Of a DNA stretch of 64,000 bases, positions 1 through 64,000 are shown in pieces (positions within the stretch are counted from its first letter, which is position 1; the number at the start of each line of letters is the position of its first letter). The stretch is taken from IMG/VR virus record IMGVR_UViG_3300037313_001869, positions 288,001-352,000 of that record; one strand, given 5' to 3'. Under the pieces are notes generated by a model. The model ran no database searches. It saw only the letters and a program-made list of their open reading frames with translations, and was not told the DNA's origin. Source of the DNA: a virus (taxonomy: Duplodnaviria > Caudoviricetes). The position numbers and the translations under genes were made by a program.

Positions 1-161
1 CCCGCGAAGCTCTGCCCTGGCAACTTCTTGGTTCTCTGCGAGGCCCACGGCAAAAGGGCTGCTCCAGAAAGCCTCGTCCGCCATCTCCGCGTCGATCTGC
101 TCCCACATCGCAGCGAGGTCGTCCTCGGTGGGGTACTCATCGATGGCGAAGTAACGAGGCA

Positions 162-237
162 TGGTGGACCCACGGGGATTTGAACCCCGATCGACCGGGT
201 AAGAACCGGCTGCTCTACGCTGTTGAGCTATAGGTCC
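162..237 (-). tRNA. tRNA-Lys(CTT)
   Basis: Cloverleaf, loop TTCTTAC, GTTCAAATC T-loop, encoded CCA. Confidence 0.9.
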
Positions 238-238
238 G

Positions 239-314
239 TGGTTGGGGTGCTAGGACTCGAACCTAGACTTGGACGGCATCAGAAACCGTTGCCCTACCAT
301 TAGGCGACACCCCA
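239..314 (-). tRNA. tRNA-Gln(CTG)
   Basis: Cloverleaf, loop TTCTGAT, CCA end. Confidence 0.9.
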
Positions 315-362
315 AGAACTTCACAAAGATACACGGCGCCGGCCTGGCTGTCCAGACCGTTG

Positions 363-437
363 TGGCGCCCCCGAAGGGAATCGAACCCTCCTCGACGGAT
401 CGACAATCCGCTCGCCTCACCAGATGCGTACGGGGGC
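363..437 (-). tRNA. tRNA-Asp(GTC)
   Basis: Cloverleaf, loop TTGTCGA, GCCA end. Confidence 0.9.
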
Positions 438-440
438 AAA

Positions 441-677
441 CTACTTGATGCGAGCCTTCGTGGTCGACACCTCGACCATACGCAGCTCGACGATCTCCCA
501 GGTGGCGGGGATCTTCTTCGCCTCGCCGGGGTACTGACCCCGGCAGTAGAGCTTCAGATGGGCATCGATCTGCTGCTTCGAGGTCCAAGCCTTGCCGGTC
601 TTCGTCCACGAGGGGCAGTACCCACCCGTGGAAAACAAGCCGGTCTTGGTGTCTCGGATCTTGAAGATGCTGTCCAT
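441..677 (-). CDS. hypothetical protein
   Basis: ORF between tRNAs; start MDSIFK preceded by GGTGTA motif and GAGG. Confidence 0.7.
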   Translation of the reverse strand: MDSIFKIRDTKTGLFSTGGYCPSWTKTGKAWTSKQQIDAHLKLYCRGQYPGEAKKIPATWEIVELRMVEVSTTKARIK

Positions 678-695
678 CCTCAAGCTATACACCAA

Positions 696-774
696 TGGCG
701 CAGCGTACGGGATTTGAACCCGTGGTCTTCACCGTGACAGGGTGACGGGGACGGCCAGACTCCCCTAACGCTGC
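696..774 (-). tRNA. tRNA-Asp(GTC)
   Basis: Cloverleaf, loop CTGTCAC, GCCA end. Confidence 0.9.
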
Positions 775-779
775 AAGTT

Positions 780-1241
780 TCAGTAGTCGTAGTGCCCCCG
801 AGACTGCGGGGCCGGCAGCTTGTAGCCCTTCAGCCAGGCGCGGTTCTTCTTGCTGTGGGTGTACTTCGAGAAGTAGTTCCACGCCCGCGTCGAGCCAGAA
901 CCCGAGACCCTGTCCTTCTCCCGGAACGCTTCCACGTCCCGCTCGAAGCGGCTCGGAGGGGGCAGGTTGCCCTCGGTGAGATAGAGAAGCTCCTCGGCCC
1001 CCGTGCCCGGGTACAGCTCGTGGGCGTGGACGATCATGCCGTAGCCCCCGAACATGTTCGTGCAGACCATCTCGTTGACGGTCACCTCCTTGTCGAGGAT
1101 GGCTGTGAGCTGGTCCAGCTCCTCGTGGGTGAGGAGCCGGTACGCCTTGACCGACACAGGCGAGTCCTTGGCCTTGTGGTTCGCCGGCCAGAGCGACTCA
1201 TTCAGGTTTTGCAGCCAGACCCGGTCTTCCTCGGAGAGCAT
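780..1241 (-). CDS. hypothetical protein (PSRFER motif)
   Basis: ORF with SD GGAGG and CGGTGTA upstream. Confidence 0.75.
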   Translation of the reverse strand: MLSEEDRVWLQNLNESLWPANHKAKDSPVSVKAYRLLTHEELDQLTAILDKEVTVNEMVCTNMFGGYGMIVHAHELYPGTGAEELLYLTEGNLPPPSRFERDVEAFREKDRVSGSGSTRAWNYFSKYTHSKKNRAWLKGYKLPAPQSRGHYDY

Positions 1242-1268
1242 GGGCCCTCCTACACCGGGGCCGGGACC

Positions 1269-1613
1269 TCAGAGATCCTGATCTTCGAGCGACTCGTAGA
1301 CCCGGGCGAGCATTGTGCGAAGCTGCTTGAGGGCCGGCATCGCCTTGCCGAGCTTCTTGCTCATCTCGTCGAGCTGGTTCTTGGAGATGTTCGGCCCCGC
1401 CCCCTCGTGCTTGGGGAGGTGGACAATCGCCTCGGTGACGAGACCGGGCACGTCCCCCAGGATCGAAGTCACGTAGTGGAGCTGCTGGAGCGCCTCTTCG
1501 AGGGCGTCGGTGTTCTTCGACGCCTGCTTCGCTTGGTACTGGTCGACCAGGTCATAGGCCGCCGAAGGGTTGGTCTCGGCAAGGTCCGAGGCACGCTTGA
1601 GGATCTTGTCCAT
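1269..1613 (-). CDS. hypothetical helical protein
   Basis: Start MDKILK; the longer ORF overlaps tRNA-Arg. Confidence 0.7.
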   Translation of the reverse strand: MDKILKRASDLAETNPSAAYDLVDQYQAKQASKNTDALEEALQQLHYVTSILGDVPGLVTEAIVHLPKHEGAGPNISKNQLDEMSKKLGKAMPALKQLRTMLARVYESLEDQDL

Positions 1614-1647
1614 GGTCGTGCCTCTACCGTCCGATAAAAGAAATTTG

Positions 1648-1721
1648 TGCCCCCGGCAGGAGTCGAACCTGCTGAAAAACGCTTTAGGAGAGCGTTGCCT
1701 TGTCCGTTCGGCCACGAGGGC
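1648..1721 (-). tRNA. tRNA-Arg(CCT)
   Basis: Cloverleaf, loop CTCCTAA; no encoded CCA. Confidence 0.88.
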
Positions 1722-1723
1722 AG

Positions 1724-2209
1724 TCAGAGAGGGTCTTCCCGGTCGAAGCGGCTCGGAGGCGGCGGGGCCTCGGGCTTCGGCTTGGGCGGGTCGATCTTGC
1801 TCACGATGACCTGGTCGGACCAGATCGAGGCGATGCTAGCCCGAGCCGGAATGTCCTGGCGGACAGGCATCGACCCCACGCGCTCTGGGTTCCCCGTAAG
1901 GTACACTGTCCCGGGGGCCACAACGGGACTGGAGATGGCCGAAACCGCCTCGTTGAAGATACGGTCGATGACCGGGAACACATCGCCGTTCTGGTTGGGC
2001 TCGGACCGCCCCCGAAGGGTCTCGACGACCTCTTCGGACCCGACCGACCGGATGTGCTGAACGGGAGCGCGCTCGACCGGCCGATCGGCCCCGATGACTG
2101 TGAGGGTCTCCGGCCGGGGGAGACCGAACTGCTCGTGGAGGTACCTGTCGGCAGCCTCCCGGAAAAACCTCAGCAAGGCGGCCCGAGTGGCTTCGGAAGG
2201 GGGCGGCAT
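1724..2209 (-). CDS. hypothetical protein (C-terminal SRFDREDPL)
   Basis: ORF preceded by CGGTGTA motif. Confidence 0.7.
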   Translation of the reverse strand: MPPPSEATRAALLRFFREAADRYLHEQFGLPRPETLTVIGADRPVERAPVQHIRSVGSEEVVETLRGRSEPNQNGDVFPVIDRIFNEAVSAISSPVVAPGTVYLTGNPERVGSMPVRQDIPARASIASIWSDQVIVSKIDPPKPKPEAPPPPSRFDREDPL

Positions 2210-2492
2210 CGAAGGGATCTACACCGCCCCCGCCGGGCTCACCACCAGGTCTGGCCGTTCTTCACCGCCTCGGGCGGGTTCCAGCCGAGGTGGGGGCTCG
2301 CCGAGAGCATCGAAGAAACCGGCCTCGCCGTGGCCCGCTTGAGCTTCACCAGCTCCTTCGCCAGGGCTTGCATGAGGGGCCGCTCGGAAACCTTGAAAGT
2401 CGTATGCTCGTTCATCTACGTCTCCTATAGGGGGCCTATAATAAAGAGACTAGAAGGGAACGACCCGGTTGTTTTGTTGAAGAACGCCCGGC

Positions 2493-2984
2493 ATGATGGG
2501 CCTTCTCGAAGTCAGGACGGCGCCCGGCAAGGGCCGGGGGGTGTACGCGGGGCAAGCCTACGGCAAGGGCCTGGAGGTGCTTCAGTTCGAGGGGCAGGTC
2601 GTTCGCCGGAGCGAGATCCCCGACCCTCTGCCGCCCGAGGACGACCACTTCTTGCAGTTCGGCCCCGACAGCTACCTCGGGCCCTCGGGCGGAATCGACG
2701 ACCTCGTCAACCACGCCTGCGACCCCAACTGCGCCGTGCTCATCACCCCCGGCCGGGTCTCGCTCGTCGCGATCCGAACCATCGAGGACGGCGAGGAGGT
2801 GACGTTCGACTACTCCCTAACGAGCCTGGAGCCCCCGGACCAGTGGCGGCTCGACTGCCGATGCGGATCGGCGGGCTGCCGCAGGGTCGTCACGGGCTTT
2901 CTGTGGCTCCCCCGATCAGAGCAAGAGCGGCTCGTCCAAGCCGGCCTCGTGCCGCCCTACGTCTGCCAGGCGGCGGGTCTCTGA
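2493..2984 (+). CDS. SET-domain protein-lysine methyltransferase
   Basis: GKGRGVYA, VNHACDPNC, GEEVTFDY, post-SET CRCGSAGCR. Confidence 0.92.
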   Translation: MMGLLEVRTAPGKGRGVYAGQAYGKGLEVLQFEGQVVRRSEIPDPLPPEDDHFLQFGPDSYLGPSGGIDDLVNHACDPNCAVLITPGRVSLVAIRTIEDGEEVTFDYSLTSLEPPDQWRLDCRCGSAGCRRVVTGFLWLPRSEQERLVQAGLVPPYVCQAAGL

Positions 2985-2987
2985 ACA

Positions 2988-3064
2988 TGGGGTGGGCGGC
3001 GGGAATCGAACCCGTCCTTCCGAGGGTCACAGCCTCGTGCCTTCACCAGATGGCTACGCTCACC
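2988..3064 (-). tRNA. tRNA-His(GTG)
   Basis: Loop CTGTGAC, G-1:C73, CCA. Confidence 0.92.
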
Positions 3065-3102
3065 ATGTAGGACTCGCAGGGCGTCAACGTTCCCCACGAA
3101 CC

Positions 3103-3189
3103 CGGCGGAAACAGGAGGAGTCGAACCTCACCCCGTGAGGGGCAGCCCGAGTAGCAATCGGGTGTCGCGCCGCCGCGACCTCAGTTTCC
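3103..3189 (-). tRNA. tRNA-Ser(GCT)
   Basis: Loop TTGCTAC, long variable arm, G73; atypical D arm. Confidence 0.85.
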
Positions 3190-3441
3190 AAGTACCTCTT
3201 TACGGAACCGTTCCAGACCTTGCCGGATGAGCTGCTCGGCCTCGTCGTGGGGCATGTGACTGGCCGCCGCCGGGCTATCCCCGTAGGTGCTCTCGATGCT
3301 CCAAAGCCCGTTCGGCGTCTCGACTTCGAGCGACCATCGTTGCCAGCGGGCGCGGAAGTACCACGGGAGCCCCTCGATCTCCCCCTCCCCTTGGACAGGG
3401 CAGCGGCCGAAAACGAAGATGGGTTTTGGTTGGGTTTCCAT
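3181..3441 (-). CDS. hypothetical protein
   Basis: ORF between two tRNA-Ser genes. Confidence 0.65.
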   Translation of the reverse strand: METQPKPIFVFGRCPVQGEGEIEGLPWYFRARWQRWSLEVETPNGLWSIESTYGDSPAAASHMPHDEAEQLIRQGLERFRKEVLGN

Positions 3442-3443
3442 AG

Positions 3444-3528
3444 CGGAAGACGGAGTAATCGAAACTCACACCCTTGCGAGTGCTCTTGGTTTTCGAGGCC
3501 AGACCCCGCCCTGCGGAGTTCGTCTTCC
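3444..3528 (-). tRNA. tRNA-Ser(CGA)
   Basis: Loop CTCGAAA, long variable arm, G73; mismatches in anticodon stem. Confidence 0.78.
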
Positions 3529-3553
3529 ATGTGCCCCTTACGGGGCGAAGGGC

Positions 3554-3799
3554 TCACTCGCGCGAACCCGTCAGACGGTCGACCAGGTAGCCGAGACTCC
3601 GGCCGTCCTGCTCGTCCTCGCTGGTCGAGAAGCCGTAGAACGTGTCAACGCCCTCGTGCCTCTCGCCCGCGTCATCGACGATGACCCCACTGCTTGTGAG
3701 GCCAACCGCCGCGAACGCCTGCTGTGCTGCCTCGACGCTCTGAAACTGCATCTCGGTCGTACAGCAGCCGCAACCTTGCTTGACGTAGATCGTGATCAT
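3554..3799 (-). CDS. hypothetical protein
   Basis: ORF with strong SD AAGGAGG. Confidence 0.7.
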   Translation of the reverse strand: MITIYVKQGCGCCTTEMQFQSVEAAQQAFAAVGLTSSGVIVDDAGERHEGVDTFYGFSTSEDEQDGRSLGYLVDRLTGSRE

Positions 3800-3845
3800 G
3801 GGGTGCCTCCTTCAAGGACCCGTGCCTCTCACTCGGCCCCATGAT

Positions 3846-4322
3846 CTAGAACGGCAAGCTGAGTTGCGCGCCTGATTCTTCGATGTCCTCCGGCCCTTCG
3901 TCAAGGCCGGGGTTCTGCATCTTCCAGAGGAGCGGCAGGAGCAAGTACAGCTCTTGCCGGGCCCGGTCGCTATCGTAGGGCTTGGCCCGCTTGGCGGCCA
4001 CGACGTGCCGGACGACCCTTCCGCAGACTTCGAGAAGGCCCCACCCCTGGGGCAGCTCCTCGGGCTTGATGATGCCCTTCGGGGTCATGAAGTAGCGCGA
4101 CTGGCCCATGCCCACCCGGTGCCTCGCGAGCTTGTGCTTGTCCCGGAGAAAATCCGAGCGGCTCACCTTGCACTCGACGAGGATCGACCAGCCCCTCTTC
4201 CACCCGATCGCGTCGGGCAGCTCGTAGACCATGGTGCTGTAGGGCTCGCCCAAGGCCACGTAGCATCGCTCGCTCTTCAGGAGCCAGCGGACGGCCCTCG
4301 CGACCAGCTCCTTGTGGGTCAT
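3846..4322 (-). CDS. PD-(D/E)xK nuclease-fold protein (MmcB-like)
   Basis: PDAIG...ILVECKVSRSDFLRD motif. Confidence 0.7.
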   Translation of the reverse strand: MTHKELVARAVRWLLKSERCYVALGEPYSTMVYELPDAIGWKRGWSILVECKVSRSDFLRDKHKLARHRVGMGQSRYFMTPKGIIKPEELPQGWGLLEVCGRVVRHVVAAKRAKPYDSDRARQELYLLLPLLWKMQNPGLDEGPEDIEESGAQLSLPF

Positions 4323-4350
4323 ACCCAGGGCGCCGGCACAGAAGGAACCT

Positions 4351-4425
4351 CGGTCAGGGAGGCGGGAATCGAACCCGCTAGGTCCTGGTTCCAAACCAGG
4401 CGGCCTACCTTAGACCTTCTCCCTG
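4351..4425 (-). tRNA. tRNA-Pro(TGG)
   Basis: Cloverleaf, loop TTTGGAA, C1:G72. Confidence 0.88.
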
Positions 4426-4603
4426 AGGTGAGGCGACCGAGGGCCCTCGTGAGAGAGTCCGCACGGCCGCCTCTGGGCGATATACAGCAAGCCCCGAGGT
4501 CCCAGAGCTAGCGAAGCTAGGTAGGCCCTCGAAGAACCACGCCCGGCCCGAAGACCGAGGATGCTGCGCCCAACCCCCTTGCGGGGGCTATCACGGGGGG
4601 CTT

Positions 4604-4678
4604 TGGTAGGTACGGGCAGAGTCGAACTGCCATCCCATCCTTATCAGAGATGAGTTCTTACCGTTGAACTACGTACCC
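4604..4678 (-). tRNA. tRNA-Ile(GAT)
   Basis: Cloverleaf, loop CTGATAA, ACCA. Confidence 0.9.
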
Positions 4679-5175
4679 AAGAGCTTCTTGTATCTGCCCT
4701 GAACGGCAGCGGGGGAGACCCCAGCCGCCTTGGCGATCGTCGCCCACGAGACCCCGTCCTTGCGAAGAGCAAGAACGTCGACCCCATCCCAGCTCCCTCG
4801 GTGCGTCGAGAGGCGCTTACGCGCCAAGGTCGCAGCCGCTTTTTGGGGAGCTAGAGCCTGCTCTCTCAGGGTGGAGAACAGGGCCGGATCGAAGCGCGGG
4901 ATGTCCTGGGGAAGCTGCCGATACCCCGCATGAACTTCACGGTGGCAACGGCAACAGAGCAGAACGCATTTCTCGACCTCGGCTGCCAGCTTCTCAAAAG
5001 AAGCCGTAGTGGCCCAAGACGAAACCCCGAGGTCCTTCTCTTTCGGGTCGAGGTGGTGGAACTCCAACGCCTCGATGCACGAGTCGTAGGAGCAACAGCC
5101 GCATCGGCCCCCAAAAGACTGGGTCAAGAGTTGCTTGACCCGCTTCCTCCACGCCTTGACATTTCTGTACGGCAT
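4669..5175 (-). CDS. HNH endonuclease
   Basis: CxxC...LEFHHLDP...KCVLLCCRCHREVH; HTH-like C-terminus. Confidence 0.85.
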   Translation of the reverse strand: MPYRNVKAWRKRVKQLLTQSFGGRCGCCSYDSCIEALEFHHLDPKEKDLGVSSWATTASFEKLAAEVEKCVLLCCRCHREVHAGYRQLPQDIPRFDPALFSTLREQALAPQKAAATLARKRLSTHRGSWDGVDVLALRKDGVSWATIAKAAGVSPAAVQGRYKKLLGT

Positions 5176-5219
5176 AGGTTGCGATTGTACCGCAACCACA
5201 ACCTGACGCAAGTTCATCC

Positions 5220-5374
5220 CTCAGGACAAAGGGGGTGAAAGACATCATGCCCTTGCGGGCTCCGGTGCGTCTGCCAGTTCCGCCACACCTCTCTCGCGAG
5301 AGGAGGAGGGACTCGAACCCTCAAGCCCTTTCGGGCGCCGGTTTTGCGAATGTAGTCCTTCGAGCATTCCTGAG
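5220..5374 (-). ncRNA. Y-RNA-like ncRNA Y1 with circularly permuted type II tRNA module
   Basis: Terminal stem CTCAGGA-ATG / TTG-TCCTGAG; order variable arm, T arm, acceptor stem closed by GCGA, D arm. Confidence 0.8.
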
Positions 5375-5381
5375 AAACGAG

Positions 5382-5464
5382 TGCGCAAGGGGGGACTTGA
5401 ACCCCCAAGCCCTTTCGGGCGCTAGCACCTCAAGCTAGTGCGGTTGCCTTTTCGCCACCTGCGC
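5382..5464 (-). tRNA. tRNA-Leu(GAG)
   Basis: Loop TTGAGGT, long variable arm, A73. Confidence 0.9.
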
Positions 5465-5474
5465 GTACTACCTA

Positions 5475-5743
5475 CCTCGACAAAGGGTGTGAAGAGAAGG
5501 CTCTTTCGAGCCGCCTGCGCATTGTGGGTCCCCTTTCGGGGATACCCACCGCTCGCCCCGCACCTTCGACTCACTACCCTATCCCCCACCAGGGAGGAGA
5601 GCAGATCCTCAGGTTGCCCTGAGTCAAGGAGTCTCTGACCCGGCGTGTTACCGCTTGGGATGCTGGTGCCGTCGCTAGTCCCTCACGGGAACATCGCTAC
5701 CTTGGGGCCGTTATGGATGTGTACTCCTCACGATCATTCGAGG
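5475..5743 (-). ncRNA. Y-RNA-like ncRNA Y2 (about 270 nt, multi-hairpin module)
   Basis: Terminal stem CCTCGA-ATG / TTG-TCGAGG; GGAGTACAC motif; several GNRA hairpins. Confidence 0.72.
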
Positions 5744-5764
5744 CACCCCCCTTGCGGGGGGCAG

Positions 5765-5838
5765 TCTGGGTGGGGCGACTCGAACGCCCAACCTCCGCGT
5801 CCCGAACGCGGCGCTCTACCAGGTTGAGCCACACCCAG
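5765..5838 (-). tRNA. tRNA-Pro(CGG)
   Basis: Cloverleaf, loop TTCGGGA. Confidence 0.9.
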
Positions 5839-5893
5839 ATGTTGACGGGCCCCGAAGGGGCCCGCTAGGCCGAAGAGACGGCCGAAGTAATCA

Positions 5894-6024
5894 CGATCTG
5901 ACAAAGAACGCAAAGAGCTTTTCGTGTGCTGCCTCTACACCACCCCGGCATAGAGAGCCGGAGCCAGGAATCGAACCTGGGCCACGTCTGGGCAAGAGAT
6001 GGACTCCTCACTGCATTCAGATCG
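5894..6024 (-). ncRNA. YrlA-like Y RNA Y3
   Basis: Stem CGATCTGA-ATG / TTG-TCAGATCG; T arm CCAGGTTCGATTCCTGG, loop-closed acceptor stem, D arm. Confidence 0.82.
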
Positions 6025-6028
6025 CTTG

Positions 6029-6113
6029 TGCTCAGGGCGGGACTCGAACCCGCACGCCACAAAGGGCCGCCGCTTCTGAGACGGCGTTGTCTGCCAAATT
6101 CCATCACCTGAGC
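6029..6113 (-). tRNA. tRNA-Leu(CAG)
   Basis: Loop CTCAGAA, long variable arm. Confidence 0.9.
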
Positions 6114-6297
6114 GTGATTGCTAGTTCCACCCGGCCGGCGGCCGGGTACGGTAAGCACCCTGCTGCTCGGCCCGGCGAATGGCCCGCTCGACCTGCACGG
6201 CAGGTGGCGGGAAGACGGTCTCTCGTACGACGGTAACCGCAGTCCGGAGAAGGAGGCGGAGAAGAGCGGACATACCGTACGATACACCGCCGAAGGC

Positions 6298-7452
6298 TCA
6301 GCCGGCCTTCATCTTGTCCTCGACGAGCGCCTGAAGCTCGCTCGCGTGCTGGACGAACTGGGTGACCATCTGCATCCGGCCGACCTGCACCACCGAGGAC
6401 GAGAGGTGGATCGAGAGGTTGTAGAGACGCTCGGCCTGCTGCCGGACCTCGTCGGCGATGGGCGAGTGCTTGTAGAGGTTGGCGAAGCCGCCGATCTCGC
6501 TCGTGAGCTGGTAGACCGTCTTGCTCGACACGCCCATGCCGCTCGTCGCAAGGTCCCTCAGGGTCGTGTTGGCGTCGCCGAAGTCCTTGATGAGCGAGGC
6601 GAACTTCTCCTTCAGCTTCGCCGCGATCTCCTTGTCCCTGGTCTTCAGGAAGCCCCGCAGGACCGAAATCACCGTCTCGTGCAGCTCGCCGAAAGGGTTC
6701 TTCCCGTGACCGATGAGGTCGAGGGGAGGCGTCGTCAGAACGGTCTTGTAGAGGTTCGAGACGCGCGTGAGCCGGGCCTTCGGGGCCGCGAGCCCGATCG
6801 AGGTGAGGTCGGCGCCGAGGTCCTTGATGTGCCCACCGAGCTTGCGGATCTCCCGCTTGACGGCGCCTTCGGCGTCGTGGGCCTCGGCCCAGAGATCCTC
6901 GGACATGTCGACGAGGCGCGTGGTCTTCTTTTCGAGCAGCTCGTAGGGCGTCTTGTCGACGAAGTCCGGGTCGAGGTTCTTCGGGGCCCGCTGGATGCTC
7001 CCAAGGGCGGCGAGGTAGTGGCTCGTCGGTACCTGGGCGAGCTGCGAGTAGAAGGTCCAGGAGTGGTTGTCGCCGCTTCGCGAGTAGGAGATCGACCCGG
7101 CGTTCATCTTCTGGAGGTCCTCGTGCAGGTCCTTCATGAACTTGAGCGCCTTCGCCAGGCTGTCGTTGACATGGGCGAGGGTCGAGATCCCTTGCACGTC
7201 CTCGGCCGCCTTGATGGGCTCGGCGAGGTCCTTCGCGGCTTCCTTCGTCAGGATGGGCTTGTCGGTCCGGCCGAAGTGCTTCTTCCAGAACTCCGAGTAG
7301 ACCGCCCTGGCCTCCTCGATCTTGTCCATCTGGGCGCCGAACCCGATCGAAGCCGCCTCAGCGACGCGGACGCTGGCGAGACGGTGCCTCGCGGCGATGA
7401 CGTAGCTCTGACGGACGAGGGTAGCTTGCTCTTTCGCGACCTTGCTCGGCAT
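6298..7452 (-). CDS. hypothetical helical protein, possibly virion-associated
   Basis: 384-aa ORF with protein-like composition; no family motif recognised. Confidence 0.8.
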   Translation of the reverse strand: MPSKVAKEQATLVRQSYVIAARHRLASVRVAEAASIGFGAQMDKIEEARAVYSEFWKKHFGRTDKPILTKEAAKDLAEPIKAAEDVQGISTLAHVNDSLAKALKFMKDLHEDLQKMNAGSISYSRSGDNHSWTFYSQLAQVPTSHYLAALGSIQRAPKNLDPDFVDKTPYELLEKKTTRLVDMSEDLWAEAHDAEGAVKREIRKLGGHIKDLGADLTSIGLAAPKARLTRVSNLYKTVLTTPPLDLIGHGKNPFGELHETVISVLRGFLKTRDKEIAAKLKEKFASLIKDFGDANTTLRDLATSGMGVSSKTVYQLTSEIGGFANLYKHSPIADEVRQQAERLYNLSIHLSSSVVQVGRMQMVTQFVQHASELQALVEDKMKAG

Positions 7453-7483
7453 GGTACCTGGTAAGGCGCGATAGAAACAGTCT

Positions 7484-7558
7484 CGGTCAGCCTGGCGGGA
7501 ATCGAACCCGCTGCCTCTTCGTCCCCAACGAAGCGCGCTACCGATGCGCTACAGGCTG
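7484..7558 (-). tRNA. tRNA-Pro(GGG)
   Basis: Cloverleaf, loop TTGGGGA. Confidence 0.9.
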
Positions 7559-7584
7559 ATGGTGGCCCCGAAGGGCCGAGACGG

Positions 7585-7932
7585 TCACGGCTTCTGCGCA
7601 AGCCCGAGAAGGGCGATGCGGGCCTCGTCGATGTCGCAGACCGCCTTCTCGAAGTACGCCTTCGACTTCTCGGCCGTCGCGCGGGTCTTGGCGAGGTCAC
7701 GTTCGGTCTGGGTGATGAACGAGGCGGCAAGCCCCCTCGCGGCCTCCTCCAGATCGGGCCCCTCTCCCTGGCAGTAGAAGACCGCCCCCACGTCGCCCTC
7801 CTCGGGGCGCATCGTGACGAGAAAGACGCTGTCCTTCGCGACGAAGGAGACGCCAAAGCGGAACTTCCGGCCCGAGTACGCCTTGTGGGCCTGCTCGGAG
7901 AGGGTGCGGATCACGGTGTCGATGAGCGCCAT
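7585..7932 (-). CDS. hypothetical protein
   Basis: ORF preceded by CGGTGTA motif. Confidence 0.75.
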   Translation of the reverse strand: MALIDTVIRTLSEQAHKAYSGRKFRFGVSFVAKDSVFLVTMRPEEGDVGAVFYCQGEGPDLEEAARGLAASFITQTERDLAKTRATAEKSKAYFEKAVCDIDEARIALLGLAQKP

Positions 7933-7951
7933 GGGCGCCTTCTACACCGAT

Positions 7952-8028
7952 CGGTGGCTAGGGCCGGAATCGAACCGGCTACACCCGGATTTTCAATCCA
8001 GTGCTCTACCAGAATGAGCTACCTAGCC
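7952..8028 (-). tRNA. tRNA-Phe(GAA)
   Basis: Cloverleaf, loop TTGAAAA. Confidence 0.9.
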
Positions 8029-8035
8029 GTAGATT

Positions 8036-8168
8036 CGTAGCGACAAGGGGCGACAAGACCGTTTTTACGCTGGCTACCGTTACCACACCCCGCGTCAGGT
8101 TGCGGGGCCGGGAGTCGAACCCGGGCTTCGTCCTTGAAATGGTGGAGTCCCATCAGGCATTCGCTACG
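8036..8168 (-). ncRNA. YrlA-like Y RNA Y4
   Basis: Stem CGTAGCGA-ATG / TTG-TCGCTACG; T arm CCGGGTTCGACTCCCGG, acceptor CCCCGC-loop-GCGGGG, D arm. Confidence 0.82.
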
Positions 8169-8245
8169 GTGGGTCGTCCCGGGATCGAACCGGGTTCTTC
8201 GGCTTTTCAGACCGACGCTAAGATCACCAGACCAGCTCACGACCC
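8167..8245 (-). tRNA. tRNA-Phe(GAA), second copy
   Basis: Cloverleaf, loop CTGAAAA. Confidence 0.87.
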
Positions 8246-8251
8246 GTTACA

Positions 8252-8408
8252 AGCGTCCAACAAGGGGGGTGCCCAGACACATGACCCCCACGAACCCGGC
8301 TTTCACCCCGGACGAAGGGGACACCCCCACCTGAACCATCGAGCAGGGAGGAAGGTTTGCTCGCCGGTTCAGGTGGGGGCGTGTAGTCCAAACGTGTATT
8401 CGGACGCT
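8252..8408 (-). ncRNA. Y-RNA-like ncRNA Y5 (long hairpin with CU-rich loop)
   Basis: Stem AGCGTCCGA-ATA / TTG-TTGGACGCT; GGACTACAC motif. Confidence 0.7.
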
Positions 8409-8410
8409 CG

Positions 8411-8485
8411 TGGCACGGCAGGGGGGAATCGAACCCTAGACCTTCCGGAGTTTTGGAGGCTCCGTTACACCCTGTGTTCTGCCGT
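8411..8485 (-). tRNA. tRNA-Trp(CCA), truncated D arm
   Basis: Loop CTCCAAA, G73 and CCA; very short D arm. Confidence 0.75.
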
Positions 8486-8490
8486 AAAAG

Positions 8491-8754
8491 TTATGACTTC
8501 TGCTTCTCGAACTTGATGCTGGCGTACGTCCCGAGGAAGCCGCCCACGGCGGCTGCCAGAAGGGTCCTCTTGTCGTGCATGACGAGGAGCATGTTCGTGC
8601 CCGCGAGGAGCACGATGCCCGACGAGATGAGCGAGGCCCGTACGGCCTTCTTCTCGGCGGTGGCGATGATGTACGCGGCCCAGGCCGCATCGACCACGAT
8701 TGCCACCGCGAACGCCAGAGCGAACGGCCAAGAAGACTCTACCCAACCAGGCAT
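8491..8754 (-). CDS. small membrane protein
   Basis: Three hydrophobic segments. Confidence 0.75.
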   Translation of the reverse strand: MPGWVESSWPFALAFAVAIVVDAAWAAYIIATAEKKAVRASLISSGIVLLAGTNMLLVMHDKRTLLAAAVGGFLGTYASIKFEKQKS

Positions 8755-8783
8755 CCCCCAAAGCTACCACGAACCTGAGGTAG

Positions 8784-8866
8784 GGCTCGACAATGAAGGT
8801 GAGAGACCTTGGCCTAGGCGTTACCCCAGGTACCCTAACAGGTGGAGTCCCTCTTGCATTCGAGCC
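8784..8866 (-). ncRNA. Y-RNA-like ncRNA Y6 (short)
   Basis: Stem GGCTCGA-ATG / TTG-TCGAGCC; GGACTCCAC motif. Confidence 0.7.
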
Positions 8867-8868
8867 AG

Positions 8869-8940
8869 GCGCGGAGGCAGGACTTGAACCTGCAACCTTC
8901 GGGTTATGAGCCCGACAAGCTACCATTGCTCCACTCCGCA
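8869..8940 (-). tRNA. initiator tRNA-fMet(CAT)
   Basis: Loop CTCATAA with three consecutive G:C pairs in the anticodon stem; non-Watson-Crick 1:72. Confidence 0.85.
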
Positions 8941-8941
8941 G

Positions 8942-9013
8942 CGCCTCGTGGGGGTTTCGATCCCCCTTCAGCCCCTTGAAAGGGGGCCATCCTAGCCAGT
9001 AGACGAACGAGGC
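8942..9013 (-). tRNA. tRNA-Glu(TTC)
   Basis: Cloverleaf, loop CTTTCAA; variant T loop. Confidence 0.85.
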
Positions 9014-9358
9014 TCAGGTCTTCGGCCGGCGCCGCTCGAACTCCCGGATCTTGTGGCAGTTCGAGCAGACCAGCTCGCACTTTTCGATCTCTTCGACCAG
9101 AGCCTCCAAGGACGGGGCCGCGTAGGCGTCACCGACGTTGAAGAGCTTGGTCGAGGGGTCGACGTGGTCGAACTCCAGAACGTACACCGGCCACTGGTAC
9201 TCGCAGTCGGTGCAGAAGGGGTTCTCCCTCTTCAAGGTCTGGACGAACTCCCGGACCGCCTCGACCAGCTCGTCCTTGCGAAAGGGCCGCGTCGAGGCTC
9301 GAAGGAACTTCCGACCTTGGAGGGTGTTACCTCGGCCGGGGCGTCGCTTGCGCTGCAC
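9014..9358 (-). CDS. HNH-like endonuclease
   Basis: CTDC...LEFDHVDP...KCELVCSNCHKIR; start uncertain. Confidence 0.8.
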   Translation of the reverse strand: MQRKRRPGRGNTLQGRKFLRASTRPFRKDELVEAVREFVQTLKRENPFCTDCEYQWPVYVLEFDHVDPSTKLFNVGDAYAAPSLEALVEEIEKCELVCSNCHKIREFERRRPKT

Positions 9359-9381
9359 ACCCAAGCCGGACGATAAGAGAA

Positions 9382-9446
9382 GGAGCGACAAGCCGTTTGC
9401 CTAGAGAGACGTTTGTAGAGGTGTACTCCAGGCTTTCATTCGCTCC
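9382..9446 (-). ncRNA. Y-RNA-like ncRNA Y7 (minimal)
   Basis: Stem GGAGCGA-ATG / TTG-TCGCTCC; GGAGTACAC motif. Confidence 0.68.
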
Positions 9447-9448
9447 AG

Positions 9449-9523
9449 CGATCCCAGCGGGATTTGAACCCGCGTTGTCCGCGTGAGAGGCGGGCGTCCT
9501 AGACCGGGCTAGACGATGGGACC
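9449..9523 (-). tRNA. tRNA-Glu(CTC)
   Basis: Cloverleaf, loop CTCTCAC. Confidence 0.9.
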
Positions 9524-9700
9524 AAGATACCCCGGCGGGCTTTTACCTCCGCCAGGGCGGCACAAGCTCGAAGCGGTCACTTCGAGGGTCCTCCCCGCTA
9601 GGGGCGTGCTTTGGACCTAGGAGCAGGGTTGTAACACCCGCTCACGAAGACGCAAGAAAAAAGCCCGTGGGCGACTCTCAGGGGTCTTCGTCTAGGGAAA

Positions 9701-9767
9701 GGATCGACAAGGGGACGGGCAAGACCGGTACTTTTTCATGGTGTAGTCCTGACCCAACATTCGATCC
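9701..9767 (-). ncRNA. Y-RNA-like ncRNA Y8 (minimal)
   Basis: Stem GGATCGA-ATG / TTG-TCGATCC; GGACTACAC motif. Confidence 0.7.
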
Positions 9768-9844
9768 GGTTGCGGGCACGGGGAATCGAACCCCGCTGTC
9801 TCCGGCGTATGAAACCGGCGTAGAAGCCGCTTTACTCGCCCGCA
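9767..9844 (-). tRNA. tRNA(CAT), Met or Ile2
   Basis: Loop TTCATAC; atypical D arm. Confidence 0.8.
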
Positions 9845-9845
9845 G

Positions 9846-9914
9846 CACGTCCAGAAGGAATCGAACCCTCGCCGCCGGAGTTGGAAACCGGTTGGTCACC
9901 TTGACCTTGGACGT
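9846..9914 (-). tRNA. tRNA-Trp(CCA), short D loop
   Basis: Best-paired anticodon stem gives loop TTCCAAC, G73; Gly(TCC) reading pairs worse. Confidence 0.65.
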
Positions 9915-9962
9915 AGATGCCCTCCGAGACCCAAGGTACAGAACCAGAAGTCCCGGAAGGAG

Positions 9963-10046
9963 TGGGCCGCCAGGGAATCGAACCCTGCTAGTCCGCGAAG
10001 GACGACACGTTTACAGCGTGTTTGAGCTTCCAAGCTCCCGCGACCC
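9963..10046 (-). tRNA. tRNA-Tyr(GTA)
   Basis: Loop CTGTAAA, long variable arm. Confidence 0.87.
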
Positions 10047-10093
10047 GAATGACCCCCTTGCGGGGGTGGAGTTGAATCGGCCCCCTTGGGGAC

Positions 10094-10169
10094 CGGAGCT
10101 GGCGATGGGAGTCGAACCCACCTGGTCCTCTTTACGAAAGAGGTGCGCTCCCACGAGTGCTACACCAGC
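10094..10169 (-). tRNA. tRNA-Thr(CGT)
   Basis: Cloverleaf, loop TTCGTAA. Confidence 0.88.
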
Positions 10170-10224
10170 ATTCACCGGGGCTGCAACCCCGGGCCATCGT
10201 ACCGTTGCAGCAGTACGACAGCAG

Positions 10225-10296
10225 AGCCCCGTCCCGGAATCGAACCGAGTTTTCCGCGTTACAAAGGCGGCGCCTCACCATTTAGGCGTAAGGGGC
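10225..10296 (-). tRNA. tRNA-Thr(TGT)
   Basis: Cloverleaf, loop TTTGTAA. Confidence 0.85.
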
Positions 10297-10391
10297 AATC
10301 AGCTCCCGTAAGGGAGCGGCCCTGCGCCCGAAGGAGCAGGGGGTGAGAAGTCAGCACCAGTCCCTAACTTCATGAAGGACCGAATGCCTAG

Positions 10392-10464
10392 CTCCGAGGG
10401 AGGGAGTCGAACCCCCGCTGACAGAAGTTAACAGCTTCTCGCTCTACCGCTGAGCTACCCCGGA
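10392..10464 (-). tRNA. tRNA-Asn(GTT)
   Basis: Cloverleaf, loop CTGTTAA. Confidence 0.9.
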
Positions 10465-10687
10465 ATGACTGTAAAGAACACTGACCGGTCGACCACTTGG
10501 GGAGGTCGGGACGGTCGGGGACGTACACGAGCGCCTCGTCGTCGGGCAGCTCCTCGATGAGCACGTCATCGAAGGGCACGCCGAACGCCGTAGCATACTT
10601 CCGCCGCAGCTTCGCGGCTTCGGTTCGGCAGTTGGCGCTCACCCCCCTCCTAGACACCGGAGGGGGCGGGACTCTGACAGAGATTTT

Positions 10688-10903
10688 TCAGGCGTCGCCA
10701 CGGGCCGCGCCAGGAAAGCGCAGAGCGTGGGAGTGCTTGGCGAACTTCTCGCCGAAGAGGGTCTTGATCATCCAGTAGTCCTCGGCCCTCTCGGCCGCCT
10801 CGCACTCGGGGCAGCCCTTCATATGCTCGACGTGGGCAAGGATCTCCTCGTCCGAAGAGGTGGCAGTCGGGGCGGGGTAGGTGCAGGGAGCGATGGTCTT
10901 CAT
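10688..10903 (-). CDS. small hypothetical protein (HxxxCxxC)
   Basis: ORF; HMKGCPEC possible Zn site. Confidence 0.6.
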   Translation of the reverse strand: MKTIAPCTYPAPTATSSDEEILAHVEHMKGCPECEAAERAEDYWMIKTLFGEKFAKHSHALRFPGAARGDA

Positions 10904-10964
10904 GCCCCATCAGTCGCAAGAACCCCCGCCGAGATTACACCCCTCGGTCGATTTTTCTCTGCCG

Positions 10965-11041
10965 TGGCTGTGGGGGTAGGAGTCGAACCTACGGAATCGC
11001 GGTTAACAGCCGCGCCGATGTACCGGCACATCAGCCCCACA
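10965..11041 (-). tRNA. tRNA-Asn(GTT), second copy
   Basis: Loop CTGTTAA, GCCA end; atypical D arm. Confidence 0.85.
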
Positions 11042-11311
11042 AAAAGAGAGGCTCGCCCCCGCCTCACGGCGGAGACAAGCGCCCTCCCGGACCCGGTGTT
11101 ACCCAGGCCCTTCTTTCTTGTAAACCATGCAGGGGAGGTGCGTGCTCCTGCCTGTCTCGCCCGCTGGAGCCCCCAGTAGAGTCGGGGTCGATCACCGCAA
11201 CGAGACGTTTCGGCCCTAACCCCCCAAACGGGGAGCGTCGGTGGCCGTGGCAAGCCGTCCTAGCCCTGTCAGATTGTCAAAGGTCAGTCCCCGCGCCCGA
11301 AGGAGGGGGAG

Positions 11312-11387
11312 TGGAACCAGGAGCACGACTCGAACGCGCCTTCCGAGGGTCAGAACCTCGTGTCTTTGCCGGATAGACGATCCTGGT
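11312..11387 (-). tRNA. tRNA-Gln(CTG), second copy
   Basis: Loop TTCTGAC, CCA. Confidence 0.85.
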
Positions 11388-11402
11388 AGATGCAAACGCT
11401 GA

Positions 11403-11477
11403 TGGTCGGGGGCACGGGAATCGAACCCGCCTCTCTCAGGTTAAGAGCCTGCTGCGTCACCTTGACGCCAACCCCCA
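11403..11477 (-). tRNA. tRNA-Lys(CTT), second copy
   Basis: Loop CTCTTAA, ACCA; short D loop. Confidence 0.85.
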
Positions 11478-11484
11478 ATAGGGT

Positions 11485-11559
11485 CGGTGGGACGCACCAG
11501 AATCGAACTGGCCCCTTGAGGATTAAAAGTCCCCTGCACCACCTTGGTGCTAACGTCCC
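11485..11559 (-). tRNA. tRNA-Lys(TTT)
   Basis: Loop CTTTTAA; short D loop. Confidence 0.85.
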
Positions 11560-11746
11560 GTCCTTTCGTAGCCCGCCTTCGCGGGCTTGCGCTTCTGTTT
11601 ACGTTTCATGGCGAGGCTTCCTGACGAAGGTTTTTGCAGGAGTTTCGAGCACTTACGGAAGATACACGTCTCCCGTGGCGCGCAGACGCGCGCAGACAAC
11701 ACCGCTAGCGGACGGGGTTTTTCTCGGCGTAAACCCCTAGAACGCC

Positions 11747-11995
11747 GAAGGCCGCCTCTGGTCGGAACCAGGGCGGCCTTCGCGAGCGAGATCAGGTCTC
11801 TCGTCTCTCTCGGCCGCCCTAGTTACCCACCTCCGGGTTGGCATGATTCGAGGTGGGATACGAGGGCGTCTGAATCTGGGCAAAACCGGCAAGGAGGACG
11901 CGCTTCTCTTCCCCGGCGCTCAGAACGCACCAATCCGCCTTCGCCATCGAGGCGACCAGGGCGGTTTTGGTGGAGAGCGAGAGGGTTGAGGACAC
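11747..11995 (-). promoter_or_regulatory. candidate attenuator: 58-aa leader ORF (11995-11819) plus alternative hairpins
   Basis: GGAG SD before GTG; segment 11770-11781 can pair with 11747-11757 or with 11812-11820. Confidence 0.6.
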
Positions 11996-12153
11996 GTAGA
12001 CTCCGAAGAAGGGTTCTGCTGCTGCTCAGGACCACCTAACACCGGGTCGCGAGACCAGCAAGAACTTTCTTACCGGTGGGTGCGAAGGGTAGGCTAAGGT
12101 AAGGCTCGCTAAGCGGGACTTACTCGTCCTGTAGAGACCGAAATATAGAAACT

Positions 12154-12819
12154 TTACGCAACCTGATTTGCAAGTCGCACGGGGCCGAGGAAGGTGCCGT
12201 TGAACTCGTCTGCCATGGCCCCCTCTCCGAGCAGGCCGGCCGTGCAGAACCCCACCTGAAAGAGGGTCGATGCAAAAGGAGTCCACGCGGACGTGGGCGG
12301 AGAGGCCCAGCTCTGAAGGACCCCGTTGACCTCCAGGGTGGCGTACTGGTTACCGGACACAGGCGCGGTCGCGTTCCACCGGAGCCGGATCTGGTAGCTG
12401 TAGCCCTCGTCCATGGCGTCGCCGCTTGGAGTGCTCAGCCCCACGGTTACGCCCCCGGCGTCCACGATCATCACATAGGGACGGTTGCTCGTGTCGAGCA
12501 GCAGAAGGATGAAGCCGAGTGGGGCGTCGGGATCGTTCAGAAGGGAGGCAAGGGCCATGTCCGTCCCGGGCGTACCCGTGGTGATGGTCATGTCGAGCGT
12601 GCCCTTGGTCGCCACGTAGTTGGCGGGCAGGGGGGCGTGCCCCGACGAACGAGCGAGGGCAATGAGCCCAGGCACCGGACGGTTCACGACGAGCGTGCCC
12701 CAGGTCGGACCCCCCGGCGTCGACTCGCCAGTCTGGTGAACATCGACGATCAAACCGCTCGGAGCATGGAAGAAGGTAGGGGTCGCCACAGGACACGAGA
12801 TCCAAAAGAGCTTTAGCAA
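12154..12819 (-). CDS. hypothetical beta-rich protein
   Basis: Long ORF rich in T/G/P; start uncertain. Confidence 0.6.
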   Translation of the reverse strand: MLKLFWISCPVATPTFFHAPSGLIVDVHQTGESTPGGPTWGTLVVNRPVPGLIALARSSGHAPLPANYVATKGTLDMTITTGTPGTDMALASLLNDPDAPLGFILLLLDTSNRPYVMIVDAGGVTVGLSTPSGDAMDEGYSYQIRLRWNATAPVSGNQYATLEVNGVLQSWASPPTSAWTPFASTLFQVGFCTAGLLGEGAMADEFNGTFLGPVRLANQVA

Positions 12820-12844
12820 AAGCTCTTTTGCGTCGCGGTCTTAC

Positions 12845-13465
12845 ATGAACGAGCCCACGACAGCCCAGGTCGAGACCATGCTGAGGACGGCGTCCGACGC
12901 CGCCGGGACGGGCGGGCCCGTCTTCCGGTCGCAGGTCTTCGGCAACCCCTGGGACCGGTTCGTCGAGTCTTGGACGCCCCGGATCTACCGCTTCGTTGCC
13001 GAGGCCCTCGGGCCCTACGGTACCCGCCCGCTGCCCGACATTCTCCCGCTCGCCGAGGGGATGCACGCAGCCGGGGCCACGGCGAGCTTCGACATGCGCT
13101 CGGGTCAGGTGCGGCTCGCCACCTCGACCGAGGGCAACCCGGGCCAGATCCTCGAAAAGCTCTGCCACGAGTTCACCCACGGCGCCCTCGCGAACTTCCC
13201 CGAGGGAGATCCTTTCTACGAAGAGGGGTTCGTCGACTACTCGGTCTGGGTGATGGCGCACGCGCCCATGTGGGGGCAGTTTCGTCAGGCCATGATCGAC
13301 GCGGCGTCCTTCAACATCAAGATGCGCCGCGAGCGGGCTCTCGTCACCCAGACCGACTACGATCGAAAGAGGTGGGCCGGCGGGCTCTACGCCTCGATCG
13401 CCTACGGCCCCATGATCATCGCTCGCCTCCGCAACAAGAAGCTCTCCGAGGACCTGACGTGGTAG
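12845..13465 (+). CDS. putative zinc metallopeptidase-like protein
   Basis: HEFTH...EEG (HExxH). Confidence 0.7.
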   Translation: MNEPTTAQVETMLRTASDAAGTGGPVFRSQVFGNPWDRFVESWTPRIYRFVAEALGPYGTRPLPDILPLAEGMHAAGATASFDMRSGQVRLATSTEGNPGQILEKLCHEFTHGALANFPEGDPFYEEGFVDYSVWVMAHAPMWGQFRQAMIDAASFNIKMRRERALVTQTDYDRKRWAGGLYASIAYGPMIIARLRNKKLSEDLTW

Positions 13466-13722
13466 CCGAAGGGTGGTTCGTCTACATCCTCGACAGCCCC
13501 AACGGCAAGGGGTTCTACACGGGGATGACGAACAACCCCGAGCGCCGGCTCGCCCAGCACAACGCCGGCAAGGGGGCCCGCTTCACCCGAGGCACGGGCC
13601 CCTGGCGGATCGTCTACCTCGAACCTGCGGCCTCGAAGTCCGACGCCCTGCGACGGGAGGCGGCCATCAAGCGCCTCACCCGGGCCGGCAAGAAGTCCCT
13701 CATCGCCAGGTACCAACCATGA
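13459..13722 (+). CDS. GIY-YIG nuclease (YhbQ-like)
   Basis: FVYIL...FYTGMTNNPERRLAQHNAGKGARFT...ALRREAAIK. Confidence 0.92.
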   Translation: MVAEGWFVYILDSPNGKGFYTGMTNNPERRLAQHNAGKGARFTRGTGPWRIVYLEPAASKSDALRREAAIKRLTRAGKKSLIARYQP

Positions 13723-14432
13723 CCGACCCGCTCGCCCTCCGCGTCGCTCGACTCTTTCTCGCTCGCACGGTCCCGATCGACAAGCCGGCCATCAAGCGCC
13801 TGGCCGAGAGCCTGGCCGAGGGGCTCAAGAAGGAGCTGGGCAAGATGAGCCCCGACGAGCCGGTGGGCGACGACATCCTCGTGCCGGAGACCTTCCGCCT
13901 GCGGAAGGTGGTGGGGGGCGAGATCCTGATCCGGGTCACCCTGATGACGGAACCGAGCCCGAGCGGAAACCTCGTCACCGACAGCGTCTACACGATCAAC
14001 GAGAGGGGCAACCTGCTCGGCGTCACCGTCAACGGCCGGGGGTCGGTCAAGGCGATGCTCCTTGCGATCCGGACCGGGATGCTTGCGGGCGAGGTCTATA
14101 CCGCCCTCCTCCATGAGCTGACCCATGCCGCCGACAAGATCCACGGCGTGCAGGATGAAGAGGCGATGCGCTCAGACCCCCGGCTCTACTACAACCAGCC
14201 GGGCGAGGTTCGGGCCTACACCCAGGAGATCGTCGAGCAAGCGCTCGAAGCCGCCCGGCAGCTTGTCAAGAACCCGGCCAAGCGGACCCCCAAGCTCGCC
14301 CAGACGGCGCTGATGGTGAGCGAGACGTGGGGCAAGATCAAAAAGTACCTCTCGCCCCAGAACGCCCAGAAGATCATGAAGACGGTCTACCAGGTGCTCG
14401 ACCGCGAAGGGCTGCTTTCGCCCGAGGTCTGA
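13719..14432 (+). CDS. HExxH protein with N-terminal RVARLFL motif
   Basis: HELTH...YYNQPGEVRAY; ATGA overlap with upstream gene. Confidence 0.75.
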   Translation: MTDPLALRVARLFLARTVPIDKPAIKRLAESLAEGLKKELGKMSPDEPVGDDILVPETFRLRKVVGGEILIRVTLMTEPSPSGNLVTDSVYTINERGNLLGVTVNGRGSVKAMLLAIRTGMLAGEVYTALLHELTHAADKIHGVQDEEAMRSDPRLYYNQPGEVRAYTQEIVEQALEAARQLVKNPAKRTPKLAQTALMVSETWGKIKKYLSPQNAQKIMKTVYQVLDREGLLSPEV

Positions 14433-14557
14433 GCCCTCGACCGATTTCTGGAAAAAAGGCCGGCCCTCATCCGTTGTCAGAACCACGGGGGCTGACGGCT
14501 CCCACGAGCAGAGACGACAGGGCGAAGCGGCAGGGCGCCTCAGCGAAGTCCCCCGCA

Positions 14558-14730
14558 GCTACCCAGGTGGGCAGCCCCCAGAAAGGTGCGACATACGATG
14601 GATTAGACGACGCGGGTGGTCCCCGCCGGCAAGACGGTCCCCAGCAAGAGCAACCCAGATTGGGCAACGCCCGGAAAGGCGAAACACACGATGGATTAGA
14701 GGATGCGGGTGGCCCCCGCGAGAAGATCGA
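14558..14730 (+). repeat. two degenerate tandem units (93-nt period) in a non-coding stretch
   Basis: ACGATGGATTAGA at 14595 and 14688, with shared ACCCAG..TGGGCA, GAAAGG and GCGGGTGG.CCCCGC blocks. Confidence 0.75.
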
Positions 14731-14809
14731 ACGGGTGTGGTGAGCAACCCCGGAAGGCTCACCGAACGGCGCGAAGGAGGCATGACCCTCCTCTCGGGCC
14801 GTTCGTGCT

Positions 14810-15112
14810 TCAGCCGACCCGATCGAAGCGGTTACCCGGGCTCGGGTTCGGTGGCGGAAAGATGCGCGTCGCCGGCCCCTTCACATGCAGCTCATAGACC
14901 TCGTACCCCCGGATGAGGCCCTCCCGAACCCGAAGCACCGTGACGGTTGAAACACACCCCCGCAGAGGCTCCCGGGTCCCATCCTGGGAAACGGAATACA
15001 CATCGCCGTCCACGATCGCCAGGCCCCCGTTGGGGGCGCGGAGAATCCCGTTCCAGAAGAAGAGGTCTTCGGTCAGAGTCGGGTCATCCGGGGTCTCCAT
15101 CGTCGTCTCCAA
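14810..15112 (-). CDS. hypothetical protein (C-terminal NRFDRVG)
   Basis: ORF coupled to the MTase gene. Confidence 0.7.
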   Translation of the reverse strand: METTMETPDDPTLTEDLFFWNGILRAPNGGLAIVDGDVYSVSQDGTREPLRGCVSTVTVLRVREGLIRGYEVYELHVKGPATRIFPPPNPSPGNRFDRVG

Positions 15113-15935
15113 GCTGCTCGATGAGCCGACCGATATCGGTCCGGTCGTCAGCCTGAATCCTTGACACCGTCTTCTCGAACGTCTCTGGGTCTTGCTCGAC
15201 GATCACGAACCGCCGGCCGTGCTTGCGAGCGGCGAAGGCAGCCGTTCCCGACCCGGCGAACGGGTCGAGCACCCACTCGCCCCGCTCGGTATGGGCGAGG
15301 ATCGGGATCTCGTAGAGCTTCTCGGGCTTCTGGTTGACGTGGACCTTGCCCCGGAGGATCTCGGTCACGTCCGTCCAGACCGTCGTGCGCCGGAGGTACT
15401 CGCTCTTCGCCGGGTATTTGGCGTTGTAACCGGCATACCCCCGCTTCTCGTCGAGCAAAGGGACCTCGAAGCGCCGGGGCTTCTTCGCGTCCCCAAGCAC
15501 AAGGTAGGCGACCTCTTCCCGAGCAAAGAGGTAGCTCCACTGGATGCCGTAGCCACGCTTCTTCGCCCAGGTGATCGGGGCGGGGAGCGAGTAGGGCGTA
15601 TGGTTCTCTACGTCGGCGAGGTACCGGAAGTAGGGACGGAAGGACCTGCGCCCCTCCTCCTTCATCCGGCCCACGCCGCCCCAGACGTAGAGGGCCGCGC
15701 CGGGGAGGCTCAGCCGGGCGATATCGTTGGTCCAGCCGAACATCCAGCGAGCGAACTGGTGGTCATCGCCCCGGACTCGATCCCACTCCTCGCCCACGAT
15801 GTTGCCGTAGGGCGGGTCGGCGATGACGAGAGGCAGGGGGCCGGCGTGACGCGAAATGGCTTCGAGGACGGCGGGGTCCGGGAACGAGCCCAGGATCGCA
15901 ACGCCGTCCTCGAAGAGAACTTCCCGGACGGTCAT
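15084..15935 (-). CDS. N6-adenine/N4-cytosine DNA methyltransferase, beta class
   Basis: DPPY, HVNQKP, VLDPFAGSGT. Confidence 0.93.
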   Translation of the reverse strand: MTVREVLFEDGVAILGSFPDPAVLEAISRHAGPLPLVIADPPYGNIVGEEWDRVRGDDHQFARWMFGWTNDIARLSLPGAALYVWGGVGRMKEEGRRSFRPYFRYLADVENHTPYSLPAPITWAKKRGYGIQWSYLFAREEVAYLVLGDAKKPRRFEVPLLDEKRGYAGYNAKYPAKSEYLRRTTVWTDVTEILRGKVHVNQKPEKLYEIPILAHTERGEWVLDPFAGSGTAAFAARKHGRRFVIVEQDPETFEKTVSRIQADDRTDIGRLIEQLGDDDGDPG

Positions 15936-15957
15936 GGCCCGGGAGGCTAGCACACCC

Positions 15958-17187
15958 TCAGCGGCAGCGGGCCGTCAAGGTCCAGCCGGCGTGCTTGAGC
16001 CGGTGGCTGTAGACCTCTTCGAGGGCGTCCTTCACCTTGTTCTTGAAGACCTTCTGCCAGAAGGGCTGCAAGATCGGCCCCTCGCCCTTCTGCTCACGAT
16101 GCTTTTCGAGCATCGCCAGGAAGGGCAGCTCCTTGTTGTGGAGGATCTCGCCGTCGCTCTTGTTGTCGAGCAGCATATCGAAGTAGAGGGGCAGGTCCTT
16201 GACCATCTGCTTGCGAATGTCGGCGGGGATCTCCCGCTTGCCGCCCGCCTCGTCCGACAGGTCCTCGAAGAACTCGGTCGCCTGCGACAGCTCGATGATG
16301 AGCGACGAAGGCTCGCTCGTCAGGGCATCGAGAAGGGGGTGAAGCAGAGCGAGCACGCCGGTCTTGCGCGACCGAGAGAGGTCGACGGTCTTGCCCGACG
16401 GCACCTTCTTCAGGATCTTCGAGAGGGCCGGGTCCTGGAGCGTGCGGAAGGCAAGCGGGTAGCTCTTGCCGTTCACCTTGATCGAGACCTCCCGAGGGTT
16501 CTTGACCGTCAGCTCGATCTTGGGCGCGTCCGGCCGGCTCGCGTCGACCTGGCTGAGCAGGTCGTCGATCTCGCTCACGCTGAGCGCCTTGCTCAGATTC
16601 TCGCGGACCTCGTCGAGCCGCTCCTCGCTCATCACGTCGTCGAGGTAGCCCCACTGGTTCGGGTCGGCGATGACGCGCTCGACGTTCTTCCCCTCGTCGT
16701 CCGTCTCGGTCATCGACACGTCTCGGTCCTGGCTCCGGAGGATGTCGAGCGCCCGGTTTTGCATCGACCGGAGCGTGTAGCCCTGCGCCTGAGAGAGGTT
16801 CTTGCCCTTCAGGCCCGCGAGAAACGAGGCGTTCTCCTGGGGGTCGAACATCTTGAGGAGCAGCTCCATCACGACCTCTTCGGCGAGGTCGGGGTTCCGG
16901 AACTTGGCGAGCAGGGCCTTGTAGACCTTGTTGCCGAAGTCCCTGGCCTCCGACCCTCCGTAGGTCCGGTAGACCTTCTGGATGTCCCGGACCTCCTTGA
17001 TCGGCTTCGCCGGCTCGGGCATCCCCTCGACCCCCGCGAGGTAGAAGTAGCCGTAGAGCACGCCCCCGAGGTCGTGCTGGATCGACGACAGCTTGACGAG
17101 GAGGTTGGCAAGACGGTAGCCCCACGGGAGCGAGGCGTAGACCTTGCGGCGGAGGTTTTCGGCGGCGGCAGCGAGGCGAAGGGACAT
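15958..17187 (-). CDS. divergent sigma70-like protein
   Basis: DLAEEVVMELLLKM...YTLRSMQNRALDILRSQ resembles sigma region 2. Confidence 0.55.
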   Translation of the reverse strand: MSLRLAAAAENLRRKVYASLPWGYRLANLLVKLSSIQHDLGGVLYGYFYLAGVEGMPEPAKPIKEVRDIQKVYRTYGGSEARDFGNKVYKALLAKFRNPDLAEEVVMELLLKMFDPQENASFLAGLKGKNLSQAQGYTLRSMQNRALDILRSQDRDVSMTETDDEGKNVERVIADPNQWGYLDDVMSEERLDEVRENLSKALSVSEIDDLLSQVDASRPDAPKIELTVKNPREVSIKVNGKSYPLAFRTLQDPALSKILKKVPSGKTVDLSRSRKTGVLALLHPLLDALTSEPSSLIIELSQATEFFEDLSDEAGGKREIPADIRKQMVKDLPLYFDMLLDNKSDGEILHNKELPFLAMLEKHREQKGEGPILQPFWQKVFKNKVKDALEEVYSHRLKHAGWTLTARCR

Positions 17188-17244
17188 GTCAAAATCGTCC
17201 CGCGGATAAGTACAAATTTGCCAGCCCCGGTGTAGCCTTCGAGC

Positions 17245-17775
17245 ATGGCGAACTACGGCTACGTCCACATGAAGAAGAAGCTCAAGCGAGACGAGATGCT
17301 GCCTCTTCTGCGCGAGACGATCGCGAAGATGCTGCCCGGGCCGTGGGAGGTGAAGGAGACCGACTGGGACGACGAAGGCCCGGTGTGGTTCGTCTTTCTG
17401 CCCGGCACGGCCCAAGACCGGGAGGGGGCTCGCAAGATGGCCCTCGCCCCGGGGCAGGACGTAGGCTTCCCGGTCGCCCTCCAGGGCGGAGGCAAGCGGC
17501 TCGCCTTCCGGCACATGATCAACTTCTTCGAGTCCTGGGCCCAGGGCCGGATCGAGGAAGAGCTGGGCGAACAGTTCGGCGTCGGCGTCGAATACGACGC
17601 GACCGACGAGACCTACGCGCCGACCCGGCGCGAATACCGCCGGGGCAAGACCTACTTCGAGTACCTCTCGCGCAATTTCGACAAGCCCCTGTCGAAGGAG
17701 GACGAGGAGTTTCTGAACGGCCGCTTCCGCGAGATGGCCCCGCCCGGCTTCTGGCGTGGCGAGGAGTTCGGCTGA
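17245..17775 (+). CDS. hypothetical protein
   Basis: ORF preceded by CGGTGTA motif. Confidence 0.8.
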   Translation: MANYGYVHMKKKLKRDEMLPLLRETIAKMLPGPWEVKETDWDDEGPVWFVFLPGTAQDREGARKMALAPGQDVGFPVALQGGGKRLAFRHMINFFESWAQGRIEEELGEQFGVGVEYDATDETYAPTRREYRRGKTYFEYLSRNFDKPLSKEDEEFLNGRFREMAPPGFWRGEEFG

Positions 17776-19073
17776 TGGCCCTGATGACCCCGATCGAAAA
17801 CGTCCTCGGCGATCAGCTCGAAGCCTGGGCTGACCAGTATGTCCGGCTCTTCCGGGACGTTCGCGGCCAGGCGGGCATCGTAGGCATCCACCGGGCGAGG
17901 CTCGGGCCGCAGACGCGCACCTTCACGGGCGAGTTTCGCTACCACGTCTGGGAGAACGAGCGCTGGGCTGTCTACGTCTCCTCGACCCGGGGCGCGTGCT
18001 TCCATGTCCCTGAAGGCACTTCGGCCCAGGACGCCTTGCGTGCCTGGGCCGAGTACGAAAAGAAGCTTCGGAACAAGGGCTAAGCCCGTGCCCGACCACT
18101 TGCCGACGGATTTCAGCACCGACTTCGGCAGCGCGAGGCCCGCGACCACTTCCTTCAGCGACAGGCCCTCGGCGAAGAAGGTGAGAAAGACCTGCTGGAC
18201 CCGCTCGTGGTCATCGAGGCCGTCGCCAGCCACGAGAGCGCCGATCTCGGCCTTGCCCGCCTCGGAGAGCTTCTTGTCCTTGCCCACGAAGTCGAGCAGA
18301 GGCTCTGCCGAGAGCTTGACCCCGCGGGTGATGTCGGCGACGACCCGCGCCACCTCGGCCGTGGCCTGCTGCCGGCACGAGGTTTCATCGACGACCATCG
18401 ATTCCCACGCCTGCTCTTCCTCGCCGAGCGGAGCGAGGTAGATGTCCTTGTAGCGGCGCGACCGGGTCCGGCACCAGTTGGAGAAGATGTTGTGGACGGC
18501 GGAGGCGAGGTACATCTTGAACCGGCCCCGCGTGCGCGGCACAACGGGCTCGATCGTCGAGTGCGTCTTGGCGAAGGTCCCGCAGAGCTTCACCTTCTCG
18601 ATGTCGACCATCTCGAAGAGGGTCTTCTTCGACGACCAGCCGGCCTTGGTCCGATGGGCCTCGGAGCCCGGCACCCAGAGAGGCCGGCCCCGGGCGTCGA
18701 CTGGCTCGGGCATGAACTTCTTGGTCTGGGTGCGGGTCGTATCCCCCCGCTTCTTCTTGCGCATGTCGCCGCCTCCATGCGCCCGCCACATCATCACCTT
18801 CCACTGCTGCCAGGTGACCTGAAGGTAGCTCGCCGCCTGCTCGGCTGTGCAACGCGAAGCGATCGACCCGGCCGACGTGCGGTACTTGTTGACCACGTCG
18901 ACACGCACCAGCTCTAGCCAGACGTGCTGGAGGATGTCCTCGAAGTTGGTTGCGACGCGGTTGTTCCTCGTGATCAGGCTGACGACGTAGGGCGTGAACA
19001 CACGCACCAGGTCATTGAGATCGGTCGGGACGTAGCCGTCAGGGATCTTGTCGAGCACCTTCGCCATTTGCAT
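17652..19073 (-). CDS. ECF-type sigma-factor-like protein with large insertion
   Basis: EDILQHVWLEL (2.2), FKMYLASAVHNIFSNWCRTRSRR (2.3-2.4), EGLSLKEVVAGLALPKSVLKS (region 4-like). Confidence 0.65.
   Translation of the reverse strand: MQMAKVLDKIPDGYVPTDLNDLVRVFTPYVVSLITRNNRVATNFEDILQHVWLELVRVDVVNKYRTSAGSIASRCTAEQAASYLQVTWQQWKVMMWRAHGGGDMRKKKRGDTTRTQTKKFMPEPVDARGRPLWVPGSEAHRTKAGWSSKKTLFEMVDIEKVKLCGTFAKTHSTIEPVVPRTRGRFKMYLASAVHNIFSNWCRTRSRRYKDIYLAPLGEEEQAWESMVVDETSCRQQATAEVARVVADITRGVKLSAEPLLDFVGKDKKLSEAGKAEIGALVAGDGLDDHERVQQVFLTFFAEGLSLKEVVAGLALPKSVLKSVGKWSGTGLALVPKLLFVLGPGTQGVLGRSAFRDMEARAPGRGDVDSPALVLPDVVAKLAREGARLRPEPRPVDAYDARLAANVPEEPDILVSPGFELIAEDVFDRGHQGHQPNSSPRQKPGGAISRKRPFRNSSSSFDRGLSKLRERYSK
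17775..18083 (+). CDS. hypothetical protein
   Basis: TGATG coupling with upstream gene. Confidence 0.65.
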   Translation: MALMTPIENVLGDQLEAWADQYVRLFRDVRGQAGIVGIHRARLGPQTRTFTGEFRYHVWENERWAVYVSSTRGACFHVPEGTSAQDALRAWAEYEKKLRNKG

Positions 19074-19246
19074 TCCCTCTCTTTCGGGCCCAGACGATTG
19101 AGCCCCCGCTCTTTTTCTCGGAATCGACCGGAAGGCGGGATCTGCCGCTCTCGCGCTCCGGTTGGCGCCGCCTGGTGGGGGCGGCGAGCTTCTGCCTTAC
19201 GTCCGCGCTCGAAGAGGTGTCAATGTTAAAGCAAGGCACCCTTCGA

Positions 19247-19950
19247 TGACGCGCCGCGGAAACCTCCCTAACACTGCGAAAATCAACGAAAACCCTCCTC
19301 GCCGCCGGACGGCCTCGGGAGAAGTCCCTCTTCTGCCGTCGACCTTGGTTAGCGACGGGTCTCCTGGTATGCTCGAAGAAATGCAGGAGATCAGCGAAGA
19401 CGACGTGCCCAGTGGCCTCGACGACTTCGAGTTTTCCCTGGCCCTCATGGCAGCCCTCGGGGCCGCCACCGCCACCGTCTCGGGCAGCGGCCCGGCCGAA
19501 CGGGCCCGGATGCTGGCCCGCCATGCCCTCGAAGCCTTGCCCGAGGGCGCAGCCTCCTCGGCCGAGCTGTGCGTCATCCAGAACGCGCTCCGGACGATCG
19601 CCGGAAAGCCCCCGCTCGGTACCACCGGCCTCGTTCCCGCTTCGGCCCCCTGGACCCGCCGGACGTTCGAGACGCTCGCTCTTGCCTGGGCCACTTGGGT
19701 CTCGGACGATACGGCCCCCCTCGCTCTGACGGCCCACGCCCTCCGTACGGCCGAGCCCCCGAAGGAGGATGACCAGGGAGCCGTCGAGCTGGAGGCGCTC
19801 CGTCATTGGGCGACGGCCCTCGAACTGCTCGAAAGCAACAGGCCGCTTGCCCGGAGGTGGTTCGACCGGGCCGTGTTCGCCAGCGAAGGTACCGAGTCGA
19901 GTCTCGCGATCTCGTGGACCTTCGTGGCGACCTTCTTCCCGGCTGCCTGA
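19247..19950 (+). CDS. hypothetical protein
   Basis: Long ORF; start uncertain. Confidence 0.6.
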
Positions 19951-20322
19951 GCTACAAGATCAGACCGCTCGCTTCGGCCGCCCCCTCGGGCGGCCAACGT
20001 TCGGTACCACCGGCTGATCCCAAGGCCGCACCTGGATTCGGTTCTGCCAGGCGCCCCCTTCCGGGAAGTACCGGAGAAGCCCGTCTCGCTCGGCTCGCGC
20101 CTCGCTCTCTGTCTTCCACGCCTTAGGGACATACAGCGTACCGGATTGGAGGTCTACGATCGCCCACACGGTCTGCGCCTCGTTCTGTCGGAGGATGTGA
20201 TCCGACGATCTCCCCCAGACACCGGAAGGTCCGAAACGGACGCAGGGTGCAGGAAGACCTGTAGCACTCTCCCCACGAAAAGGAAGATGCCCGAAAGCAG
20301 ACGTGTCCAGGGAAAATACAGG

Positions 20323-20874
20323 TTACTTCGTCGTGATCCCCATCGAGGAGGCGACGCCTCGGATCGTGGCCGAGAGGAGCAGATCCTTCGCCTTCTGGTA
20401 CTCCGGAAGCTCTCCGTAGGGGACCAGACAGGGGTGCGTCAGCTTCTCGGCATCCTTCTTCTCACCGTAGGTCCAGCCGGCCTCGATCTTCTGGAGCATC
20501 CACGATTCGTGCAGCTCCTTCGGATCGTAAGAGCCGAAGAGCACCTGTCGTGCTCCCAATCGGGCGCTGACCTTCTGCCACTCAGGAGCCTCTTCCCAGG
20601 AGACCTGGGACGGATCGCCGATCAGGGCGCAGTAGGTACGGTTCACTTCGTGAGCGGCTCTCGCGAGCTTCTCGATCACGTTTTCGGTTACGTTCATGTC
20701 GTTACGGTTCGGTGTTGAGTCTGGGTCTGAGTCGGGTGCGTCTTCTTCTCTTGCTGCTGTCGCTTCTTCTTCTTCTGGTGCTGGGGTGGGTACGGTTGCG
20801 GTTACGGGTGGGGGTACGATGTCGAGGATGCTTGGGGTCTTGGTCGTCTGAAGCTTCGCTTCATCCGAGATCAA
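20323..20874 (-). CDS. RyR-repeat domain protein
   Basis: HESWM..KIEAGWTYGEKKDAEKLTHPCLVPYGELPEYQKAKD; start may be 20697. Confidence 0.85.
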   Translation of the reverse strand: MISDEAKLQTTKTPSILDIVPPPVTATVPTPAPEEEEATAAREEDAPDSDPDSTPNRNDMNVTENVIEKLARAAHEVNRTYCALIGDPSQVSWEEAPEWQKVSARLGARQVLFGSYDPKELHESWMLQKIEAGWTYGEKKDAEKLTHPCLVPYGELPEYQKAKDLLLSATIRGVASSMGITTK

Positions 20875-21338
20875 ATCTCAGACAGAAGAGATACTGATCT
20901 CAGAGATCCCTGAGGGATCAGAGAGATCGAGAGAGAAGCTCTTCTTGGCTACTTCCCCATGGGGAGTCCGGACGGTCTCTACCGTCCGCTTCCCTTCCGT
21001 CGAGATGCCGAGCGAGATCCTCGTAGGCTTCCTACTCGTGTTCGGCAGAGCAGACATGGCGTGCATGGTCTTCGGGGAGGATCGACGGGGGTACGTGAGA
21101 GGATGTCGGACAGGCCCACTCTCACCTTCAGCAATCGGGTCTTTTCGGAACGTCCTCGGAAGCTTGAGGGGTTACCGTCCCCCCTTCGGGGGCAAGGAGC
21201 CGTAGAACCTGGTTGCCATCCCCTCTGAGCCGTAGGGGACGCTCCCCTGAGTACACCATCGAAGGTTTGTCGATCCCTTCCCACGGGGAAGCACCCTCCG
21301 GATCGCGTTCCTTTCTATAGGATCTGGGGTGTATCCCC

Positions 21339-21662
21339 ATGCAACCCACGACGATTCTCGTGTTCTCGGACCTCAAGGACTCGCCCCGCGTGGCAAAATC
21401 CCTTCCGGATACGCTCCGGATCGGCGATCACCTCGTCCTGGACCTCACCGTTCGGCGGAAGAATGGCGGACGGACCGAGGAACTCCGGGTGAACGGAGAG
21501 TTCCGGGTGACCTCCTCGGTGCTCGACGCTCGGACGACCCCTCAGCGGCTCGTCTCCGTCGAGGCCCTCCGGGTCGCACCCATCTGGAAAGCGGTCAAGA
21601 ACCCCCCTTCCTGGGCCAGGAAGATGCCGCCGGCCCGCTTCCCTCGTACTCGGGTCGAGTGA
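21339..21662 (+). CDS. hypothetical protein
   Basis: ORF with GGTGTA upstream. Confidence 0.65.
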   Translation: MQPTTILVFSDLKDSPRVAKSLPDTLRIGDHLVLDLTVRRKNGGRTEELRVNGEFRVTSSVLDARTTPQRLVSVEALRVAPIWKAVKNPPSWARKMPPARFPRTRVE

Positions 21663-21696
21663 ACCCCGAAGGGGCACGGTACCCGTCCCTCGCGGG

Positions 21697-22167
21697 CTAC
21701 TTCCAGCTCGCCAGACGGGTCCGGAGCAAGGGCTTGATCTTGTCAGCCTGAGCCTGGCCTTCCGCCCAGCGCTCCCGGAAGCGGGTCTGGGCCGCCTCGT
21801 CCGCGGCGTAGGAGCCTCCCCCGGACCCCTGGTTGTCACAGCCGTACCAGGCTTGGTCTCCCCAGGCGATAGCCCGGTCGATTCCCACCCCGGGGTCGAG
21901 GGCGAGCTGGAGAAGGTGGATGGCGCTGCTCACGCACCCGCCGGCCCCGGGGATGGCGCTGGACCCTAGGGCCGCGCCGTAATCCGCGTCCGACTTCTTG
22001 AACGTGGCCTCGGCGTAGCTGTCGAAGGCGACCGTGATCAGGTACGCCAGGGTTACGGGATGCCCCGGGTAGACCGACGCTTCGCCCAGCACTTCGTGGT
22101 CCGACCGGTGAGCGAACCGCAGAGTGTTTTGTGAAACCGGCTTGGTATGACTCTTGGGGCGCCTCAA
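21697..22167 (-). CDS. hypothetical protein
   Basis: ORF with GAGGAGG SD and TTG start. Confidence 0.65.
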   Translation of the reverse strand: MRRPKSHTKPVSQNTLRFAHRSDHEVLGEASVYPGHPVTLAYLITVAFDSYAEATFKKSDADYGAALGSSAIPGAGGCVSSAIHLLQLALDPGVGIDRAIAWGDQAWYGCDNQGSGGGSYAADEAAQTRFRERWAEGQAQADKIKPLLRTRLASWK

Positions 22168-22310
22168 ATTGTCCTCCTCGTCCTCGTCATGCTCTTTTCG
22201 GCCCTAGCGACCCGGGCCTACGTTCGAGGGCACCCCGGGATCTTCGTTCTCGCGCTCGTTCTCCTGCTCATCCCGCTCGCCTTGCTTTACCGAGACTACC
22301 GAGCCGCCCG

Positions 22311-22832
22311 CTAACAGAACTCCCGGCCGATAAGCTCGGTGAACTCGATCGGGCAGTCGGCGAGGACCTCGACGAACTCCCGCGCCGTGTAGGTTTTGCG
22401 GTACTCGTCTTCGACGAGCGGCCTATCGCTACCCATCTCTTCGGCGAGAATGCGCCGGACCGTCTCGGGGTTCTGGGCCCACGAGAACGAGCAGCAGTAG
22501 GAGACGCCGTTCCGGTCTGTCACGGCTTCGGGGGCTTCCTCCGCGCTAAGTGCCCGATCGAACCGGGTCGGTATCCGGTCACGCTCGCTCTTGTGGCAGA
22601 GCGGGCAGCGATCGAACCACTCGCTCCTGCCCGTATGGAGCATCTCGTTGCCCCCCTTGCAGAGGGTGACCCGGCAGTCCCAGCAGAACATGCCGGCGCC
22701 CGAGCGCTTTCCGAGGTGGACCTTCGGGTCCATGTCGTCGTAGCCCCGGCGGATCTCGATGGTCTCGCCCGTGGGCAGCGTGTGCTCCCGCGGCTCGCAG
22801 CCAGGAACGACCCAGTAGAAGTTGGTGCCCAT
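22311..22832 (-). CDS. Cys-rich hypothetical phage protein (MGTNFY...)
   Basis: SD GGAG, CxxC pairs. Confidence 0.75.
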   Translation of the reverse strand: MGTNFYWVVPGCEPREHTLPTGETIEIRRGYDDMDPKVHLGKRSGAGMFCWDCRVTLCKGGNEMLHTGRSEWFDRCPLCHKSERDRIPTRFDRALSAEEAPEAVTDRNGVSYCCSFSWAQNPETVRRILAEEMGSDRPLVEDEYRKTYTAREFVEVLADCPIEFTELIGREFC

Positions 22833-22833
22833 G

Positions 22834-23133
22834 TCACTCCACCCCGTTCTTTTTCTTCCACTCCTCGTGCTCGGCGACCTTCGCCTCGTGGGCCTTTCTC
22901 GCGAGCTGGAGGGCCTCGTCGAGCGGGTAGCGGCAGCCCTGGAGGAAGTCCTCTGTCCGGTCGGACGGGAACCGCTCGCTCCCCCACTGCCCATCGCGGA
23001 AGAGGGCCCAGCCCACCGAGTCGAGGATGGCCCACATCCCCTTCTCCTGGTGCCGAAGCTCGACGTGAACGGTCGTGTGATCGCCGAGGACGCCGAAGGT
23101 GTAGCGTGTCGCGTGGCACTTGGGGGTGGTCAT
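22834..23133 (-). CDS. hypothetical protein
   Basis: Coupled ORF. Confidence 0.6.
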   Translation of the reverse strand: MTTPKCHATRYTFGVLGDHTTVHVELRHQEKGMWAILDSVGWALFRDGQWGSERFPSDRTEDFLQGCRYPLDEALQLARKAHEAKVAEHEEWKKKNGVE

Positions 23134-23375
23134 GCTTCTTCTAACACCGAAGACGGGGCTTCTTTTCGGATCGTCTCGAAATTCTCCCCGATGATTGTGA
23201 TCTCCCCCGGCCCCCAAACGAGCCGTCCCTGACGGGCCGCCGACCGAACGCGAAGAGCCGTCGCGAGGTCGTGGGGGAAGCCCGCCTCGAAGAGCCGGCG
23301 GCGCAGGGCGGGGATGGACTCGGGGCCGGGGTCTTTCATTGGAAAATCCCTGACGGTTACACCGTCTTAGACGAC

Positions 23376-23690
23376 ATGACCGCTGCCGTCGAGACCTCGC
23401 CCGAGTTTGAGAGCATCGAAGCCTTTGCTCAGTTTCTCCTCGACGAGGAGCGTACCGAGTTCTGCCTCGACGAGGTCTTGCAGCTTGCCGAGACCTTGCG
23501 CCGGTCGAACCCCCGGATCATTGCCGAGCTGAAAAGCTACGGCTTCCAGATGACGGCGCGGGAGGTGCCGAAGAAGGTCCGCGGTTTCACGTCCAGCAGC
23601 CATGATCGTTTCTACGGCCCCGGGTCGAGCAAGATGCACGGCGGCTCGGGCTACGAGCAGATCGCCGGCTTTGCCGGCCAGAAAGGATGA
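23376..23690 (+). CDS. hypothetical protein
   Basis: Follows GGAAAA-N16-CGTCT motif at 23341-23367. Confidence 0.7.
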   Translation: MTAAVETSPEFESIEAFAQFLLDEERTEFCLDEVLQLAETLRRSNPRIIAELKSYGFQMTAREVPKKVRGFTSSSHDRFYGPGSSKMHGGSGYEQIAGFAGQKG

Positions 23691-24103
23691 ACCCCATGAC
23701 GCCCCCCACGTTTCAGATCGCCCCTGCTTCGGGAGACTTCGTCGGCCAGACCGAAGACCTCTTTGCCTGGGAGGGTATCCAGGTCTCCTCGGAGGAGCGG
23801 CCCTTGGCCGTGGCCGTCGTTGGGGAGGAAGTCGTCGGGGCCCTCACCTTCGGCACCTACCCGGACGAGGACGGCCTCCGGGTCACGTTCTCGATCGTGG
23901 TCGAGGAGGGCTACCGCCGGCAGGGCATTGCTCGGGCTCTGGTCCAGCGGGCCCTCGATCAGGCGGGTTCGCGTCTCTCGGGGTACTATTTCCGGGTCTG
24001 GGTCGTGAACCCCCACATGGCGTCTCTGCTTGGAAGCATGGGCTTCGAGACCGAGAACGGGGAGTGGTCGGAAGACGCCCCGCACATGTACCTCTACGCT
24101 TGA
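23687..24103 (+). CDS. GNAT acetyltransferase
   Basis: IVVEEGYRRQGIARALV motif A; N...LL..MGFE. Confidence 0.85.
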   Translation: MNPMTPPTFQIAPASGDFVGQTEDLFAWEGIQVSSEERPLAVAVVGEEVVGALTFGTYPDEDGLRVTFSIVVEEGYRRQGIARALVQRALDQAGSRLSGYYFRVWVVNPHMASLLGSMGFETENGEWSEDAPHMYLYA

Positions 24104-24106
24104 GCG

Positions 24107-24568
24107 CTACTTGTACGGCCAGGGGTCGGCTCGGCCCTTGAGCCGGTTCGGGCTCCCTCCGTCTTCGAGGCGGCGCAGCTCGTCGTTCTCCACGTCCGTG
24201 TACTCCTGCTCGACCTGGCAGGCGGGCTCGTGGTTTCGGCCTTCGTAGAGCTTGTCCCCGCTCATGTCCTCGAAGAGCTTGATGTAGGCCCGTGCCTGCT
24301 TCTCTTCGATTGGATCGGTGAGGAGCCCGGCGTGAAGGGCCCGCGAGAGGGCCATGATCCCGAGGTCGGGCCTCGGGTTCTCCGGCATCGTGAGTCCCTT
24401 TGGGTGCGTCGCTGGGTCACCAGGCATCCGGGCAAAGAAGCTTGCCATCAGGTCGGGCTCGGGTCCGCCACCCTCTTCGATGCGCTCGGCGGCGAGGGTC
24501 TGAAGCGTCACCGACTCGGAAGGGTGCGCGGGCCCGGCAAGCATGTCCCGGATGTTCTTGGCTGTCAT
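24107..24568 (-). CDS. hypothetical protein
   Basis: ORF. Confidence 0.6.
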   Translation of the reverse strand: MTAKNIRDMLAGPAHPSESVTLQTLAAERIEEGGGPEPDLMASFFARMPGDPATHPKGLTMPENPRPDLGIMALSRALHAGLLTDPIEEKQARAYIKLFEDMSGDKLYEGRNHEPACQVEQEYTDVENDELRRLEDGGSPNRLKGRADPWPYK

Positions 24569-24601
24569 GGCTCTTCTAGGGGTGATCCCAGAAGAGCTTT
24601 T

Positions 24602-25219
24602 TCAGTACCCCTCCCACCGGGCCCGCTCGGCTTCTTTCTTGCCCCAGAAGCCCATCCAGGCTTTCGGGTCCTCGGGGTCGAGGTGCCAGCGGAAGGTGTT
24701 GGCGATCCGCTCCATCCCGGGTAGGTTGTCGGCCGTGATGTCGGGCCAGATGTCGAAGTAGAGCGTGTTCCAGACCTCATCGTCGTCGGGCCGCACGTCG
24801 TAGATGTCTTCGCAGAGGATGAAGAGCCGCTCGTCGTCGATGGCCTTCTGGAACGCCGGGGCCACGAGGTCGATCACGTCCTCGCTCTTCTCGAAGACCA
24901 GGATCGACTCGACCTCGGGCTTCTGAAGCAAGGGCACGAGCACCATGCCGAGGCCGAGGCCGGCGATGAGCACGCGGCCGTGGGCCCGGGCGAGTAGCTC
25001 GGTGTTGGTCCGCTGCTCCATCGGCGTGTCGCTCATGACGAGCTGGCCCCCCACGAAGAGCTGGGCGTAGGTCCCTTCGGGGATGGCCTGCTCCCGGCCG
25101 CCGGTCGCGGCCTCCCGGATGCGGGAGAAGTCGGCCTCGGATTTGCCGATCTGGAGGATCTTGATCTCGGCCTCACCCTGCTTGCGCGGCGAGAGGCGCT
25201 TTGACATGGGCTCGAACAT
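24602..25219 (-). CDS. class I SAM-dependent methyltransferase, spermidine-synthase-like
   Basis: MSDTPME...VLIAGLGLG...VFEKSEDVI...YFDIW. Confidence 0.8.
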   Translation of the reverse strand: MFEPMSKRLSPRKQGEAEIKILQIGKSEADFSRIREAATGGREQAIPEGTYAQLFVGGQLVMSDTPMEQRTNTELLARAHGRVLIAGLGLGMVLVPLLQKPEVESILVFEKSEDVIDLVAPAFQKAIDDERLFILCEDIYDVRPDDDEVWNTLYFDIWPDITADNLPGMERIANTFRWHLDPEDPKAWMGFWGKKEAERARWEGY

Positions 25220-25260
25220 ACCGCGCCTTTACACCGCCCAAGAGGTGTAGAGAGGGGAGC

Positions 25261-25983
25261 ATGAGCATCCTTTCCGGACTGGAGATCCAGAAGCAGATCA
25301 AGGCAGGGCGGATCGAAGTCGAGCCCTTCGACCCCCACTACATGAACCCCGCGAGCCTCGACCTCACCCTCGGTCGCGAGGTCTTGGTTTACCACAACGT
25401 AGTCGACAGTTGCAGCCCCGACTACAGCCCCAACCACCCCGAGCGCTACTTCTCGCCCGTTCGCCGAAACGGAGTCAAAGGGGAAGGACTCATGCCCCGG
25501 GCCTGCCAGAACCCGAACCGGCCCTTCCCTGGGATGACCTTTCGGCCGAACGGCTATCTCGACGCGGCGATGGAAAACGAGACCATCGGGTGCGTGCTCG
25601 AACCCTGGGAGCCGTTCTTTCTCCGGCCCGGGATCGGCTATCTCATGAGCGTCGCCGAGCGCATCCGAACCGACCACTATGTGCCCATCTTGGACGGCAA
25701 GTCTTCGATCGGCCGGCTCTTTGCGGTCGTTCATGTCACCGCTGGCTTCGGGGACCCTGGGTTCGATGGCCAGTTCACGCTCGAAGTGCAAGTCACCCAC
25801 CCGCTCATCGTCTACCCGGGGCAGCGCTGCTGTCAGGTGCGTTTCGAGACCATCGAGGGCGAGGTCTCGCTCTACCAAGGCAACTACACGGGCGATGCTG
25901 CCAAGGGGTCGGTGTCCTCTCGTGCCTGGAAGCAGATCGAAAAAGACCGCGCCTACCTTGCCTCGAAAGCCAAGCCCCGATGA
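25261..25983 (+). CDS. dcd: dCTP deaminase
   Basis: NPASLDLTLG, GKSSIGRL, VHVTAGFGDPGFDGQFTLE. Confidence 0.92.
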   Translation: MSILSGLEIQKQIKAGRIEVEPFDPHYMNPASLDLTLGREVLVYHNVVDSCSPDYSPNHPERYFSPVRRNGVKGEGLMPRACQNPNRPFPGMTFRPNGYLDAAMENETIGCVLEPWEPFFLRPGIGYLMSVAERIRTDHYVPILDGKSSIGRLFAVVHVTAGFGDPGFDGQFTLEVQVTHPLIVYPGQRCCQVRFETIEGEVSLYQGNYTGDAAKGSVSSRAWKQIEKDRAYLASKAKPR

Positions 25984-26510
25984 CCCCCTACGCTCCTAGC
26001 CGCCTTCCGCTCGTCCACTACCCGGAGCCGATCCTCGCGAGGAAGGCCGACCCGATCACCGTGACGGGTCAGACCCGCACCCTCGCTCTCGACATGATCC
26101 ATACGATGCGGGCCGAACGGGGCATCGGCCTTGCCGCTCCGCAGGTGGGCCTGCCCATCCGGATGTTCGTCGTGGACGTGGAGTGGGTCTCGGGCGAGCC
26201 CGCTCCGTATGTCTTCGTCAACCCGGCCATCGTCTCGGCGAGCGAGGAGAAGGTCGATTCGGTCGAGGGTTGTCTCTCGTTTCCCGGCGAGAGTATCTGG
26301 GTACCGCGGCACAAGAAGGTCGTCATCTTCGCCCTCGACGAGCGGGGTGAGAGCTTTACGCTCGAAGCCGAGGGCCTGCTCTCGGTCGTCATCCAGCACG
26401 AGTTCGACCACATCGAAGGCCGGACTTTCGCCGATCTCCAGAACCGGACCAGCCTCGCGATGATGAAGAAGCGCCTCGCCAAGCGGGCGAAGAAAGCGAG
26501 CCGGACATGA
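25980..26510 (+). CDS. def: peptide deformylase
   Basis: GIGLAAPQVG, EGCLS, QHEFDH. Confidence 0.96.
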   Translation: MTPYAPSRLPLVHYPEPILARKADPITVTGQTRTLALDMIHTMRAERGIGLAAPQVGLPIRMFVVDVEWVSGEPAPYVFVNPAIVSASEEKVDSVEGCLSFPGESIWVPRHKKVVIFALDERGESFTLEAEGLLSVVIQHEFDHIEGRTFADLQNRTSLAMMKKRLAKRAKKASRT

Positions 26511-26884
26511 CTCTCGAAGCGACCCTCCGGGCCTACATCGACCAGCGGATCGAGGGCCTCACCAAGCGGACGGCCATGTTCGTCGGCAAAGGGCCCGACG
26601 CTCCCCTTGCCCTAGAGACCTGCTGGCGCGATCTGCTCGACCTCGAAATGATGCTCTGCCCCGACCCCATCGAGCAGCATCCGACGGCGTACGTCTGGCG
26701 GGCCATGGCGGTCGTTCAGAACCGCCGCTACCCCGAGTCGTCCTTCACCATCAGCAGCCTGGAGAAGGACCTCGGCCGGATCAACGACTACTTCCTGGCC
26801 GTCCGGACCGAGCTTCTCACCGTGACGGTGAAGGAGACGGACCGCTTGGAGGCGGCTCGTTCTCGTCCATCTGACCCCGGATGA
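26507..26884 (+). CDS. hypothetical protein
   Basis: ATGA coupling to def. Confidence 0.7.
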   Translation: MTLEATLRAYIDQRIEGLTKRTAMFVGKGPDAPLALETCWRDLLDLEMMLCPDPIEQHPTAYVWRAMAVVQNRRYPESSFTISSLEKDLGRINDYFLAVRTELLTVTVKETDRLEAARSRPSDPG

Positions 26885-27240
26885 CCTCGTCGTAGAAGCC
26901 CGCGGGTACCTGCACCTTGGCCTTCGCCCCGCTCGGCAGGCGGATCGTCAGGGTGTAGCGGGTGCGGCCGACGACGAGGTCTCCCTTGTAGAGATCCACG
27001 GGCCGGGCCTCTTCGCAGGCGATGATGTCGAGCTTCATGCCCCGCTCGGAGGCACAAGGACTTGAACGGGGCGTCAGCCTCGGCCGGTGCCTGCCTCGTG
27101 CGGGGGTACCGTTGCGTCGTGGACCCAGTTGCTCCACCGCTCGGCCGGGGCGTAGAGGTGGCGCATCCAGAAGATGACTTCGCTCGCGGGGTGGGCGAAG
27201 AGGTTGTGGAAGGTCCAGTTCTGCACGAGGCGTCGGAGGG

Positions 27241-27633
27241 TCATGGAGGGGGGCTGCGGAAGATCCGCGTGTGGTTGAGCGCCGTGGGGTTCAGGAACTC
27301 GGCCACCGTGCCGATCGCCCGCTCGTGGTCGAAGCCCTTGCAGGAGAAGAGGTCGGCCATGAAGACGCGGCGCAGGGGCCAGCAGTGGATCGACATGTGC
27401 GAGGTCGAGATCATGCAGTAGCCCGAGATTCCGCCCTCGTCCACGAACTTGTCCCCGGTGAGCTTCGACGGATCGACCTCGACCTCCTTGAAGACGGGAC
27501 CGAAGATGAGCTGCATGTCGAGGTCTTCGACCAGCTTCAGCATCATGCCGCGGAGGTTCGTCTCGTTGAAGACAGCGGGGTCCTTGACCCGACCGTCCAG
27601 GGTGAGGTGCAGGCCGTCGATCGCATTCGCCAT
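27241..27633 (-). CDS. speD: S-adenosylmethionine decarboxylase proenzyme
   Basis: GLHLTLDG...GISGYCMISTSHMSIHCWP...DLFSC. Confidence 0.9.
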   Translation of the reverse strand: MANAIDGLHLTLDGRVKDPAVFNETNLRGMMLKLVEDLDMQLIFGPVFKEVEVDPSKLTGDKFVDEGGISGYCMISTSHMSIHCWPLRRVFMADLFSCKGFDHERAIGTVAEFLNPTALNHTRIFRSPPP

Positions 27634-27660
27634 GGGGTACGTCAGTACCCCAAAAAAGCC

Positions 27661-29256
27661 TTAGCGAACCAGACTTTCGAGCAGGTGCCTCGCCAAAACC
27701 TTTCGGGCGAAGCGGAAGGTCTCCTTCTCGGGCCCGCCAAAGACCAGGGCCTCGAACGGGACGCTCTGCGAGACCGGGAGCTTGCCCATGCAGTAGAAGG
27801 CGAACATCTCGGCGAAGTTCTCGTGCGGCCCGCCATTCTTCGCGTACGCCGAGACGAACCCTTTGTAGTTGGGGGCGTCCGTGTTCCGGGTTTGGAGGTA
27901 TCCTTCGAGAGGGATGCGGCCGACCACGTTCGGGTCGTCCACGTTCTCCATGACGACGTACGTGTCCCTGCCCTTCCGCTCGACTTGCCGAACCCGGTAG
28001 GTACCCCCTCGCTTCGGGTCCTTCCAGAGGTCACCGGCCTTGGGCCGAGCGGTCGTCGCGTACCCGGCCTCCTCCCCTGCGAGGATCTCGTAGAGCCTGT
28101 CTACGCCGGGGTCGTTCTTCAGGAATTTGCGGGCGTACCGATGCCCCAGCTCGTGAAGTACGACGTAGACCGTGTCGTAGTCGGTCTTGACGTTGGCTCG
28201 CACGAAAAACGAATCGGAGCTGGCCACGTAGAAAGCGAGCGAGTCTTTTTTGCTGCTGATGGTGTTGGTGACCTGTACGTCGCCGTAGCACACCTCGCCG
28301 AGCCCGCTCGACTTCGCCAGAGCCTCGGCCTTCTTCATGACCTCGGCGACGTTGTCCACGATCTCGGAGGAGAAGCCGCCCGCGTTTACGACCGTGAAGC
28401 TCCCAGCCCTCTTCTTGGTCGCTCCTGCACCTTCCTCGCTGTGCTCCTTGCCCTTGGCGATCACGTCCTTAGCGAGCTTCAGCTCACCCTGGCAGCGCTT
28501 GTAAAGGTCCTGGTACACTTCCAGGACCTTCATGTCGGCGATAGCGCCCGAGCCTGGGATTCTGATCTTGAACCCCTTGTCGTGGTCCCGCGCGATCTTC
28601 TCGATCTTCTTGCGCTGTGCCGGGGCCAGAGAGAAGTTCTGGAGCAAGGAAAAGAAGAGAGCCCGTCCGGCGTCCGGCAGCTTCGTGACGGCAATCTTGA
28701 TCTTCGACCACGCCTGCTCCGAGAGCTGGACCGCCGGCACGTAGGCCGCTTCCAGGGCCGGGGGCATCGGCTCGCCCTTCTTCGTGAGCCGGAAGGTGAA
28801 GTGCTCGTTGATCGTCTTGCGGGCCTTCTCGCACGCCTCGGGGTCGAGGTCGAGGATCTGCACGGCCTTCTCGAACTCAGCAAGGAGAGCCCGCGTCTCG
28901 TCGAGCCCAGCCTCGACGAGGTCCGCCATCACCAGGCGAGCGAGCTTCGTCGCCCCCGCCTCCTCTGCCTTGGCCTGCTCTTCCTTGGCCTGCTCTTCCT
29001 TGGCTTGCTCAGCGAGAGCCTTCTCTTTCACGTCGGCTCGCCAGACCTTGAACAGGCCCATGACCTTGTTCTTCTTGCGGCCCTTCGGGATCGGCTCGAT
29101 CTCGATCGTGGGGTTGCCCCACTTGTCCTTGCCGATCGCTACGATCTTCCCGCGGTGGTTCTTGTACTTCCCGTATAGCACGATCGTGCCCGGGTTCATG
29201 TACGACGCACTCTTGAGGTAGCTCGTAACGACTCGGTGGGTCAGCTCTTCGTCCAT
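27661..29256 (-). CDS. large HExxH protein, possibly virion-internal
   Basis: HELGH, ENFAEMF; KOW/SH3-like N-terminus. Confidence 0.75.
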   Translation of the reverse strand: MDEELTHRVVTSYLKSASYMNPGTIVLYGKYKNHRGKIVAIGKDKWGNPTIEIEPIPKGRKKNKVMGLFKVWRADVKEKALAEQAKEEQAKEEQAKAEEAGATKLARLVMADLVEAGLDETRALLAEFEKAVQILDLDPEACEKARKTINEHFTFRLTKKGEPMPPALEAAYVPAVQLSEQAWSKIKIAVTKLPDAGRALFFSLLQNFSLAPAQRKKIEKIARDHDKGFKIRIPGSGAIADMKVLEVYQDLYKRCQGELKLAKDVIAKGKEHSEEGAGATKKRAGSFTVVNAGGFSSEIVDNVAEVMKKAEALAKSSGLGEVCYGDVQVTNTISSKKDSLAFYVASSDSFFVRANVKTDYDTVYVVLHELGHRYARKFLKNDPGVDRLYEILAGEEAGYATTARPKAGDLWKDPKRGGTYRVRQVERKGRDTYVVMENVDDPNVVGRIPLEGYLQTRNTDAPNYKGFVSAYAKNGGPHENFAEMFAFYCMGKLPVSQSVPFEALVFGGPEKETFRFARKVLARHLLESLVR

Positions 29257-29807
29257 CGCTCTTCCGAGTCTCCGTACAAGTCCAATATCTCCTTGGCCCA
29301 ACGGATCTTGTCAGCGACGCGCTGCCCCGGGGGCTGGCTGCTAGACCAAAGTTCCAGGTTCTCGGGCCGGTTGTCGTTCCGCACCCCGTTAATGTGGTGG
29401 ACGTTCTCGTGGGGCAGAAGAGGTCGCCCGAGGATTTGCTCCATCACTACTCGATGTTGCAGTTTCTTTGTACCCCCTCGGCCCCCTATGCTCACGCTGA
29501 CGTATCCCCGTGTGAGAGACCCCTGGCCCTTCTCACCTCGGAGGCGTGTGGTGGGGTCCCCATGGGTCCGGAAGGCATTGTAGTGCTTCCGGCAGTACCC
29601 CTTCGCCAAGTAGGGCTTGCCGCAGCCCTCGACCGAGCAGGTTGCCCCCGGGGGTTTGGCGCCGAAGGCCCGCTCTCGCTTGCCTTGGGCTGCAAGCGGG
29701 TCCCCGTGAGCGTAGTTCGCGTGGTAGTGGTGCTTGCACCACCCCTTGGCGAAGTGCGGGGACCCGCAATCTTGTACTTCACAGCTCTTGGGCGCCTTGT
29801 CGGACAT
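29241..29807 (-). CDS. HNH endonuclease with two Cys/His repeats
   Basis: HRVVME...VHHINGVRNDNRPENLELW; two C..GC....AKG.C..HY repeats. Confidence 0.9.
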   Translation of the reverse strand: MSDKAPKSCEVQDCGSPHFAKGWCKHHYHANYAHGDPLAAQGKRERAFGAKPPGATCSVEGCGKPYLAKGYCRKHYNAFRTHGDPTTRLRGEKGQGSLTRGYVSVSIGGRGGTKKLQHRVVMEQILGRPLLPHENVHHINGVRNDNRPENLELWSSSQPPGQRVADKIRWAKEILDLYGDSEERWTKS

Positions 29808-29995
29808 ACCCTAGCGAAAGTACAAGAGGAGTAGAGCTTACTTCTTCGGCGTGGGCTGCTGGGCGAGGAAGGCGGCGACGACCGATTCGGCCGAAGCCGT
29901 CTTGGTCTTCTTCTCGTCCTTCTTCTTCCCTTTGCCCTTCTTCGGCTTGGTCCAGTCCTCGTTCTCGTCGGTGAGGTGGATCGTGATCGGCTTGC

Positions 29996-31225
29996 TCATG
30001 ACCTGGCCTTGTCGGCAACCTTGCCGGTATTGGTGGAGGCGCCGAGGACGACGACCTCGGCTTCGCCGAGCGTGTCCTTGTGGCTGCCGTGGGGCCCGAA
30101 CTTCGGGTTGGTGAGCGCAGAGGAGAAGACTTGCTCGGCGGGGATCTTGTACTCGATGCGGCGACCGAAGGCGCTCGCCCTCCCGCTGTCGGTCGTGAAC
30201 GAGGACATCTCGCGGGTCTTGATCTGGATCTCGTCGCCCTCCTTCGGGGGCGAGCCGTCGATCATCCCGGAGACGCCGCGGTAGACGGTCAGCTCCTTGA
30301 CCCCGAGCTTTTTCAGCATCGCCTGCGTGAAGGTGTAGGACTTCTTCACGTACGCGGCCAGCTCCTTGTCCTTCTCGCCTTCCTTGCGGTATTTCTTCGC
30401 GTCGTCGTCCTTCTCGTCGTTCGGCGAGGGCGACCCCTTCACGCCGAGGCTCTTGGCGAGCCCATGGAGCTTCTGCGACGCGGGGGCGGCCGACGACTGC
30501 TGCCAGTCGCCCATCACGTCTTCGTGGATGGCCCGCTCCTTCTCGGTAAGGACGTGCTTCTCGAAGTGCTCGCCGATCTGGGGGCCAGCGGCGTGGAGCA
30601 TCTTCTCCCCCTCGCTCTTCGCCTGCCACTCCTTCAGCATGGACTTCATGCCGGGGCGAGACTTGATCGCCTCCTTCAGCTTCTTCTCGTAGTCCTTGAC
30701 GGCCTTCTGCATGGCCGGCTTGAGCTTCTCGATCGCCTCGCCGTGCTCCTTCAGGACGGCGTCGATCTCGGCCTCGTCTGGCCCGAGGGCGCCCTCGAAG
30801 GAGGTGGCGCTCTTCTTCTTCGGCTCCTCCTTCTTCTCTTCCTTGGGCTCGGGCTTCTCTTCCTTCTTCGGGGCGGGCTTGTCCTTCTTCGGCTCCTCTT
30901 CCTTCTTCGCCGGAGCCTTCTCCCCGCCCTTGCTCTCGGGGTTCTTCTTCGCCCACTCCTTGTACTCCTCCATCGCCTTGCCGAAGAACGTCTTGTCCCT
31001 CAGCGCGGTCGTGAAGGAGACCTGGCTGTAGCGGCCCTTGGTCTCGGCGTTCGGGTTCGGCACTTTCTTCTTGCCGCCCTGGTGGACCTTGTCGAGCCAC
31101 TCCTGCCAGCGGGCCGGGGGCCCCGACTTCTTTCCGGACTCGCCCTCGCCTTCGTCGGCGGTGAAGGTACGGCCCGACCTGGCGAGGAAGAGTCGAGCGA
31201 CGCGGATAGAAGCGGGGTCGTGCAT
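29996..31225 (-). CDS. ADP-ribosyltransferase-like protein (R-S-ExE)
   Basis: LTVYRG, SSFTTD, EAEVVV; N-terminal RVARLFL. Confidence 0.75.
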   Translation of the reverse strand: MHDPASIRVARLFLARSGRTFTADEGEGESGKKSGPPARWQEWLDKVHQGGKKKVPNPNAETKGRYSQVSFTTALRDKTFFGKAMEEYKEWAKKNPESKGGEKAPAKKEEEPKKDKPAPKKEEKPEPKEEKKEEPKKKSATSFEGALGPDEAEIDAVLKEHGEAIEKLKPAMQKAVKDYEKKLKEAIKSRPGMKSMLKEWQAKSEGEKMLHAAGPQIGEHFEKHVLTEKERAIHEDVMGDWQQSSAAPASQKLHGLAKSLGVKGSPSPNDEKDDDAKKYRKEGEKDKELAAYVKKSYTFTQAMLKKLGVKELTVYRGVSGMIDGSPPKEGDEIQIKTREMSSFTTDSGRASAFGRRIEYKIPAEQVFSSALTNPKFGPHGSHKDTLGEAEVVVLGASTNTGKVADKARS

Positions 31226-31265
31226 GGCAGGGGTCTCTCGATCGGATTCCGTATAAACGGAAGTC

Positions 31266-32123
31266 TCAGAACATCGATCCGAACGTCGGGACCCAGAGGT
31301 CGTAGGTCTGCTCCCACGCGAGCATCTCGGGCTCCATGTAGCAGTAGCCCCGATCGCCCCAACCCTGGCCCCAGGAGTTCTTGACGATGTAGAGGTTCGA
31401 GGAGGCGATGTAGCCGACGACGATGAGGGCGTGACCTCCGAGGGTCGCTCCCGTGGGCTTCTTCGCCGTCGCGTTCGGACCTGAGAGGGCCTCGAACGCC
31501 TTGTCGATCATCGTACCGAAAACGACCGGGTGGTTTGCCCGAAGCGCGGCCTGGATCTCGGCGAGCCGGTCGTCGTAGACGCCCTTGATGCGGTAGTAGC
31601 TGTGGATCTTGTGGCCGAACGCCTGGCGCATGGCCTTGATGCTCGGGAGCGTGAAGACCTTTGCCGTGTCGTAGGGCCAGATGTCTTCGTCGCAGATGCC
31701 CCAGCGCGAGAGGGCCTCGAAGGCGAGCCGGATGTGGGTACCCTTGTCCTGGTCCACGTCCCCTTGGCCGTCGTTGTTCGCGTCCATCAGGGCGCGGGCG
31801 AGGGTGTAGACGAAGAGGCGGGAGAGCTGAACGGGGGGCTTTGGGTCGCGGCCCTGGGCCTTCGCCTGCTTCTCCTCCTCGATGGCGTTCAGGATCTCGA
31901 TGGCGTCGGCCGTGGCGTTGCCCACGCACGAGCTGAGCGAGCGCTGGTTCGACTCGGTGCAGTACGGCCGAAGGTCGGCGTCGCCCTCTCCGACCGCCGC
32001 GGTCCCGAGGGCCGGCAAGAGCCGGTCGGAGAACCCGTAGTCCTTGGCGATGAGGTCGATCGGGGTGCCCGTCTCGTCGAGGCCCGACGTGGGGTCAGGC
32101 AGGTAGCCGTAGATGTTTGCCAT
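31266..32123 (-). CDS. papain-family (C1) cysteine peptidase
   Basis: NQRSLSSC, GGHA, KNSWGQGWGDRGY. Confidence 0.93.
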   Translation of the reverse strand: MANIYGYLPDPTSGLDETGTPIDLIAKDYGFSDRLLPALGTAAVGEGDADLRPYCTESNQRSLSSCVGNATADAIEILNAIEEEKQAKAQGRDPKPPVQLSRLFVYTLARALMDANNDGQGDVDQDKGTHIRLAFEALSRWGICDEDIWPYDTAKVFTLPSIKAMRQAFGHKIHSYYRIKGVYDDRLAEIQAALRANHPVVFGTMIDKAFEALSGPNATAKKPTGATLGGHALIVVGYIASSNLYIVKNSWGQGWGDRGYCYMEPEMLAWEQTYDLWVPTFGSMF

Positions 32124-32193
32124 GTGCGCTCGCGCTCCTCGGAAGGAGCCCGAACGTCAAAGGTTTATTCATAGCCCGGGGGCTTGTGAGACC

Positions 32194-32481
32194 ATGAGCC
32201 AAGCCCGCCGCGTCGCCCGCCTGTTTCTCGCCCGCCGTTCGACCTACGCCCAGCTCACGGGTGAGTTCGAGCTGCCCCCCGGCCACCTGTTCGGATCAGA
32301 AGTGCCGAAGGGGGGCGCGAACTGCGCGAAGTGCAAGTTCCTCTCCGAGGACAAAAAGCACTGCGGCAACCGCTACTTCCAGGAGTGGCAGGAGTCGCTC
32401 GAAGTGGAGGACCCCTCGGAGCTTCCGAAGCCCCCGGGGTCCTACTGCTGCGACGTGTTCGAGGCGAGCAAGGCCAAGTAA
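32194..32481 (+). CDS. small Cys-containing protein with RVARLFL
   Basis: MSQARRVARLFLARR; CAKC...YCCD. Confidence 0.7.
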   Translation: MSQARRVARLFLARRSTYAQLTGEFELPPGHLFGSEVPKGGANCAKCKFLSEDKKHCGNRYFQEWQESLEVEDPSELPKPPGSYCCDVFEASKAK

Positions 32482-32498
32482 CCCAAGGAGACCCTCCG

Positions 32499-32834
32499 AT
32501 GACTCGTGCCTCTTTCCTGCTCGCTCTCGGCTTCTCAGCCCTCGTCGCCACCTGCAAGAACGTCCCGGACGCGCCCGGGCCGAGCCCCATCAACGTCCCC
32601 GACACCGATCAGTGCGCGGCCATGTGCCAGCACATCGGCCCGAAAGCCGAGGGAGGTCTCGGCTGCGAAGAAGGAGAGCCCGTCTTCGACTCGGACAAGG
32701 GGCGCAACGTCTCGTGCCAGGAGTTCTGCGAGGCGACCCAGACCAACGGCGCCTTCTTGAACCCGAGGTGCGTCAAGAAGGTCGGTTCGTGTGACGAGAT
32801 CGAGTCGGCGCGGAAGAAGACCTGCGCCGACTGA
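32499..32834 (+). CDS. Cys-rich secreted protein or lipoprotein
   Basis: SD AAGGAG; signal peptide ending LVATC. Confidence 0.75.
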   Translation: MTRASFLLALGFSALVATCKNVPDAPGPSPINVPDTDQCAAMCQHIGPKAEGGLGCEEGEPVFDSDKGRNVSCQEFCEATQTNGAFLNPRCVKKVGSCDEIESARKKTCAD

Positions 32835-33137
32835 GCCTGCCAAAGGGCGGGGGTAACTCCCCGCCCGCAGCCAACTTCGGTTCGGCCGGAAGGGGGGCCG
32901 GCATCCGAGCAGGGGGAGGGGCGGCCACCGGAAGCGCCACGACCTTGCGGCTCTTCAGCTTGGAGACCAAGTCCCGGGTGCGCTCCAGCATCTCTTGCGC
33001 TTCGACGACGACGGACTGCATCTCAAGCGCAGGCTTCCTCAGGGTACGGGCACCAGACATGAACGAACCTCCGCCGAAAGTAGGTTCATAAAATGATGTG
33101 CGGTTCTGCCACGCTAGGGCAAACCGCCACACCCATT

Positions 33138-33710
33138 TTACCGCCTCGGCCCCTTGGGCGCTCCGTCCAGCGAAAGCACCGACTGAAGCCCCTTGAGGAG
33201 CCCGTTTGCTTCGGCTACGGCCGTGCGAAGCGCCAGCACGTCTTCGTTGTTCTGTCGCGTCGCCTGATCGAAGTCTTCTTCGGTCACGCACTTGTTGACC
33301 AGGCGCTCGATCCGGTCGAGGCTCTCTTCGGTCTCCCGAAGCCGAGTTTCGAGCGTCCGCATCTTGGCCACGGCCTCGTGAAGCTCTTCGAGGTTCAGAG
33401 ACGAGAGAGCCCGGCGAGCCGCCCAGGGCAGGTGCGCCCAGTCGGTGTGCGGGTGGCCGTTCTGAAAGATGGCGTCCATCTCGCCGCGGAGCTTCTTGGC
33501 CGCTTCCTCGACGATGAAGAGGGTGTAGACGATCCCCGACTTCGCTTCGACCGAACCGATCTTCGTCTCGATGAGGTGGAGTTTCTTTTCGGTCTCTTCT
33601 AGCCTCTTTTTGATGTCGCGGAAGAACGCGATGATCGCGGACGCGGCTGTACCGCCCCCAGAAATGACGGCAGGTAGAACATTCTCGACGAGCTGGTCCA
33701 AAAAGCTCAT
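33138..33710 (-). CDS. N-terminal hydrophobic plus coiled-coil protein
   Basis: Hydrophobic N-terminus, heptad-rich remainder. Confidence 0.7.
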   Translation of the reverse strand: MSFLDQLVENVLPAVISGGGTAASAIIAFFRDIKKRLEETEKKLHLIETKIGSVEAKSGIVYTLFIVEEAAKKLRGEMDAIFQNGHPHTDWAHLPWAARRALSSLNLEELHEAVAKMRTLETRLRETEESLDRIERLVNKCVTEEDFDQATRQNNEDVLALRTAVAEANGLLKGLQSVLSLDGAPKGPRR

Positions 33711-33761
33711 GACGCTCCGGGGGGTGACACACCACCCGCTGCATAAGAGCTTTCCGAGAAC

Positions 33762-34316
33762 CTACCTCGCGAGGTAACAGGGGAGGCACCTGGCTTCGTA
33801 CGCTTCGCTGCCCCCGACCAGGATCGGCGTGATGGAGCTGGCGATCTCATTCGGCGCGGCGGCAACACGAAAGGTCCGCGTTGCGGGCATCTCACACCGA
33901 ACGCAACGGGCCGTCAGCTTCAGCACCTCGTTGGCAAGCGCCATGAGGTGGGGCATCGGATGAAACGGCTTGCCCGTGTAGGTCATGTCGAGCCCGGCGA
34001 CGATGACCCTTGCGCCTCCCGCCACGAGCTTCTCGACGAAGGGCACGACCTGCTCTCCGAAGAACTGGGCCTCGTCGATTCCGATGACCTCGCTCTCCGG
34101 GTCAGCCCGCAGCTCATCGGGGGTCATCACCTCGGCGGCGAGGCGCTTTCCCGAGTGGGTCACGACCTCCGAGGCCGCGTAGCGGGTGTCGATCCTCGGC
34201 TTGAGGATCTGGACCCGTTGCCCGACCTGCTGGGCTCGGAGCGCCCGGGTGATGAGGTGGGAGGTCTTGCCCGAGAACATCGGGCCGGTGAGCACTTCGA
34301 GGCGGCCGGTCTTCAT
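33762..34316 (-). CDS. tdk: thymidine kinase
   Basis: GPMFSGKT, IDEAQF, AGLD, C..C...YEARC..C. Confidence 0.96.
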   Translation of the reverse strand: MKTGRLEVLTGPMFSGKTSHLITRALRAQQVGQRVQILKPRIDTRYAASEVVTHSGKRLAAEVMTPDELRADPESEVIGIDEAQFFGEQVVPFVEKLVAGGARVIVAGLDMTYTGKPFHPMPHLMALANEVLKLTARCVRCEMPATRTFRVAAAPNEIASSITPILVGGSEAYEARCLPCYLAR

Positions 34317-34333
34317 CTACCGGGTCGGGCGCA

Positions 34334-34369
34334 AAAGAAGAAACCCCGGGCGGAGGGTCCGCCCGGGGT
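34334..34369 (-). terminator. intrinsic terminator after the Ro60 gene
   Basis: ACCCCGGGCGGA/TCCGCCCGGGGT hairpin followed by TTCTTCTTTT on the minus strand. Confidence 0.8.
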
Positions 34370-34393
34370 CGTCCGGTCACCTGAGCCGGGGGC

Positions 34394-35962
34394 TCAGATT
34401 TCGGTCTTCTCGATCACGTCCACCCAGTGCGAGCCCTCGGCTCCTTCCTGGAACGCCTTCATCACGGTGAAGACCGAGTCCGAGAAGCCGCCGATGTTGA
34501 GGATGTCCTCCCGGTCGGGCGCCTGGCTCGTCGTGTTCGGCACGAGGTCGACGCAGACGAGCCGGCCGTTCGGGCTCTTCACCTGGTCCCAGAGCGCGAG
34601 CGTGTCGGTCGAGCCCGGATGGGAGAAGCCGTACCGCCGTCCCGTCGTCACCCACGACTCCATGTCCGAGACGTAGAGGCCGAAGTCGATCCGCTCCCTC
34701 TGCTGGAGCAGGTGAGCGAGGGGAGCGGCCGTGTTGGTCGCCCCGCCCCGGAAGGCCGCGAGCTTGGCGGCATTCTTGAGCACCGGCTCCTTCGCGTCGA
34801 AGCTCATCGGGTGTACGTCGTGATCGAAGGCGAGCACACGCGCCCTCGGGTTCTTCCGCAGGACCGAGGCCGTGATGAGCGCGGCCACGTCGATGCACCT
34901 CACGTCCGTCGTCGAGCCCTTCCGCTCGCCGGTGATCCGGTTCGTGGTCATCGAGCCGGAAACGTCGGTGAAGACGAACACGTTGCCTTCGAGCACCGGG
35001 ACGTTGTCGATCGAGACTTCCATGGCCGAGTAGAGGGCCTGGACGATGGGACCCGGCATCTTCCCTTCGGTCGCCTTCCAGGCCATGAAGAGCTGGTAGG
35101 GGAACGTCCGGGACCTGCGAACCTGATCGGGGTCGGCGATCCGGCTCGCGAGGAGCGAGACCATGGCCGGGTCCGAAAGGACGCCGTGCCGCTCGAAGGT
35201 CGCGAGGTTCTTCACGGTCTGCGTGAACGTCGCCCGCTCGGCCACCTGCTTCCAGGTCTTCTCGTCGAGCGTGAGGCCCGTCAGCATCTCGAACGGAGCC
35301 TCGGGCAGCTCGCTGCCAGGCTGCTTCCGGAACGCCTCGTACTTGGCCACGATTGCGGGCAGGTGCTCGGCCACCGAGAGCTTCTCACCCCCGAAGCTGA
35401 ACTCTTCCTTGCCGATGAGGTAGCCGAGCAGCGCCGCCCTTTCCTTGGTCGTGGGCCGCGGGTGGGCGAGCTTGATCACGTCACCGATGGAGGGGTTGTT
35501 GCCCATCGAGCCGAAGAAGATCGACCGGTCATCCTTGCCCTCGAACCAGCTCCGGAGAAGCCTCTTCGGGCCCGAGCCGAGCGAGGTCCGGCCAACCGTG
35601 CCGCTCCGCACGATCTGGGCGAAGTTCCGCACCATCCGGCCGTTGTCGATGACCTTGGGGAAGACCCGCGAGAGCATGGCCGGGTCCCGCTTCGAGAGGA
35701 CCGCGCACAGGAAGGCCGGCATGTCCTTCATGAAGCCCTTCTGCCGGGCGTACACGGCCGTCTTCGCGAGGAAGTCGGTCGGCACGGCCATGGCGAGCTG
35801 ACCCACCGTGGCGAGCTGGTCTTCGGCCGAGGTGTAGAAGGTGTTGTTGAAGCATCCGGTCGCGGCCATCTGCGCGAGGGCGTGCTTCTCGCCCATCTTG
35901 AAGGCGAGGCCGCCCGCGGAGTTGAGGACGTTGGCGACGGGCTTGTTCTTCGGGGTCTTCAT
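34394..35962 (-). CDS. rsr: Ro60/Rsr TROVE-domain RNA-binding protein
   Basis: NSAGGLAF, ATGCFNNTFY, MKDMPA, FPYQL, vWA MIDAS DVSGSM, SDMESW, IGGFSD. Confidence 0.93.
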   Translation of the reverse strand: MKTPKNKPVANVLNSAGGLAFKMGEKHALAQMAATGCFNNTFYTSAEDQLATVGQLAMAVPTDFLAKTAVYARQKGFMKDMPAFLCAVLSKRDPAMLSRVFPKVIDNGRMVRNFAQIVRSGTVGRTSLGSGPKRLLRSWFEGKDDRSIFFGSMGNNPSIGDVIKLAHPRPTTKERAALLGYLIGKEEFSFGGEKLSVAEHLPAIVAKYEAFRKQPGSELPEAPFEMLTGLTLDEKTWKQVAERATFTQTVKNLATFERHGVLSDPAMVSLLASRIADPDQVRRSRTFPYQLFMAWKATEGKMPGPIVQALYSAMEVSIDNVPVLEGNVFVFTDVSGSMTTNRITGERKGSTTDVRCIDVAALITASVLRKNPRARVLAFDHDVHPMSFDAKEPVLKNAAKLAAFRGGATNTAAPLAHLLQQRERIDFGLYVSDMESWVTTGRRYGFSHPGSTDTLALWDQVKSPNGRLVCVDLVPNTTSQAPDREDILNIGGFSDSVFTVMKAFQEGAEGSHWVDVIEKTEI

Positions 35963-36088
35963 GTTCGTGGATCTCCATGCCCCTCGGGGGAGAGGCCAAA
36001 ACGTGAGGTCGACGTGAGTACACCGCTGACGGACCCCGGCCGCCCGGTCTGACACCCGAAGCGACTTTTCTCGACCCTGGCGATTTTC

Positions 36089-36115
36089 GGAAAAAGCCCG
36101 GGAGCCCGATCGTCT
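36089..36115 (+). promoter_or_regulatory. ECF-like promoter GGAAAA-N16-CGTCT (one of 11 copies)
   Basis: Same spacing at 14450, 23341, 37746 (+) and 19092, 49010, 49466, 61087, 62013, 62490, 63371 (-). Confidence 0.75.
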
Positions 36116-36404
36116 CGGGGCCATGACGACCATCACCCAGTCTCAAGCGAAGCTCCTCCTCTCGGCCAAGGACGACGGCGCCCCCCACGAGAGCTACGGC
36201 GATCCCGAGCCGCTCGTCTCGCTCGGCCTCCTTCACGAGGCCCCCTACTACGACCTCACGCCCCGCGGTCGGGCCCTCGTCGCCCGCTTCGCCTGGGTGG
36301 GCGAGAAGATCGTGATTCGCTGATCTGTCAGAAAAAACATTGAACCCCGGTCGTGTCGGCCGGGGTAAAGACCCGCACCCCGATCCGAAAGAGAGCTGAG
36401 TCCC

Positions 36405-45617: not shown

Positions 45618-46058
45618 TCAACGGTGCTTGCAGAGGTGAGCCGTGCTCGGGGTCGTGTACGAGCCCTCCACCAGCGAGCCGCCGATGAGGGCCGTGAAGT
45701 CGACCGCGGGCGAGACGCGGCCGAGGTAGTGATCGCGGTAGTACCGCCCATGGTAGACGGCAGGCTCTCCTGGCTCACGCCGAACGGAGAGCCCACGCAA
45801 GGGGTGGCCCCAGCCGCCCGAGGCAACGAAGTCGTCGATCGGGAGCGTGCGGAAGCCCTTGGCCGCGTACGCTTCTTCGGCTCGCTCGAAGGCGTCGAGA
45901 TCGTCCTCGAAGGCGAGATGTTCTCCCATTGACCCCACGTCGCTCACCGACAGGCCGAAGATGTTGCCCGCTCGGATGTACTCGGCGGTTACGTCCTCGT
46001 CCGAGCGGTACGGAGCGAGAGCGCTACGGACCCATCGAGAGAGCTTCCTCAGCAGCAT
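45618..46058 (-). CDS. hypothetical protein
   Basis: ORF preceded by CGGTGTA. Confidence 0.7.
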   Translation of the reverse strand: MLLRKLSRWVRSALAPYRSDEDVTAEYIRAGNIFGLSVSDVGSMGEHLAFEDDLDAFERAEEAYAAKGFRTLPIDDFVASGGWGHPLRGLSVRREPGEPAVYHGRYYRDHYLGRVSPAVDFTALIGGSLVEGSYTTPSTAHLCKHR

Positions 46059-46093
46059 GAGAGTCCTTACACCGTTCGGTGTAGGTCTTGGTC

Positions 46094-46474
46094 ATGCCGA
46101 GCTACTATCGCCTGAACGGAACCGACTACGAGGCCGTTCCCGGCCCGGAAGGGTCGGAGCCCCTTCGGCGTACCGAGTACGATGGGGTATCGGTCTCAAC
46201 CATCTTTCTGGGCCTGGACCACAACTTCACGGCGGTAGGCCCTCCTGTGCTCTTCGAGAGCATGGTGTTCGGAGGCTCGCTCGACGGGGAGCAAATCCGC
46301 TCGACGAGTTACGACTCTGCGATGAAGACCCACGACCGCCTGGTTCGGCGAGTCTTCGGGGGGCCGAGGCCCGACACGGCGCTTCCCAACGGCAAGAGGT
46401 CCCGCTCGGCTTCCAGCCAGCCGGACGAGGTACCTGTTCCCGAGGTCCGGCGGAGCCGTTTCGACCGGATCTGA
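46094..46474 (+). CDS. hypothetical protein (C-terminal SRFDRI)
   Basis: VSTIFLGLDHNF...PPVLFESMVFGG; CGGTGTA upstream. Confidence 0.75.
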   Translation: MPSYYRLNGTDYEAVPGPEGSEPLRRTEYDGVSVSTIFLGLDHNFTAVGPPVLFESMVFGGSLDGEQIRSTSYDSAMKTHDRLVRRVFGGPRPDTALPNGKRSRSASSQPDEVPVPEVRRSRFDRI

Positions 46475-46491
46475 CACGCTCGGTGTAGGAG

Positions 46492-46908
46492 ATGACCACA
46501 ATGGCCCACTGCCCCGTTTGTGATGGACCCCCGCACGCCAAGGGGTGCTTGTATGCGGAGTACAAGCGCAAATCCGGGCTTTTTCAGGTTCTCGGTAACA
46601 GCCTCGGGGAGATGCGGGACGTGGTGATCGGCTCGGTGCTGCTCATCGTCATTGTCGGGATCTTCATCGTCTCGCTCTTCGGCGGAGCGTTCGTCGAGGA
46701 CGACCGTGTGATCTCGGGCGTGCAGAGCCACGGCTTCGCCCAGCCGGTCATCCTCTCGAAGTCGATCGGGCTCGTTCACCTGGAGGGCTGCTCGACGGAC
46801 GACTCGGCGCTCTACCGGGTCTCGGCCATCAACCCCCGTGGCGCCACGGTGCAGCTTCTCGTTTGTGCTGGCTACCCCTTCAAGGGTGTAACGGTTCGCA
46901 CGCCATGA
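46492..46908 (+). CDS. single-pass membrane protein
   Basis: Hydrophobic segment VVIGSVLLIVIVGIFIVSLF. Confidence 0.7.
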   Translation: MTTMAHCPVCDGPPHAKGCLYAEYKRKSGLFQVLGNSLGEMRDVVIGSVLLIVIVGIFIVSLFGGAFVEDDRVISGVQSHGFAQPVILSKSIGLVHLEGCSTDDSALYRVSAINPRGATVQLLVCAGYPFKGVTVRTP

Positions 46909-47141
46909 GTGACGCTACCCTCGATCTCCTGAACAGCGACATTGACTACGTCGTTGCCCAGCTTCAGGTCTGCGCCCGGTCGATGGCCGGCACCGACCGC
47001 TACGAGCTGGCCACGAGGCGGCTTCGGGCCTACCTCGACGCGCTCGGCAAGGCCCGGGATCGGTACGCCTACGAGCGGAATCTCGCCCCTTCCGGGACGC
47101 TTCACTTCCTCAGCCCCCGCACCCGTTTCGAGAGAATATGA
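46905..47141 (+). CDS. hypothetical protein (C-terminal TRFERI)
   Basis: ATGA coupling at both ends. Confidence 0.7.
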   Translation: MSDATLDLLNSDIDYVVAQLQVCARSMAGTDRYELATRRLRAYLDALGKARDRYAYERNLAPSGTLHFLSPRTRFERI

Positions 47142-47842
47142 CCCCTCTCGACCAGGCCAAAGCCGTCCTCACCTGGCTCCAGCTCTACCCGATCCCTTGG
47201 GGAGAGGTTGGCCGGGTCTGGCTCACCCAAGCCCCGTTCTGGGCCGGGCAGTTTGCGATCGTCGGGGCCATGGCCTACGTCGCTTCGCATCCGTTCCGCA
47301 AACGGACTCTGCTTTCCAAGCCGATCTGCAAGCTCACGGGCCACGCCTGGACGATAGAGCGGCAATGCTCGTTTCTGTCGAGTGAAGAAGAAGCGAGAAT
47401 CCGGAAGCTCCACAAGCACGCCGGCTGCCGCGGTACCTGCGACCGCTGCGGCGAGGAGTGGGACGATTGGACGTGGCGCTTTGAGGAGAACCAAGCTCGC
47501 ATCCGGCGCCAGACCGAGGAGTACCAGGCCGCCTTGCGAAACACAGGCTCCGCTCATGCCGTAGCCCGGACCGAGTACGACGAAGCTGAGAGCGACGAGG
47601 AGCGGCAAGAGATCGTGAACGAACACCTCTCGCGTCCGGCGACCTCGGCCAAGAAGACCCGCAAGAGGAGCAAGGGTAAGAGGGGCGACCGCTTCGACCG
47701 GCTCGCGGCCGGGGACGACTCGATCGCCCCCTCCCTCACTCCTGCCGCAGAAGCGCCGAGTGTGCTTCCAGCCCCAGATCCTTCGGCAGCCGAAGACCCC
47801 GAGTCACCTGAGGGTCCCCGTACGTCGCGCTCCCGGTCATGA
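47138..47842 (+). CDS. hypothetical protein
   Basis: Coupled ORF; hydrophobic N-terminus, Cys/His cluster. Confidence 0.7.
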   Translation: MTPLDQAKAVLTWLQLYPIPWGEVGRVWLTQAPFWAGQFAIVGAMAYVASHPFRKRTLLSKPICKLTGHAWTIERQCSFLSSEEEARIRKLHKHAGCRGTCDRCGEEWDDWTWRFEENQARIRRQTEEYQAALRNTGSAHAVARTEYDEAESDEERQEIVNEHLSRPATSAKKTRKRSKGKRGDRFDRLAAGDDSIAPSLTPAAEAPSVLPAPDPSAAEDPESPEGPRTSRSRS

Positions 47843-48581
47843 CCCGGACGTTCGAGACGATCTCGACATCGCTCGTGTCGTGGACGTGGCCGCAGAGCAC
47901 GACGATCTTCTTGTCGTAGAACGTGTCGGCGCAGCGCAAGATCATGTCTCCCGTGGCCTTCGAGCAGTACCACGGCAGATGAAACTCATCGGAGACCCGA
48001 CCTTGGTACGTCGTCGCCTGGGGGAAGGGCGGAAAGTGCGTTGCGAAGATCACCGTGTCGAACTTCGAGAGCGCCTGGCAGAGTAGCTCCTCGGCTTGCC
48101 GGGCCGAGCGATCAGCGATCTTCCGGATCTCGGGCAGGATCGCGAACTTCGGCAGCCCTCGGAACTCCTCGATCCGCCGCCAGTCGTTCATGTAGACCGT
48201 CGAGGCTTCGGGGTTGCCCCAGCGGCCATCGTACCAGCCTTCGTGCCCGACGATGCCAATGCCCGGGCACAGCTCCCGCGCTCCGAGCCTCAACCAGTGA
48301 AGCTGACCCTCGCTCACCTTCGCCGCTCGCTCGTGGGTCTCGCGGTAGGACCCGTCCCAGAAGTCGTGGTTGCCGAGAACGAAGTAGACCGGCCGATCGC
48401 CGAAGCCCTCCGAGAAGCTCTGGAGGTAGCTCGCGAAGGACGTGCTCGTGCCGATGTCGCCCGTGATGACGGCCGCGACGGCGTCGGGGAAGGCGTCTCG
48501 CGCCTCTTCGCCGCAGGTAAAGGGCGTGTCGAAGCTGGTTACGTCGAAGTGAAGGTCGGTGAGCCACACGAGCTGGGACAT
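47736..48581 (-). CDS. calcineurin-like metallophosphoesterase
   Basis: DLH, GD, GNHD, GHVH. Confidence 0.93.
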   Translation of the reverse strand: MSQLVWLTDLHFDVTSFDTPFTCGEEARDAFPDAVAAVITGDIGTSTSFASYLQSFSEGFGDRPVYFVLGNHDFWDGSYRETHERAAKVSEGQLHWLRLGARELCPGIGIVGHEGWYDGRWGNPEASTVYMNDWRRIEEFRGLPKFAILPEIRKIADRSARQAEELLCQALSKFDTVIFATHFPPFPQATTYQGRVSDEFHLPWYCSKATGDMILRCADTFYDKKIVVLCGHVHDTSDVEIVSNVRVMTGSATYGDPQVTRGLRLPKDLGLEAHSALLRQE

Positions 48582-48637
48582 GCAAGAGGGTACCTACACC
48601 AGCATTAAACGCCGAAGGCCCCCGTAGGGGCCTTCGC

Positions 48638-48982
48638 TCAGTAACCGCCGAAGGGTCCGAGCCGTCCGGCCCGCGTTCCCTGGGGTCCGAACCGGACCTC
48701 GTAGGGCTCTTCCTCGCCCTCGTAGTGCTCCTCCTGGTCAGGCAGGAACATCCATTTCGCCGAGGCCCGAGGACCCTCGGCGCCGTCGGCGAGAGCGGCC
48801 AGGGCCAGGTCAAGGAAGCGGCCCGCGCCGCCCGCCGTGGTGAAGTTGGGCAGCCCCAGGTACTCGCCCTTCTCGCCCTCTCGCTTGAGGTAGGCGTGGT
48901 AGACGCGGTACCTCTCGCCGCCCTCGTACTTCGTGCCCGACCGAACCGCGCCCGACCAACCCGAGATGTCCGTCTTCGCCAT
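48638..48982 (-). CDS. hypothetical protein
   Basis: After GGAAAA-N16-CGTCT motif; SD GAGG. Confidence 0.7.
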   Translation of the reverse strand: MAKTDISGWSGAVRSGTKYEGGERYRVYHAYLKREGEKGEYLGLPNFTTAGGAGRFLDLALAALADGAEGPRASAKWMFLPDQEEHYEGEEEPYEVRFGPQGTRAGRLGPFGGY

Positions 48983-49068
48983 TTTCACACCCTCGCTTTC
49001 CTGTGCCCTAGACGCCTGAGACCCGGGGCTTTTTCCAAAGTCCCCGGGCCCGTGCTCTTTTTTCTCGC

Positions 49069-49455
49069 TCAGATGTAGCGGGGGGTGAAGGCTTCCATCT
49101 CGTCCGCCTTCTTCTCCGCTGCCACTTCTTCGGCCGCCCCGTAAGCGACGTAGGCTTCCGAGCCGTAGACCGGGCGCGAACGGTACCACTTGGCGCTGTT
49201 CACCGGGCTGAGGCCCGCCGCGAAGCCCTTCTCGACCTGACCGAGCAGCTTCTCGATCTCGGCCTGATCCCGCGACGACTTCTTGGAGGCGTATCGGTCG
49301 CCTCGCTCGTTCGTCACCGTCACGTAGTAGACCTCCAGGATGGGGCGCTCGCCGTCCTCGTTCATCGGCCCCTCGACCAGATCCGAAGCCATGCAGGCTT
49401 CCCAAACCACCGCCACCGCCACCGCCGCCGTCTCGCTCTTCGTGTTGTTCGTCAT
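49069..49455 (-). CDS. hypothetical protein
   Basis: After GGAAAA-N16-CGTTT motif. Confidence 0.7.
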   Translation of the reverse strand: MTNNTKSETAAVAVAVVWEACMASDLVEGPMNEDGERPILEVYYVTVTNERGDRYASKKSSRDQAEIEKLLGQVEKGFAAGLSPVNSAKWYRSRPVYGSEAYVAYGAAEEVAAEKKADEMEAFTPRYI

Positions 49456-49501
49456 GGTGAGCCCTAAACGGACGGGGCCCACGGTCTTTTCCGAAAATCG
49501 T

Positions 49502-49909
49502 CTAGCGGCCTTTTTTGCCGAGATTTGCCGCTGCAACGGCTGGGTCAACGGGCGAGCCGGCTACCCGAACGTGCTTCCACGACGGCTGGCCCGAGGGGGG
49601 TCTTCCCACCCCGGGCATCGTGAACGAGACCCGATAGGGTACCGGCTCGGGCGGCCGGGGCAGTTCGAGGGCCTGGACGTACTCGGCTACCTTCGTGAGG
49701 GCCACGAAGAGACGCGCCTTCTCGGGGTCGTCCGGGTTACGATCAGGGTGCAGCTCGAACGCCAGGCGCCGGAAGCTCTTTCTCGCTGTCTCCTTCAGCG
49801 CCGAAAGAAGCGCCTCGGCTCGGGCTGGGTCGCGCTCCCGGCCTACGGCCTCGATCGCCTCGGGCGTCACGCCGAGGTCGTGCAAAAGGGTCTCAGCCGA
49901 CGGCGGCAT
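49502..49909 (-). CDS. J-domain protein
   Basis: KSFRRLAFELHPDRNPDDPEKARLF..L. Confidence 0.8.
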   Translation of the reverse strand: MPPSAETLLHDLGVTPEAIEAVGRERDPARAEALLSALKETARKSFRRLAFELHPDRNPDDPEKARLFVALTKVAEYVQALELPRPPEPVPYRVSFTMPGVGRPPSGQPSWKHVRVAGSPVDPAVAAANLGKKGR

Positions 49910-49933
49910 GGTGTCAGAGGAAGTAGGCCACAA

Positions 49934-50395
49934 ATGAAAGCTGCTATCTCCGGGCCCCGAGACATTGCCCCCGACGACCATGCGCGAATCGAGCAAGCCA
50001 TGGCCCTTCTGGTTGCCCGAGAGGGTATCGAGGAGCTGTGGTTCGGGGGTGCCCGCGGCACAGATACCGTTGCCCTGCTCGCGGCCCTGGCCCACCGCAA
50101 AGAGGGGCGACCGAAGCTCGTGGTCGTCGTCCCCGACAAGGTGAGCCGGCAACCCTACGAGGCCCAAGCGGCGATCCGCCGGGCCGATCAGGTAATCGAG
50201 CTAGGGCACCCCATCACCAAGGAGGATCGCTACGCGGCCTTCAAGGAGCGCAACGTCTACCTCGTGGATCACACCTCGTTTCTCGTGGCGTTCTGGACCG
50301 GCGACTACAAGACCGGAACGGGCCATGCCGTGGCCTACGCCGAAAGAGACGGCATCAAGGTTTACAAGATCCCCGTCCGGGGCCTGCCAAAGTAA
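49934..50395 (+). CDS. SLOG-superfamily (YspA/DprA-like) protein
   Basis: ISGPRD, GGARGTD, RN..LVD, FWTG...GTGHAV. Confidence 0.8.
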   Translation: MKAAISGPRDIAPDDHARIEQAMALLVAREGIEELWFGGARGTDTVALLAALAHRKEGRPKLVVVVPDKVSRQPYEAQAAIRRADQVIELGHPITKEDRYAAFKERNVYLVDHTSFLVAFWTGDYKTGTGHAVAYAERDGIKVYKIPVRGLPK

Positions 50396-50901
50396 CAGAC
50401 CGTATCGGATCGGTGTAGTCCCTGCATGGGAGGCCCGGTCACGATGCGTATGTACTTTGGGACGAGGGAGTCGGGGCTGCGGTCGCTGAAAGCCGGAACG
50501 AGCGTGACCCGTGACTTCGAGGCGGCCGTGGCCCTGACAGGTCAGGGTGAGGGCCTTGCCTACGTCTACGAAGTCTTCGTGAGCGAAGAGTCCGTAACGT
50601 GGGAGAGCGAAGACGGGGGCCCGCTTCGTGCCCCTGCCGGAGTCCTCCGCCGGCTGCTGGTGGACCCCGGAGCACCCCCGATCCCCGTCCCCAAGAAGTT
50701 CGCCAGGGCTTCCTGATTCCTTCTATACGAAACCCCAAAAGAACCCGTGGTCCGCCCCCATGCCTGAGCCTGCCGTGCGGTGTTTACCTGCCCCATGGCC
50801 ATCCGATCGTCGCGAGCCGTTTCCCCTTTGAGGGTGTCGGCGGCTCGGGCGCAAGGCTGGGCTGCGTGTCTTCTCGTACCCAAGAACCCAAGAACCGACC
50901 G

Positions 50902-51222
50902 ATGACCGACGAAAAGCAAGACCAGACCATCCAGTGCAAGGGCTGCCGCAACCCGTTCACCTTCACCGCCGGAGAGCAGCGCTTCTACGAGGAGCGCCAG
51001 TTCACCCCGCCGGTCCGTTGCAAGCCTTGCCGGGACGCCCGCAAGGCCCAGCAGAACGGCCAGTCGGCGGCGCCCGCTCCTCTCCCCACGGCGCCCGAGA
51101 CCGTCGAGGTCGTTCGCCGGGGTAAAGGAGGAAGCTTCGCCTCCGAGAGCTACGGCAAGCCCCAGGGCAAGCCGGCTCGCCGCGGGGGGCGCGAGCGTGG
51201 GTACGACTCCTGGGAGGAGTGA
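50902..51222 (+). CDS. zinc-ribbon protein
   Basis: DQTIQCKGC...FTFTAGEQRFYEERQFTPPVRCKPCR. Confidence 0.85.
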   Translation: MTDEKQDQTIQCKGCRNPFTFTAGEQRFYEERQFTPPVRCKPCRDARKAQQNGQSAAPAPLPTAPETVEVVRRGKGGSFASESYGKPQGKPARRGGRERGYDSWEE

Positions 51223-51372
51223 TCGCGGGTCGATTTCCGCTGCACACGCCCGAGGGGGCGTGTTAGATACCCCGTGGGCGGCGCCTCGCCCCTCTCTTGG
51301 CGCTGTCCGTGGGACTCGGTTGGACAGACCCACGAAGGCCCGACCCTCTGCCGAGGGCCGGGCCTTCTGCTT

Positions 51373-51999
51373 TCAGTCCGCTTCGCCTTCCGTCCTGCGC
51401 TGGGGCGGGTGCTTCAGCGCCACCCGGAAGAAGCTGGCCGGGTCGGCTTCGAGGAAGAGCTTCTGGGCGAGAAGCTTGTCTCCGACCGGCACGCCTCCGA
51501 TCGGGTAGATGCAGTAGGTCGCCACGACCTCACCCTTTTCGATGAGGTCGACGTTGGGCCCGCTGTATTTACGGACGCGGTAGCCCCGTCCATCGCCCCC
51601 CTCGACATCGAAGTAGCCCTCGGCCTGGTAGGTGGTGGCTTGGTCGGGCCGGAGATACCGGAGCAGAAGCGCCTCGGCCTTCTTCTCGGCTTCCAGCCGC
51701 TTTTCGTGGTCCTTCTGCGCCTCGACCATCTGGTCTTGCCGGGCCTGCGCCTCGGGGCCAAGAGGGACATCATCGGGCAGAGGCCGGGTCCGCCGCATCT
51801 GCTCGTACAGCTCCCACACCTCCCGGTGCCGAGAGCGCAGGTCCTTCCAGTCCCGGAGCGGGAACTCGGTGACCCATTCGTACGCGCCCGAGCAGTTGCA
51901 GGCGAACCCAAGGGTCCGGCGCCAGGGGTTACCCCCGGCCCGGAAGCCCCCGTGCTGGGCGTGCTCGGCCATGTAGTTGAGAATGCGCTCGGTCTGCAT
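51373..51999 (-). CDS. hypothetical protein
   Basis: TGATG-coupled ORF. Confidence 0.7.
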   Translation of the reverse strand: MQTERILNYMAEHAQHGGFRAGGNPWRRTLGFACNCSGAYEWVTEFPLRDWKDLRSRHREVWELYEQMRRTRPLPDDVPLGPEAQARQDQMVEAQKDHEKRLEAEKKAEALLLRYLRPDQATTYQAEGYFDVEGGDGRGYRVRKYSGPNVDLIEKGEVVATYCIYPIGGVPVGDKLLAQKLFLEADPASFFRVALKHPPQRRTEGEAD

Positions 52000-52276
52000 C
52001 AGGCCCGCCTTCCTACCTGAAACGTCATCACGTCGTTCGTCGTGTTGCGCACTTCGATGCTCTCTCCGTTGAAGTCGCCCGAGATGTACCCCCCGGGCCC
52101 CAGCTCGATCGTGGTGAAGCCTCCGCGAGAGACGACCCGCACCGATCCTTCCGAGAGGCGGCGGACGGCCATGTCGGTAGCCGGCTTCAAGGCCAGCTTT
52201 TTCTTGGGCCGGAGCAGGAAAAAGGCTGCAATCCCAAGTGGGACGGCGACCAACGATACCAACAAAAGCTCGTACA

Positions 52277-52861
52277 TCACGCCCACCTTTCAAGAGCTTC
52301 GAGGACCCGGCGCACCTCACGTCGGAGATCCTCGGTCCCTGCTTCGTTGTCGATTGTGAGGTCCTGCCGAGACGGGAGATCCTTCGCAGCCACCTGGGCC
52401 AAGGGCTCGGACAGGCCCCTCGACCTGACAAGGCGCGAGGCCCTCGTTGCTTCCGAGGCCACGACAGCGACGATCGGCCGGACGCGGGACCGGAAGCGCT
52501 CCTCTCCGATCCACGACGCCTCGATCCCGATCCACGGCGCCCCGGCCTTTCCGATTCGCTGCGCCTCTTCGTCCATGGCCTGAACGTGCATCTCCCGCAC
52601 CCGTTCGAGAACGCGAGCGGTCATCTGGGGGTCAACGAGGCTCGCGACCGTGATCTTCGGCCAGTCGATGAGCCCATCCGGCCCGACGACGCCCGCTCCC
52701 GTGGCCCGGACGAGGGCCAGAAACCCCCTGCTACCCGGGGCAAAGAGATGGTCGAGGACCACGTCGGACTCGACGATGGGGACCCCTTCCTCGCGGAACA
52801 TCGACGCGGCGAGGGTCCGTCCCGAACCCCGCCCCCCGGTCAGCCCGAAGAGCCGGGCCAT
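52277..52861 (-). CDS. dephospho-CoA kinase-like P-loop protein
   Basis: FGLTGGRGSGRT...ESD...GLIDW...IDN; Walker A Lys replaced by Arg. Confidence 0.7.
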   Translation of the reverse strand: MARLFGLTGGRGSGRTLAASMFREEGVPIVESDVVLDHLFAPGSRGFLALVRATGAGVVGPDGLIDWPKITVASLVDPQMTARVLERVREMHVQAMDEEAQRIGKAGAPWIGIEASWIGEERFRSRVRPIVAVVASEATRASRLVRSRGLSEPLAQVAAKDLPSRQDLTIDNEAGTEDLRREVRRVLEALERWA

Positions 52862-53256
52862 CAGACCTTCTTCCCGATCCCCTCGAAGAGGCACCGGTTG
52901 AAGAAGCTGAACGTAGACCGCTGGCTCACGAGCACTTCGGGCGGGAGCCAGCGGGTGATCGCCCCCTCCCTGTCCCCAGGGGTACCGCTCCAGGTGAGAA
53001 CCCGGTAGCAGAGGCAGCGCTTGCCGCCCTGGTTCGGAGCGTCGGGGCCGTCGAAGATGAGCGACAGCTCGCCCAGCTCGATGCCCGTCTCTTCGCGGGC
53101 CTCGCGCCGGATGGCCGCCTCCGGGCTCTCGCCCGGGTCGATCTTGCCTCCGACCAAGCCAAAGCTCTCGTGGTCGTTCTTGCGCGAGACGCACAGGATC
53201 GCCCCGTCGGCCCGTTCGATGTAGGCCACAACGGAGAAGATGGGGGTGAACGTCAT
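52861..53256 (-). CDS. Nudix hydrolase
   Basis: GGKIDPGESPEAAIRREAREETG. Confidence 0.92.
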   Translation of the reverse strand: MTFTPIFSVVAYIERADGAILCVSRKNDHESFGLVGGKIDPGESPEAAIRREAREETGIELGELSLIFDGPDAPNQGGKRCLCYRVLTWSGTPGDREGAITRWLPPEVLVSQRSTFSFFNRCLFEGIGKKV

Positions 53257-53542
53257 CACCCCTCCGGCAGCTCGAAGGCTGAGCCCCGCGCCGACGGGTT
53301 CCATCCGAGCCCGAGACCCTGTCTCACGGCCACAGCGATCGTCTCGGGGGTGACGGGCGCTCCGTACGGGTAGCGGAACCGGAGCACGTTGCCCGGCTTC
53401 TCGGCTTCTTCTTGCACCACCACGACCAGCTCTTTCTGATCGTGGTGGTCGGGAATGTGCGTCTCTTTGACGAGAAACCGATACGGCTTGCCGTCGACCT
53501 CGGTGCGGCGGCTGCCTTTGCGCGGGATGCCCATACGATTTG

Positions 53543-53956
53543 TTACACCGCGAGCCTGGCGGCCTTGCGCCGGAGAAGCTCGCTCTTGCTGTCGGGCGAG
53601 AGCTGCCATTCGATGTTGAGGGTGCTGCCCGGAGACTTGACGATCACGGGGAAGCTCGTGCCATGAATCACCTCTTGGTCCGTTTCCGAGGCGAAGACCC
53701 CGACGCCCGTGATGCGTAGCGTCGGACCTGTCGCAGGGATGAAGACGCTAAAGCACGTCAGCCCCTCGTCTGACCCGACCACTACCGGCGTACGGGTCGA
53801 CCCTTCGTAGGTGATTTCCTGCCGGTATTCGTCCAGGAGGCCGATCCAGAAACGTCTTCTATCCTGCTCTTCTTCGGAGACCCGGGCTCGCTCTTGACGG
53901 GCCGCTATCGGGCTCACCTCGTCCCAGAACTCTTCCCACGCTTCGGAGACAATCAT
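53543..53956 (-). CDS. hypothetical protein
   Basis: ORF. Confidence 0.55.
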   Translation of the reverse strand: MIVSEAWEEFWDEVSPIAARQERARVSEEEQDRRRFWIGLLDEYRQEITYEGSTRTPVVVGSDEGLTCFSVFIPATGPTLRITGVGVFASETDQEVIHGTSFPVIVKSPGSTLNIEWQLSPDSKSELLRRKAARLAV

Positions 53957-54214
53957 GCCTGCACCACGAAAAGGGGCTGTCTTCTAGCGACCACGACGGT
54001 CGCTGGAGGACGCTTTGCACCGAAACTACCGCCGAAAACACCCGAGAACCACGACCAAACGCGAAGGAAACGGCCGCGGTTGGTGGAAGGTCTACTCGCT
54101 CCGCTGGTGGAAAAAGCAGCGGGCCCGCGATAGGCGGGCCCGTGATCGGAGCCTCATCGAGCGCGGCAAGTACGACGACCTGACAACGCGCTACCCGATG
54201 GATATCCTTTGGGA

Positions 54215-54919
54215 TTACTGGTGATCTACGCCGTCTACCGGGGCCTGGTACGAGGCCCCGGTAGACGATGCGCTCTCGGCCAGTCGCTCGAACCGGCTCG
54301 GGTTCGGCGCCTCGGCCTGTCGCATGTCCCCTTGCTCCTGATCGACGCCCGCGAGGGTGAAGATGGCAGCGGCGATCTCGTCTTCTGACCGGCCGACGGT
54401 TCGGGCCACGTCCATGGCCGTCCCGATGAGGGTTCTCTGCTCGCCTTGGAGCATGTTTTCGCCTTCGTCCCGGTCTGCCGGTCGAAGGGTCGCAGCCTGA
54501 CGCCCACGCCTCCAGGCTCCGGTCCGCGCCTCCCGACCCTGGGGCAGGGATTCTCCGGCGACCATGGCCGTCGGTTGGTTTCGGAGCTGGCGCCGCTCGG
54601 TCGCCGAAGTCGAAAACTGCGTGTTCTCGACCAGATGCGCGCGGTAGACGTTGCCGAGGGCGTCGGTGAGGAAGAGCAGGTCTCCATCGTTCCGGCTCAT
54701 CGGAGGCGAGGCGAAGGCCGGACCCCAGCTTGCGAGAAAGTCGGGGAGGCGGGTCGTTTCGACAGGGGCTCCGATCGGGGCCATCAGCGAGACATGGATC
54801 TCGCCCGCGTCGGTGACGAGCACGTCATGGACCGGTCGAAGCTCGCCCGTGTCGTGGCGACGCGCGAGCACGCCTCGGGAGAGCCAAACGGGCAAAGCAG
54901 GGGATTGGACAGGGGGCAT
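54215..54919 (-). CDS. hypothetical protein (PSRFERL)
   Basis: ORF in operon. Confidence 0.65.
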   Translation of the reverse strand: MPPVQSPALPVWLSRGVLARRHDTGELRPVHDVLVTDAGEIHVSLMAPIGAPVETTRLPDFLASWGPAFASPPMSRNDGDLLFLTDALGNVYRAHLVENTQFSTSATERRQLRNQPTAMVAGESLPQGREARTGAWRRGRQAATLRPADRDEGENMLQGEQRTLIGTAMDVARTVGRSEDEIAAAIFTLAGVDQEQGDMRQAEAPNPSRFERLAESASSTGASYQAPVDGVDHQ

Positions 54920-54922
54920 CGG

Positions 54923-55315
54923 TCAGTCCTTCTTGAACGGGTCGTTCTCGGCCCGGGGCATGTCGGACAGGTGCTTCTCGGCGATCATGTACTTGTCGCC
55001 GCCCTTGCGCATGTCCTCGGGGAGCTTGAGATCGCCGATCGGCACCTCCTTGTGGAGGAGGCTCTTCGGGGCGAGGAACTCCTCGGGCGCGAGCGCTTCC
55101 CGGACCTTTCGGACCGTGCGGACGTAGTCGCTCGCCCGGGTCTTCAGGGCAACTTCCAGCTCCTCCATCTCCCGGTGCATCGCTTCGAGATCGGGGAACT
55201 TGGCGAGGATCGCTTTCGTCTCCTCGTCGGCCCCGGCCTTGATGGCCTTCAGCGCGAGCGGGTTCAGGTCGTTGGCGGAGAGGAGGGTAGCGGTTTCTTT
55301 GCGAGTGAGCGGCAT
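54923..55315 (-). CDS. hypothetical protein
   Basis: SD AAGGAG. Confidence 0.75.
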   Translation of the reverse strand: MPLTRKETATLLSANDLNPLALKAIKAGADEETKAILAKFPDLEAMHREMEELEVALKTRASDYVRTVRKVREALAPEEFLAPKSLLHKEVPIGDLKLPEDMRKGGDKYMIAEKHLSDMPRAENDPFKKD

Positions 55316-55320
55316 GGTGT

Positions 55321-56151
55321 TCAGGCTCCTTGGATGTAACCGTTTCGGTCGAAGACGTAGCCGTTTTCTTTACCCCAGGCGACCCAGCGAGCCGCGATCT
55401 TGGCGACCCTCCCGGCGTCCTCGGGCGGGATGAAACCCTTCGGCTGGGGCACGATCTCGCTGAGCGCGATCGAGGCGTTCGTAAAGAGCGTCGGGAACTT
55501 TTCGTTCATTGACACGCGCCGAGCGTCTTCGAGAAGCCAGGGGATCGCTCGCTTTCCGATGCCGACGATCTCCCGGTGAGCGAAGTGATCGGTCCGCATG
55601 TCGCTGAGGTAGCCCGTGTCCCGAGCCCAGATGTGGACGAGCCGATCGTAGACCGTCCTCGGCAAGGGCATGTCCTGGCCTTGCCGCACAAGCTCCCGGA
55701 CCTGCATCCAGAGCTGCCCGAGCTTGTTCTTGCCCGTCCCGCCCTTCTCGAAGGCGATGCCCCAGTAGTCATCTTCGGGGCTCTGCTCGACGAGCAGGGC
55801 GTCGCCCGTCGCGAGCAGCGGCTCCCGAAGCTCGGGGTTCTGGGCCACCTTCAGGTAAAGCCCCTCGAACATCACCCGGTCTTTGACCAGCTCGATCGCC
55901 CCGTCCGGCCACACGTCGGGCCACTCCCAGTCCCTCCGGCGCACCATGAGCCGGCCGTTTTCCATGGCCAGTCGAGGCCGAGGCGCCGTCCGGATGGCCT
56001 CGTGGTCTCCGTCGCTCTCGGCCTTGCGGGCCTGGTAGAGGTGCTCTTGCGTCGGGTACGTTCGGCCTCCCCAGACGATCGGGTGGGGCGAGAAGTTCGT
56101 GAGAAATCCGCAGGGCCCCTTTGTCGTGTAGAACTCGATCACCTCGGGCAT
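55321..56151 (-). CDS. NADAR (YbiA-like) protein with C-terminal extension
   Basis: FLTNF...YPT.EHLYQA.K...LLATGDALLVEQSPEDDYWG...GKNKLGQLWMQVRE. Confidence 0.9.
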   Translation of the reverse strand: MPEVIEFYTTKGPCGFLTNFSPHPIVWGGRTYPTQEHLYQARKAESDGDHEAIRTAPRPRLAMENGRLMVRRRDWEWPDVWPDGAIELVKDRVMFEGLYLKVAQNPELREPLLATGDALLVEQSPEDDYWGIAFEKGGTGKNKLGQLWMQVRELVRQGQDMPLPRTVYDRLVHIWARDTGYLSDMRTDHFAHREIVGIGKRAIPWLLEDARRVSMNEKFPTLFTNASIALSEIVPQPKGFIPPEDAGRVAKIAARWVAWGKENGYVFDRNGYIQGA

Positions 56152-56235
56152 GAGGGGCTCTACACCGGAAAGCGTGGCGGATCTTCTCATGGAAGCGGGC
56201 TTCGTACGATGCCCCTGTTCGAGAGCCAAGAAGCC

Positions 56236-56625
56236 ATGAGCCAGGAAGTCCGCTGCTACAGCGAGGCCGGGTGGGCCGTCATCCCATGCGATGACCCCGA
56301 GCACGGCGAGGTCGGCCACCTCGCCTTCCGCGAGCAAAACGGCGAGGAAGAGACCGTTCTTCTCTCCTGGTACCCCTTCGGCCCTCGGTCTCCCGAGGTG
56401 ACGTACGCGACCAGCGAAGAGAGCTTCGAGGCCGCCCTCGTTCGTCTCGGCTCCGGGCCCCGCTACCGTTGCGACGATCCGAAGCGGCTGCTCCTCGGGC
56501 TGGTGACCTACCCCGAAGGCGAGACCGTGGCCCGCATCCTCCAGGTCCGCCTGACCACCTTCTCGGGCTTCGGGGATGCGTCGAAGAAGGCTGTGCTTTC
56601 GGTCGGGACGCTCAGCCGAACCTAG
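56236..56625 (+). CDS. hypothetical protein
   Basis: ORF; start uncertain. Confidence 0.55.
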   Translation: MSQEVRCYSEAGWAVIPCDDPEHGEVGHLAFREQNGEEETVLLSWYPFGPRSPEVTYATSEESFEAALVRLGSGPRYRCDDPKRLLLGLVTYPEGETVARILQVRLTTFSGFGDASKKAVLSVGTLSRT

Positions 56626-57049
56626 CCAGGCTCTTCAGCACGAGCTGCTTGACATTCACGGGTACCGGGTCGACCGACCAGGCGGTCGACGAGACCCATC
56701 GCACGTCGGTGAACTCGTCGCAGAGCACCACGTTTCGGTGGTTGGCGAGAACCGCGAAGGCGAAGTTCATGTGGATTCCCTGGTCTTGCGAAGCGTGCTC
56801 CTCGTATGCAATCAGCCCGGCCGGGGTCCCCGCCACCGCGTCCGGGTCCTGCGGCGCGAGCCGATAGTCCCGGTCGATCTTCCACCCCAGCTCTTCTTGG
56901 ATCTCCCGCACGGCCGTTTCGATCGGCCGCTCCCCCGGCTCCATTCGTCCGCCCGGCGGAACCCAGGCCCGTTGGCGCTTGTGGTTGACGAGCAAGACCT
57001 CGCCACGGTGGACGGCATAGACGGACGAGGTAAAGACGCGGTCGAGCAT
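56612..57049 (-). CDS. Nudix hydrolase (second)
   Basis: PGGRMEPGERPIETAVREIQEELG. Confidence 0.9.
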   Translation of the reverse strand: MLDRVFTSSVYAVHRGEVLLVNHKRQRAWVPPGGRMEPGERPIETAVREIQEELGWKIDRDYRLAPQDPDAVAGTPAGLIAYEEHASQDQGIHMNFAFAVLANHRNVVLCDEFTDVRWVSSTAWSVDPVPVNVKQLVLKSLARFG

Positions 57050-57278
57050 GGGTCGCTTTCGAGGACGCGATCGAACCTCGACCGCGGAAGTGGGGGTACC
57101 GACACGAAGTACACCGACACGTCGTGCGCGTCGTGGACGGTGTTGGTCACGTCCGCCCTGGCGTAGCGCCGCTCCCCTCCCGCTTCGAGTGTGTAGACCC
57201 CGGTTACCCGGTCGTACGCGGTCACCCAATAGCGGTCCTCTCCGATCGGGAAGATGTCGCCGATCTGAAAGAGCTGCA

Positions 57279-57566
57279 TCAGAAGTCCTCGTCGAAGCGA
57301 TCGAACCGGCTCGGGCCCGTGGGCTCGCTCGGCTCGGGCCCCGGAGGAGGCGGAGCCGGGGCCGGCAGGTTCTCGTAGTCCTCGGGCGGCTCGTCGATGA
57401 TGAGATCGAAGCTCCCATTGCCATGGTTTTCTTCGAGCTGTGCGTTCTTGGTCGCCTTGGTCTGCAAGTCGAGCAAGACGAGCGACCGGCCGACGACCGA
57501 GCGGACCTCGAACTTCCGGTTGCCCGCCGTGAGGGTCTGTCCGACCGTGAAGGGAGAGTCAGGCAT
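57279..57566 (-). CDS. hypothetical protein (C-terminal PSRFDRFDEDF)
   Basis: Coupled ORF. Confidence 0.7.
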   Translation of the reverse strand: MPDSPFTVGQTLTAGNRKFEVRSVVGRSLVLLDLQTKATKNAQLEENHGNGSFDLIIDEPPEDYENLPAPAPPPPGPEPSEPTGPSRFDRFDEDF

Positions 57567-58500
57567 TGAAGGGTATCCTTTCGTAGCGCTTGGGGTAGCG
57601 TTTCGTCTTCTTGTCTTCGGCGACCCAGGGGACCACGCGGCGGCGCAGAAAGGCCCGGATCTCCTCGGCCGAAGGCTCCGCAAGAGCGATGCGCCACGAG
57701 AGGGGCGGAGCCGAGACGGGCGGCGGCATCTTCGCGAAGAGGTTCGTACCGAAGACCCCGAAGTACATCCTCACCTGGCCGTCCTCGGGGTGGATGTACG
57801 CTTCGTAGCCGTCGGGCAGCACGGTGACCGACCGGCCACGCTGCCAGGCGAGGGCGCGAGGGCCGGGGTCGTCCCTGCCCCTGACCCGACGCTCGATCAC
57901 GTCCGCTTCGGTCGAGCGTTGCTCGTGCATCCGTTGGTGGTCCCGGCGCAGGGCTACGTCCCGGCTGACCGCCCCGTCCATCGGGTTCGGCTTGTCTTGC
58001 GGCAAGCCCTTGGCCCACGCTTCGCGGTCGAGCCAGGGGATCTCGATGAGAGCTGACCGCGAACCGGAGGTCGCGTTCAGGAACGCGAAGTTCGGGATGC
58101 GAGGGCTCAGCAGGTAGAAGACCTCTGGTTCTTCGACCACTCCGAAGTTGGCCATGTCGTCGAAGATGATCGCGTGCGTCGTCAGGCCCCGGATGCGGTC
58201 GGGGGAAGGGGGACGGATGCTGTCGACCGATACCGTGATGAACCGGTAGTCGGGGTCGCGCATCGCCTCGCGGGTCATGGCCATGACCCGCTGCCGGGTG
58301 TTCTCAAACTCGGCCATGACCCGCTGTTCGGTCGCCTCGAAGTCGATGTGCCCGAGGATGCTACGGTACTGGACCATCGCCCCCATGCTGACCCTGAGCG
58401 AGCTTCCGATGTGCGTGTCGCCGACGAACTGCATCCTGCCCGTGGGCCCGTACTGCCTGTCGGTCGAGCGACCATAAAGCCGCTGAAACGTCTCCAGCAT
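57559..58500 (-). CDS. hypothetical protein
   Basis: Long ORF in operon. Confidence 0.7.
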   Translation of the reverse strand: MLETFQRLYGRSTDRQYGPTGRMQFVGDTHIGSSLRVSMGAMVQYRSILGHIDFEATEQRVMAEFENTRQRVMAMTREAMRDPDYRFITVSVDSIRPPSPDRIRGLTTHAIIFDDMANFGVVEEPEVFYLLSPRIPNFAFLNATSGSRSALIEIPWLDREAWAKGLPQDKPNPMDGAVSRDVALRRDHQRMHEQRSTEADVIERRVRGRDDPGPRALAWQRGRSVTVLPDGYEAYIHPEDGQVRMYFGVFGTNLFAKMPPPVSAPPLSWRIALAEPSAEEIRAFLRRRVVPWVAEDKKTKRYPKRYERIPFNA

Positions 58501-58860
58501 TGCGTGTGATCTTGGGGGCACGGCGTTTCTCCATTTCGCGTCGGATCTTCTGGATGCCAGGGTCGAGCTGCATGGCGAACTCGATGTATTCGAGGCCGAG
58601 CTGAGCCTTCAGGTTCTTGCCCCCGCGCATGGCCCGGAGGATGTTGGGGGCCCCCTGGCGGGGGAAGGTGACTTCGAGTTCCTCGAAGTCACCTTGCTTC
58701 TTCTCGAACCAGGCGCGGATCACCTGATCACGCCGAAACTCTTTCTTGGCCCGGTCCCTCTCGCGGCGCTTCGCGGCCTCTCTGACCCGAGCAAGGCGGG
58801 TCTCTTCGGCCCAGGCGCCGCCGTCGAGCACGGCCTGAAAGCGATCGTAGAGGCGACGGG

Positions 58861-59538
58861 TCATGCCGAGAGCGTCAGCTCGTAGGGGTCGAAGCCGTCG
58901 TCATCGGCCAGGCGAGCGAAGCGATCAGGACGGGACTTCTCCGCTTCCGCGAGCCGGGCCCGGAGGTCGGCTTTCATCTCCTCGATCCGAGCCGGCACCC
59001 CCGCCTCTTCGGGCGGCAGGTTGCGCGGGATGGGGATCTGTTCGAGCCGCCGAAGGGCCTCGGCAAGCTCGGTCTCTTGCTCCCGCTCCCATGCCGGGGT
59101 GATCCGAGGCTCCTTGTAGCTCTGAAAGACTCCGTTGTACTCGGTCCGAAAGGCCATGAGTAGCTCGGGGCTGAGGGGTTCGGGCTCGAAGCTTGGGACC
59201 CGGATGCGCCGGACCGCTTCGGGGTTAGCCCAGAAGATCCCCGGCTCTTCGTATGCCGCAAAGCCCACCATGGGGGCCCTGGTGAAAGGCGTTTGGATCA
59301 GGTCGGCGTAGTCGAGCCCTATGCGGAACGGTCCGCGAAGGGCGTGGGAAAGCCGCGCCTCGAAGAGGTCCGGGCTGTAGATGTAGCCCGAAAAGGGCTT
59401 GCCCTCGTGGTTGACGATCATCTGGGGTTTCGCTGCTCGGTAGCGAGCCCGGACGATCCGATACCGTTTCGTCTGCGAGGGCTGCACGAGCAAGGCGAGC
59501 GAGGCCGGGTCGGTGAGGATCGTGGGGTCAGGGGGCAT
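58861..59538 (-). CDS. hypothetical protein
   Basis: Coupled ORF. Confidence 0.7.
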   Translation of the reverse strand: MPPDPTILTDPASLALLVQPSQTKRYRIVRARYRAAKPQMIVNHEGKPFSGYIYSPDLFEARLSHALRGPFRIGLDYADLIQTPFTRAPMVGFAAYEEPGIFWANPEAVRRIRVPSFEPEPLSPELLMAFRTEYNGVFQSYKEPRITPAWEREQETELAEALRRLEQIPIPRNLPPEEAGVPARIEEMKADLRARLAEAEKSRPDRFARLADDDGFDPYELTLSA

Positions 59539-59953
59539 CGTCCAGCTCCTCCGGTGAGAGGTAGAGAGACCTCGCCCAGCGAAGCAGATCGGGAGGTACC
59601 TCGCCAGGGGCCCTTCCCTTCAGGATGTCCCGCACCTCTTGGAGCGGCTTGCCCCAGCGGCGCACCAGCTCTTCGATCTCCACCTTGTGCTCGTCGTACA
59701 TCGCAACCCACATGAAGCGGAAGGCCGGTCCTGAGGTGAGACGAGCCCGAGCGAGCTTCGCCCCGATCCTCCGGCTGGCGTTCTCCATGTCCGGGCCCGA
59801 GCTGAGCCATTCTTCGTGCCAGGGGCAGGATTTGTCGAGGCACTGCACGGCCCGGAGCATGACCTGGAAGCGCTGGCCTTCGTACTCCCGGACGAACGGC
59901 GTCTGGACTTCGCGCGTCGGGCCCTTGCAACGGATGCAGATTTCGTCAGCCAT
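59528..59953 (-). CDS. zinc-ribbon (MqsA-like) hypothetical protein
   Basis: CIRC...C...C; CGGTGTA upstream. Confidence 0.6.
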   Translation of the reverse strand: MADEICIRCKGPTREVQTPFVREYEGQRFQVMLRAVQCLDKSCPWHEEWLSSGPDMENASRRIGAKLARARLTSGPAFRFMWVAMYDEHKVEIEELVRRWGKPLQEVRDILKGRAPGEVPPDLLRWARSLYLSPEELDDAP

Positions 59954-60629
59954 CGGGGTACTCTACACCGTGCCTTGCTCGATCCCGCTCTCGGTCGCTC
60001 GTGACCTCTACGCTCGGTTCTGCGACAACCCCGATCACCCGATGGGGGTACCGTCGCCCTTGCCGTCCCCGTACAACGGCACCCTTCGCGTGCTCTCGTT
60101 CGAGTACCACGAGGCAGAAGACCGCCGAGGGTACGTTCTCGGCGAGGTCTCTTTCATGACCCGTGAGGGTACCGGCCAGTGGCGCCGAGCCTCGATGGAC
60201 CTCGGAGACTTCGCCGAGGCTGTGGTGGGCGGCTTTCTCAAGCCCCGCGCCCATCCCCGGCCCCGGTACGAACGCGAGGACGTGATCTAAGCCCGCGTCC
60301 CGGCCCCGCTTGATCAGGATGACGTAGTCGCTGTCGACGAAGCGGTGAAAGCCCCGGGCGTTGCTGCCGTCGGTCCGCTGCCGTGTCCCGTAGACCGCGT
60401 AGCCGCTGGTCTCGATGGAGTTATCGACGAGAACCCGCTCGACCACGAGTGGGTAGGGCTGGGGTCCGGGGATCACGATCTCGTCGTCCTTCTTGATCGC
60501 GTGCGGCAGGATCATGCACGACTTCCACACGACGGCGGGGAACTTCTCTTCTTTCGGGGAGGCTTTTGCCATGGCCTTAAACGACACCGCCCGGCGGAGG
60601 GCCGGGCGGGGGGTTCGTCCTGTCTTTTT

Positions 60630-61070
60630 TCAGCTCGGGAGGACCTTGCGGACGGTCTCCATCAGGTCATCGAAGGCTTCGAGGTCTTCGACGCGGAGAC
60701 GGGCGGCGAGGCGGGCCGTGACCCGGGCCTCCGAGAGGGCCACGCAGCGGACGGCGAGCACGAAGAGGCGGTAGTCGTTCGAGCCGGTGAGGTAGGCTTC
60801 GAGGTCGTTCTTCAGGAAGCTGAGCTGATCTTCGCGGCTCTTCTCTCGCAGGGCGCCGAACGCGATGCCCGAGCCGTCGCCGTATTCCACCGAGCCGAAC
60901 TCGATGTTGAAGTGAATCGGGCGGCGGTGGCGGGGGGCCGCCTTGCCGCTCCCGCCGCAGCGGAAGCAGCGGCCGGCCTGAATGTGGTTGTAGTGGGGGA
61001 GGTGACCCGAGCCGTTGCACTTGCCGCAGGTCATGTTGCTGTGAGTCGAGGTCGAGGTGGTCATTTTCAT
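60630..61070 (-). CDS. protein with DnaJ-type CxxCxGxG repeats
   Basis: CGKCNGSG...CFRCGGSG; after promoter motif, SD AAGGAG. Confidence 0.75.
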   Translation of the reverse strand: MKMTTSTSTHSNMTCGKCNGSGHLPHYNHIQAGRCFRCGGSGKAAPRHRRPIHFNIEFGSVEYGDGSGIAFGALREKSREDQLSFLKNDLEAYLTGSNDYRLFVLAVRCVALSEARVTARLAARLRVEDLEAFDDLMETVRKVLPS

Positions 61071-61510
61071 CGTCTCCTTGCCCCCTAGACGACGGGGCCC
61101 CGGACCTTTTTCCGAAAAAGTGATCGGCCCTTCGGAAAGGCTACGCCGCGAGGCGGCCCCTCTCGGCGATGCGAGAGAGGCGGCTTTCCCACGCCGGCTC
61201 GATGAGCTGCCAGAGTAGGGGCAGCTCGGTCCGGACCTGATCGAGCACGGCCGAGGCTTCGACGAGGGCCTCTTCGGTCGCCTGGTTGATGAACTTCCGG
61301 AGGACGAGGGCGTCAGCGATGCGGCTCATGGGGTCGGGGCTTTCGGGGTAGGAGGGGAGAGCCAGCAGCGGCCACAGATGGCCGTGCTGTCATTCATCTT
61401 GCTGGTACAGAGATGGTCGCAGCACTCGGTACCGCAGCGGCGGCACTTCCAGAGGGCCCGCTGGCTCTTCTTGCAGCGGGAGCACCGGCGCCGATTCACA
61501 TTGCGCCGGG

Positions 61511-61786
61511 TCACAGGGCCACCACACGGGCCCGGATGGTCCGGCAGGGGTCGCCCTTGTTCATGTTGAACTCGTCGTCCGAGAGCCGGTTCAGGTGCCG
61601 GGCGTAGAAGACGAACACCCGGCCTCGGACGGTGAAGGTCACCTGCACACTGTGGCCGTAGTCGGCCCCCAGCTCCTTGACCTCGGTGATCTTGCCCTTC
61701 TCGTGCTTGGCCACGCCGTAGGAGGGGTTGCCCTTGAGGATCTGAAGAGTGCGGCCAACGAAGCTCTGAGCGGGGGTGGTGTTCAT
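61511..61786 (-). CDS. hypothetical protein
   Basis: SD GGAG. Confidence 0.7.
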   Translation of the reverse strand: MNTTPAQSFVGRTLQILKGNPSYGVAKHEKGKITEVKELGADYGHSVQVTFTVRGRVFVFYARHLNRLSDDEFNMNKGDPCRTIRARVVAL

Positions 61787-62521
61787 GGCTGTTTGATCTC
61801 CGGAAAGGGGTTGGGGGACGATCAGCCCTCGCCGCGGGCGAGAGCCTTGCTGACGCGGCGCTCAGCCCGGGCCGTGAAGCGCTTGGCCCAGCGGACGTGA
61901 GAGGGGGTGCAGGCGCAATCGAAGAAGTCACGGCCCCGGAAGGAGCGGCAGGCGCGGGCGTTCGAGAGAGCCTTGTTGATCTGCTTGGTCATCGTCATCG
62001 TGGGTGCTCTCCGAACGATCGAACCTGCCGACTTTTTCCGAAAAAGTGTCAGCCCTTCCTCTGGGCTTCGTAGGCGTCCCACTCGGCCAGAGCCGCGACC
62101 CGCAGGGCCGAAACTGTGCGGACGGTGGCCGTGAAGTAGCCGTGCCTCCGGGCGTAGCGCTGGCACGCCTCGGAGAGGCGACGCTTGGACGCGGGGGAGT
62201 CGACGTAGTTGATCACCTTGGCGGGCTTCTTGGCTTCCATGACAGGGTCCTTTCGGGAGAGGCTCAGCCGCGATCCTTTTCCATGGCGACCGAGAGGGAG
62301 TAGACCGCGCGAAGAGCCTCGGTCAGGGCGGGCTTGCCCAGGGGGCCCAGCTCGAAATCCCCTCGGAGCCGCGCCGAGTCGATCCGCTTGAGCATGTCGA
62401 GCACGTCCATCACTTGGATCTCGGCCTCGCGGGTCGTGGTGGGCTGGGGCGGGAGCTTGTTGGTGGTCTTCTTGCTCATGGTGATCCCGAGACGATCGGC
62501 CCTGGTCCTTTTTTCCAAAAA

Positions 62522-62908
62522 TCAGCGGCGCTTTTTCGAGGGCACAGGCGGGTAGAGGGCGAGGACCTTCCGGAGCACCGAGACGGGCATTCCGTAGGCC
62601 GCCTGGGCCGTACGTTCCTCGTCCCAACCCCGATCGGCCATGGTCTTCCGGGCGGCGTCGGCCCATACCTGGTTCACGATCCCGCCCCAGTGAAACGAGC
62701 TGTCCGCTTCCATGCCCTCGGCGTAGACGGCTGAGACCTGGCTTGCTCGGTAGTAGAGGCCCGAGGCCAGGGCCTTTTCACTCATGTAGATCGCCTGGCC
62801 CCGGATGGCCGCGATCGTGCCCTTGGTGGTCACCATCCCCTCGCGTGCCTCGATGCTGCCGAGTACGAGGCGCCCGACCGGATCGCTCAGGACTTCGATG
62901 TACGGCAT
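62522..62908 (-). CDS. hypothetical protein
   Basis: ORF in operon. Confidence 0.65.
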   Translation of the reverse strand: MPYIEVLSDPVGRLVLGSIEAREGMVTTKGTIAAIRGQAIYMSEKALASGLYYRASQVSAVYAEGMEADSSFHWGGIVNQVWADAARKTMADRGWDEERTAQAAYGMPVSVLRKVLALYPPVPSKKRR

Positions 62909-62910
62909 GA

Positions 62911-63360
62911 TCAGACCTGCTCCGTCAGGAGGTGGAACGAGACGATGTCGAGGTTATCGCCGAAGGCGTAGACCGAGCGGCTGTCCATCGACACGCACAC
63001 CCTCTCGACCGTCTGGCCCGTGAGGACGTTGCGATAGGTGGCCGTGTAGTCGAGACCGCCGAGGTGGGCCCTCATCCGGTTCTCTTCCTCGTTCGCCAGG
63101 TACCGGCCCTCGCGCTCGCGCAGAAGGGCCCAGCCCTCGGCCTTCAGCTCGTAGCCCCCGTGGAAGGCCGACCGGCGCACGAAACCGGCCTTCGCGAGGC
63201 CGCGGAGCCGCTTGACGAGGCTCGGCTGAATGTCCTTGAGGGGCAGGTCCCCGCCGGCTCGGGCGAGCTTGGCGAGGGCCAGGTGCTCCAGCCGAGCGTG
63301 GCCGCCCGTGCCGGGGAGCGCCTTATGGACCGGGAGGAAACCGAGCATCGAGGTCTTCAT
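62911..63360 (-). CDS. hypothetical protein, winged-helix-like
   Basis: After GGAAAA-N16-CGTCT; L..LAKAGFV...GYEL..EG. Confidence 0.65.
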   Translation of the reverse strand: MKTSMLGFLPVHKALPGTGGHARLEHLALAKLARAGGDLPLKDIQPSLVKRLRGLAKAGFVRRSAFHGGYELKAEGWALLREREGRYLANEEENRMRAHLGGLDYTATYRNVLTGQTVERVCVSMDSRSVYAFGDNLDIVSFHLLTEQV

Positions 63361-63405
63361 GGTGCCCAGAAGACGACCGGGGCCCCCGACTTTTTCCAGA
63401 AAAGA

Positions 63406-63765
63406 TCAGGCCCGGCCCATCCTTGGGTTTTGCCTTGCCTGGTAGAGCTTCTCGCCCTCGGTCATGGCCTCGATCAGGGCCCGCTGGACGAGCACGATCA
63501 GGACATCCCTCGGGGGAAGCCGGGTCATGGCCGAGAGGGGCGCTGTGCCCCCGGCCTGCTTGTAGAGGGCGAGGATCTCGGTATCCTCGCGCCAGGCGCC
63601 GGTAGCGAAATGGCCCTTCACAGCGGCCAGGCTGATCCGGTACTCGCCCGAGGGGGACCGGAAGCCAAGCTGGAGGCTCTGGGGATCGTCGAAGGGCTGG
63701 CACGCCTTCCGGCCGTGCTCGCCCACCTGGGTTGTCAGCGCATCGAGGTACTCTTGGAACGTCAT
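63406..63765 (-). CDS. hypothetical protein
   Basis: SD GAGG. Confidence 0.65.
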   Translation of the reverse strand: MTFQEYLDALTTQVGEHGRKACQPFDDPQSLQLGFRSPSGEYRISLAAVKGHFATGAWREDTEILALYKQAGGTAPLSAMTRLPPRDVLIVLVQRALIEAMTEGEKLYQARQNPRMGRA

Positions 63766-64000
63766 CGGGCCTCAAAAGCCCCCGGCCCGGGTACCCTCTT
63801 TCGAGAGCCCGGGCCGGGGGGTCTACTGTCGTCCCTCTTCGGGAGGGACACCGCACGCCCGCCGCCTCTCACGCTGAGGGGGTCGGCAGGGATAGGGGGC
63901 GAGGCGCCAAGGATCTCTCGGCTCGGGCTACACGATGCCCGCCTCGCCACGTTGCCTCGGCTTCCGGCCGAGTGACGGGGTCTCCCCTCCCGGGCCCAGG

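Follow-up and report, generated by a model that had tools for sequence, protein, structure and literature searches.

Why phages and some bacteria hold large tRNA arrays, and when these are expressed, is a long-standing question, and the locus described here raises it for a phage whose array lies behind a short reading frame using every amino acid. The window (the whole stretch analysed, 64,000 nt) corresponds to positions 288001–352000 of a complete phage record of 435,218 bases with direct terminal repeats and 65% G+C, found in soil and rhizosphere assemblies. The stretch occurs without a base difference in two public assemblies, which may be its source. The array comprises 43 tRNA genes on the minus strand, running from genome position 299559 to 266093 (about 33 kb) and serving all 20 amino acids:

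162–11559, minus strand: in-window part of the tRNA array, 27 genes; the rest continues to genome position 266093
11559–11486, 11477–11403 and 11387–11312, minus strand: the first tRNAs, Lys(UUU), Lys(CUU) and Gln(CUG)

A blastn search against GenBank phages returned only tRNA matches and short chance matches. The RNA polymerase beta, sigma70 and tubulin families had no match in the phage genome, so there is no hint of a phage nucleus, which would uncouple translation, and a cytoplasmic host polymerase is the simplest assumption for transcription of the array. RtcB had no match in the phage either. Two tRNA-like matches missed by ARAGORN, at 3106–3190 and 8414–8486 on the minus strand, are probably a Ser tRNA with a long arm and a Met tRNA of initiator type. 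An HNH-like ORF within the array (9014–9391, minus strand), with homologs at varying spots in the arrays of relatives, is probably a homing endonuclease, and one relative has a tmRNA gene within its array (L024:1873). A 22 nt sequence at 11135–11114, resembling a −35 box, has an inverted repeat at genome position 264498–264519, near the far end of the array. The sequence-only reading had called the array one of tRNAs and Y-RNAs; the second half of that label is weakly backed, as the YrlA-like match (8034–8167, minus strand) scores 23 bits against a cut-off of 69. A Ro60/TROVE gene is present at 34394–36136, and a similar-looking gene, judged by eye, lies beside the array of a relative (L020).

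A leader cassette, present once in the phage genome, sits 190–440 nt upstream of the first tRNA. It was proposed from the sequence to be an attenuator, and consists of a promoter, a translatable leader and a set of alternative RNA helices:

12071–12033, minus strand: sigma70-type promoter with A-rich UP element; −35 box at 12061–12056 and −10 box at 12038–12033, by a matrix trained on relatives
12004–12001, minus strand: Shine-Dalgarno sequence GGAG
11995–11819, minus strand: 58-codon leader ORF that uses every amino acid and 31 of 45 codon classes; its TAG stop overlaps segment A
11857–11826, minus strand: hairpin P, a candidate pause hairpin
11824–11812, minus strand: segment A, putative antiterminator strand, covarying with B
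11811–11783, minus strand: variable inner stem-loop between A and B; it folds, and its sequence is free
11782–11766, minus strand: segment B, the shared strand and 5′ arm of the terminator-like hairpin
11762–11746, minus strand: segment C, 3′ arm of the B:C hairpin, with covariation and folding
11745–11736, minus strand: tail D, a split U-tract (UU, then a conserved CGUU), with predicted 3′ ends near 11744–11740

We consider it likely, from the comparisons given below, that this is a translation-coupled transcription attenuator, which probes how well the cell can decode and controls access to a supplementary tRNA array. Its layout (leader, stop over A, mutually exclusive A:B and B:C helices, array downstream) is kept with compensatory changes in phages and in Polyangiales.

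The motif CGGTGT, previously singled out as promoter-like, is not significant alone (251 copies in the genome), and owes its meaning to being the extended −10 end of a 17 nt spacer in the sigma70-type promoter, with a predicted start near 12026. A matrix trained only on relatives places this promoter second on the entire minus strand and top within the array. Its style is that of Polyangiales rRNA promoters (A-tract, TTGAC, TAGGTT). The exact promoter pattern and a 221 aa upstream ORF, used as queries, returned no viral relatives.

The ORF was confirmed to run from a GTG start to a TAG stop, with all 20 amino acids among its 58 residues even when codon 1 is disregarded. The GGAG lies 5 nt 5′ of the start, and the same GGAG-GTG arrangement is seen in relatives L005, L007, L011, L015, L099 and L127. 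All 20 residues would be reached by chance in 0.45% of cases under a Markov model of the DNA of the ORF itself, and 57-residue windows of this phage's proteins reach them in 2.6% of cases, so that the content of this single ORF would be of modest significance, the weight coming from its conservation across homologs. The peptide has no Pfam or PHROG match, and its exact sequence is absent from a collection of 15 billion proteins. A tRNA with a CUA anticodon is encoded outside the array (43929–44021, minus strand; called Pyl by ARAGORN, 58 bits, amber suppressor-like) and, if active, could read through the leader's TAG.

Similar leader and hairpin layouts were sought in related phages and found at the head of the arrays of about 35 loci. 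Homologs were collected by neighbouring gene and RNA motif, not by amino-acid content. With the neighbouring gene (12845–13465) as query, 39 loci of related jumbo phages were obtained; most have a tRNA array with a common head (Tyr, Lys-UUU, Lys-CUU, Gln) directly preceded by a homolog of 11880–11735. The set grew to 37 distinct cassettes with metagenomic copies obtained by motif searches and a profile. Most of 120 metagenome pattern matches were due to chance and were removed by profile score. Relative L018 has an array for which the cassette was not found. The leader peptides are 47–72 residues long with free indels, and nearly all copies have an open frame, of 47–69 codons, that ends at A. 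Their peptides have diverged to a median identity of 31%, the conserved motifs being a mid-peptide Trp-Cys and the C-terminal residues. Peptide statistics leave out L030/L031, two near-identical copies with a one-base shift and a stop 14 nt further on, and the truncated L048.

The amino-acid content of these leaders is far from random. All 20 amino acids, codon 1 excluded, are found in 27 of 33 leaders, where 0.5 would be expected from a Markov model and 0.7 from pooled composition, and the other five frames of the same leaders give 0–1. At least 19 are present in 32 of 33, and 10 of 12 leaders in a subset below 38% identity have all 20. As start codons were partly set by rule, the last 46 codons were also counted alone, and 19 of 33 were still complete. 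Trp, Tyr and Met occur about once each with almost no variance, at positions that shift between leaders. Trp is single in 33 of 34 leaders; the 20 with Trp at a common site all have only that one, and the other 14 have Trp elsewhere. Cys, Asp, Phe, His, Ile and Asn mostly occur once and Lys and Glu mostly twice, and residue counts track the number of tRNA species. Comparison of these sequences thus shows an ORF under selection, which retains every amino acid whatever its position.

Selection appears to reach the codons as well. Among leaders with two or more Lys, both AAA and AAG are used in 29 of 31 (18 expected), and both Glu codons (GAA, GAG) are used in 31 of 33 (19 expected). The mean number of codon classes per leader is 35.5 of 45, against 32.0 ± 0.3 when synonymous codons are redrawn. 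NAU codons are strongly preferred (TAT 94%, GAT 88%, CAT 79%, AAT 77%, versus 6–18% in phage genes), GGU is also dominant, and NNC dominates in four-codon boxes. Under wobble rules the favoured codons are those most dependent on one tRNA, and NAU codons are read by queuosine-bearing tRNAs, so leader codon choice may reflect wobble and queuosine dependence. The earlier proposal that loss of any tRNA would stall the ribosome is overstated for the window copy, as its leader misses ten tRNA species of the phage. The missing codons with phage tRNAs are GCA, GGA, TTG, CCA, CAA, ACA, AGA, AGG, CGA and CGG.

Segments A (11820–11812), B (11781–11770) and C (11757–11747) have exactly the sequences first described, and the region folds better than shuffled sequences (z −4.3 and −3.8). 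When the two conformers were folded both proposed helices formed, each longer than had been stated. A:B is 13 bp (11824–11812 with 11778–11766), enclosing the inner stem in a domain of −38.6 kcal/mol, and B:C is 16 bp (11782–11746, −32.1 kcal/mol). The end of the ORF holds a further conserved helix that had been overlooked, hairpin P, with 8 bp in the window (11857–11850 with 11833–11826) and 6–14 bp in all 32 scorable homologs. Its second outer pair is Watson-Crick in 29 of 32, versus 18 when shuffled (maximum 25), with compensatory changes.

For the covariation counts, the core of each segment served as anchor. Pairing of position A-1 with B is found in 31 of 35 copies (19 G-C, 12 A-U), versus 17 when shuffled (maximum 28), and for B:C the values are 33 of 35 versus 20 at B-3 and 34 of 35 versus 24 at B-4. 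Watson-Crick cells number 277 versus 247 ± 5 for A:B, driven by A-1, and 304 versus 268 ± 5 for B:C, in shuffle controls that ignore relatedness. The A-to-B distance is 29–48 nt across homologs. In fold predictions, A:B forms in 32 of 33 transcripts ending just after B, and B:C forms in 33 of 33 when A is masked by a ribosome at the stop. Relative to the A core, the stop is at −2 to −5 in 30 of 33 leaders, where masking of A fits by geometry, and at +6 to +11 in three. Both helices and the position of the stop are therefore maintained, as far as comparison of the copies can show. In full-length RNA at equilibrium with no ribosome, B:C wins in 22 of 33 copies, the window copy included, so read-through must rest on folding order: A:B would have to form first and persist until polymerase has passed the tail.

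At the tail, the proposed output could be read in another way. The same sensor could act after transcription, with the switch deciding whether B:C is cut by a nuclease or whether Rho is loaded, rather than intrinsic release; we consider this unlikely. The B:C hairpin is strong, and the caveat of a weak U-tract, raised at the outset, holds for most homologs: a variable stretch separates UU from CGUU, U frequency after the G-C stem is 0.97 and 0.86 at positions 1–2 and 0.6–0.97 at positions 8–11, and only about six copies carry a run of 4–7 U. Besides this weak, split tract, a post-transcriptional output would suit the G-C-rich helix of 14–16 bp formed by B:C and a tail with an invariant CGUU that could base-pair with either A or C. 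However, a plain terminator U-run is found in L021, L024–L027 and L030, covariation of tail D with A is marginal (pairing with A or C gives 148 versus 136 ± 5, maximum 150), and a conserved C|G lies 6–7 nt past the stem with a G at −10, like a pause or release site. This G-10/C-1/G+1 pattern, present at the C|G in 28 of 33 copies, is the consensus pause pattern of E. coli, and may stand in for a full U-tract.

What the leader senses could also be read differently. That it reports in general on how fast or how well coupled translation is, as affected by antibiotics, ribosome load or shut-off, with codon variety averaging the signal and tRNA loss not the selected trigger, seems quite improbable to us. 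A is free without a ribosome, so any translation failure would give read-through, and ribosome antibiotics elicit a response from whiB7 (PMC10274678) and from the Anabaena trn operon (PMC8421152). Yet leaders keep exactly one each of Trp, Tyr and Met while their positions shift, and this, together with the paired AAA/AAG and GAA/GAG codons and the narrowed leaders found before small tRNA clusters, points to selection on codon identity. A response to translation speed is compatible with attenuation as a side effect. An active peptide (an arrest peptide or small protein) followed by an ordinary terminator would account for the few conserved motifs, the mid-peptide Trp-Cys and the C-terminal residues. 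The latter, however, coincide with the hairpin P sequence, and low identity, variable length (47–72), free indels and lack of a family match make this very improbable. We give equally little credence to a ribosome-independent RNA sensor with an incidental ORF, such as a T-box riboswitch. The GGUGG before A does recall the T-box bulge, but UGGNACC is found in only 5 of 33 copies, the UGG varies with compensation in hairpin P, Rfam T-box models gave no match at E up to 10, there is no Stem I, and every copy has an open ORF under selection. The T-box was rejected on the Rfam result, the 5 of 33 and the compensatory changes in P. A large GOLLD/ROOL-like RNA built on long-range repeats (12063–12037 with 11160–11090) was also rejected, because the upstream arm is untranscribed promoter, Rfam gave no match, and each arm is locally explained. 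Covariance models for GOLLD, ROOL, tmRNA and RNase P RNA gave no match, and the conserved ORF argues against a noncoding RNA.

If attenuation governs the whole array, transcription has to continue well beyond the tail. Between the cassette and tRNA-Asn lie two small reading frames and two further candidate signals:

11667–11653, minus strand: Tyr mini-ORF remnant, four codons with TAT behind GGGAG; motif common to L001, L004 and L028
11609–11550, minus strand: Lys-rich mini-ORF, 19 codons, whose stop is U8-A9-G10 of tRNA-Lys(UUU)
11283–11266, minus strand: rrn-type boxA-like site, unique in the genome, predicted by sequence match
11088–11043, minus strand: long hairpin and U-tract before tRNA-Asn, terminator-like or a processing signal

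The hairpin at 11088–11043 is the sole strong terminator-like site found in the 33 kb array, and most relatives have a hairpin and U-run here. The boxA-like site sits just upstream of it, which suggests that rRNA-type antitermination carries transcription onward; if polymerase were not carried past 11088–11043 in this way, the attenuator would govern only the first three tRNAs. A strict boxA-like pattern is found downstream of 18 of 34 phage leaders, and the window element matches a boxA-like site 162–298 nt before Polyangiales 16S genes. BoxA antitermination is known from rRNA operons, and the phage resembles Polyangiales rRNA leaders in both promoter style and boxA-like sequence. Unlike in rRNA operons, the boxA-like site is placed behind an attenuator and three tRNAs, and its binding of NusB/S10 is putative. 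The boxA-like site is followed by a conserved noncoding element (11265–11156, minus strand), present in at least 12 distinct relatives. It has an invariant motif flanking a covarying hairpin and no Rfam match, and may represent a Y-like RNA or belong to the antitermination signal.

The remnant at 11667–11653 probably derives, judging by its motif, from the Tyr mini-ORF that precedes tRNA-Tyr in relatives. There, a mini-ORF with a conserved TAT runs into tRNA-Tyr(GUA), with Tyr in 14 of 14 (copies in L001, L004, L008, L010, L013, L026, L028, L030 and L033), and in the window phage tRNA-Tyr has moved to 10046–9962. The Lys-rich mini-ORF has a conserved internal hairpin and is also seen in L001, L004, L006, L008, L013, L028 and others. 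Lys-rich ORFs lie upstream of 21 Lys(UUU) genes, and 10 of them end exactly at tRNA position 8. They use AAA more than AAG, though AAA makes up 7% of Lys codons in phage genes. Mini-ORFs with the cognate codon were not seen as a regular feature of tRNAs other than Tyr and Lys. Tyr and Lys tRNAs are those that phages deploy against retron Eco7, PrrC and PARIS (PMC11555353, PMC11464382).

The cassette is not confined to phages. A motif scan of species genomes matched two Byssovorax assemblies, in which the cassette adjoins acyl-CoA dehydrogenase and L,D-transpeptidase genes and occurs near the start of arrays of 33–35 tRNAs. These assemblies (L222, L223) have three attenuator copies in the first 1.5 kb of the chromosomal array, a tandem pair ahead of tRNA-Tyr and a third ahead of the Lys genes. 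A model built from the phage copies matched 19 of 151 Polyangiales genomes, some only at the hairpin, and about 14 of the matches have tRNAs behind the cassette, with leaders mostly of 17–20 residue kinds. One genome has two tandem leaders that jointly use all 20 amino acids, and two copies are on chromosome-sized records. A search of 150 other genomes, sampled across the phylum, did not find the cassette (E 1e-4, strict filters). Since Polyangiales chromosomes use the same cassette, the phage host is likely a Polyangiales myxobacterium.

The leader codons fit the genes downstream. All 20 amino acids are used before full arrays, and the range is narrowed in L224 and L225, where only tRNA-Tyr, -Pro and -Ser follow and the leaders are rich in Ser, Pro and Arg, with 8–9 amino acids missing (tRNAs by ARAGORN in L225, and by ARAGORN plus a Sec/Ser-type Rfam match in L224). 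Comparison of the copies thus shows a match between codons and downstream genes. The same cassette, with leaders of 18–19 residue kinds, occurs at L236:644–900 and L237:587–900 with no tRNA found behind it and with downstream ORFs lacking a Pfam match, so that protein genes, or RNAs that escaped detection, may also be under the control of this family.

Leader-peptide attenuators are well known from trpL, hisL, leuL, thrL, ilvL and pheM, which have runs of one to three codon kinds in 14–32 residues. The phage cassette shares with them a leader to be translated and a hairpin within it and, as proposed, overlapping antiterminator and terminator-like helices and negative feedback on decoding. It differs in using each codon about once, and in that an untranslated leader is predicted to read through, whereas the untranslated trp leader terminates. 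We know of no trpL-type leader attenuator that gates tRNA genes. Such attenuators of amino-acid and synthetase operons are partly reviewed in PMC10274678, which also describes the closest known system, the whiB7/wblC uORF attenuator of Actinobacteria. The whiB7 uORF is long and variable in sequence, uses 19 of 20 amino acids in M. smegmatis and senses many starvations; stalling leads to an antiterminator and read-through, and a single Trp codon confers Trp sensing (PMC10274678), a precedent for one codon being sufficient. The phage leader is alike in its length, variability and broad composition, and in the predicted outcome of stalling. The whiB7 output is a transcription factor, and its uORF is Ala-enriched and lacks several residues in M. 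tuberculosis (PMC10274678), whereas the phage output is the tRNA pool and the leader is selected for completeness down to isoacceptor codons. The cassette falls outside the whiB7 family: tRNA genes follow it, and Ala is about 11%, versus 25–40% (PMC10274678).

Among tRNA arrays, the trn operon (L-array) of Anabaena PCC 7120 resembles the phage array as we read it, being long, horizontally spread, normally silent and induced by translational stress. Its control differs, as a DNA-binding RHH repressor, TrcR, acts at direct repeats in the promoter (PMC8421152, PMC10272220). The phage promoter has no direct repeat inside it among the repeats listed, and the NAR paper on the trn operon does not mention attenuation or a leader. 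The tRNA-Tyr of phage T5 counters retron Eco7, phage tRNA-Lys counters PrrC and PARIS, and tRNA supply rescues translation (PMC11555353, PMC11464382). Tyr(GUA) and Lys(UUU) head arrays here too, and by analogy the phage array may have an anti-defence role. T5, however, uses a strong promoter with no conditional control described (PMC11555353). The literature gave no report of attenuation before tRNA arrays, in a search with thin coverage of subscription journals.

Taken as an attenuator, the cassette would work as follows, where translation, pausing, termination, antitermination and purpose are steps that we infer. Host RNA polymerase would start at the rRNA-like promoter, and a ribosome would load at GGAG-GTG and translate a leader in which selection, judging by the homologs, keeps every amino acid and most classes of isoacceptor represented. 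The polymerase probably pauses at hairpin P for the ribosome to catch up. If all codons are decoded in time, the ribosome at the TAG would cover A, B:C would pair, and transcription would stop near 11742. Should a tRNA be uncharged, cleaved, under-modified or in short supply, or should translation be slowed in some other way, A would be left free to pair with nascent B; C then could not close the hairpin, and polymerase would proceed into the array. From there, the boxA-like site probably brings in the host NusB/S10 antitermination complex for the 33 kb that follow, and the new tRNA would restore decoding, closing the loop.

Such a decoding-failure switch makes ideas of starvation, codon supply and tRNA-nuclease defence testable codon by codon, the leader being a list of what the array is meant to replace. 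The Polyangiales chromosomal copies offer an experimental route that is unavailable with uncultured phages, and a portable reporter of tRNA-pool integrity, 250 nt long, would be useful for finding tRNA-targeting defence systems and translation inhibitors. A broader reading, to which we give somewhat less than even chances, is that the leader takes an evolved census of the tRNA pool at the level of isoacceptors and modification, with one codon for each tRNA species and NAU codons reporting queuosine-type tRNAs. The attenuator would then stand at the top of a three-part system common to myxobacteria and their jumbo phages, in which the Tyr and Lys mini-ORFs, running into their tRNAs, tune these two nuclease-targeted tRNAs singly and rRNA-type antitermination over 33 kb forms the third part. 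In that case the phage would sense any defence that cuts tRNAs, and counter it, with no need for a sensor protein.
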